From positions 19,220,001 through 19,284,000 of the forward strand of contig OY740809.1 in NCBI GenBank assembly GCA_963514005.1: a DNA stretch of 64,000 nucleotides, given 5' to 3'. The notes under the pieces were generated by a model, which searched no databases, was not told where the DNA came from, and was given only the letters and a program-made list of their open reading frames with translations. The stretch comes from Raja brachyura (lineage: Eukaryota). Shown here piece by piece: positions 1-64,000 of this stretch (position 1 is its first letter; the number at the start of each line of letters is the position of its first letter). Position numbers and translations under genes: made by a program.

Positions 1-21
1 GAATCAGCTGGCTGTAAACTG

Positions 22-279
22 CGCAGCACAATGGCGCAGATGGTAGAGCTGCTGCCACTATTGCATAGACCTGGGTTCGATCCTGACCTTGGATGTCGTC
101 TGTGCTGAGTTTACACATTCTGTACTTGTCCTCTGTAAATTGCCCCTATTGTGTAAGGAGTGATGTGACAGTGAGATAACAGAACTAGTGTGAATGGGTG
201 ATCGATGGTTGGCATGAATTCGGTGGGCTGAAGGGTCTATTGCCAAGCCATGCTGCATCTCTGAGCGAAACTAAACTGA
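22..279 (+). mobile_element. tRNA-derived V-SINE (HE1-like), internally deleted
   Basis: A box tggcgcagatgg, B box ggttcgatcct and a taaac tail. Most of the central V-domain is missing relative to the copy at 18839-19155. Confidence 0.75.
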
Positions 280-843
280 TGGGTAATTAACAAATTCTGG
301 ACCAAATTCTGTGGTTTTCCATGGGAATGTTTCTGCTAATGCTTCATCAGCGTGGCTGTTCTGAAGGTATAATCACAAGGTCCCATACAAGTGCGTAAAC
401 TGAGTTGATGCCACGGTGGAGATTTACATCGATCTGCTTTCAATATTCAATCCTGTGTTCCACAACAATCTGATGGTGTGAAAGGAGGAAGGGCCCAGGT
501 CTAAAAATAGATTGTATTTGCATAGATTTAAAGTTAAAGGTATGGTAGCCATTGACTACAGGCACTAATTAGTGCTGGGTAATCTGGGTGATTTATTTTT
601 AACCTTACTGGCACAGAGGAATTGAGGATAATTGGCACTATTGTAAGTCCGGAGAAAGATGGGGTCTGATAATATCAAGCTGCAATACCAGTGATTACAG
701 ATCGGACTTTACAGGCTTTACCTTGCACTAAATGTTATTCCCTTGTCATGTATCCGCACATTATGGGTGGCTTGAATGTAATCATGTATTGTCTTTCTGC
801 AGATTGGTTGGCATGTAACCAAAGCTTTTCACTGTACCTCGGT

Positions 844-2128
844 CATCATCGTCGGCGGTCATTCAAAACGAGTGTGACTGTCCTCTACTCTCCATAAGGT
901 TGGCTACTTGTGGGTCTGCAGATTTCTGTAGAGGCAATAGGCAATAGACAATAGGTGCAGGAGTAGGCCATTTGGCCCTTCGAGCCAGCACCGCCATTCA
1001 ATGTGATCATGGCTAATCATCCACAATCAGTACCCCGTTCCTGCCTTCTCCCATATCCCCTGACTCCGCTATTTTTAAGAGCCCTATCTAGCTCTCTCTT
1101 GAAAGCATCCAGAAAACCTGCCTCCACCGCCCTCTGAGGCAGAGAATTCCACAGACTCACCACTCTCTGTGAGAAAAAGTGTTTCCTCGTCTCCGTTTTA
1201 ACCGATCCGCGATCCACACACCTTGGTGCATCGTGGGCAGTGGAGATTGGCGGTGGTTGGTAGTCGTCCAGCCCCCTTCTCTCTTTCCTTAAGTGCTGTT
1301 GCTTTGTCTCTGTGACACAGCATAGTTCCATTTCATGACGTGCAGCTCCTTCCTGCACGTATTTCATCCAGGAGCGCCTTTCCAGTGTAATCTGCTCCCA
1401 GTTGCTTGATGCGATGTAGAGTTTCTTCAAACTGTTCTTGATCTTGTCTGTGAAGTGTTTCTTTGGCCCGCTGGGGGCTTGCCGACCTTCTTTCAATTGA
1501 GAGTACAGGATTTGTTTAGGGAGACGTGTGTTGGACATGTGGATGACATGGCCAGTCCATTGAAGTTGGTGCTGCATTATTGTGGTGGTGATGCTGGTCA
1601 TGTTGGCTTCCTCCAAAACACTGATGTTGGTGCGTTTGTCCTCCCAGCTGATCCTCAGAATCCTTCGTAAGGATCTTTGATGGTATTGTTCCAGGGCTCT
1701 CAGGTGCCTGATGTAGGTGGTCCATGACTCGGCTCCATACAACAGGGTGGAGAGGACAACGGCTGTGAAGACCAGCAGCTTTGTTTGAGCCTTTAGGTCT
1801 TGGTCTTCAAAGAATCTTTTCCTGAGTCTGGCGTAGGCACAACTCAGGCAATGGCTGACCTCAGCGTCAATGTCAGCTTTTGAGGAAAGAATGCTGCCTA
1901 GGTAGGGGAAGTGGTCAATGTTTTCAAGGGTGATGTCATCCACTTTTATAGTGGGCTGGGTAGACAGCTCGTTTGGTGGAGGTTGATGTAGGACCTGGGT
2001 CTTTTTGATATTTCAGGCCAGGCCCATGGCTCTGTGTGCCTTGGCAAAGACATTCGGGATGCCCTGGAGGTCTTCTGCAGAATGTGTTGCAATGGCGCAG
2101 TCATCCACGTACTGAAGCTCCATGATGG
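844..2128 (-). mobile_element. RTE-clade (BovB-like) LINE, 5'-truncated 3' portion, frameshifted
   Basis: ELQYVDDCAI (RT YADD box), HFPYLGS, TLLYGAESWT, QLQWTGHV..M...RLPKQILY and a terminal CPRCTKVCGSRIG/LYRNLQTHK zinc-finger-like end. 4-bp duplication cggt at 840-843 and 2129-2132. Confidence 0.9.
936..1201 (-). mobile_element. CR1-clade LINE 3' end nested in the RTE
   Basis: RKHFFSQRVVSLWNSLPQRAVEA...FKRELD, 3' UTR and (ctattg[c/t])n tail. Same subfamily as 31101-31772. Confidence 0.9.
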
Positions 2129-4203
2129 CGGTACACATGACATTAAACGAAAACTGAACTGAACTGAAACTGAGAAACAATAGAAAATGGTGAGAATGGA
2201 GATGCAAATATTATATCATTACGTGGTTCTAGGAACAATTGAAAAAGTGAGCTCAGAAAAAAATACAACACATTTGTGAACTGGATGGAGGGTATGTAAA
2301 GAGGATCTAAACTAAAAGATAAGAGTTAGAGATGATCGCTCTTAGAAGGAAGAGCCTTTATATTACCAGCTCTGAAGGAATGATCGCAAACTGCAGCAGG
2401 TAAGCCATTGATGCATGTGACCAATAAGCACCATGGACAGCTGATTGTAATCATGTATAGCCTCTCCTCTGATTGGTTCGCACACAAGAGGAGCTCTTCA
2501 CTGTACCCCGCTACACATGACAATAAACCAAACTAAAACCAAACACATCGCTGCAGGATGGGGAATAATAGCAGCTTTCTTCATCATCACATTCCTGATG
2601 TTCAGAAACAAGCAATATCTTAAAGAGGAAATACACACAGTACTCGTGAGTAAAATTGTATTCATAACAAATTGTACTTACATTGTTGTACTCACTGCGC
2701 CTCAGTGATCATGTTAAACTTGCAATTAGATAGAGTTTTCTTTCATTGCTTCCCAGTATGGGGTACCTAGATAAATTCATAAAGTAGAGTATTCATTTAC
2801 TCATTCTTTAAGGAAGTACAAGAATAGATCTTGGTGTGAGGGGGAAAAAGAAGTGTTATGAATAACTCAATGAGCCCATTGAATAAAACAGCCTTTTCCA
2901 TTCGTGAAATTCTTTGATCTTTGGCAACAAATTACAAGCGAGAATAGTTGGCTTCTGCAGGGAATTAGACAAAATGCATCAACCAGACAGAGCACAACAT
3001 AGCACTCAATGGAGTGGGGAAAGTATCACCTTTGGATAAATAATATGCAAAAAATCAGACAACTGTTTTGATAACAGTGTTTCATGAAACATTGCATTTC
3101 TAAGGCTGCACACAGTCCATTGATGTGTCTGAATCCATTTTTCTTAAAGTCCTTCTAGTTGCCAAAAGCTGTTCTGGTGGGGATTTATTTGCTGAGGTCA
3201 TAGACACAAAATGCTGGAGTAATTCGGTGGGACAGGCAGCATCTCTGGATAAAGGGAATGGGTGGCGTTTTGGGTTGAGACATCATGTTGCTGTAACACC
3301 AATACATATCCAGTTTCGCTGTGTGGTTTTTAACCACTGGAATTACTTTGAGACCTGACCTCTGCAAACCACCGTCTGTTCCCTGCTACGTACGTCCCCA
3401 GGGCCATTGATCAGCTCCACCATTACCTTCGCTAATACAATATTTTAAACTTTGCTTCAAAACCAAAAGTAGTGGCAAAGCTAACATGGGAATGCACCTT
3501 CGTTTTGCAAACACATACTCTGAAGGGAGCGACCTTACATTTTAAACTGACTTGGTCATCTGCCTATCTAAAATATCACCAGCTGTCAGACATATTTCTC
3601 TTCATTTGTTGGAGTTGCAGTTGGTGAAAATAGTTTCAACATGTGTTTGCTTAATATTGCTAGATTAAGAATGGAGCTGCTGGGTTTTATGATTGCATGA
3701 TTATTGCATTAAATTGATTTAAATCTACAGTATCCAGAGTATGATAATGTTAGATAATCACAGCCATTTGGAGAGCACAAGTAAATCAAATTTAATGGAA
3801 CATAAACATTGTTGTAGTCCTTATTTGGGTTGGAGCTAATTTAATTTTACACGGTGCATTCATGTAAAGTAAGCATTATTATAGTTGGCGAATGTAATGC
3901 AAATGAATTATTTACAAAATGGTAACGACCCTGATTATTGAAATATATTGATGTGATAACCTAGACATATTTATTTTTGAATAATCTGGAGATGTCACTT
4001 CATATATCTTAGAGAATAATGACACTAATAAATCTTCATACAATAAGTAGTATTGGAGTGAGTTCTTGCACATATGGATTTTGTCACCAAATCTATTGCT
4101 GACTTGCTGCTTCATTCTGGAACAAGAATCCAAAGGGAAATATAAATAAGATAATACAATTGAGCCACTTGGTAGGATAAAGGTTGGGAACTAGTGAGTA
4201 CCT

Positions 4204-4400
4204 AGCTTTCTCTCTCCTTCCCCTCCCCCTTCCCAGCTCTCCCACATAGCCTACTGTCTCCGCCTCTTCCTTTCTTTTTCCCGCCCCCCTCCCCCGACAT
4301 CAGTCTGAAGAAGGGTCTCGACCCGAAACGTCGCCTACTCCTTTTCTCCATCGATGCTGCCTAACCCGCTGAGTTTCTCCAGCATCGTTTTTGTCTTCCA
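4204..4400 (+). mobile_element. Penelope-like element 3' end / terminal repeat
   Basis: Collinear with the 3' end of the GIY-YIG-containing element at 32078-33150. A related partial minus-strand copy lies at ~3200-3282. Confidence 0.8.
4301..4336 (+). ncRNA. Minimal type-I hammerhead ribozyme motif inside the PLE terminal repeat (best-preserved copy)
   Basis: CTGAAGA (4305-4311), an extra A, stem II GGGT/ctcg/ACCC (4313-4324), GAAA (4325-4328), self-complementary ACGT in place of stem III, GTC cleavage triplet ending at 4332. Stem I is only ~2 bp, so activity is unproven. Confidence 0.6.
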
Positions 4401-6857
4401 AATAAGGATAAATCATCAGAAATTCCAGAGGCTCTTTATACTCTATTAAGGATTATTTACTTCTGCCCCCCCCCCCAGTTTCCCACTTGCGCAGTGGGTA
4501 AATTCATTGAATAATATGGCTCTGAGCCATTATCAAGTAACAAGGTCCCAGATTCAATCTCTCATCTTGCTGTGTTGGCTGATTGCAATGCTGGTAGGGG
4601 CACTACAACTATTCTCTGTTAAATATGCTGCAATTATTTACAGTCAAGGTACAATCAATTTAGACACATTTGACTAAAAGTTAGATAATTTGTCCCGAGT
4701 AGCTGATCCAGCTTTGTGTTAGATCCTGGTTCATCTGGAATTTAACTTCAGTGACCTAGCCTTCTTCCACACTCAGATAAGGGCACATATTATCAGTCAA
4801 TTCCATTAACTTGTATTAATTGCAGGGAATAAAGGCAGCCCCTGGGTTACTTATGGGTTCTGTTCTTGACAACTGTCAGCAAGACAATTTTTCTTTAAGT
4901 CAGAAACGTACGTTTTCTATAGCTACCCAAAATTGTATCGCTTTGCATACACTTCCTAAAACTCTTTCATTTTTTCGAATATTCACCATAACACTTGTCC
5001 ATAATTAAACTAATGAGATTTACACTGTATCCGTTTGCTAATGAAACCACAACATGTTTTATTGTTATTATTACCCTGAGTTTGTGTAACTTTGTATTTC
5101 CATAAGTAAGGTCTTCTGCAACCCAGGGTACTCTTGTACTATAATTATCTTTGGCAGGCAAGGGCCATAACTATTGAAAATTGGGGGAACTCCATGTATT
5201 CTTTGTGAAGTATGTTACAATTATTCTTAGATAGGTACAGGTGCGACTGGTACTTTCAGTCTACTTTGTAATTTTGTTGAGTTATCATATGATGAAAGGT
5301 CGAGTGTTGGGTGTGGACACGACAGTGGTCTACTTTGGTGACTTACTTACTTACTTGGTGACAAGCATCCTTTTCATACACTGTAAAAGCATACAAAAGT
5401 GGCCATAATGGCAGTTTAAGTATTGTTACCACACATTGTTGAAGAGAGGAGATATTTTAACCATAATCCAGCCTTGCCTTTGTATATCCTGCACAATTCT
5501 ATTTACCCTTAAGGCTTCAAATGCAAATTTTAGATAAACTTCTATTTCAACATCCACTTACCCAGCAGTGCATAAATCCACACTCTTCACAGGTGGTGCA
5601 ATATGCCTGTAAGCTGTTACAACCATTGTACTGCAGCAACTTGCCAAACTTTCTTAAACAATCCATGGTCTCCAACAGTAAGAAGATTAGGAATTGCAAG
5701 TTCATGGTAGCACCGTACCTCCAGGTTCCTCTCCAAGTCGTTTGAATATATTTTGCATTTCTTTTGCAGGTCCTGGCTTCAAAACCTTGCATGCCAATAA
5801 CAATATGGAAGTAGGTTCACCATTTAGAGGACTGAGGTCAGGATCAAACCCAGATCACTGTAGTGGTGAGGCAGTGACTTTATTAGCTACACTAATGTGC
5901 CACTCTCGCTTATCTCTCACATACCCTGAATGATGATGATGCGTTCAGTCATGATATCCCCAGTCATCAAAGGGTGGGGTAGACTTATCTTGTTCATCAA
6001 TTTTGCATAGCCTTCAATACACTCTTTCACAGATGAGGGGCACATATTATTACGTTACCATTGTCAACTTTGCTTCGTAGAGATTTTGCTTCCTGTTTCA
6101 GACTGATTTATTTTGTAATATTCTTAAAACTCGCAATCAAACTCAATCTCTCACTAATTTAGTTGGATTAATGATTAATGTTATTTCTTCAAAGTGAAGA
6201 TAACATGAAGCTCTAATGCTTATTCCTTTCCTCTGTCATAAAAAAAGGAATACTTCAATAAAATTAGTGATTTAATCACCAATTTAGTGTGTTAAGGTTT
6301 CAATCATAAGCTAATTATCTGTGACAACCATGATAAACAGTTTACATTTTATATTTAAAAGAGCATCAGTAATATGGCTGAACCATTTCCACTAAAATGC
6401 AGTTGTGATGTTTATTGAGCCGCTGTTCCTGGAATATTCTCCACTTTTTTTGTGTTGCTAACTGCTGTCTTTAAGTTATCTGATCAGAGCAGTGTGATGA
6501 ATGCAACAATGAACTATCCCTTGACCTCGATGTCAATATAGCTCAATAGTTGAAGTGGCAGGAGCTGTGTTGTTATTTGAGATGGACAGGTGATCTGTTT
6601 TCTCCTGCATTAAGTTGGCTTCTGCAAGGGCACCTTTGTGAAATGACAGATGTCATTCCACATCAAGAAGCTACAAAGCGATGCTGACTAGTTAATGCAC
6701 GCTAGCACACACTGCTGGTACAGTGTGAGGTTCGGCTGGCTGAAGATAAGGTGAACAGCAATACTACAGGGCCAGACATTTCATCCTTTACTCATGTGAA
6801 TTACTGCATGTGCGGAAAGTTATCCATGATTTTCTGCTCTGTAACACAAAATTGCAC

Positions 6858-7365
6858 AGAACATAGACCAGAGAAGAGTACAGCACAGGAACAGGCCCTT
6901 CGACCCACAATGTCAGTGCCGAACATGATGCCGTACATTTCTTATCTATCTGCAAATAATCTATATCCCTCAATTTCCTGCATACCCATGTACATATCCA
7001 AAAATCTCTTTAATGCCTCTCTCATATATTCCTCATCCACCACCCCTGGCAGTGTGTTTCAAGCACTCAACACCCACTGTGTAAAAAGTTAATACCCCCT
7101 AATCCATGCAGCATTCCGTTAAACCTCTCTGCACCCTTTCTAAAGCCTCCACATTCTCCCTGTAATGGGGTGACCAGAACTGCATGCAATACTCCAAATA
7201 TAGTCTAACTAAAGTCCTGAAAAGCTGTGTCATGACTTCCTGACTCTTATTTTTAGTGCCCCAACCTATGAAAACAAGAATACCACATGCTTTCTGTACC
7301 ACTCTATCTACTTATGTTGCCACTTTCAAGGAGTTATTGACTTTGACCCCAAAATCCTTCTGTAC
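6858..7365 (-). mobile_element. CR1-clade LINE 3' fragment, decayed
   Basis: LFRTLVRLYLEYCMQFWSPHYRENVEALERVQR followed by a CR1-type 3' UTR. Confidence 0.85.
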
Positions 7366-7504
7366 ATCTGCGTTGTACACCTTTTAGTTTAGAGATGCAG
7401 TGCAGAAACAGGCCCTTCACCCCACCTAGTCCATGCTAACCCGCACTCCCTGTGCACTAACACTATCCTACAGACTAGGGACAATTTGCAATTTTACCGA
7501 AGCC

Positions 7505-7916
7505 GGGTAGTGGGCAGGTGCTATAGACCTGCACGGGAAGGTAGACGCTCCGGCAGATGGGGCTCGTCAGCCTGGGAAGGCAGTCCATCTAGGAGAGGGA
7601 AAACTCTGATTTAAAGCCTCCACTGCCTTGTGGTCATATCCAGTCATGGAAAAGGCTCCTGGAGTAAACCTCAAGAAAATCCGTAGTCGGAGCCCCTAAG
7701 GCAGTTCGTCGTTGTCTACAACCTTGCTCTGGCAGTTCCTGCGAAGGCGCTGGCGCCAAACTGCAATGGCCCTGCTGTTCCTTTGGATCGATCAGCGATG
7801 TGGAGAGGGGGGGACGTGCTGCATGGGCAACAGCCTGTCCTCCATATGACATCGCGCAGGCTTGCATCCGACCAGGATGCATCACCCATGGTCAGTCATG
7901 ACCGAAGGGGGCCTAC
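7505..7916 (+). mobile_element. Non-coding 412-bp retroposon, probably an RTE-derived non-autonomous element
   Basis: 10-bp TSD taccgaagcc (7495-7504 / 7917-7926) and a short (tac)n end. Contains ggcagtccatctaggagagggaaaactctgattt, which resembles a conserved RTE 5'-UTR motif. Confidence 0.7.
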
Positions 7917-8073
7917 TACCGAAGCCACATTAACGTACAAACCTGTACATCTATGGAAAGTGGGAGGAAACCAGAGCACCCAGGGAAAACCCACGCGGTC
8001 ATGGTGAGAACGTACTAAGTCCGTACAGACAGCACCTGTAGTCAGGGTCAAATGCAGGTCTCTGGCACTGTAA

Positions 8074-8677
8074 AGGGCCTGTCCCACCAGCATGCAACTC
8101 CATGCAATCAGCGCGACCTAACATGGTTGCTTGAGCCGTCCGGCGTCGCGAGGCCGGTCCCACTTCGATCGCCAGAGCTGTGCGGAATTGTGCGGAGTTT
8201 GTCCCGACATCGTGCGGGGCTCCGAAAAACTGACTATGTTCAAAAATTCCGCGCGGCAACGGCTTGTCGGCATGCAGTTGCCTCGACGCATTACGCACCG
8301 CCTCGGCGTCGTGCCTCCGTGACCCTCTCTGTCGGTGCCACCGTGACCCTCTATGTGTGTGGCTCCGTGACCCTCTATGTGTGTGGCTCCGTGGCCCTCT
8401 GTGTGTGTGTGCCTCTGTGCCCCTCTCTGTGTGCCCCTCTCTGTCCTGGCGAACTTACCTTTAAGACTTCACTCCAAGTTGGCCTCACTTTGCGCCGCGT
8501 TGCGCCGCTCACCCGACCTCCGCGCGGCCCTCGCTGCCGGTTTGGTCGCGCTTGCCGCATGCAGGCGCATGCTGGTGGGAACGGCCCTGTACAGGGATCA
8601 CCCGACCTCCGCGCGGCCCCCGCCTCTAGTTTGATCGCGCTCATCGCATGGAGTCGGATGCTGGTAGGACAGGCCCT
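8074..8677. mobile_element. PIF/Harbinger-type MITE with internal 24-bp minisatellite and duplicated right end
   Basis: Terminal inverted repeats (TIRs) agggcctgtcccaccagcat / atgctggtaggacaggccct. 3-bp TSD TAA (8071-8073 / 8678-8680) restores the host SINE sequence ctgTAAggcagc. Confidence 0.85.
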
Positions 8678-8829
8678 TAAGGCAGCAACTCCACTGTGGC
8701 ACTACCCTGCCACCCCACATGTTCGGATAAGCAGATTCCATCTGCTTTTTCTCTGCCCATTTAGTTTTAGTTTTCATTTTAGAGATACACGGTGGAAGCA
8801 GGCCCTTTCTGTGGCTGATCTATATCTGC

Positions 8830-9090
8830 TGTGTACCGTGACTGCCTCCCTCACAGTTCGCAATCTCAGCAAACTTGGTATAATCTGCAAATTTACTAAC
8901 CAACCCGTCTGCTTTTACATTCAAGTCATTTATATATATATATCACAAGCAACAGATGTCCCAGCACGGATCCTTGTGGAACTCCACTGGTCACGGACCT
9001 CCAGCATGAATACTCTTGTTTCACCTCAACACTTTGTCTTCTATCAGTGAGCCAGTTCTGAATCCATACGACCGAGCCACTGTTAATCCA
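8830..9090 (-). mobile_element. CR1-like reverse transcriptase fragment
   Basis: Minus strand gives GVPQGSVLG (gttccacaaggatccgtgctggg) and VSKFADYT, a degenerate FADD box. Confidence 0.65.
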
Positions 9091-9138
9091 ATGCATTTTA
9101 CCAGGGCAAAGATTCTGATGAACAACCCTTATATTATG

Positions 9139-9305
9139 TGTACGAAGGAACTACACCTGTTGGTTGAAATCAGTCGGAAGAAGGGTCTCGATCCAAAACG
9201 CCACCCATCCCTTCGCTCCAGAGATGCTGCCTGTCCTGCTGAGTTACTCCAGCATTTTGTGTCTACCTTCGATTTTAACCAGCATCTGCAGTTCTTTCCT
9301 ACACA
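9139..9305 (+). mobile_element. PLE terminal-repeat copy with degenerate hammerhead
   Basis: cagtcggaagaagggtctcgatccaaaacgcc...gctgagttactccagcattttgtgtcta...cagcatctgcagtt. Confidence 0.75.
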
Positions 9306-9476
9306 TCGTTTCGTACTTGGTCAGTCAAGTGTGATCTAATGAAAAGTATTTTATGAAGTTTTAACTAAGCAAAAAGATTAAAGGAAATCAGCAAGCCAGC
9401 ATTACCTTTCATGAACTGAGAACATTCTGAACCAATCGACCACCTATCAAATCGATGGTAGACTTTAAAAAAGTAG

Positions 9477-10694
9477 ACTTTTACAGATACAGCGTGGAAA
9501 CGCGTCCTTTTAGCTATCGAGTCTGCGCTGACCAACGATCATCCCATACAGTAACACTGTCCTACACAAAAGGGACAATTTTTTTACAACTTACCAAAGC
9601 CAATTAACATACAAACCTGTACGTCTTTGGAGTATGGGAGGAAACCAGAGAATCTGAAGAATAACCTATGTGGTCACAGGGAGTAGGTACAAACACCATA
9701 CGAATCTAGTCAGGATGTAACCCGGGTCTCTGGTGCTGTAAGGCAGCAACTCTACTGCTGTAAACATCTCTATGTTTGCAAATGACACAAAGCTGGGTGG
9801 CAGTGTGAGCTGCGAGGAGGATGCTATGAGGCTGCAGGGTGACGGATAGGTTTTGTGAGTGGGCAGAAGCATAGCAAATGCAGTATAATGTGAATAAATG
9901 TGAGGTTATCCACTTTGGTGGCAAGAACAGGAAGGCAGATTATTATCTGAATGGTATCAGATTAGGAGAAGGGGAGGTGCAATGAGACCTGGGCTTGCAG
10001 GTATGCATGCAGGTACAGCAGGCAGTGAAGAAAGTCAATGGCATGTTGGCCTTCATTGGGAGGGGATTTGAGTTTAGGTACAAGAAAGTCCTACTGCAGT
10101 TGTACAGTGTACTGGGAGAGATCGCACCTGGAGTATTGTGTGCAATTTTGATCTCCTAATTTGAGGAAGGGCATTATTCCTGTTGAAAGAGTGCAGCGTA
10201 GGTTCACCAGGTTAATTCCCAGGATGACGGGACTGACGTTTGGTGAAAGAATGGGCCAACTGAGCCCGGCTGGAATTTAGAAGGATGAGAGGGAAACGTA
10301 CAACATTCTTAGAGGATTAGACAGGGTAGATGCAGGAAAAATGTTCCCGATGTTGGGGGAGTCCAGAACCAGGGGTCACAGTTTAAGAATAAGGGGTAGG
10401 CCATTTAGGACTGAGATGAGGAAATACTTTTTCACCCAGAGTTGTGAATCTGTGGAATTCTCTGCCACAGTAGGCAGTGGAGGCCAATTCACCGGACATT
10501 TTTAAGGGAGAGTTAGATTTAACTCTTAGGGCTAAAGGAATCAAGGGATATGGGGGAAAAAGCCGGAACGGGGTACTGATTTTGGATGATCAGCCATGGT
10601 CATATTGAATGGTGGTGCTGGCTCAAAGGGCCGAATGGCCTACTCCTGCACCTATTTTCTATGTTTCTATGTTTCTATGTGCCACTGTGCCGGC
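9477..10694 (-). mobile_element. V-SINE interrupted near its 5' end by a CR1
   Basis: SINE body 9477-9761 ends ctctactgctgt; the last bases gccactgtgcggcc resume at 10681. Confidence 0.75.
9762..10680 (+). mobile_element. CR1-clade LINE, 5'-truncated (~0.9 kb)
   Basis: Starts at MFANDTKLGG (RT FADD box) and continues through the HLEYCVQF and VVNLWNSLP motifs, a 3' UTR and a (tttctatg)n tail. Confidence 0.9.
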
Positions 10695-11003
10695 CAGTAG
10701 TGTGTTAGTGTTCTTTTGAAACCAATTGTGTATGCACCCCCTACGATATTACTTTTAATCCCGTAGACATTTTATGTTAAAAACTTCAAAGTAGATTAAA
10801 CAAAGGTCAGAAGTGATCCTACTGTTTAGAAAGCTATCAGTGAGTCATGTCGAAACTTTGTGATTGTGGTTTCTTCATGTAAGGAGGTAATTTCCTTACT
10901 TCCCCAAAATGCTGGGCCATTCTAAAGTACATTAGAGGATTTAAGTAATTCCATAATTGACAAATTCAGTCATTGGTGTAATGTAGGAAATAGAGTGGCT
11001 AGT

Positions 11004-11250
11004 TTACACACAGCAAGGTCCCACTAACAACGGTGTAATGGTGATAGGATTATCTGTGTTACTGATGTTAAACTGTGCGTAAGTGGTGTTTAGGAAGACA
11101 GGGGAAAATCCCCTGTTTGTTTTTCAGTGGTGTCACAGGGTCTTTTAAATCCACGGCAGAGAGGGCTTTCAAATTCGCATCTTACATGCAAAACGGCAGT
11201 CACCTCAGTACACCTTTACTGCACTGAGCCCTGGTCTTGTGCCCTAGTTA
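11004..11250 (-). mobile_element. Ancient DeuSINE (AmnSINE1/SacSINE1-like) remnant
   Basis: cacagcaaggtcccac...acaggggaaaatcccctg...gtgtcacagggtcttttaaatccac...aaaacggca...actgcactg resembles the reverse complement of the Deu domain, compared from memory. Confidence 0.55.
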
Positions 11251-12411
11251 CTGGATCCACGGCAATGACTATCCCTGAAAAACTGCTAAACATCCACAAT
11301 CTTGTTGTAAGTTCACAAACTATGGGCACCTTTGAGCTGCTGTAGAGAAGGGCTTAGACCCTTAAAAAAAAAAAGAGATAATTTTGATGGGGGGGCTAGT
11401 TGCTAATGGAAAATGGCGATGGCTGCAATGGTGGTGGTGCTAGGGGAGGGATGGAGTGGGGGGGGGGGGGGGGTGATCTTCTGGCAAAAATGGTGCTAAC
11501 CTTAAATTACCAAGTGAATATATGAAAACTGACTTTGGTGCATTTCAGTAAATGTCAGCTGAAATGGTGCCAGGCCTTTTGACAGGGAGCGCATTGTTTT
11601 CTAATCACAGTGTCTCCTGATCGTTTGAATGTCACTGATTCATACGGCCCAACACGTAGGGCCTTCAGCTGAAATGTGTTTCAAGAAAAGCCCAGTATAG
11701 AGCAACAATTCACAGAATGGCTAAAGGACATCTCTATGAAGCAATCAACCACAGAGGGCCTTCAACAGACTGAATGCTCTTTGTGCAGAGTGAGATGCCA
11801 GAGCCACTGGAGAAAAGAATGGCAGGACAAATCATTTTATCTATGCAAATACAAGCACTGGCTGACTGGCTGAATATGTTAGTGTCCTCATTATGGAGAT
11901 GGGGACTTGAGTCTTGACTTGTAGGCGGTGACAAGCCCATATGCTGCCTTTGTGTTTTCACTGATATTGTATGTGGAATAAGCTGGCACATCACAAGAGA
12001 TTTTCTCAGGTTCACAACAGACGAATAGCAAATTCATTTTATTTTTTTTAACCGCACATAGTCAATGAAGTCTAGTCTGTCTGATATATTAATAACATTC
12101 CATTTTTAGCCAAAGGTATTTTTTGGAAGATATTTTTAAAAATTAAACAATTTTTCTTTATTTTACTGACACAATGCCGAGTAATTTTTTTTAATCCTCT
12201 ATGCTATGATTTTTTTAATTGTTGAATGCTTGCACCCCTTCACATCTTTTCCTCATATACCCCAATCCCACACTATATACCTCCTGACTCATTACCTTTT
12301 CTTCAACTGCGATGGAGGAGAGCTAGGATAGTGGACCTCTTTATAGTCTTATCTACACCAGTTACACATGGTGCTTTATGAGTTGGAATACGGTTATAAT
12401 GGGATGTGTTA

Positions 12412-12622
12412 AGGGCCTGTCCCACTTTCACGACCTAATTCACGACCTTTTTTTACTCATGGACATTTTTCATCAGGCTAGAAAAACGCCCCGACCTACT
12501 TGATGCCACGAGTACGTACGACTTAGCATCACGATCTACCTACGACCTCCTACGACCGCGTGACGACCATGCTGCGAGTATGAGTCAAGGGCAAACCCGG
12601 CAGAGGTCGTTAACAAGGCTCT
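12412..12622. mobile_element. PIF/Harbinger-type MITE, right TIR damaged
   Basis: Left TIR agggcctgtcccact, internal acgacc repeats, right remnant aggctct, TSD TTA (12409-12411 / 12623-12625). Confidence 0.7.
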
Positions 12623-12834
12623 TTAGATGGGCAGGAAATCATTAATAAATGGGAGTCAGTGAGGTGATCCGTGGATATTGTTCATTTATTTCTGGTCGGT
12701 GTGCACTTTGCTATACTTTAACCCCAATTTCACTGTACCAATTGGTGCATGTGACAATAAATGTAAACTTGATACACTCACACTGTTTACATTCTGCTAA
12801 AGCTTCATGATACAAGCCGATATTTTTAAGGAGA

Positions 12835-13500
12835 AACAGAGAATACTGGAAAAACCCAGTCAGGCAGCATCTGCCAAAAGAGAAACTGTTAATGTTTCAG
12901 GTTGAAGAGTTCTAATGAAGGGGGGCGTCAATCTGAAATGTTAAATATTTTGGAGAAGTCAGGAACTGCTGGTGCTGCTTTACATTAAAAAAACCATAAA
13001 GTGCTGGAGTAACTCAGCATCTCTGGAGATCGTGGTTAGGTGACGGGACCCTACTTCACACTGATTGTAGTAGAGGCCAGAAAGTTGGAAAAGAGGTGGA
13101 GTTGGGACAAACCAGGGCAAGTGATAGGTGGATACGGGTGAGGGACGGGGGGGGGGGGGGGGGGGGGTGCGATTTTCAATGGGTGGACAGAGACCAGAGA
13201 TGAAAAAAAAAGCAAAAGGATATAAGATAAGGGGAATAGAGAAGACAGAGGACGGAATGTACTTAGAAGGGACTGGGGAAATGCGGGGGGTTAGTATGAA
13301 AATTGGGTGCACAGCCAGTTGGGCCACAAGGAGAGAAGGAGGAAGAAGGAGTGTGGGGGTTGTTATCTAAAATTGGGACATTCAATGTTCATACCTTTGG
13401 GCTATAAGCTCAACTGTTTTGTTGTCCACAGATGCTAAGCGCTGAGTGTTTCCAGCATTTTCTGTTTTTATGTGAGATTTTCAGCATCTGCAGTTTTTCT
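12835..13500. mobile_element. PLE 3' fragment (minus, ~12960-13410) nested in an older inverted pair of PLE terminal repeats
   Basis: The inner part matches the 32078-32330 region (gctggagtaactcag...tcaatgttcatacc). The outer arms caggcagcatctg...gttaa and aactgtt...cacagatgct...ccagcattttctg belong to a related subfamily. Confidence 0.6.
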
Positions 13501-15639
13501 AATTTTCATTGACTGGCATTCATTTTAAAGATTATTGCACCCTTACCAGTGAATGTTGCTTACCTCACAGTCTACAAGTTCATACTGGAGGATGGGATGC
13601 CCAGTGCCATGAACCCAGTTTAACTGCTGACTTGGAGTGTCACTGTGCAGAGTGGAGATCCTTATTAGATTGGCCTCTCTTTGCACGATGCCTCGGCTAA
13701 ACAACGTTTCTCTGTTCCAGCTCCAACTTGTTAAATTACTCCATGAATTTCTCTTCACTCTGCCTCAATATAACATGATGCAAGTTTTAGAAAAATGCTT
13801 CACAACACTTGTTTTACTACACGCCTTTCTACACAATTTTGACACTTATGTTCTACGCCTGCTGGTCTTAAGTCGCCAGCCTTTACCTGCTTAACGAAGC
13901 TGTCATCAAAACAAATTTAGGGGGCCTTGCTTTGTCCAGGAGCTAGGGTAGAGACGGCCCAATCTTGACCAATCTTGGCCGAAGGAATCTTACAGCAGCA
14001 GACAGAAGAGACTTTCATTCCATCAGACTGGGCAGGGTTCAAATCGGATCATGGAAATGAAAGGAGAGTGTGTTATCACACTGTGGAACCCTGTTTTCCT
14101 TGCGTTAATCACTCTGCAAAACAAGGCAGTAATCAACAGGGTTTTTCTTTCCAGCTCCTGATTGCTTCCCTGATTAGTAGAAACTCCAGAAGCTTCTGCT
14201 GTCAGTGTAAATGACTTGAGCCAGGCAAGCATTTCATTTAAACCCCACCGTGTCCAGAGTAAATGCACTGGCACAGTGCATTTGTCCATAGGTTTTTTCA
14301 AGCTATTTTAGATATTCAATAAATTAAAAAACTGGCAAACCTTCTCCAGTGCCAGGAAGTTTTGAATGACGTCTGCTAGATGTGTAAACCTTTTGCAATA
14401 ACATCTGCTAGGCGTGTAAACCTTTACTGCTGAGATCCTCAGTCCCGGACAGGTAAAACTTGTGAACAGCTTAAGTTGTAGTCTGGTAGGATTTTAAATG
14501 GGCAGCATGGAGAACATTGATTTTAAAGTGAGGTTTCAGTAGATATGCACCGTGTCAGTGGGATGTGCACCACACGTATATCGCCTCTGATCCATTGGTT
14601 GGTGACATGCCACAGGGTACACGTCAACCATGAGTTAAGGTTTTGCTCTCCTGGGTGACCTTTACAGACACTGGTGGCAGGGGAGCACTGGACAGCCATC
14701 TAATCAGCTCCTGGTCCACTGGGAAATGTAATGTGACCTGTAATGATTTATGTGATTCTCTTGCGATTGATGTGCTGCGTGCCTAGGGACAGATTAGATT
14801 GTTTAAATGGTGGTTTTGCCATTAGTTTAGGCACAGGTTAAAGGTGATCAATAACAAGGGCTGAGCATTCAATTGATCACTGTTCAGACCCCGCTTCCTC
14901 CCATGGTGCCGTACAATTTCCTGACACATACCAATTAAAGCTCTAATGATTATTCTGATAATTAGCCAATAATTAATTGCCAAAGACATTGATCTGTAAA
15001 CAAGATTAATTGGTGTATAATTTGAATAGCTAAGAAAATACGTACTTTCAAATGAAAATAAGAGTAGAATAATTTTTGCAGGTTTCAGGTTGTAGTGAAT
15101 ATATTTTCCACCCAAAGTTCATTTATTAAAATGGGAAGCCAGGAAGAATTCACCATAACTAACAAATAAAAAAAGTATTTCCATATTAAGGCAACAACAT
15201 AAAAGCATTTAATAGTGACAATTTCCTTTGATACGGTTTCTCTATCATTGATAGGTGGAATTGCCAAAACGCCCTAAATGAAGTATAATTTTAAAAAAGG
15301 TCATTGAGTTAAAGAAAGGGAGAAACACAAAGGTTTGGTCCAATAAATGCATTTTAATAACATCTTGAATGAAAAGAGGATATATTGAAGATTGAAGCTG
15401 AGTTCTAGAGCCTTGTACCTATGGGTCACACCTATTCAGTAATGGGTACCGATGCTTGTGGTGGTCATTTTCCAGTCCTAGTGAATTTTGGTATGCTTTT
15501 GGGGGGATAATCAGAGTGAGTGATGGTCAGGAACATTTAAAAAGAAGATGGAGAATGTTACAGTCAATGGTAAAGTAGAAAAGAGCAAAGGAGCTGCAGT
15601 GAATGACACAGTGCAGAGGTTGGTGGGTGAAACATAGGA

Positions 15640-16262
15640 GTATTGAGGTACACTGAGATCTTGGAATGTGAGTTCACAAGGTGCTAATGAAGGCATGCGG
15701 CATATTTGTCTTCATCAATTGGGGCATTGAGGATAATGGTTGGCTAGCCATGTTGCATCTGTATACAGTTGTAGCTAGGCTATATTTGGAGTGCTGCGTG
15801 CAGTTCTGATTGCCTGGATAGCAGTACATTAGCTATAAGGAGAAGTTGAACAAACTTGGATTATTTTTTCTGGTGCATCAAAATGGGAGAAATAAGAGAT
15901 CAATATCCAATACAATCTTTGGCCAGACTGTACGACATCTGACTGTACGGATCTCAGTTATTCCATCGTACATTTATACAGTGGTTTTGCTTTATTTTAT
16001 TTGTTTTGAATGGTTATTGACCAATGTCCACACTTTCTTCAGAAGTGAATACATTAGGATGACTGATAGAATATAGAACGGTGCAGCACAGGAGCAGGCA
16101 CTTCAGCCGAAAATGACAGTGTCAAACATGATGCCAGAATAAACTAATCGATGCCTGCACAATCCATATTCTTCTCTTCCGTCCATGCTCATGTGCCTAT
16201 TAAAAACCTCTTGAACTGCATTGTCTTATCTGCCTCCGTCACCACTCCTGACAGCCCATTCC
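15640..16262. mobile_element. Two old CR1 fragments (+ ~15640-15880; - ~16068-16262)
   Basis: The first carries ttggagtgctgcgtgcagttctg (LEYCVQFW-like). The second is a CR1 3'-UTR-like sequence resembling 6858-7080. Confidence 0.55.
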
Positions 16263-18261
16263 ATGGACTTCATGGGCTGTTTCTACACTTGGAGTGCAGA
16301 GTACTTGCAGGCTAGCTCTTTTGGACTCTGGTCCAAACCGAGCCAATAGACAAAGCTACACATTATTGTTTTCATGTTAACCATGCCTGAATGCTCTCAA
16401 TGAAGCTCTTCCATCCTTTCATTATTCTCCCATTATTTCTTCCATTATTCTGTTTTGCCGTTCGTTGGGTAGAGCTACACAAAGCCTCACTGGATATAGT
16501 TCTGTTCTATGGACTGGTCAATATGCCAGATGGAAAGACTTAACACACTCAGTCCAATGCATGTTTGAATCAGTGCAGCTGCTCAACCTTTCATATACAG
16601 TTTAATTCTGGACCCCTCTCCTCCAATCTCATCATGTACACTGTTCTTAGGGGTAAATCATCATCTACTGCCTTGAGGATGAATGCTGCATTCTCTAGAT
16701 CTATACCAGTGTGGTCATGAGGCAATCTTTATAACTCGGCCACAGTGGCACCTTTGCTTAGATACTTGATAATCAAAATAATGAACATACTTTGACAAGA
16801 TCGTGGTACACCATTGCATGCCTGGGGCTGCCAACATGCAAATCATGGATCAGGGACTAAGATTAACCCAGGATTGTGGACATCTACCAATGTGAATGAT
16901 CTGTTGAACAAGAACTGGTATCTCAAATATTAATCCTGATTCCACATTTTGACTTGTGTGCAATGCAAAGGCGATGGGTTTTTCTTGGCCTATGTCCATA
17001 ATGTGGCTAAAACCTATCCTGCTCCAAAACTGAAGGCATTGTCTGCAAGTTTTGGCATGTGAGTGGTGTCATACAGCACCAGGAGGAAATCATTACAAAC
17101 ATTCCCCTACAGTGTTTTGTTGTCCTTTCTCCACTGCCATTGTTGGTCCTTCCTGTAACTGGTGCATTGGTGTTAATGTTGCTGGGAGATTCAACAGCAC
17201 ATAGCATAAAATTGGAATCTGGATAATAGTCTCAGATATTCTAGCCAAGATAATACTCAATGTTTTCCTTCTCATGTTTCATATTTCCTTGTGATATAGA
17301 ATGAGTCCATTTGGCCCATTGAGTCCATACCAACTCTCAGGACAAGCTCATTTCCCTCATGTATTTTTCATGTAACCGGTCTACCTCACATTCAAGTGAG
17401 TTTTTTGTCATGTGTGCCTGATAGGACAAATAAATTCTTGCTTTGCTTCAGCACAACAGAACATAGTAGGCATTGACTACAAAACAGCCAGGTGAGTTGA
17501 TTGAAGTTGTATTTAAGCCTTTTAGGTTCTGGTACTCCGCAAAAGTCGCTGTAGGCAGGCGCTATCTTGGGTTCCCAGTAATCCACTCTGATTCTCTTTC
17601 CATCTGCCCACTCTGGGGATTATAGGAATTAACTTTGGATTTGGGAGGAAACCAGAGCATCTGGGGAAACCCACGTGGTCACATAAAGACTTGTGCAGAT
17701 TTCACACAAGCTGAGGTCAACATTAAACCCAGGTCCCCATTACTGTGCAGCAGCAAGACTATCTGTTGCACCACACTTTTAGGTTGTTTGCACAAACTTC
17801 AGGTTTAATAAATCAATTATTTTTACACAAAGCCACATCTATTTCTGCTAAACTTACTGTTGTGCTTGTGAAGCCTCTTGAATACTTCTTCAGGTATTCA
17901 AATATTTTCCTCCTCTGAGGCAACTGTGACATCTTCATGAATCATCTTCATTACATAGATGGTATTGCACTACTTTGAACATCTTTTCCATAATGGCTTG
18001 AAATATTTGGGAGTAACATCACATGATAAGAGGTACATGAATAATGCCTCTTATGGGTGTTGATCCTTAGATTGTGTTGGCTTTCTTTATTGGTGTTCAT
18101 ATGTGCAGAGTAGAAGTTCACAGGTTATATAACAGGGTTCCTGAGATGTGTTTGCAACCTGAACTATTTGTAGGTCTGAAATGAAGATACCCAGTGTGTA
18201 AGAGAGGATCCCGGGAACAAGCTGCGATGGGAGAGTGAGCAGGCATGGGAAGAGTGGCTGA

Positions 18262-18514
18262 AGGGCCTGTCCCACTTGGCGATTATTTCGGCGTCTGACG
18301 GCATCATTGACTGTCATATCAGGTCACCGAAAAATTTGCGTCGCGATGCATCGTGACGCGGCGGTGACGCAGTGTGATGACGTGTTGACGCATGGTGTTT
18401 TTTCAAGTGTTTTTCTGTTTGGATCCGCTGGATCTTGAAATGTTCAAAATCTTTTGGCGACCTTGATATGACGCCGGCAGCCGCCAAATAAAATCACCAA
18501 GTGGGGCAGGCCCT
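18262..18514. mobile_element. PIF/Harbinger-type MITE (253 bp)
   Basis: TIRs agggcctgtcccacttgg / ccaagtggggcaggccct and TSD TGA (18259-18261 / 18515-18517). Same subfamily as 26946-27189, in the opposite orientation. Confidence 0.85.
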
Positions 18515-18838
18515 TGAAGTTCACCTCAGTGAGTGAGTCAGTGAGTCTGCATGGTACTCCTAGCGTGTGGTATCCAATATAGAGCAGGAGCTCGCCACCA
18601 TCCATGGTGCTTGCACTCAAAATCTGCACTTTCATCCTAAGTTAGATCAACTGTGGAGTCCATGACTTCGTCAATTTGACAGCTGTGAGGAAAATATTTG
18701 TGAATATCTTTGGAATTTGTTTATTACTTGTGTTCTTAGTTTTATTTTATATTTTTTAAGAGTTGAAAATATTTTTTAATGGAGATTATATTTTTAAAAA
18801 TAATTTCATTTAAAAAAGTTGCTGTAACTCTAAACTAA

Positions 18839-19155
18839 GGGCGGCACAGTGGCTCAATGGTAGAGTTGCTGCCTTACAGCGCTGGAGACCCGGGTTCGAT
18901 CTTGACTATGAGTGCTGTCTGTACGGAATTTGTACATTCTCCCCGTGACTGCGTGAATTTTCTCCGAGATCTTCGGTTTCCTCCCACACTGCAAAGACGT
19001 ACAGGTTTGTTGGTAAATTGGCTTGGTATAAATGTACAAAATGTCCCTAGTGTGTGTAGGATTGTGTTCATGTGTGGGGATCGCTGGTTGGCGGGGACCC
19101 GGTGGGCCGAAGGGCCTGCTTGTGCTCTGTACCTCTAAACTAAACTAAACTAAAC
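18839..19155 (+). mobile_element. Full-length V-SINE (HE1-like)
   Basis: A box tggctcaatgg, B box ggttcgatctt, V-domain (ttctccccgtgactgcgtg...cggtttcctcccaca), CR1-like 3' end gggccgaagggcctg and a (taaac)n tail. Confidence 0.9.
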
Positions 19156-19847
19156 TGTAAATAAAAGGGGCTTCTGAAATCAGATTGTGTTGATCATTAT
19201 TTTACTAGCAAGTTTCACTAAATGCTATTATTAATTACTTCTTCAATCGCATTGCTGATCGAAGAGGGATGAACAGGGTTAGATTTATCTAGATTTGTTT
19301 GTGTAGGATGTAAATGAATAATATCCCATCACCAAGTAGATACTGGCATGAATGCACGTTTGCAATGCTGAATCACTTGACTTTGAGAAGATTTTTATTT
19401 TTAGCGCACAAATCTTCAGCCCAGCTCAGCTGTATTCTGTACATTCAGCTGCCTCTTAATATCAAGTAGAATAAACTGATTTGGTAGGATATGACATCTT
19501 TGAGGGTGTAGCGGTCAAGTAAACACCAAGCTGAGTTAACACTCACTAGTACGGTATGAAGATACTAGCTTACATTTAAGCGTTATCCCTTCCAGCTAGG
19601 ATGGGGAAGTTAGTTTTCTGATTATTTATCCCCATTCATGAAGTTGATAGGATTTCAGCTTTGCTTTAGCTCACTTCACTCTATCTTTAGATTACTGCCT
19701 CTGTGTGTGGTGTTAATCAGTTTGTGCTTAGTGTCTGGAATCATCAACGATAAAGATTTATATTCATAAATATTCTATCATGAGGAAGTTGCAAAATTTA
19801 ACAAACAACATCCTCCCATATACTAGAGGACATGGGTTTAGGATCAA

Positions 19848-19960
19848 AGGGGGGGAGGTTTGAAGGGAGAGGGAGGGAGAGAGAGAGAATGGGAAGGAGG
19901 AAGAGAGAGGGAGGAAGGAAGGGAGAGGGAGAGGGAGAGGGAGAGGAATAGGGATAGGGA
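19848..19960 (+). repeat. Polypurine (GGGAGA)n-type tract
   Basis: About 110 bp that is almost entirely A/G. Confidence 0.9.
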
Positions 19961-21289
19961 GATCTCATGCTAACCAAATTCCAGCACAAATAGGGGTGTG
20001 AACCACAACCCATTGGCTAGATACTATTGTATATTGGGCAGGTAATTTATCCATACACACTTACAGGAAAATCCCATAATCTCGTTGTATATGTTTTAAT
20101 CTTTATATAGTGGTTTTGCAAGCCTAATACTTGTTAATATATCAATTGTTTTTGGAGGAAAATGAAGGAAATTTCACGTTCGATAATGGAGGTTATGAAA
20201 TTAAGTATCTTTTGTTCTCTTTGGCTTTGTAACACTCTTGCCACAGAGCTCAAAGGCTGCTTCAACCTCTCTGCCACAGAGACAAACATATAGTCAAAGC
20301 TGGCACCTGATGAACAGAGGGGGTGTTGCACTTCTGAATGTGCCAAACCAAAACCCAATGTACATAGTTACAGGACGGTTGGGGTAGTTGAGAAATATGG
20401 TCATATATAAATCACTGATGAGGCATTTGCGCAAGAGTGTTTTAGATGGATACTAATATTAACCAAAAACATCAAAAACACAAAACTACACTATACAGTT
20501 AAACATATTTACTCAACAGCATCTAAGACTATTCAGTAAATGAAATAAAGTTCATAACTGTGACAAAAAAAGTCACAAAATCTGCCTTTCATACTCAAAT
20601 GACAATATCCTGCGCTTATACAACACATAGTAAAATATACAAAGTACTTAAACCGCAAACAAAAATCTGACCCCAGTCCACATAAGGTTATTTTGAAACA
20701 AGCTTTGTCAAAGAAAGTTTTGAAGAAAGTGTCAGAGAGAAGATATGGAGAGTAAATGTGTTTTGTGAGAGGGTATAGTTGCAGGATGCTGAAGATACAG
20801 GTGGAACGATTCAAACCAGGGATGGAGAAACATATGCATGTAAGTGTAGTGTTTACCTTGGGAGGCTGAAGAAGTGGAAGAGCTGTGGAGAAAGCGCAGG
20901 GTGAAGCCATGTATGAAAATAGAAACAGCTATGGGTATTTACGAATGAGACATTAATTGACTAATGTAGGTTAGCGTGCACAAGGATGATGGATGAATGT
21001 TGATCTAAGTTGGAACACAGGTAGCAGAGTTTATGGATGGTGAGGCAGGGTGATGAGCAGGAGTGCTTTGGAATATGGAGGTAACAAAGGAATAGCTCAA
21101 CATATGTAGACACAAGGAACTGCAGATGTTGGTTTACATAAAAAGATACAAAGCGCTGGAGTAACTAAACACGTCAGGCAGTAGGTGGTGTTTCTGGTCG
21201 GGATTTTGCTGAAGCCAATAAGCTAAAACAGGGCAGTTTCAAATGAAATGGTGGATTCAAATGCTTGAAGAGATTAAAGAACAAAGGAA

Positions 21290-21820
21290 ATATTGGGAAT
21301 CATTGAGGTCTCGTCATATGTTTCTTCGGGACTGGAATAATGGAGGTTTCCTGGAATCAGGTGGAGACAGAAGACTGTTGAAGTGAGAGATTGAGGATGT
21401 TGACAAAGACTGGGGGGGCTGGTTAATTAACACATGATTTCAGAACCTACCCATCTGGGCCATCAGGTTTCTGAGAATTTTCCCTTGAGATAGCAGATCC
21501 GAATTCTGCCATTGAAATGTATGGGACAAAGCCGGTGAGGGATGGGGAACGTGCCTCGCTTGAGCTTTTTATGACTATTCAAAACAGGTGTAAAAGGCAT
21601 TAAGCTCATCCAATAAAGATGTCTTGTGGTCAGAGATCGACCCTGACTTGGGTTTGCAGCCGATGATGGTAGTCAGGCCCTGCCACAATCACCTGACATC
21701 CACTTGATTAGGGTGAGTCTCCAGCTTCCTTTGGAGGTCTCATAAACAGCCTGTAATCTTACAAGGAACCCAACTCATTCAAAACCATCTTTTGTTCCAA
21801 TTACATGGTCCAATTAACCA
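21290..21820 (-). mobile_element. Old LINE fragment, possibly Rex1/Babar
   Basis: Minus strand encodes LWQGLTTIIGCKPK, resembling the Rex1 endonuclease-RT linker motif. Heavily decayed. Confidence 0.4.
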
Positions 21821-21943
21821 CTGTCCTTTGTCCTAATTGACCCTTATCAAAACCTAGTTCCCCAGCACCACAAGTTAAAATTTCCACCCCTCCATAGAGT
21901 AATCCCTTGCTAACATTATACTTATTTCCAATGCTAATGCTCA

Positions 21944-22255
21944 AGAAGGAACTGCAGATGCTGGAAAATCGAAGGTAGACAAAATAGCTGGTGAAACTCA
22001 GCAGGTGAGGCAGCATCCATGGAGCGAAGGAAATAGGCAACGTTTCAGGCCGAAGGGTTTCGGCCAGAAACGTTGCCTATTTCCTTCGCTCCATAGATGC
22101 TTTAGCATTGGAGGTAGACAAAAGTGCTGGAGAAACTCAGCGGGTGAGGCAACATCTATGCAGCGAAGGAAATGGGCAACGTTTTGGGCTGATACCCTTC
22201 TGAGCTGCCTCACCCACTGAGTTTCTCCAGCACTTTTGTCTACCTCCAATCCTAA
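21944..22255. mobile_element. Two adjacent inverted pairs of PLE terminal repeats (palindromes)
   Basis: Arms 22012-22054 / 22059-22101 and ~22102-22152 / ~22204-22255. Confidence 0.85.
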
Positions 22256-23144
22256 TGCAATTTCTTCCTCTCTGGGCTCTTGCACATATCCCATTCACCT
22301 TGACTTCAATAGTAAAGCCATATTCTTGTCTGTATGGTTGTTGTGCACTATAATCCTATAATGAGAAGGCTATTCCCAGTGTCTATAAAACTCACATCAG
22401 ATATTGAACAGCTCTTAACGAGTCTGACATATTTGAGAATGCAGTTTTTGAGAAAATGTTCACTTGTTTTTTCTCACATAACCACTCTAGTCAATAACCA
22501 GCAACTTACCTCTGAACTCAGTATCAACCCTCTCCTTTCACTGGAACAATGTGACTATAATGCATATTTTTTACAAGATACATGGCATCGGTTTCACGAG
22601 ATTACTTCAGCAATGCTTCCCAACTCTCTGACTCCATCATCAAAGAGAAATGAAGCAAATTTTGGAAACAAACCCTGAATGCTCCTCCAAGTTCCACCTT
22701 GACCACCACTCTCACTCTTTTGGGAAGAGCCAAGATGTTTTCTTGAATGTGAAATCATTTGAATATGTTTCTTCAGAAGTACATTTTACCCAGGACTTAA
22801 GGAACTCAAACACATATAAAAATACTGACATATAATGTCTTTAAATTACCAGTGGATATAATAGTGGTTACTTGTATTAACAAGTGAAAGGTAAGAGGCA
22901 GTAGAAGTATAAGTAATGAAAGCAAACACAAAGTGGGCGTCATTAGCGACATTTTCAAATCTTCAGTTGCAATACTGTTGAGGTCATTCCTTTCTGCACA
23001 TTTACTCCACTGATCAATGTCAAAGACTGTCTTTGTCCACTGAAGCTCGGCAAAGAAGTGGGAACTTTTACTTTGGCATGCCATCATCAACTGACCTGCT
23101 CAAAGGTGATCCCCTGTAGGGATATAGATGTAGAAAACGGGTGG

Positions 23145-23531
23145 AAACTAGACATAAAATGCTGGAGAAACTCAGCAGGACAGTCAGCATCTCTGGAGAG
23201 AAGGTATGGGAGATGTTTTGGTTCGAGACCCATCTCCAGACTGGTGGTCCTTGGAGGAGAAAGCTCAAGTAAGGTGGAACGGAGGAGAATTCAGGGATTG
23301 TTTCCAAAATGTGCTTGTATTTCTTTTTGATGATGGAGGTCAGAGAGTTGCAAAGCGTTGCTGAAGTCTCCAGTCTCCAGTCTCCAGTCTTCAGTCTGGA
23401 GAAGGGCCTTGACCATTCTTTCTCTCATCACCCATTCCTTCTGTCCAGCGATGCTGCCTGTCCCACCGAGTTACTGCAGCATGTTGTGTCCACCTTCGGT
23501 GTAAACCAGCATCTGCAGTTCCTTCCTACAC
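23145..23531. mobile_element. Inverted pair of PLE terminal repeats
   Basis: Minus copy ~23145-23242 ending tccagact; plus copy ~23392-23531 starting cagtctggagaaggg. Confidence 0.75.
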
Positions 23532-24325
23532 ATGTGGATGGCTATGGAAACAGCAGTGTGTTCTCTACGAGGAACACTCTACGATTTGAGAGCTGCTGGC
23601 ATTAGTTGCTCTGATATCTCTCAGGCTTGGTGCTCAGGACACATCTCAGGATTGCCAATTGCACCTTACATTTGGAGTGGAGGCAGAGATAGTTGTAATG
23701 GGAGGGTTGGGATAGAGAATAAAGTCCAATGGTGGGTGGATATGGGGCCGATGCGGCAGATTTAGATTTAATAAACTCCACAGAAGAGCCCTGCGAATGT
23801 AAATAACACAGAAGTTAAAAGGACAATTTTATTTTTCTATTAGAAATCTGCAATTTACTCTGACAGAAACGTTGCACTTTGATGTGATGAAACCTGGCCA
23901 AACGTAAGCAGCCCTTTAATCAATCTGTAGAATCTGTATCCTCTTTCACAGAACAAAGTGAGAAATAAAGAATTGGATTTTCCCTAATCAACCGCATAAT
24001 CTAGGCAGTAACAGGATGATGAGCGGAGAATTCTGTTTATATATTCCGGTTATTCTTTAGATAGTCAAATGCAATCTCTTCTTCAAAGGGCTCCCATTGC
24101 TAGAACAGAGGGCATTGTGAAACAGAGCACAAGGATAATGAGATTCAGTTGCCTCTACGTCCTTCAAGACTGTCAGAATTAACTCCCTGGACCTCTGGCC
24201 TCTCACCACTCATACAACAACTACTACAACTATATGCAGCACAGGCACTTTATAAAAGGTGCTCATTTTCATCATGATTCCATCTCATTGTTCATCATGA
24301 CCACACCAGCACAGCGCAGTACGAA

Positions 24326-24459
24326 GAAACTGCTCCAGGTGTCAGATTAATGTGTCTGTTCCCAAATGAGCTTTCTGTCTGACAGTGACACAGTGCTGTA
24401 GGATGAAACTGCTGCAGGTATCTGATTAATGTGCTTGTTTCCAAATGAGCTTTCTGTCT
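24326..24459. repeat. Diverged 55-bp direct duplication
   Basis: 24326-24380 versus 24405-24459, 6 mismatches by my count. Confidence 0.9.
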
Positions 24460-26179
24460 CGTACTAATGGCTGCCTTGCAATATGAACAGAGTGTTTTAC
24501 AGTTCATCATCAGGACCTGTAGTGGAAGGATCCCACACAATAGACGCGGTAGGTTTTGGGTTCCGAAGGGTGATAAAAATACAGCGAGCAAAAGCAGTCA
24601 TAACCCTGCTGCTCGACTATTAATTGCCTCTGTTTAGACGCAGAGTAAGATAGGCCCTGGTTATGAGATCAGGAATAGCGGTACTTTGGGGAGCAGCACT
24701 GAGGATCGGGGTTCATGAACCATTGGACAAGACTATGTGAGAAGGATCGTGAGGCATTGCGGGGCTAACCTTCAGAAAACAGCCATGGCACTATCATTGT
24801 AATTTAAGCCATTGTCATTGGATTTAGCTGCAACAAGTCTCTGATTAATGTGTTTGTCACTAAATAGCCTAGATTCATCAACTCGAATTTTCAATGCAGA
24901 TTGAAGATACAGCTTTCAGTTGTGCATTGCGAGCAATTGAAAGATTGGATGGATAATAGCTTCTTGTTATAATACCTGAAAGTGGATAAAATGCTTGGAG
25001 TGAGGTGATCTTCGTGATATTCCTCAGAGCGAGCGTCACAACCATTGAAGGTGACAATACCCATAGTAGAGGTGAAAGGCAGTTTCAGTTAAGATGCGAA
25101 TTAGCTTGCAAACAATTCAGATTCCTAAGAGGTATTTTTCTGGCAAGTTAGAAATAGGCATTATGAGAGGGCTAGAAATATCTACATAATAAGTCGCCAC
25201 TGAATGGTTTATGTTCTGGGACTTCAGCGCAGCACATCTCACTTATTGTAAGCCTTTGAATTTGGGCTTCCCATTTACATGTTTCAAAAGGGCCCCATTC
25301 ATTTTCTCAGCAAGCAGCACTTTCTCTTGCCAGCTCCTGCCAACGACCACTTGTGTTACACAATCTTACTCTACACGAGTGTTCAAGTAGCATTTTCTGG
25401 TCACAGTGATCCCCATATTAGGATCATTCCTTTAATAAAAATGCTCAGGCATTCCCTGTTCAATCAAGTGCCGTCAAATAAAGAGGAATAAAAGATAATA
25501 CAATATTAACAAGTTCAATAATAATTCTACTTTCCACATCAACAATGTGCGCGCTAGTGAGTTCCTGTGAAGTCTACTTCCTGCATTATAAGGACAAGCA
25601 CTATGTGTTCCTTCTCTGGGATCTCTCGGGAGTGGATGAAGAAGTAGGCAGGCAGACAATAAAACCATGTCCACGGGCCGTGCCAAGCCTGCACTTGCAA
25701 ATAAACTAATTTACTATGGCCAGCAATTTTTCTCCATCTCCAAATGTCTTGATCTTTCCATCAGCAGTGCTCCACACACAGCAATCAAACCCTGCACAGG
25801 ACCTAAGGCATTGCACCTCCTATAATAGACTATTCCTGCACAAATATACTCAAGCTCCACAACAAGTCAACTGGTAGAAGAAAATGGATCTGTTACAGAT
25901 TATACAGGGCAGGGGAATTTGCAGAGGGAGGGCTAAGGTGAATTATGCCTGGAATCAGAGGTTAGGGAGGGTAATGCTGGAATTCAGGGAATCGAGTGGC
26001 CTTGAGTATCTGGGTGGGGTCAGGTGCATACTTGTCTGGGTGAGGGGGACGAAATTCGGACATGTAATCAGGACAAGTCCTGAGAGTGGAGTGGGTGTTG
26101 ATGGACATGCAATCCAAAGTATGGATGACAGTCCCAATTCTATGAGTTTCATCAGTTCGGCAATAATGATTCCTAACAT

Positions 26180-26510
26180 TAGGGCAGCTCAGTGCTTTCC
26201 AATGCCAGAGACCCTGATTTGATCCCGACTACGGGTGTTGTCTGTACACATTTTGTGCGTTCTCCCTGTGACCGCGCGCGTTTTCTCCGGGGGCTCTGGT
26301 TTCAAGGTCACTTTATTGTCACATGTACCAATTAAGGTAGTGAAATTCACTTTCCTCCCACATTCCAAAGATGTACAGGTTTTTAGGTTAATTGGCTTCT
26401 GTAAATTGTCCCTAGTGTGCAGAATGGAACTAGTGTGCGGGTGATTGCTGGTCAATGTGGACTCGGTGGGTTGATGGGCCTGTTTCCACGCTGTATCTCG
26501 AAAACTAAAA
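26180..26510 (+). mobile_element. V-SINE carrying a 47-bp antisense retro-tail insertion
   Basis: SINE motifs as at 18839. Insert 26304-26350 is flanked by tttc. Confidence 0.8.
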
Positions 26511-26945
26511 ATCTTAAATTTATCTTTGCTTAATAAAATCCCATAATGAACTCCACAACAGGAGGTTCAGTACCTAGATGGGAAACGTCAGACTTTGCCT
26601 GTTTGCTGGGTCAATTTCCCACTGACCAGTGTGCTAACCAAATAGCCTTTAAGTTGCCCCTTTAAAGATTTATTTTTTCTGTGACAGGAGGCTGAGGATG
26701 ATCTTATTGATGTGTATAAAATCACGAGAGGCATAGACAAAGCGAATGCATAGTTATATTCCCAAGGAAATGGAATCAAGAACAGAGAGTTTAGGTTTAA
26801 GTGAGCAGGAAAGGGTTTAGCAGGAACCTGGAGTTTTTTCACACAGCGTTGTGTGGAGCAAAGTGCCAGTGGAAATGGTCGAGGCAGATACAGTGACAAC
26901 ATTTTAAATGAAATCTGGACAGGTATATGCACAGGAAAGATTTAA

Positions 26946-27189
26946 AGGCCTGTCCCACTTGGCGATTTTTTTTGGCGACTGCCAGCGTCATATCAGTGTT
27001 GCCAAAAGATTTCAAACATTTTTATATCCAGCGGGACAAAAAAATGTTGCGACACTTGAAAAAACACAGCGCGTCATACATCATCACGCCGTGTCACCGC
27101 CGCATCACGCCGCAAATTTTTTGGTGACCTGATACGTCAGTCACTGATGCCGGCCGTCGCTGAAAAAATTGCCAAGTGGGACAGGCCCT
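26946..27189. mobile_element. PIF/Harbinger-type MITE (244 bp)
   Basis: TIRs aggcctgtcccacttggc / gccaagtgggacaggccct and TSD TAA (26943-26945 / 27190-27192). Confidence 0.85.
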
Positions 27190-27205
27190 TAAGAGGGAGA
27201 TTTAA

Positions 27206-27486
27206 TCATGGCACAGTGGTGCAGTGGTAGAGAAGCTGGGATTCGATTCTGACTGAGGGTGCTGTCTGTATAGATTTTGTATGTTCTTCCAGTGACCACA
27301 TGCGTTTTCTCCAGGTAGATCCAGTTTCCTCCCACACTCCAAAGACGTGCAGGTTTGTAGGTTAACTGGCTTCTGCAAATTGTCCCCAGTATGTAGAGTA
27401 GAACCAGCGTAGGGGTGATCACTGGTGGCGCGGACTCCACACTCCACACTGTATCTCTAAACTAAACTAAACTAAACTAAACTAAA
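27206..27486 (+). mobile_element. V-SINE (HE1-like)
   Basis: tggtgcagtggtaga A box, V-domain and a long (taaac)n tail. Confidence 0.85.
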
Positions 27487-28004
27487 GGGATGTGGTTCAA
27501 ACATGGGCATGTGGGACCAGGCCTAGATGGGCATCTTGTCGGTATGAACGAGTTGGGCCAGGGGACATGTTACTCTATGATTCTATTATTCTATGGGACC
27601 TTAAGCACTTGTGTGGAGTCTACAGAGCACATGTGTTACATTGGGTTTTTTTTAAATGTGAATTAAATAGTCATGATACCTTTTTAAACTGAGATTCAAG
27701 AGTGCATTATAACCTGTCGTTAATCTGTTCAATGCATAGCATGATTGAATTAATCTTTCTCTTGTTAGCAGGCCAAATTGAAAATTATTTATTCTGTACC
27801 CTGCACCTTCATGTTGCTTGTTTTCTAACCTCTGCTCTTGTGTCTACACTCCGTTTTCTGGCTGAACTCTGGAGTTTCTGGCAATACCCACTCTGACCCA
27901 TCAGCAGGGGGATGAATGAAAACAGACTACGATCAACCCGAGTCTAATTTCTCTGGCTTAATGTGGGCGAGCATTTGTCACTCGTTTATTGGGTGGGATT
28001 GATT

Positions 28005-28545
28005 TCATAAGTTCGTAAGGTTATTGCAGCAGAATTAGGCCATTCAGCCATCAAGCCTACTTTACTATTCAATCATGGCTGATCTATCTTTCCCTCTCAA
28101 CCCCATTCTCCTGCCTTCTCCCCATAACCCCTGACATCCATACAAATCAAGAATCTGACAGTCTCAGCCATAAAAAACACCCATTGGCTTGGCCTCCTTC
28201 ACCTTCTGTGGCAATGAATTCCACAGATTCACCGTCCTCTGAATAAAGACATTCCTCCTCAGGATTTTTTCAAAGGTACATCCTTTCATTCTGAGGCTAT
28301 GGCCTCTGGTCCTGGACTCTCCCACTAGTGGAAACATCCCATCCACATCCACTCTATCCAGGCCTTTCACTATTTGATAAGTTTCAATGAGGTCCCCCCT
28401 TATCTTTTGTACAGCCCCCCCCCCCCCCCCCCCTCCAGCAAGTACAGATCAATGCCGTCAACACACTGACCATATGTAAACCCAATTATTCCTGGGATCA
28501 TTCTCGTAAACATACTCTTGACCCTCTCCAATGCCAGGATATTGT
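28005..28545 (-). mobile_element. CR1-clade LINE 3' fragment
   Basis: KGLDRVDVDGMFPLVGESRTRGHSL...VNLWNSLPQK. Confidence 0.85.
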
Positions 28546-28674
28546 GCCCAGAATTGACATGCAGCTGGTAGTTCTAGGGGGATCTGTTGCTGAGGTGCCC
28601 TTGCAGGACACATCAACTTCACATTGAAACACAACAGTCTGAGATGAGCTGGAAGTCAGATGCTAGAGCACGAG

Positions 28675-29295
28675 ACCTCCATACATTTATCTCCTCCCGC
28701 CTAGATTACTGCAACTCCCTTTACACTGGCATCAGCCAATCTTCCCTGTCCCGCCTGCAACTGGTCCAAAACGCAGCAGCGAGACTCCTGACGGGCACCC
28801 GAAAAAGTGACCACATCACCCCGATCCTGGCCTCTCTCCACTGGCTCCCTGTGCGGTTCCGAATTAATTTCAAGACCCTCCTCTTTGTCTACAAAGCCCT
28901 AAATGGGCTTGCACCCACCTACATTGAAAGTCTTCTCACCCACTACACCCACTACATGTCCCTCAGATCGGCCGACTTGGGGTTGCTGAATGTCCCGCAG
29001 TCTAGGCTTAAGCTCAGGGGCGACCGCGCCTTTGCGATTGCAGCTCCTAGACTGTGGAACAGCATCCCCCTCCCCAATAGAACTGCCCCCTCCATCGACT
29101 CCTTTAAGTCTAGTCTAAAAACGTATCTATTCTCCCAAGCCTTTCCTGACGTCCTCTGAGTGAGGGCTATTTGTATATATGTATGTAGCCTGCTTGTGTA
29201 TACTACTCTTATAACAAATGTAAAGCACTTTGGTCAACAAGAGTTGATTTTTAAATGTGCTATATAAATAAATGTGACTTGACTTGACTTGACTT
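28675..29295 (+). mobile_element. L2-clade LINE 3' end with open ORF2 C-terminus
   Basis: HTFISSRLDYCNSL...LQLVQNAAARLL...HITPILASLHWLPV...RAFAIAAPRLWNSIP...FKSSLKTYLF, then the L2 3' UTR tgtaaagcacttt...tgctatataaataaa and a (gactt)n tail. Confidence 0.92.
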
Positions 29296-29444
29296 TTCCT
29301 TGGGGCTGTCCTCTGAGCCTGGAGATGAAGCACTGGTTTGCTGAACCGAGGGACAGCACGCACTTTCTACCTGGTCCTGCCATGGTTACAAGGGGCAGCA
29401 CAGTCTCGTGCATTTAAAACAGGAAGGGAGGAGCACCTCTTCCA

Positions 29445-29683
29445 CAGCAACAATGGACCCTTGTGGACTCCACCTTTCCTTGGTCATCGGTGTCAACTCT
29501 GACTTGTTCTGAACCTCTTCATACCTCTACTTTCCCTGCCCCCTGACCCTCAGTCTGAAGAAGGGTTTTGACCCAATATGTCACCTACTACTTTTCTCCA
29601 GAGATGCTGCTTGACTGCTGAGTTACTCCAGCAGTTTGTGGCTATCTTCGGTGTAAACCAGCATCTGCAGTTCCTTCCTGCAC
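29445..29683 (+). mobile_element. PLE 3' end with terminal repeat
   Basis: cagtctgaagaagggttttgacccaatatgtc (degenerate hammerhead) followed by the full repeat tail. Confidence 0.75.
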
Positions 29684-31100
29684 AAAATGTAGTTTGCTTG
29701 TTTTTCTCCATTTTACCTTATTTTGTTGGTATTCGTTATACTACTTAAATGTGTTTAAAATTAAATGGATTTATATGCATCATTTTTATAGTTCAATCTG
29801 TCCTTAATAAAATATTGAATACCATTCAAAATATTTAAATGCATCTCCCAAAAGGGTTTTGGTCGCAGCTGTGAAAAGGCCATCAGATCATTCTAAGAGA
29901 AGCTCTCAGCATCTGCTGTCTGAAGCTTGGACACCACCTCCAGCCTGATGCACCCCACCAGAGGACTCTTGGATAGACAGGGTCAGCTCAGTAGGTCACT
30001 GTTGATAGGTGGGTACTGGCCTTTCAAAGGGCCGGATCCACGGTGATCCAGCCCAAAATGTCTCCTGAAGTATGGATCACAATCTTAACTCTTCAGATTG
30101 ACACCATTCTCTCATTATTTACACCCAAGAATGAATCATGGGGTAACAATGAGGAACAGAAAACCTGGCTGACAAATTAATTTCCTTTTCAATTTGACTT
30201 AAAAAAAACAACATTATATGATGTTTAAGTAGTTTCAATTTAAGTGGTTAGTCAGTGAGATGCCAGAGAAAGGTAATGCTGACTTAATCTCATCTGTCTT
30301 GGTTTCCAGCTTTGTTACTCTTGGGTATTAGACAAAAAGAAGGAATAAACACGCAAACAAAAATACGGAAAAAAACATTATGGAATTAAATATGTAACAA
30401 AGTAAAGTGAGAGTGGATTATATTTAAAAGCTGGAAACGATCATTTCTGTAAGTGCAGTTGTAACATTGGCAACTCGTCAGAGTTTTACAGCTCTCAGTT
30501 TTATTATGTAAGAAAGGAGAGAGAGCATATGGCAATATGCTCCGAAGCTGAACACTAATGCCAAGTTCCGTAAGCCTAAAAGGGATTGAGGAGAGAGTTT
30601 GTGTAGTTTTTGCACTTCCTCTGCAGAAGGAGCACAGAGTGTAGTGGTGAGTGGTTTACCAAATGTTTTCCACAGTTTGTTTTGCATGGTCACAATCACA
30701 CTCTGGCTTGGCTCTAATTTCCCCTTTATGGAGCAGGTTTACACACCAACCTCTGACATGGGTGATGCAACATGAACTTCTCTGAGCATGTTGAAGGCAG
30801 TGGGTGTGATGTGTGGATTTTGAATCAGGATATTTGCGCAGTTCCATTTTATGTCATAGCATTAATGTGGATAAGGAGAGAGGCAGCACCTAATCCTTTG
30901 ATTTATGTCATAGATATGTCACTTAGGAGAGATATCTCATGCAAACACCAAAATTAACTCTTTCAGTTGGTTAAAAAATTAACACAAAGCATTTGGACAT
31001 GCAGCCTCGAAACATGGCAAGGGGTGGAAGATTGCAACCTTCACATGGTCCGCCCTGTTTCGACTACTGCAATCAACTTGACGTGCATAAACAGAAGATC

Positions 31101-31772
31101 AATAGGCAATAGACAATAGGTACAGGAGTAGGCCATTCGGGCCTTCGAGCCAGCACCGCCATTCAATGTGATCGTGGCTGATCATCTCCAATCAGTAACC
31201 TGTTCCTGCCTTCTCCCCATATCCCCTGACTCTGCCATCTTTAAGAGCCCAATCTAGCTCTCTCTTTAAAGTATCCAGAGAACTGGCCTCCACCGCCCTC
31301 TGGGGCAGAGAATTCCACAGACTCACAACTCTCTGTGAGAAAAAGTGTTTCTTGTCTCCGTTCTAAATGGCTCACCCCTTATCCTTAAACTGTGGCCCCT
31401 GGTTCTGGATTCCCCCAACATTGGGAACATGTTTCCTGCCTCTAGCGTGTCCAAACCCTTAACAATCTTATAAGTTTCAATAAGATCCCCTCTAATCCTT
31501 CTAAACTCCAGAGTATACAAGCCCAGCCGCTCCATTCTCTCAGCACATGACAGTCCCGCCATCCCGGGAATTAATCTTGTTCCCAATAATCTTACTCCCT
31601 CAATAGCAAGAATGTCCTTCCTCAAATTTGGGGACCAAAACTGCACACAATACTCCAGGTGTGGTCTCACTAGGGCCCTGTACAACCGCAGAAGGACCTC
31701 TTTGCTCCTATACTCAACTTCTCTTGTTATAAAGTCCAACGTGCCATTTGCTTTCTTCACTGCCTGTTGTAC
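31101..31772 (-). mobile_element. CR1-clade LINE 3' fragment
   Basis: KKANG...LYRALVRPHLEYCVQFWSPNLRKDILAIEGV...RGDLIETYKI...RTRGHSL, plus 3' UTR and tail. Confidence 0.92.
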
Positions 31773-32077
31773 TTAACATATGGAGAGTAAAGTTAGGTTT
31801 CATGTGTCCAAGGTTGGAAATAAAATCTAGTTAATGGTCATGAAGAATAGATTGGAAGAAGATTGGAAAGGAAGCCAGGAAAATGATTCTACATCACAGA
31901 TCACTGTTTTCTTGGTTTCTCCTATGTCGGAAGGGTAGAGTGACTTTGCTTTAAGAATAATAAATCCACTGCATGTAAATGTTTAATTGGAAGGTTGTTG
32001 GTGATCTAAAGTGATACTAATAGGGACAAGAGTCAATACAATAAATTTAAAACATGAGTCCACTGTCAAACATTTTA

Positions 32078-33150
32078 GGTAGACACAAAATGCTGGAGTA
32101 ACTCAGCAGGACAGGCAGCATCTCTGGAGGGAAGGAAAGGGTGATGTTTCGAGTTGAGACCCTTCGGCAGACTAATGTCAGGGGAATGGGTGGTACAGAG
32201 ATAGAATATAGTCGGAGACAGTAAGACTGTTGGGAGAACTGGGAAATGGAAGGAGATGGAGAGACAGGGAAAGCAAGGGCTATTTGAACTAGAGAAGTCA
32301 ATGTTCATACCGCTGGGGTGTAAGCTAGCCAAGCAAAATATGAGGTGCTCACTCTGACAATGGAGGAGGCCCAGGACAGAAAGGACAGATTGGGAATGGG
32401 AGGGGGAGTTAAAGTGCTGTGCAACTGGGAGATCAGGTAGGTTAAGGCGGACTGAGCGGAGCTGTTCAGTGAAATGATCGCTGAGCTTGCGCTTGGTCTC
32501 GCCAATGTACAGGAGTTGGCACTTGGAACAGCGGATACACTAGATGAGGTTGGAGGAAATGCAAGTGAACCTCTGCCTCACCTGGAAAGATTGTCGAGGT
32601 CCTTGGATAGTCGAGGGGGGAGGTAAAGGGACAGGTGTTGCATCTCCTGCGGTTGCTGGGGTAAGTACCTGGGGAGGGGGTGTTTTGGGTGGGAAGGGAC
32701 AGGTTGACCAGGGAGTTGCGGAGAGAACGGTCTCTGTGGAAAACAGAAAGGGGTGGAGATGGGACGATCCCAGTTGTGGGATCCCGTTGGAGGTGGCCAA
32801 AATGTTTGAGGATTATATGGTGTATGCGATGACTGATGGGGTGGAAGGTGAGGACAAGGGGGACTCTGTCCTTGTTATGAATGGGGGGAGGAAGAGTAAG
32901 AGCGGAGCTGTGGGATATCGAGAAGACCCTAGTGAGACCCTCGGAGCTGCGGGGATATCGAGGAGACCCTAGTGAGAATGGAAGAGGGGAACCCCTGTTT
33001 CCTAAAGAATGAGGACATCTCCGATGACCTAGTATGGAAAACCTCATCCTGGTGTAGACGGAGGAATTGGGAGTAGGGGACAGAGTCTTTACAGTAACCA
33101 GGGCGGGAAGAAGTGTAGTCTAGATAACTATGGGAGTCAGTAACTTTGTA
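32078..33150 (-). mobile_element. Penelope-like retroelement (Neptune-like), 5'-truncated, pseudogenised
   Basis: RT thumb (YKVTDSHSYLDYTSS...SVPYSQFLRL), RVPLVLTFHP, Cys linker RRCNTCP, and GIY-YIG endonuclease RFTCISSNLI*CIRCSKCQLLYIGETKRKL with a stop replacing the first Tyr. Followed by the terminal repeat at ~32078-32180. Confidence 0.9.
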
Positions 33151-33865
33151 AAACATTTTAGCACAGACCGGATTAGGAAAAAAATTAATCCTTTAACGAG
33201 GCAAAGGTGAGATGATGCTGTGTAACTTTACACCAACCAGGTTTTTTTGACAAATTCAAAATTATAAAAAAGTAAAATGTGGCTCATGTTCTTAAGAAAA
33301 ATAATGTGTAACTGTACTCTCTGTGATAGCGCAGTTCTAAGATAGGCAGTGAAAGAACAACTGCTTTCCGTTGCTTGACAAGCTTTGGGATGTTTTTGAA
33401 GAAACAGGCATATAAAAGTACTATTTGAATGCAAGTTTTTGTCCTTCTTTCCTATGAATTAGGATTGTTAATAAATTATGCATGACTCTCCCTACTCTTT
33501 TATAGAAAAATGTCCCTGAGCCATTTCCTTCCATTTTTATCTGAATGTTAGACCAGTAGAAAGTCAGTAATTATTACATGCTTGCACATAGAAGGCATAA
33601 AGATAGACGGAGTGACCTGTGGGAATGAGACTTTTTTTTTCCAAGGAGTTGATTATTGAAGAATGGTATTATATAGTGGGCACCCATCCTCTTGTGGTGA
33701 CCTGCTCCAGTGTGTTTAATTTTTGTTGTTGCATTTTCTGCACTTCTGATACTTACGGATACTCTTCAATGATATGGTCTGCATTGGGAGGTGAGACACT
33801 TTATAAACTTATTTCCTGGGCATCTACTTTAGTCAGCAATATGCAGCTGTTTGTATTATTTGATT

Positions 33866-34172
33866 GAAAGATACAGCATGGAAACAGACCATTCGGCCCA
33901 CCAAGTCCATGCTGAGCACTGATCGCCAGTTCACATTATTTCTCTGCTATCCCACTTTTGCATCCAGTGCCAACACATCAGGGGCAATTTTACAGATGCC
34001 AATTAACCTACAAAACTAATATGTCTTGTGGATGTGGGAGGAAACTGGAGCACCAGGATGAAAACCGTATGATCACAGGGAAAATGTGAAGATCAGGATC
34101 GAGCACCCAAGATCAGATCAAATCCGGGTCTCTGGTGCTATCAAATTGCAACTCTATTAGTGCACCACTGTG
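33866..34172 (-). mobile_element. V-SINE, decayed
   Basis: gatacagcatggaaacag...gtgggaggaaactggagcacc...ccgggtctctggtgct. Confidence 0.75.
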
Positions 34173-34952
34173 ACGTTCTGGGGTTGTGTTACTCCAGCAT
34201 CTTCTCAAGTCAAAGCTTCTGGTTTGTTGTTTAACGTGTTTTTTTTAATCTGAATTTAGTATTGTTTAAAGCTATATTTTAATCTCATCAGAATTGTTCT
34301 GTCATTCATCTTCTCTACAATCTGTATTGTATGCCAGACTGCGCTTCCATAGTGTTTTTAGTTCTGCAGTAGCTGTTTATTATAAAGCAGGCCAGACACC
34401 ATGATGTTTCTCAGTGAAACTACTGAACTGGATCCACATCTTATCAAAGGTCCATCCGATTCAATGAGTTGTAAATAGGCTTCACAGCCCCGAGTGATGT
34501 TTCCTCTCTTCCTTAAATGTGTGGGCCCCTGAAATGTTCTACATGATGAGATCATGGAATGTTACCGCACAGGACATGACTAAGACCAATTCCATCATGC
34601 TTGTGCCAACACTGAAATAGCTATTTCTTTGGTCACATTTTCTTGCTTGTTTTCCTTGGTCCTGTAATTCCTTCCCCTTTGACTGCAGATCCAACTCCAG
34701 TGAATTAGCAATGAATATGCTTCCATCAGACTTTCAGCAATTATGTTCCTGACTATAACAACTCACTGAATAAACACATTTTCCTTGCCTGCCCTTTGAT
34801 TCTTCTCCAGTTAGTATAAATCGGTGTCCTCCTGTCACCAACCTTTTGGCTCGGAAACAGTTTCCTTCTCTGTGCTCCATTGTAAGCATTCATAATTTTG
34901 AGAAAATTTAGTATATCTTCAGTTTCTATCCTCTCGACAACAATCTTACCTG

Positions 34953-35265
34953 TTTAGTTTAGTTTAGAGACACAGCGAGGAAACAGGCCCTTCGGCCCAC
35001 CAAGTCCACGCCGACCAGCAATCATCCCGGTACACTAACACTATCCAACACACAAAAGACAATTTACAATTTTACCAAAGCCAATTAATCTAAACAATCT
35101 CGTACGCCTTTGGAATATGGGAGAAAACCGAAGCACCCAGAGAAAACCCACGTAGACACAGGGAGAACGTGGGAGAACTCCGTACAGACAGCACCCGTGG
35201 TCAGGATCGAACCCGTGTCTCTGGCACTGAAAGGCAGCAGCTCTACCACTGCACCACTGTGCTGC
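34953..35265 (-). mobile_element. Full-length V-SINE (HE1-like)
   Basis: (gttta)n tail, V-domain, B box and A box all present on the minus strand. Confidence 0.9.
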
Positions 35266-37359
35266 CTTTGTTGTTGTCTCCCCATACAATCGAGTTCCCT
35301 CATCATTGAAACAACAGTATTTAGCAAATCTCCTCTGAGTTCTCCTCAATTTGAAACCTAGGTCCTACAGGAGTTGAGTGAAGATCATATAATTCTTTCA
35401 GGTTTCATCCCTCTTGAACCAAGCTCATTGGAGTAAGATGGGATTTTACAATCTTAACTAGCAAGCTTGCTCGGTACTTCCATTACTTTCTAATTTTATT
35501 TCATAATTCCATTGTCTGCATTTTCTTTTTTTTCCAAGAGATAAAGGCACCCCACTGTCAGAACTATCCATCGGAATTTGATGATGTTTGAATTACAGAC
35601 AGGCAACATATATCGTAAATATAAATAAACAAAAGCTCTAATGGGTGAACTCCAAACCAGCATGTCTGATGCATGGAAACACAATGAGATTGACTTTCGG
35701 CAATTAGGTGACTGCATCCAGATTAAGGCTTTGTATTTGGGGGGATTTAAAGATGTTAATGTGTTTGTGATAATAAAAAGAGAGAAGCAATGTTATATGC
35801 AATAAGTCTGTGGTTCTAGACTTTGAATAAATCATGGGCACATCATCTTTCTTCCATTCACAATTGGTGTTATGTTGAATCCACCAAAAGAACAGGTTAT
35901 GTAGTGCAAGATCAATTAATTCACACCTACAATTTGATTCCCCCCTTATTGAAATATAATTTTTACAATTTTTAACTACTGACACTTATGAAAATGATGT
36001 CGAAAATAAGGTTAAAAGCATTTCACGTTTACCCTTCTTGTCTCAGTGAGAAATTTTCCTGAACCATTCTACATTTCAAAATGTTTTTCAGGCCATGCTC
36101 TACAATGTTTCTTGCTTGCAGTCACCACATAAGTGGCTCATTTCTAAAATTGCAGTAAGACTGAAACATGATTAAGGATTTCAAATAGCTGAATAAACAG
36201 TCCATTCAGTTAAGAATAATGGAAATCTGGAGGTAACTCCTTATAGAGGACAGTCGCGAAGGAGAGAAGAAATATTTGCAATAACTTGCGTGTAGTAAAA
36301 AGCAAAAGTCGAACCATGTTATTTTTTCTCATATTAATTTTTACAACATTCATCTTCCATTTAAAAAATGCAATGTAAGAAACCTTTACCACAGTGCTTC
36401 AGTGGTTAAACCATACTGAGAGTATTCAACAGTTGGTGGTAGTTGTGGTCGAAGGACACATCACAATACAAACAGTTGCTAACACCAATCCTGTAGAATT
36501 GTAAATAGGAAGAATAGTTTCCAGTGCCAGTCTTTGTTGTTTAGTCAATGGAGTTATTCTACTCTGAATTCAATGTGTTTTGAAATAAATACAAAAGCCT
36601 TCACCCGAACAAGCTAGGCTTTTAGAATTAGCTAGCAGAACGTGGTAACCAAGTACTCTAGAAATTGTACAGACCAAGGAGTGAGCAAAGAAAATCAAAA
36701 AGAAAATTGTTATGTGATGGATGTTATTTGACATATTGTGTAGTTATCTTTTGATGGTGAAATATAGAGAGAAGAGAGTTACCATGCTGTACAGCTGAAA
36801 CATTCAGTAATGCCACAAGCCCTTAGAGAAATACTTGCGTGCTTTATAAAAATAATGTCTGATCTCAGAGACGATTTGGTCTTTAAAGAGCCAGTATAAT
36901 CTGGCAAAAATATATGTTTGAAACTGACACTAAACGGGCATGGGCGTAGAATTCCCAAATACAGGTATTTGGGATATTTTACTGAATTATATCTGCCACT
37001 GACACTGGTGGTGTTCACTGCTTGCTCAAGCACAGTTCCATGACCGATGTTTCCTGGAAGTAGCACTTCTTTAAATGTGACTGTTGGTAAGTCATTGCAA
37101 ATGGGAGGAATCAAATCTGAAAGTAGTCCTTCCTCTCTCCTACACTCCCATGAGTGATGCTGAATAGAGGGCAGAATCGTGGTTTGGGTCCCTATATCAC
37201 CTCTTATTTGGATGAAGTGGGTGGTAATTCCCCATCACTGTTCCATCAGAAATTAATTGGACTCCTAAAAAATCTGGGATTTATTTTAGCTTTCAATATG
37301 CTGAGCTCTGAAGTTCTCTCTCCAAGGTGCTCTATCTTTCGAATATACAGTATCCTCAC

Positions 37360-40342
37360 CTTCAGTCAGAAGAAGGGTTCCAACCAGAAATTAATTCCTT
37401 CATCACTGATGCTGCCTGATCCAGCATTGAGTAACTCCAGCACTTGTTTGCTCTCATATAGCCCTTTATTCATTGATCGCTACATGTCGTCAGGTGTCTC
37501 AGTGTCAAATATTGTTCAATAATACTCTGGCAAAACGCCGTAGGACGTTTTTACTCAGTTAAAAGCATCTTGTAAATGTTCTCAGATTGTGTTGAGTATG
37601 TGTGTGGAGAAGGAGAGCTGGAGAAGGGGGCTGTTCAGTTTGGTGTTGGTTTGGGGGTCTAAATCAAAACTGGAAGAAAACAGGCTTTGTAACAGACTGA
37701 ACGTAGACAGAAAATACTGGAGTAACTCAGCGGGTCAGACAGCATCTCTGGAGAGAAGGAATAGGTGATGTTTCAGGTCAAAAGCCTTCTTCTGACTGAC
37801 TTCAGCTCCACTTTGCACAGACTGAATTGGTCCCACATAATTCCTAACACGCAACCTTCTGCTTACTGGGTTTACCTCTTTCACTAGGTATGAAATCCAA
37901 AATAACTGTCCAATTTAATGTGTACTTTTCTTTATCGGGATTGTCACTGAGATGTGCGGGCAGGGAGTAACTGGGGCCAGGTAAACAAACAAAAAAATCT
38001 GGGGAAAGGCTGCATCCGCGTAGGACCCAGCCCGGCATTGCTTATAGCAGTGGAGGAAGGAACTGCAGATGCTGGTTTAAACCGAAGATAGACACAAAAT
38101 GCTGGAGCAACTCAGCGGGACAGGCAGCATCCCTGGAGAGAAGGAATGGGTGACGTTTCGGGGTCGAGACCCTTCTCTAACATTGATTCCAGCGGGGTTA
38201 TATTCCTCAATAATTCCCACTGCTTTATGAGTGTAAATAAGAATTAAATACACCAATTGGTTTAGATCTCAAAGGCAGCCAGTTATTTTATAATAATTCA
38301 AGACAATCGCCGGTAGAGGGCAGAAAGTATTGTATTTATTAATTTGCTTTGTTTTTCCCCCCAGAAGTATTTAGAAGCAGAGCCGAGCATCCCTGAGTTC
38401 TGACCCCGGGTTACTCAGGCACCGGGGGGTTTTGCTCTTGTCCGTGCCAGTCCACCAGCAGCTAAAGTAACTCTGGCCGTGATGCTCACCAGCACTTGGC
38501 GTTAATTATTTACAATAATTTGCAATCACGTCAAACATATTTTTGGTCACGAATGTAATTCTCGCAAATGTTCGGCTGTATTGTCCACTGGAAACTGGCG
38601 TGTGTGAGAAACACTGAGAGAGAGAGAGAGAGAGAATGCAACATATTGGAGTAGGATGTTGAGGTCCAGAAGTACAAATCCAGGAGGGGAACAGCCTTGA
38701 AAGCCTTGAGTTAGGGTGAGGGTGGTGAAGTGTGTTGGCGTGTGAGGCTGGGGGTGAAAGTTGTTGCTATTCATCGTGTAGTGTGTTTGATAACCTACCA
38801 GGCGCTATCACTGGGCGAACCGACCCGAGGACACCACTGTACACTGTGGATTGCACCTGCTCGCTCACAGATACCGTGCAGGAAGGACATGCTTTAGGGG
38901 TTGTGCAGGAAGGAACTGAGGACGAAGCCACAAAAATGCTGGAGTAACTCAGCGGGACAGGCAGCATCTCTGGAGAGAAGGAACGGGTGATGTTTCGGGT
39001 CTAGACTCTTCTTCAGACTCATGGTGGTGGTTTACACCGAAGATAGATACGAAATGCTGGATTGACACAGTCAGCCGGTATCTCCGGAATAGAAGGGATG
39101 GGTGCGATGCAATACTTTAGGGTTTGCGTGTGATGTGAATGGAGCCCAAAATATGACATGTTCATATCGGTGCTTTTAACATGCTACCTAGCAATACTTA
39201 TAGCATTTCGGTTTTCCAAGTCTACGTGCAATAACGTCTCCGCCTGTTTTTCGCGCTGTCGGTCGAGTACATGCCTTGGTGTAAAGCGTATTCGACTTCA
39301 CATAGGTGTCATTTGTGTAGTGGTTGCAACTTGTCAAGAGGGAGAGAGGCGTCCACAACTAAGACTAGAAGATTCACAGGAAGGAACTGCAGATGCTGGT
39401 TCAAACCGAAGACAGACACAAAATGCTGGAGTAACTCAGCGGGGACAGGAAGATCTCTGGAGAGAAGGAATGGGTGACGTTTCTCTCCTGAGATGCTGCC
39501 TGTACCGCCGAGTTACTCCGGCATTTAGTGCCCATCTATGACGAGAAGATGATGTCCTGTCCATATATACCCCGGGTTCCTGTGCACTCGTTCTGTGTGC
39601 GAAAATAGATTCACGCAATACCAACCACTGCAGCCAACTCAAATCCTGACTTTGCGAACATGAAAATGCTCTGAAATATTATTAAATTGGAAACTGTCAA
39701 AGGAGCGGTGGTAAAATGATGCGGGTTTAACCCCAGTCTAATGGGGAAAGTGTATCCCAGTGCGCCTCTGCAGCAAGAAGAAACTCGGCCCCTGAGTACA
39801 TGACTCTGTGTAACACAACCCTGCATTTCCACACCTATGCTAATTACCATTTTCAAACTCTGGCACATCTTTTTAAGGCATCATTTGGGCTGGTAATCTG
39901 AAATCATTTTAAACACCTTCAATTCAACGCTAGTGAGTGACGTTCGCAATATTCCAATTGAGTTGAATGTCCGGATTAAAATATTTTATTACGAACTATC
40001 TTCCCGCAAGAACCAGCGAGGCGAGGCAATCAAATTATACACGGCCAGTTCGGGCAAGCAATTGATTCCTTTGGTGATAACCTCGATAATCTGACACCCA
40101 ACCTCTCCCATCCTTTCTCTGCAATCATTTCTACAGTGGAAACCGACAGCAACCGTTATCATTTGTTCTTTGTAGCTTTTCATACCTCTAGTTTCCCGCT
40201 CCCCTGACTCTCAGTCTGAAGGGTCTCGACCCGAAACGTCACCTATTCGTTTTCTCCAGAGATGCTGCCTGGCCCGCTGAGTTACTCCAGCATGATGTGC
40301 CTATCTTCAGTGTGAACCAGCATCTGCAGTTCCTTCCTACAA
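37360..40342. mobile_element. Cluster of six short PLE terminal-repeat copies (~37360-37450, 37703-37800, 38053-38178, 38905-39100, 39376-39540, 40180-40342)
   Basis: Each contains part of gaaggaactgcagatgctgg...aaatgctggagtaactcagcgg...gcagcatctctggagagaaggaa...gacgtttcgggtcgagaccc or its reverse complement, separated by unique DNA. Confidence 0.8.
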
Positions 40343-41986
40343 TTGTTGACATCGGTCTTGGCCCAGACTTACTTTACCCTGGTCTTTGCCCAGTAGGGCG
40401 GTATTTCTGTTCCTGATCTAAATCACCTTTCGACTGATTTTGAAACATCTCCCGCCTTTGGAACACATTTGAAGATTGGTCACTAGAATGTGATTGTACT
40501 AATGAAGAACCGAGACCAAATCGCTGAAAGTTCGGTGTATAACAGGTTAAATGATACAACCCGCCAAGCTTTACCAAACGCGCCCCCCTTCAGAAACGCC
40601 TTTCAGATCATGTAAAACGTAATAGTCAACGTTTTAATAAATTAATAATCTCTCTGTTGGACTTTGTCAAATTAGTGCCGTTTTGCCGGGCAGCAAAGAT
40701 AAAGAGAGATGGGCGGCCCATATAATATTTAGCATAGTGGGCGAATGATGATCCTGCAAACAACACTTCAATCAAACACTTGATTTTTGTTTGAATTTGT
40801 ACAATAACATTGTAATACATTGTTTTAATTCGATACCTTAAACCTATTTTCTTATTCTATGAACTGGAACGACGAGGGCGTGTGTATATTTACATTCGGT
40901 TCTATACTTTTGAATAATTGTCTAATATTATTTGATATTTAAGGATCTGGGATTAACTGATATTATTTCTCTTGTGCCTCTGTGACCTTGAATATTTCAC
41001 CACATATTATGTTCATGCCTCTATCTTGTTTTTCTAATTTCATAGTACACTTTAGATAAATTATTCATATAATATATGCTGCTTTTACTATTTTATTATA
41101 TATTAATGTAGCTTTTGCAGGTATGTGCAATGTTTATCTCGGCAACTCCATGATTTATTCATAATGACTAGACTACGACATTGCTAATTCCCTGTTGCTT
41201 TATTTATAGATGAATATCATAATGTACTTACAGAAGGTGTGACTGGTGATTATTTATTTATTTGCTGAGATTACCAATAAAGTCCATTCTCGTCTTTGGA
41301 GATTTCCTCCAAAACACTCGACAATAATCCCAATTTTACCTGCAATGGTTAATAATGCATATAGCCTTGCCTAGCTGTGCATAGATTTCATTCTCAGTAA
41401 ACTGAAAAAAATGACCAAAAAGATTAATTTTGTCTGGCAACGCTGTGCAGCCTCTTTCAATCGTTATTTTTTTGTGTGCAAATTGTTGTTTAAGAAATTC
41501 TGAATATCACTGTAAAGTCATGCAGAATGTGGCAGGGTAAGACTTGTAATTAAGGATGAGTGGTATATCCAGATTGATCCCAACTGAGCCTCTTCAGGTT
41601 AATTGAAAGATATCTGAATGTATCCCTGTGCTCAGTTTAGATGCGCCCCTTTGAGTACAACATTGACACACACACAAAATATCCCTTTGCACATCTGTGA
41701 TCCCAGTTCTACTGTTTCTTAATGTGTTTTCCCGCTGTCTGTGCCTTGGAGGGTATATTGCTCCTTGCATTGTGTATGATGAGTGTTTCGTTAACATTTT
41801 TCTCCACCATTTTGACCGGACCCACAATGACAACATCAAGGCAATATCTTTTAATTTAAACTGACTCCTTTACTACTTTGTGGCATTTGTAAACTACTGT
41901 GCTGGTCATAAATCTTATGTATGTGTGTACATGCACAGAAGGGGTAAGATGGGGGCACTGAGATGGGGGCAAATGCAGTCCTACAA

Positions 41987-42013
41987 TGTGTGTGTGTGTG
42001 TGTGTGTGTGTGT
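41987..42013. repeat. (GT)n microsatellite
   Basis: Pure TG run. Confidence 0.95.
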
Positions 42014-45000
42014 CTGATATATCCTAGTTTAATAGGGAAGAAAGGAGATATACATCTGAGCCCCCTTGCTCTTTAGTTGCACAATGCAATCAAGCTCCCG
42101 GTGGACAAGCAAAGCAAGCTCTCTGCTTACTGGTGTAGCATTAATATTCAAACATTTTCATTCCCCTCCTGCCTTGTTACTAAGCCTGTATCACTCAGTT
42201 TACTATTCAATCAGGAATCAGCACATTCTCCCTTTCATGCTAGCTTCCATGTTATTTGTCACCACACTGGCTAGATGAGGGCTCCGCAAGTTAAAAGAAA
42301 TTAGTCCTTACATTTGTCTTATTATGAAATAGTTTTAAATCCCGCTCACATATCAGAAATAGAGCTTTCTGCTCCTATTTTTCATGCAAATGAATTCTTC
42401 AGATAACATCCAAACCATATACCACCCAGAAGACCTTGAATTTTATGTTTCCGCGATCACATCAAATGTACAGTTATGGTACGAACTGGTACCTCATCCC
42501 GGTGAAGATTTTGTTCAAATCTATTCCAAATGAAATGTCAGTTATGTAGTATTTAATCTCGTCATGTCTTGAAACTCAGCAAAAAACAGGATGGCAATAA
42601 ATTCTAGTAATTCAGTGTCATGTATTCTTTGAGGAAAATTCTATGTAATACAAAAGACCAGTCCAGTAGATCAAAATTTCATATTCTACTATTGAGGCAA
42701 TTTCATATACCAATTAAGACTTTGCATCTGTTTGGTAGCATATGATGTGGAGAAATCTTAAACAATCTGCCTACATTGATGCTCTATAATAGGTGGTCTG
42801 CAATACAGAATAAAATAAGTGTAAAATAGACTATTTTGGAAGAGCAAACTATTTTATTTTTCCTGGCATCTGAGGTATTAAAAACAAAATAGTTTAGAAT
42901 GCTTTTTATAATGGAATATGCCTGTACAGGTAGTAAAAATACATAAACATGATGTATGTATCGTGGTATATATTTCATTTTTAATTAATTTATTTTGAGA
43001 AATAGAAGGTGGATGACAAATAATTTTATTGTTCTGAACCTTGCCTTATTTTTTTGTTAATGCAATGGGTTAGGAAACTTTGGCTTGCAATTCTTCTATT
43101 TCAATATTGAATCTGAATGTTAGCTAATGTTAATGAAAAGAATTCAGATTCAAAGCATTAAAATGTTAGTTACATAGTCAGTTTATAACTTAGTCCAAAA
43201 CTTGGCAAGGCAAAAACTTTTTTCATCTGATCTTACTATTTCCTACTGAACAGCATAAGCTGCTGACTTGCAAAGATTCAGAGGCAACCCGCTTGAACGT
43301 AAATTGGTGTCATATTTAAAGTTTCAGTTGATCTATATTTAAATTTACTTCAACAATGATTGAATGGGCTGGAGGTTCTCTTCAGATGGTGTAATAGTCT
43401 TAATTGAAGACTTATGTGACTTCACTTATTTGAATATTTATGCAATAGTAAACAAAGAGTTATCTAATTTGCACAAAACTGAGATAAACAAAATCCATAA
43501 CTCGATTTTTCTACTAAATTTTGGTAATATATCTACTCATTAATAAAAATATTTTAGAATATGCTTCAATGTCTGTTATTCCCTTGCTGTACAAAAGGGG
43601 TTCTGTTTCTGACACAACAATAAGATTGCCTGGGGCAGTGTTGAACTATTTGTTGGGGATTTTCCAGCAGTTTTTAATTGATTAGAGCCCTTTGTTATTG
43701 CTAACCATAATCTATTCTCAGATAAGGTTCACAACACCACATATTTATAGTGACAAATAAGTTAAATTTAATTTATATTAGATGAAATTTGTGTAGATTT
43801 AATCTTGGGGGAGCAAGATTCTGGATTTTTATCCATTTCATTAAAACAGAGTGATAAGAACAATGCATGTACATTGAGGAAAGACAATTGCTATAGGTGA
43901 AATAAGATCTAACCGCATTGGTGTTAAACCCGATCTTAGATTAATAATAAACACACCATCTACAGCAGCCTGTCTCTAACTCTGCCAATACGTGATTCCT
44001 ACTAAAATATCAGAACTTGGAATAGTTTAAAGGTATTTTAGGCAATTAGCTATTTCAATTACTGATTTTAATTCAGAGCCATAATTTCAACAATTAACCT
44101 TAACATTAAGTTGTCACTCCAAATCTATGGGTCCCTAAATTAGTCTCGTCCTATTTTTATAATATCAAGCATTAAATATGATGCCCTACTGTAGAAAATA
44201 CACAAAACAAGCCTGTCATTGTAAAGTTCTCTTTAAAAATCTGGTATGAAATCTAAATGAAGTAAAAACTAATTGCCCTTCATAGAGTTGTTTCTCCCTT
44301 GTCATTTCTTACTGGTTCCTCTGCCAACCCTATTTTCTTTAAACAACTCAAGTAGGGAGTTAAGCTGTCCAACAGGGGCCCCTTTTATGTGAGGTGTGCA
44401 TTGCCAAAAGACTGTGAGGATAAGATTCTTGGTATGCTGATTTTGAATTATTTTATGAAACTGGCTTACCATTCAAATGAAGTTAACTAGTATTCTTTTC
44501 ATGTTACAATAGAACTAGGGCTGTGATGGTAAACTGCTCGCTGTTATGATAGTGATATATCGGCAAATAGAAAAGGGATGATTTATTTCAGTTGCAAACT
44601 CATTAGTATTCGTTGTGCAGCCCTAACCAGGGTTCAGGCAAATTTGAATCAGAAACTGGCAAAAGCCCACTTCTCAAAAGCATCTGGACTAGACTGTCTC
44701 AACTTGGATGGAAGGCAATGGTTTTGAATCTCAGCTCTTGCTAACATTTGGAATCAAGTTTCCCCGCAGGCAATCAGCTACTACTGATCTTGGCCAGGTG
44801 AAAAACTTCACTGATGGTATGGAGCAAAAAATATGTGGGGCTCCAAATTGGTTAGTGGGCACAAAATAGGAATCATGGGGTCTGTTGAGATGGTTGCCCA
44901 ACTCCAGAGCTTTGGAAACAGAGAATACTAGATTAAAATTGTAATTCCAACCTAATCGCAAATTTGGTAGTGAAAACACAAACAAATATCGTAACTGAAT

Positions 45001-46160
45001 TATAGTATAGATATGGCCACATATGGTCTGAGACAACAGAAGGATCTATGTGACAGTGATTGTTTGCTAAATCGTACATAGCCACACCACTCAAGTTCAG
45101 ATCTTCAAATTGTTACACAATCACAGCCAATGCTGCAAAACAGGTATTATAACAAATACTAAATACTAACTACATACACCCATAAGGTTAGAGCAAAACA
45201 AATAAAAAAGGGTGCACAATTGTTTAAATGAAAAGCCTCTCTGGGACAATTTGACTATGCAACCTTAAAGACTACCATAACTGACCCATAGTATCCTGAA
45301 ATCAGAGATAAACATGTGCCTTTGTATTTGTATCCAGTCAGTAATAAAAACGTTTAACTTTTCTAGGAAAAATATATTTTCCTATGCATTTTGACGAATA
45401 TGAGCAAAATGGAATGGAGAGAGGGATGCTCTAATATGCCTAAGAATGCACAAAATAAAGAAATACAATTGACAAACCAGGCAACTATTAAAATTCAAGA
45501 AATTTAGTTTGACCTTACATCACTTTTAATGATTTCTTGTCACTGCTTTTTTGCTTAAGTGACATTCAATCCAGGCAACAGCAGAAAGGATTAACAAGCA
45601 AAACCCAGCATGGTGTCAACACCCCCCCCCCCCCAACCTCCAGGAGAAGAGGCAGGGCACAGTTGGGTCCTGCGTATACATTATATGCAAGTAATAAAAT
45701 ATTACTATAACAAAATATTAATATGGCTCTGCAGCCTGTCTTTGATAAGATACAACAAAAAAATGTACTAAAACAAACATTGTTTGAATTGCTGTAACAT
45801 AACCCCAATGAGAGCTACAGGAAAAAGAAAGTTTCAAATACGCGTTTATGAAATAAATACAAGGGGGAAATTCATATGGAAATTATATTAAAATATCCTC
45901 TGGGAATTAGTAAGCATACAAAAAAAATCATCCAAAATCATTAAATTCCAAAAAAACAAATACATATGTAACATAGTCAACATATTTACATATTACATAG
46001 TGGTACAGTAAAAAAAGCAGACAATTATTATGTTTCCAATTACTAAACAAGCCACTTTTTCCACTGCTTTATGTCCTAAGTAATGTTTAACTCACCGAGG
46101 TTTAACTTCTTCACCTTTCTTTAGATGATCTGTAAACATTCTAACACGTATAATGTACAC

Positions 46161-46166
46161 TTTATT
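46161..46166 (-). terminator. Candidate polyadenylation signal of POU3F1 (AATAAA)
   Basis: Minus strand reads ccaaAATAAAgtgtacattatacgtgttag, ~1.6 kb after the stop, in a U-rich 3'-UTR-like tract. An alternative AATAAA lies at 47168-47173. Confidence 0.45.
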
Positions 46167-47778
46167 TTGGCAATTGTCTAGGTGAATTATTTTTCAGAGG
46201 AAATTTACAAGGTCAGTATCTTAAGTCCTGATGAAAAAAAGAACAATGTCAATTAGCTTGAAAAAAAAAAATCCAGATAGAAATAAAACAGTATTGTGTG
46301 GTAGGGGGACCCCAAATTATTTCTTCTTTACATCAAATAGCAACGCTGCAACTTGGAATAGTAGCAATTTCTCAGAAATGCACGGTTATGTTTTTTTTTC
46401 CTGCACAAATGTCTGAAATGAAAAAGGAAATGCGTCTCGGGGAATGAGGCGTTTTGTTTGTTAATCTGTTCTTTAATTCCTGAGTTCTTTTTTGGGAGGG
46501 GGGGTTGGTGGTCGGAGACCCGAGAATTATTCGCGTCCGGCGAGATTTAAGAGCGGGGAGGTAAACTGTGGCCTGCACATCGGCACATTTACTTGTTTGC
46601 CATGTTTGACGTATTTGCATTTACAGAACAATCAAAGATATATTGTTGCTGTAAAAAGAAACCGGCAAACGAAATGAATGTACAACGCGATACCAGTTCA
46701 GTCATTTAAGTGCATCTCGACGCAAAAGGGCCCACTACTTCTCATTTTAACTTGTTTCGTTTTTCCACATGGTAAACTTAAACGGGTGATCGGCAATGGA
46801 CCATTTCAACTCTTCAATTATTTTTCATTCACGTGTTTCCGCCTCGTCCCAACATTTAAAGACACCTTTTCACAAAGTTGTTAACTGACGTCAGTTTCTT
46901 TGATTTCTTAAACTTGTCTTAACTCGCCTGACATTATATTTTTTTAAACAGGATCGGCAGTGAACGCTTGCACTGATACAAAAACTTCAGACCTCCCTTT
47001 CAGTTTTCAACAATTTATCTGACAGAATGACTTCAACATTTCATGGGCAAATTTCGCAAGTAAGTGCACAGTCCAAATCAGGGTTTGTTCTCAACAAGAA
47101 CTGATGTTTGTAAGACATTGATTTATCCGGGATGCCAGACCATGTTCTCAATGAATCGATTTGAATATTTATTTAAAATCACAGAAATAAAAGTGAAAAC
47201 AATTGATCTTCCGGCGTCCATTACTTACTTACAAGACACATCCTCTGAGGGCGAACTATATATAAATATTTGTTTTAATAAAATTCGTGACAGATCAGTT
47301 CAAGATAATAAATATACGCTTTTCCCCCACCGGCGGTCTGCCACATTTAACAAACCTGCTACTGTATGCGGACAATTCGATGGTTGCCTTTACTTTTTGT
47401 TTAAACTCAGCTCTTGCTTACCCTTTAAGAGAAACCGCTGCTTTCAGGAATCCCCTGAAACAATTCAGCAGAGAAAAATATTATTTTTTGTTACAACTTT
47501 TGCAAATTATCCGTGTCAATTAATTTACGGGGAGGGGGGGAAGCTTTGTTCTACAGCAGGGGAAAAAAAATAACCACTTGATTTACCACAAGAAATGCAT
47601 GAAATGTATGTTTTCCCTCTTTCCTAAGCATGAGTACAGTCCAGTGCTAAATAATCAGTCTCTGCAACACTGGCTAGATCCCTTTTTCAGACAGTTTTTT
47701 TTTTGCTTTGTAAAATCCAGTTTAATTTTTTTTTTAGTCTTTTTTTCTTGGTGGGAAGTGGGTGTGTGTTTGGAACAG

Positions 47779-48912
47779 TCATTGAACAGGGGACTGCAGT
47801 GTGTGATGAAGCGGCGGAGTGTCCCTTTGTGAATATACATCCTCCATCCCTGGGTGCCCGGGGATCCCGGCTGGGGTCATCCGCTTTTCTTTTTGTCTTC
47901 TGTTACAAAACCAAACTCTGACCACTTCTTTCTCTAACTGCAGACTGTCAGCCAAGCTGGTGATCTCATGAGCCGATGGCTTGGGGCACTTTAAGAAGTG
48001 ATTCTCCAACGCCCCCTTCACTCCAATCTCAATGGACGTCCGCTTCTTCCTCTTCCTCCCTTGGGCAGCGATCTTGTCTATGCTGGTGGGACTCCCCGAG
48101 GTGGAGTCAGTCTCCTCCAGCCATTTGTTCAACAGGGGCTTCAGTTTGCACATGTTCTTGAAGCTGAGTTGCAAGGCTTCAAACCTGCAGATGGTGGTCT
48201 GGGAGAAGACGTTGCCGTACAGTGTGCCCAGGGCCAGGCCCACGTCCGCCTGGGTGAAGCCGAGCTTGATCCTCCTTTGTTTGAACTGTTTTGCAAAGTG
48301 CTCCAAGTCATCTGACGTGGGCGCATCTTCATCCGAGTGGTCCTGGTGATGTTGCGGAGGATGCTGCTGGTGGTTGTCATGGCCACCTGGGTCCTCGTGG
48401 AGTGCATCCGTCATCCCATGGTGGAGAGACTGGGTTTGTGGGCTCAGCATGCTGTTGAGGCTGGTGAACCCCGGCTGCGAGTAGATGAGCGGCTGGTGGC
48501 CGTTAGTGGATGGTGGCATCCCCGGGATGTGATGAGCTGCCGCCGTGCCCCAGCCGCCGCCAGGGTGGTTGCCATGAGTCTGTTGATGGACCATATGATG
48601 TGTCCGGTGATGAATGCTGTTTCCAAGGTCATCCCTGGCTGTCTGCACAGTGGCCTTTACTGGGTCTGGTTGTCCGAGGTGAGAAGCGGTGACCCAAGGT
48701 GCCCCGTCAGTGACAGAAGACAGCCACTGGTGGCTGTGCGTAATGGGATGCCCATTGCTGGCCAGCCCATGCAAGTAGTCATTTTGTACCATTTTCTGAA
48801 CTTCTCTATAGGTAGTTCCTGGATGCATCCTGTCAGAGTCCGGATGCACCAAAGAGTTAGAGTGGAGCGGGTTATTCCTCGGAATGTAATGAGCCGAAGC
48901 TGTGGTGGCCAT
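47779..48912 (-). CDS. POU3F1: POU domain class 3 transcription factor 1 (Oct6/SCIP/Tst-1), single-exon CDS, 377 aa
   Basis: Uninterrupted ORF with a complete POU-specific domain ([62 protein letters not shown]) and POU homeodomain ([10 protein letters not shown]...[15 protein letters not shown]). POU3F1-type features: N-terminus MATT..YIPRNN...[38 protein letters not shown]-terminus MTPAG...DVY...HHTLQSPVQ. The ORF track starts at a TTG (48927); the real start is the ATG at 48912 in context gagtcATGG. Confidence 0.93.
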
Positions 48913-49470
48913 GACTCGCACTTCCAAACTGATCAGGTTGCAGCTACTTTGCAGAGCTTTAGCGGAGCCAAGTCCCTAGCAGCGGGAGGGGGGCAAGGAT
49001 CGTACAACACGCCCGCTTGCTCAATTGGCCCACACCCTCTGACTGACAGCCAGACCTCGCTTCTTGATTCGTCGCCGATCGGCGACCTGCCCCTTCTCGC
49101 CAGCAGAGAGCTGAGCGTCTTTGGTTGGAGACGCAGCCGGCCGCACATTGGACACTTGCCGCTGACTGACACCGCTTTGGTCCAACGGGAAGCAGCCGAC
49201 TGGCCAGTCAACGAGCACTCGCGGCTTCGGATCCCGTCTGTCGGCGTGGGATTGGTCACCGTGCAATTCCTTACCACGTGGGGAAACGAATCTCACAGCA
49301 ATCCCCATTTAACAAAAAAAAAGTCACAATAAAAGAGTGCGGAAATGGCTGGGGTCTGCTCATAGATAATACCAATGATCTGAGTGAAGATAACCCGCGT
49401 GTGTTTTAACGTCCGCCGGCAAGTGTTCTCAGTAGAAGAAGCGCGACTGCGGGCTGTTTCACGCCCACCT
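48913..49470 (-). promoter_or_regulatory. CpG-rich promoter / 5' UTR of POU3F1
   Basis: High CpG density directly upstream of the ATG. Three CCAAT boxes on the gene strand (attgg on + at 49024-49028, 49147-49151, 49251-49255) and a CACGTG E-box at 49275-49280. The transcription start site cannot be determined from sequence. Confidence 0.7.
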
Positions 49471-50419
49471 ATAATATTGTTTGTTTCCGCTTTGTTTTTG
49501 TGTACACAGCCGGTTACTGTGGCTGCTTTGGAGAAGTAAAAAAACGAACGATCTTTTATTTTCAGTGAAACCGAGCTTCAAAATAAACGAGTTATGTGCA
49601 AAGACACAGTTGCACATCATTATCACACCAACAAAGCGGGACTGGGACAAATATGACTTATTTGTTTCAATTCATCCACGTTGATACAGATCAGAATCGA
49701 GATAATTATATCTGGTTTATTGTTGGAACAATTCATCTGGATAACTGAAAGAGAAGTTTCTAATTTGTTTATTTTTATGGTTAATACTCATTTCACTCCG
49801 CCCTCAGGGGAATCCACTTTCGGCTTTACAGTCCTGCTTGATTATGTTTCTCTTCACGTCTCTTTTTTTCGCTCCACAGCAAATTACCAATTCTATGAAT
49901 TGCAGAATAGCATTCAGCGCAGGTCTCCCCGCTGCAGGGGAAGTCTCTTATAAACACAAGCACGTTCTTTAATGTTAATTTAGGGCATTTTAATGTTAGA
50001 TCGTACTTTGCAAGGCACCATAACTCTAGACCCACATACACGTTTTACATCGCCCTTAATTCCCATTAGTCCCGCAAATCTCACCGTGGATGCATCTATC
50101 CCTCTTATTTAGTGCGTTTCTTTGCTTTGCAAGTTTTCTTCACACAGTGGACTCTCATTACGAAACTGAGCGCTTGGGGAAGATGGTAAGTTTGCACACT
50201 TCACGGGCTGGAATTTGATTGACACTTATTAGGAAATAATAGTTTCTCGCGCCTTAAAACTCAGTTTAAGTTTTATTTTAAATAAGAGGCTGATGTCTTC
50301 TCAATTTTTGAATTAGAGGTTTGTAGATGCCCACTTTATCAAAATATGCAACCGCTGTACGGTTTTCGTAAAGAAAACATTTTCTGTTGAGCGAAATATA
50401 GGTGAATAATATTGTGTGG

Positions 50420-50420
<1 letters not shown>

Positions 50421-50455
<35 letters not shown>
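50421..50455. repeat. (GT)n microsatellite followed by cgcgc
   Basis: About 15 TG units and then CG alternation. Confidence 0.95.
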
Positions 50456-50669
50456 TTGTTTATCTTCAGGCTTGTTTCCTCGCATCGCCGTGTCTTTCTG
50501 GACTATTTCTTATGTGCTTTTCTTTATTCGCATCGATTAACCCGGCTTTCGCTCATTTACAGGTCACGGTAAAAGTGTGATTTACTTTCGCGGTTACATA
50601 TGTGGGCTGGCGGGCCACAAGTGTGAGAGATCTCTCAGTGAGGCAGGTTGTGCAAATCCGGCCTCGTCT

Positions 50670-50785
50670 CTCTTTCCCCTGGTCCTCAGTCTGAAGAAGG
50701 GTCTCGACCCGAATCGTCATCTATTCCTTCTCTCCAGAGATGCCGCCTGACCCGCTGAGTTACTCCCAACATTTTGTGTCTGTCT
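50670..50785 (+). mobile_element. PLE terminal-repeat copy
   Basis: cagtctgaagaagggtctcgacccgaatcgtc; the hammerhead core has GAAA changed to GAAT. Confidence 0.8.
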
Positions 50786-53084
50786 CATCTCCCGAATGGT
50801 TGGGGCGAGTGTCATTTCTGCCCAGGTGAATGGTCAAATCACTAGTCCGAGTTCACCCCAACATTAATCCTCTGTGAAATGCAGTGCCACTCACCGGTCC
50901 CCTGTCACCGACTTAAAAACAATTGCAATTCAGGGGATGTGGATTATCTTTTGAAAGTTATAGAGACTATCCGGGAAAATGGCGTGAAAATACGGCTGTT
51001 CTTGTTGGAATGTGAGGTACTGAACCATCTATCTATCTATCGTTCGTCCTAAACTTAACAGCACGGAATATGCCCTAATCCTCGCATGAGGGAGCACAAC
51101 CTCCTCAGCAACAAGCATGCACCATTCAGTAGGAGCGCTGCCTTAAGTGAGTCGTGTGGCCGCGCAGTGGTAAAAAAAAAGATTTGTATTGATATGGCGA
51201 CTTACATGATTCCTATGGACGACCCAAATCGCCTCACGGCCAATTACGTGCAAGTGCTGAGGGAGTGGCAACGTGCTCAGAGTTGTCACTCCTATTTGTT
51301 AACTTGGCAGTTGTCTGTCTATCCCAGGATGCAAATAACCATCGGCAGCTCGTAAGGTTAAAACTACTCTAGAACAGTGTTCACAGTATCCGGTACTTCA
51401 AAAAAAAAGTAATTCATTGCGTACAGCACTTTGAAAGCGTTTGTTGTGAGAACGCAGTGTATAAATAGACACGCCAATCACGTTATCTTCATGATATCCC
51501 TCAGTAACCTTGGTGTCACACACTTTATATTCAAGGAAGGGTCAGTTTGTATTTTGCCGACCCTCGCTTTAACCCATGACCATGTTCTGCCTTCAAGCTT
51601 GGAGGATTATGTAAGGTGGTGTTGAAATATTAAATGTGAAATTCGTCTTTTAATGAAAAGCAGAGGCCTGCCCGTTTTAATTAGTAATTAACAGCCTAAC
51701 ATAAAAAAAACTTATTGGGAATCATCAATGTTACATTTCCCATGATTTTATCAGTAAACCGTTAATTATAGGGGGTGTGGGGGGTGGGGGGAGGTGGAGG
51801 GAGAAAAGCCACGTCCCCGTTGTGGATCAGACGGAATTTCATCACTGAACGGAAAAGGCCAGTGCATGTAAAGGGAAAGCAAGCCACAGAGCCTTAATCG
51901 TGGGACTCAAGGCCAACCAACAACGCCATTCAAGTTCCCCAATTAAGACATGTGATCTCTGATTCGCCCCCATTAAATTCCGTTGCATTAAATCCTCGGT
52001 ATTTGTTACACATATAACGCGAACAACCTTTTGCATGTTCTTTTCAGCAGTGTTGCTTTTCAATACTTTAACAAAAGGATTTAATGCATTAGTGGCATGT
52101 AGCGCACAAACAGTTCAGAGATCAGTGGCTGTAATCAATATCTAAGCGACACATAAATTATTAATATTAAACACATACCATGATATGATTTGAGTGTTAT
52201 ATAGATAGGGTGAAATTGGGGAATTTTAATTTTTAAACAGAGGAGTTTAGAATTTTAAAAAGTCTGATTCGTGACCTCAATTTAACTTACAAAGTCTTTA
52301 AGGAGTAACGGACCTCACTCTTGAGAGTGGAAGTGAGAACCAGTAAATATAGATCTCTTTTGCTCCTTCTGGGGCATTTGGTTGCACACTGGTTTTCTTC
52401 GTCATTGTGACCATCAGTAAATCCAACAATAACGTAAAATGGATTTATACTTCAGGATCTTGGATTAGTCTTTTAGGAGAATGCTAATATAATTTGAAAT
52501 AATATAATTGTAAAATGGTTTATATCTTGTATGGAGCACCGAAATATATCTTCATAGACGGGATGATTATTTCAGACTTTTACAGTTCTGTTATGAGCCA
52601 TTTAGCCAGATCCTCCTGCTATTTCAAAAACTGCTTTATTTTATTCTTGCACTAGGGCTATTCCTAAAGTGAGGTTATCAGTCTCTCCAAAGCTATATAG
52701 AATATGAGATGATGACTATATTTGAGCATTGCTGCTGCCAGAGTGACGAACAGCTATGTTATCAATCGAAATATATATCCATCCTGTGATATATCCGTGG
52801 ATGGGAGGAATACATCAGAAAGAGAGGTAGATGTGGAGGGGAAAAAAGCTCTTAAAATTGCGGTAGAACTAACTGCACTGAATTAAGATGACTCACTTCC
52901 AATTTGCACAAACAAGATAATAAAAATAAGCCTCAGGTGATTTTAATGCAGAAATATACGAATCATAAAAAATACATAGCTGCTGACAAAGCTGTTTGAT
53001 ATTGATTAATGCAAAGCTCCAGCTTGCCTACTGCTGGTCAGCTTCATATTGTTAAAGTTACAAACTCTGACTAGGTATTATGTC

Positions 53085-53430
53085 AGGGGTTATGGGGAGT
53101 ATGCAGGATAATGGGGTTAGGAGGGAAATAATAGATCAGCCATGATTGAATGGCGGAGTAGACTTGATGGGCCGAATGCCCTAATTCTGCTCCTATCACT
53201 TATGACCTTATGAATGGCACTTCTATCACAGAACATTAATACCCCCTTTATCTGTTATTTGCACTTTATCAATTTATTTATTCATGGGCATATTTACGTA
53301 TATAATGGTATATGGACACACTGATCTGTTTTGTAGTCAATGCCTGTTGTGCTAAGCAAAGAAAGAATTTCATTGTCCTGTCAGGGACACATGACAATAA
53401 ACTATTTTGACTTTGACTTTGACTTTGACT
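53085..53430 (+). mobile_element. CR1 3' tail (~53085-53212) followed by a tgacaataaa-family retro-tail (~53230-53430)
   Basis: gatcagccatgattgaatggcgg...gggccgaatgcc, then aatttcattgtc...gacacatgacaataaa(tttgac)n. Confidence 0.7.
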
Positions 53431-54181
53431 ATCACCACATCAAGCTTTTGTTCATGAGGTACAGAAAAGGGTTTATTTTCTTACAATTTCTGAATTATGT
53501 TGAGTTCTTATTGAGATACAGGTGGCTCTGTCTTGGCTTCCTTCTGGTATCTTGGTGAAATGACCATTGTAATTGTGAGCTGTAACAATGGGGTGAAGGT
53601 TCACTTCTTACTGGAGGTAATCGCCCAACGAATCAAAGACTTTGGAAAAACAACAATGGGGTCTGAAAAGCTGGCACTTTTTGGTGAATTCCTCAGGCAC
53701 GTGAAGGGAAAGTATGTTTGTTCCTTTCCCTCACAATCTATCTTCAAAGTGCTTCACCCTAATTGTCACAAAGGACTTGTTATGTCATGCTGCATGGAAT
53801 CTCTGCAAAATCAACTGGTATTCAATTCCGTTGATGCAAGATTTAGGAGAATGTTCTGAACTATTGCCGATGAGGTGGACAGACCAAGGCAAAGAGCTTT
53901 TCCTTTGATTACAACATAACAATAAATGTAATAATAATTACTCCAAGTATCTAATTCTCCTCATGGTGTCAATCAATTTAATCAACACTGCAAAGTTCTG
54001 ACCATTTGGAGCTTGAAAATTATGGAATAATAAAATGTTTTTAAAAAAGTTGTTGAATCATGTCTAATTTCACCCTTCTTCCCCAAAACCTGATATTTTA
54101 GAAAGTCTGTGAATTATATTTGGAAATCTGCTTCTGGAGGGTTTGAAAGGATGATGGCATGATAGCATTAGTACTGTCACC

Positions 54182-54560
54182 TTCACAAGTTCACAAGTTA
54201 TAGGAGTAGAATTAGACCATTCGGTCCATTGAGTCTACTCCGTCATTCAATCATGTCTGATCTCTGCATCCAGTATTCCTGCCTTCTCCCCATAACCTTT
54301 GACACCCATTCTAATCAAAAATGTGTCTATCTCTGCCTTAAAAATATCCACTGACTTGGCCTCCACAGCCCTCTGCAGCAATGAATTCCACAGATTAAGT
54401 ACCCTCTGACTAAAGAGATTCCTCCTCACCTCCTTTCTAAAAGAGCGCCCTTTAATTCTGAGGCTATGACCTCTGGTCCTAGACTCTCCCTCCAGTGGAA
54501 GCATCCTTTCCACATCCACATTATTATTTATTTATTCTGTAAGTTTCAATGAGGTCCCCC
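54182..54560 (-). mobile_element. CR1-clade LINE 3' fragment
   Basis: ESRTRGHSLRIKGRSFRKEVRRNLFSQRVLNLWNSL...FKAEID. Confidence 0.88.
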
Positions 54561-56134
54561 TATCATCTCCAGCCACAGCCATCACCATGTGCCATGGTGC
54601 TCTGCCCCTTGTTTAACTGAGGCTGCAACTCAATTGTGTCCAGGAGCCACTCACCACAGGACTCCCACACTGCCAATATTATTTTTCACATTCTCACAGA
54701 GCAAGAAAAGAGTCCTGTTAAAGTATCTAGTGATACTGCAATTTGTTTTGAGATCAACTTAATTTCACAGAAGTGGTTTTCTGGTGTGGGACTGACTGAA
54801 CTGACCAGAAAACAACAAGGAAACCGTTTTTTTCATTTATATATATATTCAACCAGTCTGAACGGGCTCAGGGCTGGCAATTATATTGTCAGATGTAACC
54901 TTGGGCATGGGTGTTCAAGGTGGATTAATTTAATTAATTCCCTCACTTCTCACAAATTGCCCCACTAGCCAATGCAACTTCGAATGTTTCTGCACAAAGA
55001 ATGAAATGATTCACTAGCACCAAACCAACAATTTCTAATGTACAAGAGGAAATGTTTTATTTTTCCTGGTTGATCGTTTCAACGCTCTGTGTTCCGGTAA
55101 AGTCTATTGATTTCTGTATTTCCTACCACACGATCATTCGTAGTTGATATTGCGTTGCTCGATGGGTATCTTATCAGTTCCGAAGTATGTTTTTGCTGCA
55201 GTTTTACACCTCTGCACAAACTGCGTTTCTTGCGATATTCCCTAATTGCAAAACATCAAAAGCTCATATTTTACTTTCAATTGAATCAGGCGGAAGTGCA
55301 AGGCCTGTTGTGGTCGAAGGACAAGCAGCAAGTTTGTTAAAAGTGTCCAGATGCTGGAATGGGAAGAATATGCCCTTGTCTGGGTGAGGTGCGTTTTTGC
55401 CAGGATGTTGATGGTTTCCATGGAGAGGGAGATGAAGGAATCACAGAGCTCACATTGAAGGGAGCCTAACCTCAGTGTAACTTGAAAATAAAAGCCAGAA
55501 TCAAAGTCTAGTCTTTGCATTGAGTTATGTTATGGAATGCAATCATTTTGGTCAAACTTTATAAAGAGAATCACTTTTGATCTTTTTTTTTAAAGTACAT
55601 GAATCACAACGTATTTTTAGAAATAACTTTATTCTTTTCCCGTTACATGGCGCATCTCACTTTATCAAAATATCTTATAACATTGTGGAAATCACAGTGC
55701 AAATATCCTTAAACGATTTATTCGGAATTATTATTCAGGCACCCATGCGTAAGGCAAGAACACACGAAGTTATGCGAGGAAAATATTTTGGTCAGTGTAA
55801 GTTCAGTAACATTTTTTACAATACCAGATTTCTATTTGAACAGTTGCTGTCAGTGGGATTTTGTGCAAATTATTATTAAAGATGCACAGGACAGATCTCC
55901 ATTTATCTCTCCCCAGCAATAAACACTTCGTGCACTGTATGGTTCATTCCTCAGTAATGTGCTTACAAGTAAATGTTATGTTATGGTGTCACTTCGCGAT
56001 GTTAGTAACTTTCAGGACGTTCGGCGTCTCCGTCTCCACTTGTGCCTCTACCATACCCAGTTAGAAATCACACTTTTGTTTTCCTGTTCTCGACTCTCTA
56101 AAGGAGAGGGGGAAAAATGGAACATTAAGCTGTA

Positions 56135-56865
56135 ATTTGAACACTGAATTCTCCAAATTCAAAGTAATCCATTGCCCCTCTCTATCCCAACCCCGCCCTC
56201 CCATCCCAGTGCACACGCATTCCCAGTCACACTGCTCATCCCCTACGCCCACCTCCCACCCACACGTCCCACATTCCCCCTTTATCCCGTTTCCCCTCTC
56301 TCCCCCCCCCCCTTCCGCCCACATTGCGCCCTCTAGCCTTACAATTCGCTCTGCTTCTCTCCTCGTCTGACACCCTTTTGTCTCCTTTCCACCTCTGCCC
56401 TTTGTCACTCAAGTCCCATCTGCTAATCAGACCCACCTTACCCACCAATTCCCAGATAGACACAAAATGCTGGAGTAACTCAGCGGCACAGACAACATCT
56501 CTGGGTGGCGTTTCGGGTCGAGACCCCTCTTCAGACTGGACGAGTCTGAGGAAGGTTCTCGACCCTAAACGTCACCCATTCCTTCTCTCCAAAGACGCTG
56601 TCCGTCCCGCTGAGTTACTTCAGCTTGTTATGTCTATCGAAGGCTTAAACCAGTATCTGCAATTCCTTCCTACCAATTCCCAGGATTTATCCTGCCCCCC
56701 CCCCACCCCTCTATTTCAGCATTCACTCCCTCCCTCCCCCAAACCCCAGTCAGTCCGAGGAAGGGTCCCGACTAGAAACGTTGTGTCCATTCCCTCCACA
56801 GATGCCGAATTCCTCCAGCACATTGTGCTTTGCTCAGGATTCCAGCCTTTTCAGATTCTCGTCTG
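56135..56865 (+). mobile_element. PLE 3' fragment with a nested inverted pair of terminal repeats (~56455-56672)
   Basis: The inner pair joins at cttcagactggacgagtctgaggaagg and is flanked by ccaattcccag on both sides (~56445 and ~56673). The outer element ends in another degenerate hammerhead copy near 56750. Confidence 0.75.
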
Positions 56866-58039
56866 AAAGTTACGGCTGTGATGCCACTGGACCTGTCCAC
56901 GGAAGCACTGCCTCGTGTATTGACAACCATTCACTATCCTGCCTTTACAAGGGCCATTTGAGATCAGTCACTTCGGCGACAGAAAGAGGTCGGTGGGAAT
57001 CAGTGTAAAGTGCATCAGCCCTGCTCTGCTCCTGACGCGAGGTGGGCCATTCAATTGTTCTGCGCTGCCTTCGCGAATGTCGTATCTCACACCCGCCCGT
57101 TGCTCTGAAATGTTCTTAGAAACACCAGCCCCCTCTCGCATGAGTTCGATAAGTGATTGAGAACAATCAGCGAACAACCAAGAAATACATGGAAACAGTT
57201 CTTGTGTTTTCGGACAGCGCATTTTCTTTGTACAGAGTACAGTGGCTCCACAGAGTATCAAATTATCATTTGTTATTACTAATTAGCATTTAATCACAAT
57301 TTTTCACATAAGGGTAATCACTTTAGCATGACTAACAACATATATTCTTGTTTTTATTTCATGCCCTAAGAATGCACGTCATTCGTGCAAGTGTGTAAAC
57401 AAAGGCGCTATGGACATTTTTGCATAGTGCAAAGGCACGCATTCTGCACCCACTCAAGAGTGAAAACAGCAACAAAGGGATTCCTCCACGAACAATCTCC
57501 GCATTATCACCATTGTCACAATGAATTCTTACAGTGCGTTTAAAACCCTCGCTTCTCTTACTCAAGTAAGGGAATATTATTTTACGCGAGCATTTATTTG
57601 ATTCCTCTCAATTTAAATTAATCATAACTCTGGCCCCTAGTCTCTGTTCGCTTACCACGTTATGGCATGCATCAGTTTGCAGCCCAATCCATCCCTGAGA
57701 GATTGTTCTCCCGGATGGGCATCTTAATGCTTGTTATAGCCCGGAGAGTAAGGTGTAATCCCCCCCCCTCCCCTCTTTCTTTCCAGCCACGTATGCTCTG
57801 AACTATGAGGAAATTTAGCTGAAGCGAGGGCAAACAGCCCAACATCCAAAGTTTCATTTCAGGGCCAGACCTACCATTTCCACTGGCACCGCTGTAAGAA
57901 ATGCTGTTCTTAAAGTATGTTTGCTCTGCTGACTATTTCCCTTTTGAAGTTGCTCTGAATCGGGGGGACAAAGTGCTGATTTTGTGCAGAGGTGGTGCCT
58001 TTTTTTAACCCTTTCCTGCAAGAAGCAGGGATAAAATGA

Positions 58040-58127
58040 AGAAGGGTCTCGACCCGAAACGTTGCCTATTTCCTTCGCTCCATAGATGCTGCCTCACCCG
58101 CCGGGTTGTTCCAGAATTTTTGTCTGC
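58040..58127 (+). mobile_element. 88-bp PLE terminal-repeat insertion with 14-bp TSD
   Basis: cagggataaaatga at 58026-58039 and 58128-58141. Confidence 0.85.
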
Positions 58128-58427
58128 CAGGGATAAAATGAGATGGCTCTTGAGGATATTTAAAGCTAAAACGACAGGCACGTTTTTGATTTAACTTGTA
58201 GCAGGTGATTAATTTACAAAGTTAAAAATGTCAAATAAAAAAAAACTTTTCTTTGTTAGAGATTTTGGGAAAAGAAAACAAATGAGTTTTCTTTCTAGGG
58301 GGAAATTAATGTTATTATTTGAATATTTTAACTTAAGGGATGCACCTAGCACCCTTGCAATCCAGAATCTGTGACCAGGGGAACATTGTATAAACACCAT
58401 AATTTCCAAATGAGCCACCTCAGCATA

Positions 58428-58513
58428 CAGTCTGAAGAAGGGTCTCGACCTGAAACGTCACCTATTCCTTTTCTCCAGAGATGTTGTCTGACCTCCAGCT
58501 TTTTGCCTCTACC
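58428..58513 (+). mobile_element. PLE terminal-repeat copy with near-intact hammerhead core
   Basis: cagt CTGAAGA a GGGTCtcGACCT GAAA c GTC acc. Confidence 0.8.
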
Positions 58514-61500
58514 TTAGACTTACTGGGATGGGGCAGGTGAACTAAATGCAAATTGGAGTACTTACAAAGAACACAAACGATTGCTAAAGTTTGTTAAAAC
58601 GTGATCTCTAACCCTATGGAATTTTCATTTTGATGTGTGAGATTACAAAACTACTCTTTGAAATGGTCCCTGAAGAAGGTCATCGTCATTTGTTTTATTA
58701 ACTTGCGGACTCCTTTGATGGGTCTAATTTAAATGAATTTCTTTCAAAAACCTTTGCATTTTTTTTGTAAAGCGACTGTAGGACTAAAATGTTAGATTAG
58801 AAGCAGGCAAGATTTAAGTCAATCCACAGCCGGACATCTGTTTACCGCCCACTGAGAATAATTATTCTGGACTGGTATAGTGGCGATGCAGGTTCATTGA
58901 ACATTAACATGTGTATGATTTCTCAACAACCAGAACTAACTTTCTCTTCAATTCCCTCTGCAGATTTTCTTGTTGTACTTTTCTCTTTCATCTAAGGTTC
59001 AGATCACCACTTTGATTCCAAATCGATGGAACATTTTACAAAGATTGTATATGCTTTATTCAAATTTTAGCTGCGTCAAGTTAGTAACAAAAACGATGTT
59101 TTCCATTTCCAATTTAGGAAGTGTTTCCAAGCCAAATCTTCGTTTGATATTTATTTTGATTGAGACTACAACAGTCACCAAAGAAACAGCCTGAAAGAAA
59201 GGGCAGCTAAGCAAGGATTCCTTTGAAGCAACATTAACAAATTGTTAAATAGAAGTTTCAAAATAAGGTTGTAACACAAATGTTCGTTGTGCATCACGAT
59301 TTTTGCTTCCCCTCCACTTCCAAAATGAACACTGATGTTGTTCAAAATGTTTATCCCATGGTAATTATTATTACGATATTAACATGTCTTTTTATAGTTA
59401 ATATTAAGATCAATGTTTCTAATCCACTGAATGAACAACCTATTGATAAAGAATGTTTTTCAAAGTTTTATATTTATGGAAACTGCACATTACATAGAGC
59501 AACCCCACAAATATGGGACTAATTTCTTATGTTGTCGTTGGCTAGATCTGCAGAACTTATGTGAAGGAAAACCCATTGATGGCTTTGCACAACACTTCAG
59601 TTATTTCCATGGCTCTTTAAAATGTTAGTCAGAGGATGAAGCCTCAGAGATACCACTTGGGAATATTTTGTATTTTGCTATATTATTTTCATTTATGTTT
59701 TTTTTGTGAATAGGAGCAAAATGTTTGCACAAAAGATATTTCATTGTTTATTCAGGAGGGATTAAATAGATTTAGTTGATAAATTCTCAAACAAGTTTTC
59801 AATAATTTTGATCTAATGTTATCATGTGTACATTAGCTGTCATTTCAGGAAAGTTGCTTTGTTCTTTTTCTAAATATGTTCCAAAATATATTCTCTTTAT
59901 GTGCAGCATGTCTTTACTAATATATCCCATGACTTTATGCTGCACCTAATGGGAATTTTTGCTGTTACAGTCACTGTAAACTGCATGAGTGTGACTTGTA
60001 CCTTGGTTAGTTTGTACTTTTTGCTGCAAGCTATTTCCACAGGTGCTGCTGTGGGACAAAAAACAATGAGCTGATCAATCGTGTAATATTTCAGCCTGGC
60101 CCCAGCCTCCCACTTTTCTGACTGTCTGCCTCGCCTCTCAATAAGCACATCTATAATCGCTCAGTTCTGGATGGCGGGATTTTGATTGGCATTTTCTCGG
60201 TGCACAGTGGGAGGTTTAATCATTCTGGATTCTACTTTTCCAGCTCTGAAGGCTGAATTAAAGCCTAGTATGAGAGAAAGAGCGATGAGAACATAATGAT
60301 AATGGCTGTAGGGGAGGAGAGGGATGAAAGAGATTTAAACCTAACTGTTGGTGGCCATTTTTGGAGAGGTCTCCCTTAGAGTGGGGCCATTGTGAGCAGC
60401 AGCGCATTGTCTCATCGTGTCCAAACCAAAATCATTTAAATCATTTTTCCAGCAACATTGATAAACAACATGGCGATGAAGGATTCTTTTAATCATAAAT
60501 TTTGAGTTGTTTGTAGGTTGAACAATTATGGCAATTAATAGATCTGCTGTGGTTGTGTTAATAAAAAATACAGCCCCATTACGCCTATTATTGGAAAATA
60601 TCAGTCTTGGAGGAATTTCAAAAATCAAATAATGCCAATCTTTATTAGCTGTCAAAATGATAAAGTAAGTAGGATTAACTAAGAGGGACAACAGGATAAG
60701 TGAGTAGGTGAGTGTGCTTTAGCTTTGGAAATAAGCATCTCACTGGGGCATTGTACGTAGAACTATAGGCCACAGAAATGGGTGGATAAAATAAATATTT
60801 TATTTTAGAATAATAAAATAAAAACAAAATATTTTTTTAAATGCTCATTAACAGCAGGGTGAGAGCGCGGTGTGTGTCGGTCCAATCCATGTTACACTAC
60901 AAAGAGTGAACAGTGTCTGGACTTTGAAGAACGAGGCTTGAATGCCTGAGGTGATCAAGCAGCTGAATGGGCTGCCAGAGGGGGTGGGCATCCATAATAC
61001 TGGATTTACTTAATGAACTGGAAGGGTCTATTCCATCCAAGATTAAGTACTCATATTTTTCATATTATTAGCGAGGAAGCTAATTATACTGGGGAGCAAT
61101 ATTTTTAAACTGTTTTCTTTCCAGTTGCTAGTTAAAAAAGGAAGTGAATAAAAATGAGTCTGATATGTTTCACAAACTGAAACCTGTAGGTAATGGCTCA
61201 GATTTTGCAGTGGGGATTTTGGTGAGTCCATCTGCAATCACCGTTATGTGGTAAATCAAAGAGCAGCTTGGAGAATCAGCTTGTGGTCAGTCAGGAGTAG
61301 AAACCTGGAAGTTGCCCTTCACCATGTTCAAACCACGGTGAGAAGTGTGGCCCCAAGTACAGGCATGCATGAAGTTGTGGCACTTACTGAATAGTTACCC
61401 ACTAAATATGTCAGAACAATTTAGTACTGTTGCATTCAGATATAAGTATTTTTTTAATGGTTTGTTAATTACTGCCAAATAATCTCAGTGGGACAGTAAG

Positions 61501-61787
61501 GTTGATTTATAAGCAAGAAGATTCAATCCATGATGTAATTATTGTGGGAGATTTAAAACATACACATTAAATAACTTTATTTTACTTCACAGTATTTCAG
61601 CTACCTTTCCACCTAGTTATTCTTATTTCTGTGCATGATTTTATGTTGGGTCAAATATTTTACTTTACATTTCCTGTTTCAGAGTCTGGATTGTATAAAT
61701 GTTCTCTGCATCACATGCACTAAATGCACAAGGCAGTGTTGTCGTATTCCATATTGCTCTTGAAGTTTGTTTCTATTAATGGCAATA

Positions 61788-61906
61788 TAACTGAATTTTG
61801 GAATCAAAATACAAAGCACATGCAATATTATTTAATATATTCTGTTCTATTTAAGGAAATGTAACTGAATTTTGGAATCAAAACACAAAGCACATCCAAT
61901 ATTATT
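61788..61906. repeat. 45-bp direct duplication
   Basis: 61788-61832 versus 61862-61906, 2 mismatches. Confidence 0.9.
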
Positions 61907-62913
61907 CTATGCATTTGGCATCAAAGAACCCTTGTGACCTTCAATGGGCATTCATCAACCTGATTAGTTGATGGGACTCACTGTTGTTTGGTTCCAGCTG
62001 TATATAGGTTGATGACAAATACCTTGTGTAGAAATCAGTAGTATGAACGATCTCAACCAAAAGCCGAGAGAAATCTGTGAGCAACTGTAGCATTATAAGT
62101 GACAAACATTACTTAATCGTTCTAAAATGTGTGTCGGCGTGTTACATGACTTATTGCTGAACCATTTTATTTGTTCAGGTTTTGGGTATGGGAGTCCAGG
62201 ATTACGCTGTTCCCCACTTAATGACTCATCTTAGGACATGAAATGACCACGTTTCACGTGTCTATTTTGTTCCACAAATTCAGTTATACAACATCTATTT
62301 CTTGCTCATACTATTGTCGTTTTCCATTATTAAACGTCTGATGTTTACTCAAATATCCACAATTTTCTATTTTTCATTCCACCTTAAATGATGCACGCAC
62401 TTACTCATAATCACCGTGGCAATTTTACGGTGTGTTATGTATTGCCTCTCTGCATTAAATGGTAAATTCTCCTTGCTGCAATTTATTGGGATTATTAGAA
62501 ATACTTATGGTGTAGAGTTTTTAGGTGCCCGGTACTATTAACGTTTTTGTTGCCTACGTTTTCCTGTCTAGCGAATCTTTAGCCTTTTATTGGTTTCCAT
62601 TTTCCCTCAGTAATTTCCCTCATGAGTACCATTGGTTATTTATGATCCTGAAAAGTAAGGATGGTTGGACTAAATCCATGAGGTTGAACACAGCCAAGCT
62701 CATTTCTGTTCTCACACGATGCTTAGTCATATGTACTTCCCATATTGTGCCACTGGATAGGAATGCCGTCTGGATCACATGCTGCCAGCTCATTCTTATG
62801 CTCCATCTATTACTTGGACTAAGCAGTTAACAGCTCTGATTGGGAATTAAGTCCCAGGGTATTGTTGAAGCAGACACGGGGACTCTTAAGGGAACCATTC
62901 CTTAATCAGCTTT

Positions 62914-63534
62914 AACATAGAAACATAGAAACATAGAAATTAGGTGCAGGAGTAGGCCATTCGGCCCTTCGAGCCTGCACCGCCATTCAATATGATCATG
63001 GCTGATCATCCAACTCAGTATCCCGTACCTGCCTTCTCTCCATACCCTCTGATCCCCTTAGCCACAAGGGCCACATCTAACTCCCTCTTAAATATAGCCA
63101 ATGAACTGGCCTCAACTGCCCTCTGTGGCAGAGAGTTCCAGAGACCCACCACTCTCTGTGTGAAAAAGGTCCTTCTCATCTCGGTCCTAAAGGATTTCCC
63201 CCTTATCCTTAAGCTGTGACCCCTTGTCCTGGACCTCCCCAACATCGGGAACAATCTTCCTGCATCTAGCCTGTCCAACCCCTTAAGAATTTTGTAAGTT
63301 TCTATAAGATCCCCTCTCAATCTCCTAAATTCTAGAGACTACAAACCGAGTCTATGCAGTCTTTATTCATAAGACAGTCCTGACATCCCAGGAATCAGTC
63401 TGGTTAACCTTCTCTGCACGCCCTCTATGGCAATAATGTCCTTCCTCAGATTTGGGGACCAGAACTGTACGCAATACTCCAGGTGTGGTCTCACCAAGAC
63501 CCTATACAACTGAAGTAGAACCTCCCTGCTCCTA
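62914..63534 (-). mobile_element. CR1-clade LINE 3' fragment, relatively young
   Basis: YRSREVLLQLYRVLVRPHLEYCVQFWSP...RGDLIETYKILKG...LWNSLPQ, 3' UTR and (tttctatg)n tail. Confidence 0.92.
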
Positions 63535-63569
63535 TAACAATAACTACTGTCGTTCATCAGATGCGTCCA

Positions 63570-64000
63570 CGGTTTCTTTATCGTCATGTGTACCAGATAC
63601 AGTGAAATACATTTTTTGCACACAGATCAGCAGTACTATCCCCGTACATAAACACAATCGCCTCAGGTTAGTGCAGAATGTACAGAACAGCCCACCGAGT
63701 CCATATGCAAGAGGTGCTATTTTGGCGCCATTTTACTGTCCCAGCTACAGCTGGCCACAAAGACCTGTTGCAGCCGTCACCTCCATTTTGGTCATCTCGT
63801 GAACCGGTATCTCTCTCCATGCCTGGCCCTCTTCCGCCCTTAATCCCTGAGGGGAGGGGAGGATGCCTCCTCCAGCCGACATTGAGGTCGCGGGAGGTGC
63901 GACCCCCCCCCCCAGTTCTGTCACCGGGCCCTTTGTCCAGCATCTGTCTCTCTCGCTGTCTCTTTTCACCCACTCTCCGATTCCTGATCCATGGGGCAAG
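63570..64000 (-). mobile_element. GC-rich retroelement 3' end (tgacaataaa-tail family), running off the window
   Basis: Minus strand ends tttcactgtatctggtacacatgacgataaa, the same stem-loop tail as at 830 and 2500. Confidence 0.5.

Follow-up and report, generated by a model that had tools for sequence, protein, structure and literature searches.

The window, that is, the whole 64-kb stretch of Raja brachyura DNA that was analysed, contains a single-exon class III POU homeobox gene (47779-48975, minus strand; Pfam Pou and Homeodomain), a truncated Penelope-like element (PLE) and a short hammerhead-bearing repeat, which is the densest repeat when the window is compared with itself. A family profile built from 12 copies gives 29 matches in the 64 kb, in agreement with the very high copy number proposed in the initial annotation, and the interval around the POU gene (40400-50600) is free of copies. 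Fragments similar to LINE RT 3' ends are also present (1017-2012 on the minus strand, 28578-29159 on the plus strand, 10013-10680, 31100-31772 and 62915-63536); they have no Pfam match and presumably resemble CR1/L2. The features of the repeat family are collected in Table 1.

Table 1. Hammerhead motif, repeat copies and host element in the window
Feature	Position	Strand	Evidence
Initiator-like TCAGTCT; A4302 is the putative transcription start and preferred 5' end of short copies	4300..4306	+	loose ends and joints with extra G
Stem I, 5' strand (2.2, 2.1)	4303..4304	+	pairs with 4333-4334; covaries in relatives
Core C3-A9 (CUGAAGA)	4305..4311	+	sequence; same in relatives; fits published CUGANGAH
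Extra A before G10.1	4312	+	sequence; same in relatives
Stem II, 4 bp (GGGU/ACCC, 4313-4316/4321-4324), 4-nt loop	4313..4324	+	variants in loop or pairing-neutral
GAAA core	4325..4328	+	sequence
ACGU palindrome in place of stem III	4328..4331	+	sequence
C17 of GUC; predicted cleavage after it	4332	+	cleavage position from hammerhead numbering
Stem I, 3' strand (1.1, 1.2)	4333..4334	+	4333 is G or A, either pairs with U2.1
Downstream hairpin, 8-bp stem in the 4201..4395 copy	4352..4387	+	in MFE and centroid prediction; just inside short 3' end
5'-truncated pLTR copy: pyrimidine tract, hammerhead, downstream hairpin, no tail	4201..4395	+	blastn to 32078-32278, 75.6% over 205 nt; profile match; 3' end class
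Second copy with complete core, begins at CAGT	58427..58518	+	profile, alignment, covariance model
Short copy with ~38-bp tail, core damaged	9166..9306	+	profile, alignment
Head-to-head inverted pair, both begin at (C/G)AGT	56453..56678	.	profile, alignment
Inverted cluster of second subfamily, junction within stem II	21968..22245	.	profile
Tandem pair; downstream copy begins G+AGT	38926..39104	-	profile, alignment
Inverted pair of fragments	39377..39539	.	self-comparison, profile
5'-truncated, frameshifted Neptune-type PLE: RT thumb, linker with degraded Cys motif, GIY-YIG, 3' pLTR	32073..33162	-	tblastn with P0003/P0004; homologues

The defining features of a minimal type-I hammerhead (min-HHR) are found at 4303-4334, and the reality of the motif is confirmed. 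By sequence, pattern and covariance model, the core follows the type-I order CUGANGA ... GAAA ... UH; A4312 is unpaired between A9 and G10.1, with G4313-C4324 closing stem II; a palindrome at 15.1-16.1 replaces helix III; helix I surrounds the cut site, with 2 bp in the window and covariation in relatives; and the motif lies in a pseudo-LTR (pLTR) behind an RT/GIY-YIG ORF. The initial annotation had read the sequence at 4301-4336 exactly so, and its statements that the extra A is tolerated and that stem III is reduced to ACGU are borne out, the former by the same base in relatives. Its doubt about a stem I of only about 2 bp was fair: in the 11 copies with both strands readable, this stem has two contiguous pairs in 10 and three pairs with a one-base bulge in 6, no longer stem I was found in the window copies, and a 2-bp helix I has PLE precedents. 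A pattern for the motif, allowing up to 3 mismatches, has 12 matches in the window versus none in 100 shuffles. Rfam gives no match at gathering score across the 64-kb window, and its six weak matches at 4200-4450 include no hammerhead; Rfam contains no model of this hammerhead variant.

Among the window copies, the core is complete only at 4305 and 58432, and in the latter G10.1-C11.1 is changed to G.U. Damage affects U4, G12 and U16.1 in the 9166 copy, G12 and the A15.1 region in the 29547 copy, A15.1 in the 50683 copy and U16.1 in the 56539 copy (minus strand); the 40209 copy has a 3-nt core deletion, and the 58037 copy is without C3 and without the 5' strand of stem I. Copy by copy, this is the picture that the initial annotation had drawn, with an intact core at 4301-4336, a nearly intact one at 58432-58459 and damage in the others that it listed. 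Conservation among the window copies amounts to 183/201 non-CpG cells in the core versus 1148/1315 downstream, and to 145/189 for CpG cells. Because the core has thus decayed about as much as the rest, selection would have acted on source elements and not on the copies. The genomic copies, including that at 4201-4395, appear to be insertions in passive decay, and nothing points to a function of any single copy.

Head-to-head inverted arrangements of the repeat occur three times in the window, and no tandem array of units each with an intact hammerhead, the mark of non-LTR retrozymes, was found there. The cut site reads GUU in a second subfamily (21968-22245 and 58037-58127), some copies of which have a loop II of the UUCG type closed by U.G; copies that are older and more diverged lie at 12831-13466, 37360 and 56749. 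The 58037-58127 copy is flanked by a 14-bp direct repeat (58026-58039 and 58128-58141) that overlaps its first 3 bases and is a target-site duplication with 5' microhomology. Directly before the copy at 23389, a 7-bp unit from the 5' end of the repeat is iterated 4.7 times (23365-23397), as if the start of the repeat had been copied repeatedly.

The same repeat terminates a GIY-YIG element on the minus strand, as the initial annotation had stated for 32078-33150; the terminal copy, at 32073-32179, has a damaged core, and the hammerhead lies about 115 nt behind the end of the ORF. The element fragment matches residues 153-441 of P0003 (E 4e-71), covering the RT thumb, linker and GIY-YIG endonuclease, while the window lacks the RT core, so that a C-terminal GIY-YIG domain behind RT, as expected of an EN+ PLE, is found at 32073-33162 via this homologue. 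Its closest endonuclease homologues are proteins whose source names are Leucoraja and Chiloscyllium (66% and 55-56% identity, respectively), which points to a cartilaginous fish, probably a batoid, as host. Pfam gives no match for the window endonuclease fragment, and for the homologues, P0003 among them, only weak GIY-YIG and RVT_1 matches below the cut-offs. A zinc-finger-like linker of the CX2-5CxxC type between RT and EN marks the Neptune and Nematis clades (PMC8557442). This linker is intact, as CX4CX2C, in the nearest homologues P0001 and P0003, and its first Cys is replaced in the window copy; on the basis of these protein sequences, the element is probably Neptune-type, the linker being shared with Nematis. 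Truncation at the 5' end, head-to-head inverted copies and an optional tail of 30-40 bp are hallmarks of PLEs (PMC8557442), and all are observed among the window copies. The PLE origin proposed earlier for the repeat is therefore upheld by the RT-linker-GIY-YIG element, the pLTR position, the tail and the inverted copies.

Distant relatives of this element were sought with an alignment of seven endonuclease sequences, which led to 79 metagenome loci (from the best 80 of 124 confirmed stretches). A strict minimal hammerhead lies within 500 nt of the ORF in 22 of the 73 loci with at least 150 nt downstream, and in 21 of these 22 the motif is 71-136 nt behind the endonuclease, versus about 115 nt in the window element. 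The strict motif was absent from the controls (0/73 on the reverse strand, 0/79 within the ORF and none in each of 20 shuffles), and a relaxed pattern finds decayed versions in many of the remaining loci. These loci are not independent, since several are near-identical and many are close kin. In five of them (L026, L030, L073, L050 and L056, minus strand), hammerhead-bearing pLTR copies stand in inverted orientation upstream of or inside a truncated ORF, which is the classic PLE arrangement. Among viral contigs, none of 33 candidate endonuclease stretches was confirmed as a relative, and there was no motif match.

The initial annotation had proposed covariation in stems I and II as a check, and compensatory changes are indeed found in both stems among these endonuclease relatives. 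The 21 distinct motifs (19 metagenome and 2 window) had been selected on the core and 3 bp of stem II, not on stem I, and stem I pairs in 19, 20, 17, 12 and 4 of them at positions 1-5; positions 1-3 show 4, 3 and 4 types of pair. Paired cells make up 89.9% of the alignment versus 66.9% after shuffling, and both-side changes number 34 cells versus 10.2, neither value being reached in 500 shuffles; further pair types number 16 (reached by 12/500 shuffles), and slid controls pair in 16-46% of cells. The number of pairs that had changed on both sides was 6; here the shuffles were not surpassed, since 55/500 of them matched this number. Stem II plus loop is 11-13 nt long in the relatives. A covariance model built from 18 metagenome motifs only has 15 window matches at E ≤1, and the 7 at E ≤0.012 are all family copies, with 4305-4332 at E 7.4e-6. 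Since no more than 4 short HSPs at E ≤1 arise when the window region is compared with the 79 loci by blastn, the core and stems appear to have been kept where the flanks were not.

Variation within the family was followed in four public sequencing runs aligned to 4170-4430, three of them probably DNA and one (X17) guessed to be RNA. With reads required to be 80% alike, 65,800, 84,993, 88,658 and 6,329 contigs were aligned per run; being contigs, they cannot show RNA ends, and X17 is not taken as evidence of expression. Among the listed motif variants of at least 3%, loop II varies at 4317 (4-22%), 4319 (4-18%) and 4320, CpG sites vary at 4324/4325 and 4329/4330 (5-14%), 4321 A>G turns U-A into U.G, 4332 C>T leaves the position an H, and 4333 G>A, at 37-64%, turns U.G into U-A, so that pairing is kept at both 4321 and 4333; none of the listed variants falls at 4297-4316 in any of the four runs. 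At the unique flanks (4170-4196 and 4404-4430), depth in each of the three DNA runs is low and resembles that of a single copy, so these runs come from the same species or from close relatives; the complete insertion is not spanned by any contig. Runs X2 and X12 also contain tandem units of about 35-45 bp of bare ribozyme (from reference 4332-4337 back to 4298-4307), some at high depth, which are candidate natural dimers or micro-retrozymes; no such units were found in the window.

At the 3' end, 28 rows were classified by eye, of which 11 have the full tail of about 38 bp, 14 are tail-less and the remaining 3 are partial or unclear. Each of the two 3' ends comes after a CAGCAT arm able to pair with one and the same upstream arm, and each terminates in CTAC (4352-4387, and the tail in 9166-9306); given these common ends, the tail looks like an internal duplication that provides two priming sites. 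In the 4201-4395 copy, changes on both hairpin arms produce a perfect 8 bp, a form that is rare in the public runs. The PLE PAc primes internally at two sites that bound its tail (PMC11167929).

The 5' ends of the copies cluster roughly 30 nt before the cut site, at 4299-4303. Of the 20 window copies that reach the core, classified by eye, 7 run on into the upstream pyrimidine tract, 9 start at 4299-4302 (2 uncertain) and 4 start inside the core; under uniform truncation, admittedly a crude null, 7-9 of 29 starts in a 4-nt zone have P between 9e-6 and 4e-9. Summed contig depth rises 11- to 31-fold from 4287-4295 to 4305-4313, a figure that is not copy number and to which divergent upstream sequence contributes. 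In each run, 4302 and 4303 are among the six best-supported loose ends, with 559-626 contigs each in the DNA runs; the flanks at these ends are AT-rich and unrelated (agreement 0.31-0.34), and among these same six ends the consensus has G before 4302 in all four runs and before 4303 in three. Of the 12 tandem joints listed, 7 re-enter at 4302, all with G directly before (C being excluded by construction), and the window copies 39023 (minus strand) and 56541 start with G+AGT. A subfamily with G at 4301 was rejected as the origin of the extra G on account of the AT-rich, discordant flanks, and the possibility that CAG 4301-4303 acts as a 3' splice site, like that of D. virilis, was set aside, as the copies retain AG. 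Since 7 of the 9 window copies starting at 4299-4302 keep C4301 and 4 keep TC, the boundary is a zone of 4-5 nt and not one base.

The initiator consensus is YYANWYY, which TCAGTCT fits. The motif TCA[GTC]T occurs within 15 nt upstream of C3 in 12 of 56 published motifs, counted by eye, versus a rough expectation of 3.5, and upstream of the core in 4 of 19 metagenome motifs (35/1000 shuffles as high); for YYANWYY the latter count is 6 of 19 (288/1000 shuffles as high), so that neither pattern is clearly enriched in the metagenome motifs. PLE pLTRs are known to contain a transcription start and Inr-like elements (PMC2377424, PMC3846280), and full-length L1 copies of capped RNA are recognisable by an additional G at their 5' junction (PMC11702581). 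Ends that cluster at TCAGT and frequently bring an additional G suggest that the copies ran off a transcript that was capped and uncleaved. We tentatively propose, at somewhat less than even odds, that transcription starts 3 nt before the core, so that the hammerhead would form the first ~33 nt of the capped mRNA, cleavage would amount to self-decapping, and the short repeat would consist of fossils of run-off cDNAs. Such strong-stop-like cDNAs would arise by internal priming at the tail sites and extension to the cap, which would supply the G, and the start site would itself explain the short stem I by limiting it to 2-3 bp. Stalling of RT at the C-rich tract or at the TCAG-T-CTGA palindrome, or microhomology, are alternatives for the cluster.

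Folding predictions weigh against the active fold. In the ensemble predicted for an RNA that begins at 4302, the core pairs with the pyrimidine tract downstream, as it does for the other core-intact copy; stem II has a predicted probability of 0.02 (0.00 for the 58429 copy) and stem I of 0.00 in both. The double hammerhead is predicted at -6.7 kcal/mol versus -19.7 for the best dimer, and in four relatives, which also fall short of their minimum, at -9.1 to -20.7 versus -23.4 to -33.4. The relatives mostly have a stem I of 3-5 bp, versus 2 bp (3 with bulge) in the window family. In both subfamilies the purine-rich core (4307-4316) can pair with the downstream tract (4334-4346), and this predicted pairing is possibly an off-state fold. 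PLE hammerheads that cleave as dimers are reportedly described by Luense et al. Dimers of such hammerheads cleave weakly (PMC4209133), 8 of 9 tested Xenopus dimer elements did not cleave and one was active (bioRxiv 10.64898/2026.07.22.740005), and for the Poseidon hammerhead cleavage is protein-assisted and dispensable for insertion (PMC11167929). Among the 29 window matches, the cut site at 4332 is a copy end in only one doubtful, diverged candidate (39104, minus strand), and no copy end lies there among the loose ends and tandem joints listed in the four runs; as the cut site is not a copy boundary, the RNA templates of the copies appear to have been uncleaved. That one candidate, 39035-39104 (minus strand), starts near the cleavage site in tandem with copy 39023, and is the only one for a cleaved template.

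Overall, we consider it likely (a probability of roughly 0.75) that the motif, a minimal type-I hammerhead, was inherited with the pLTR of a Neptune-type PLE, and that in an intact source element cleavage after C4332 is slow and requires a double hammerhead. In it, two copies would pair through the ACGU palindrome, with either another transcript or the other pLTR of the same transcript as partner, and cleavage would probably be aided by the element's own protein. Because the genomic copies pass through the cut site uncut, cleavage would be a sideline by which RNA is trimmed or inactivated, and insertion would not need it. Less firmly, the copies of about 100 and 140 bp may reflect RT primed at either internal site bounding the tail, with run-off at a capped end near A4302. 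A chance likeness in an ordinary repeat can be set against this, given the lack of an Rfam match and a fold at 4302-4340 no more stable than shuffles (z 1.34); yet distant relatives have the same motif in the same place with compensatory changes, the controls have no matches, and the published consensus fits. The relatives' motifs, the stem covariation and the covariance-model matches in the window refute a chance likeness, which we regard as extremely improbable.

A more serious rival, though an unlikely one, is that the motif is a catalytically dead relic whose letters are kept as a site bound by the element's own protein or as an internal RNA polymerase II promoter, with an Inr at 4300-4306 and a DPE-like stretch at +28 to +32. 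The 2-bp stem I, the competing predicted fold and the clustering of 5' ends at an initiator-like site agree with a relic, as does the spacing: if the count begins at A4302, there is a G at +24, and +29 to +32 agree with 4 of 5 positions of the DPE consensus. The internal Inr/DPE promoter of D. virilis Penelope, in which a downstream RGACGTGY resembles the GAAACGTC half of the core (PMC2377424), is a precedent. However, a spacing-dependent promoter does not explain why stems I and II covary in relatives while loop II varies in length; moreover, the common variants of the window family keep pairing, and a 2-bp helix I is also present in published PLE hammerheads (PMC4209133). It is likewise improbable, although compatible with a hammerhead inherited in a PLE and not exclusive of it, that the repeat of about 100/140 bp is a self-standing SINE- or retrozyme-like element, with its own transcription, moved in trans by PLE protein. 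A sharp 5' boundary, two fixed 3' ends, the scarcity of ORF-linked copies (an ORF precedes 1 of the 29 matches), tandem units of about 35-45 and 87 bp among the joints listed in related runs, and the description of pLTR-derived retrozymes, also in one chondrichthyan (bioRxiv 10.64898/2026.07.22.740005), would fit such an element. On the other hand, 7 of the 20 core-reaching copies extend into the upstream pLTR tract, so that truncations of the parent element form a continuum, the window has no tandem array of the unit, and internal priming alone yields fixed 3' ends (PMC11167929).

A hammerhead in a PLE is expected, and the inherited ribozyme favoured here adds one lineage to a known class. 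What the initial annotation missed is that this class had already been described, that the copies are uncut at the cleavage site and that their 5' ends cluster upstream of the core. The family has variant contigs by the tens of thousands per run, with sharply positioned ends, and so the RNA template can be read from fossils. The start-site reading is the part most worth following: if true, it would place a ribozyme at the cap end of an mRNA, and a decapping or regulatory role would be directly testable. Among the literature listings searched, there was no report of a start site or cap at a PLE hammerhead, nor of an elasmobranch case, although Luense et al. or preprint supplements may cover these animals.

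The window motif belongs to the class described by Cervera and De la Peña (2014; PMC4209133), with Neptune among its carriers. As described there, the min-HHRs of metazoan PLE pLTRs share with it the CUGANGA core, the unpaired base before G10.1, the G10.1-C11.1 pair and the palindrome in place of helix III, as well as the pLTR location and an occurrence mostly as single copies from truncated elements and as inverted pairs. The window motif fits the published consensus at every position except stem I length, which is 2 bp versus 3 in the consensus and also 2 in the Drosophila, Culex and Oikopleura rows; its 4-bp stem II is at the short end of the range (PMC4209133). The Acropora Neptune entry has nearly the same motif as metagenome loci L044 and L049 (PMC4209133, Fig. 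S3). No cartilaginous fish is among the 56 rows of Fig. S3 or in Table S1 of that study, and the available part of it describes no counterpart for 5' ends with an extra G clustered just upstream of the core (PMC4209133). Tandem hammerhead repeats are recorded from one chondrichthyan (bioRxiv 10.64898/2026.07.22.740005).

Three further systems are close to the window family. Non-LTR retrozymes share the type-I hammerhead, the pLTR origin and, with the related runs, short tandem units (bioRxiv 10.64898/2026.07.22.740005), whereas the window copies are dispersed singles, inverted pairs and one tandem pair instead of arrays with an intact hammerhead per unit. The D. virilis Penelope pLTR (Schostak et al., 2008; PMC2377424) shares the 2-bp helix I and has a transcription start and internal Inr/DPE within the pLTR, but a 75-bp intron separates its start from its hammerhead, while the putative start of the window family is 3 nt before C3. 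Finally, Poseidon PAc of Anolis carolinensis (Frangieh et al., 2024; PMC11167929) shares the pLTR hammerhead, the two internal priming sites and the optional 30-40 bp tail, and it inserts from uncleaved RNA, as the window family would have done. PAc belongs to the Poseidon clade, its ORF starts at stem II and its activity has been measured (PMC11167929), whereas the window family is probably Neptune-type, with no ORF start found in the window and with putative activity.
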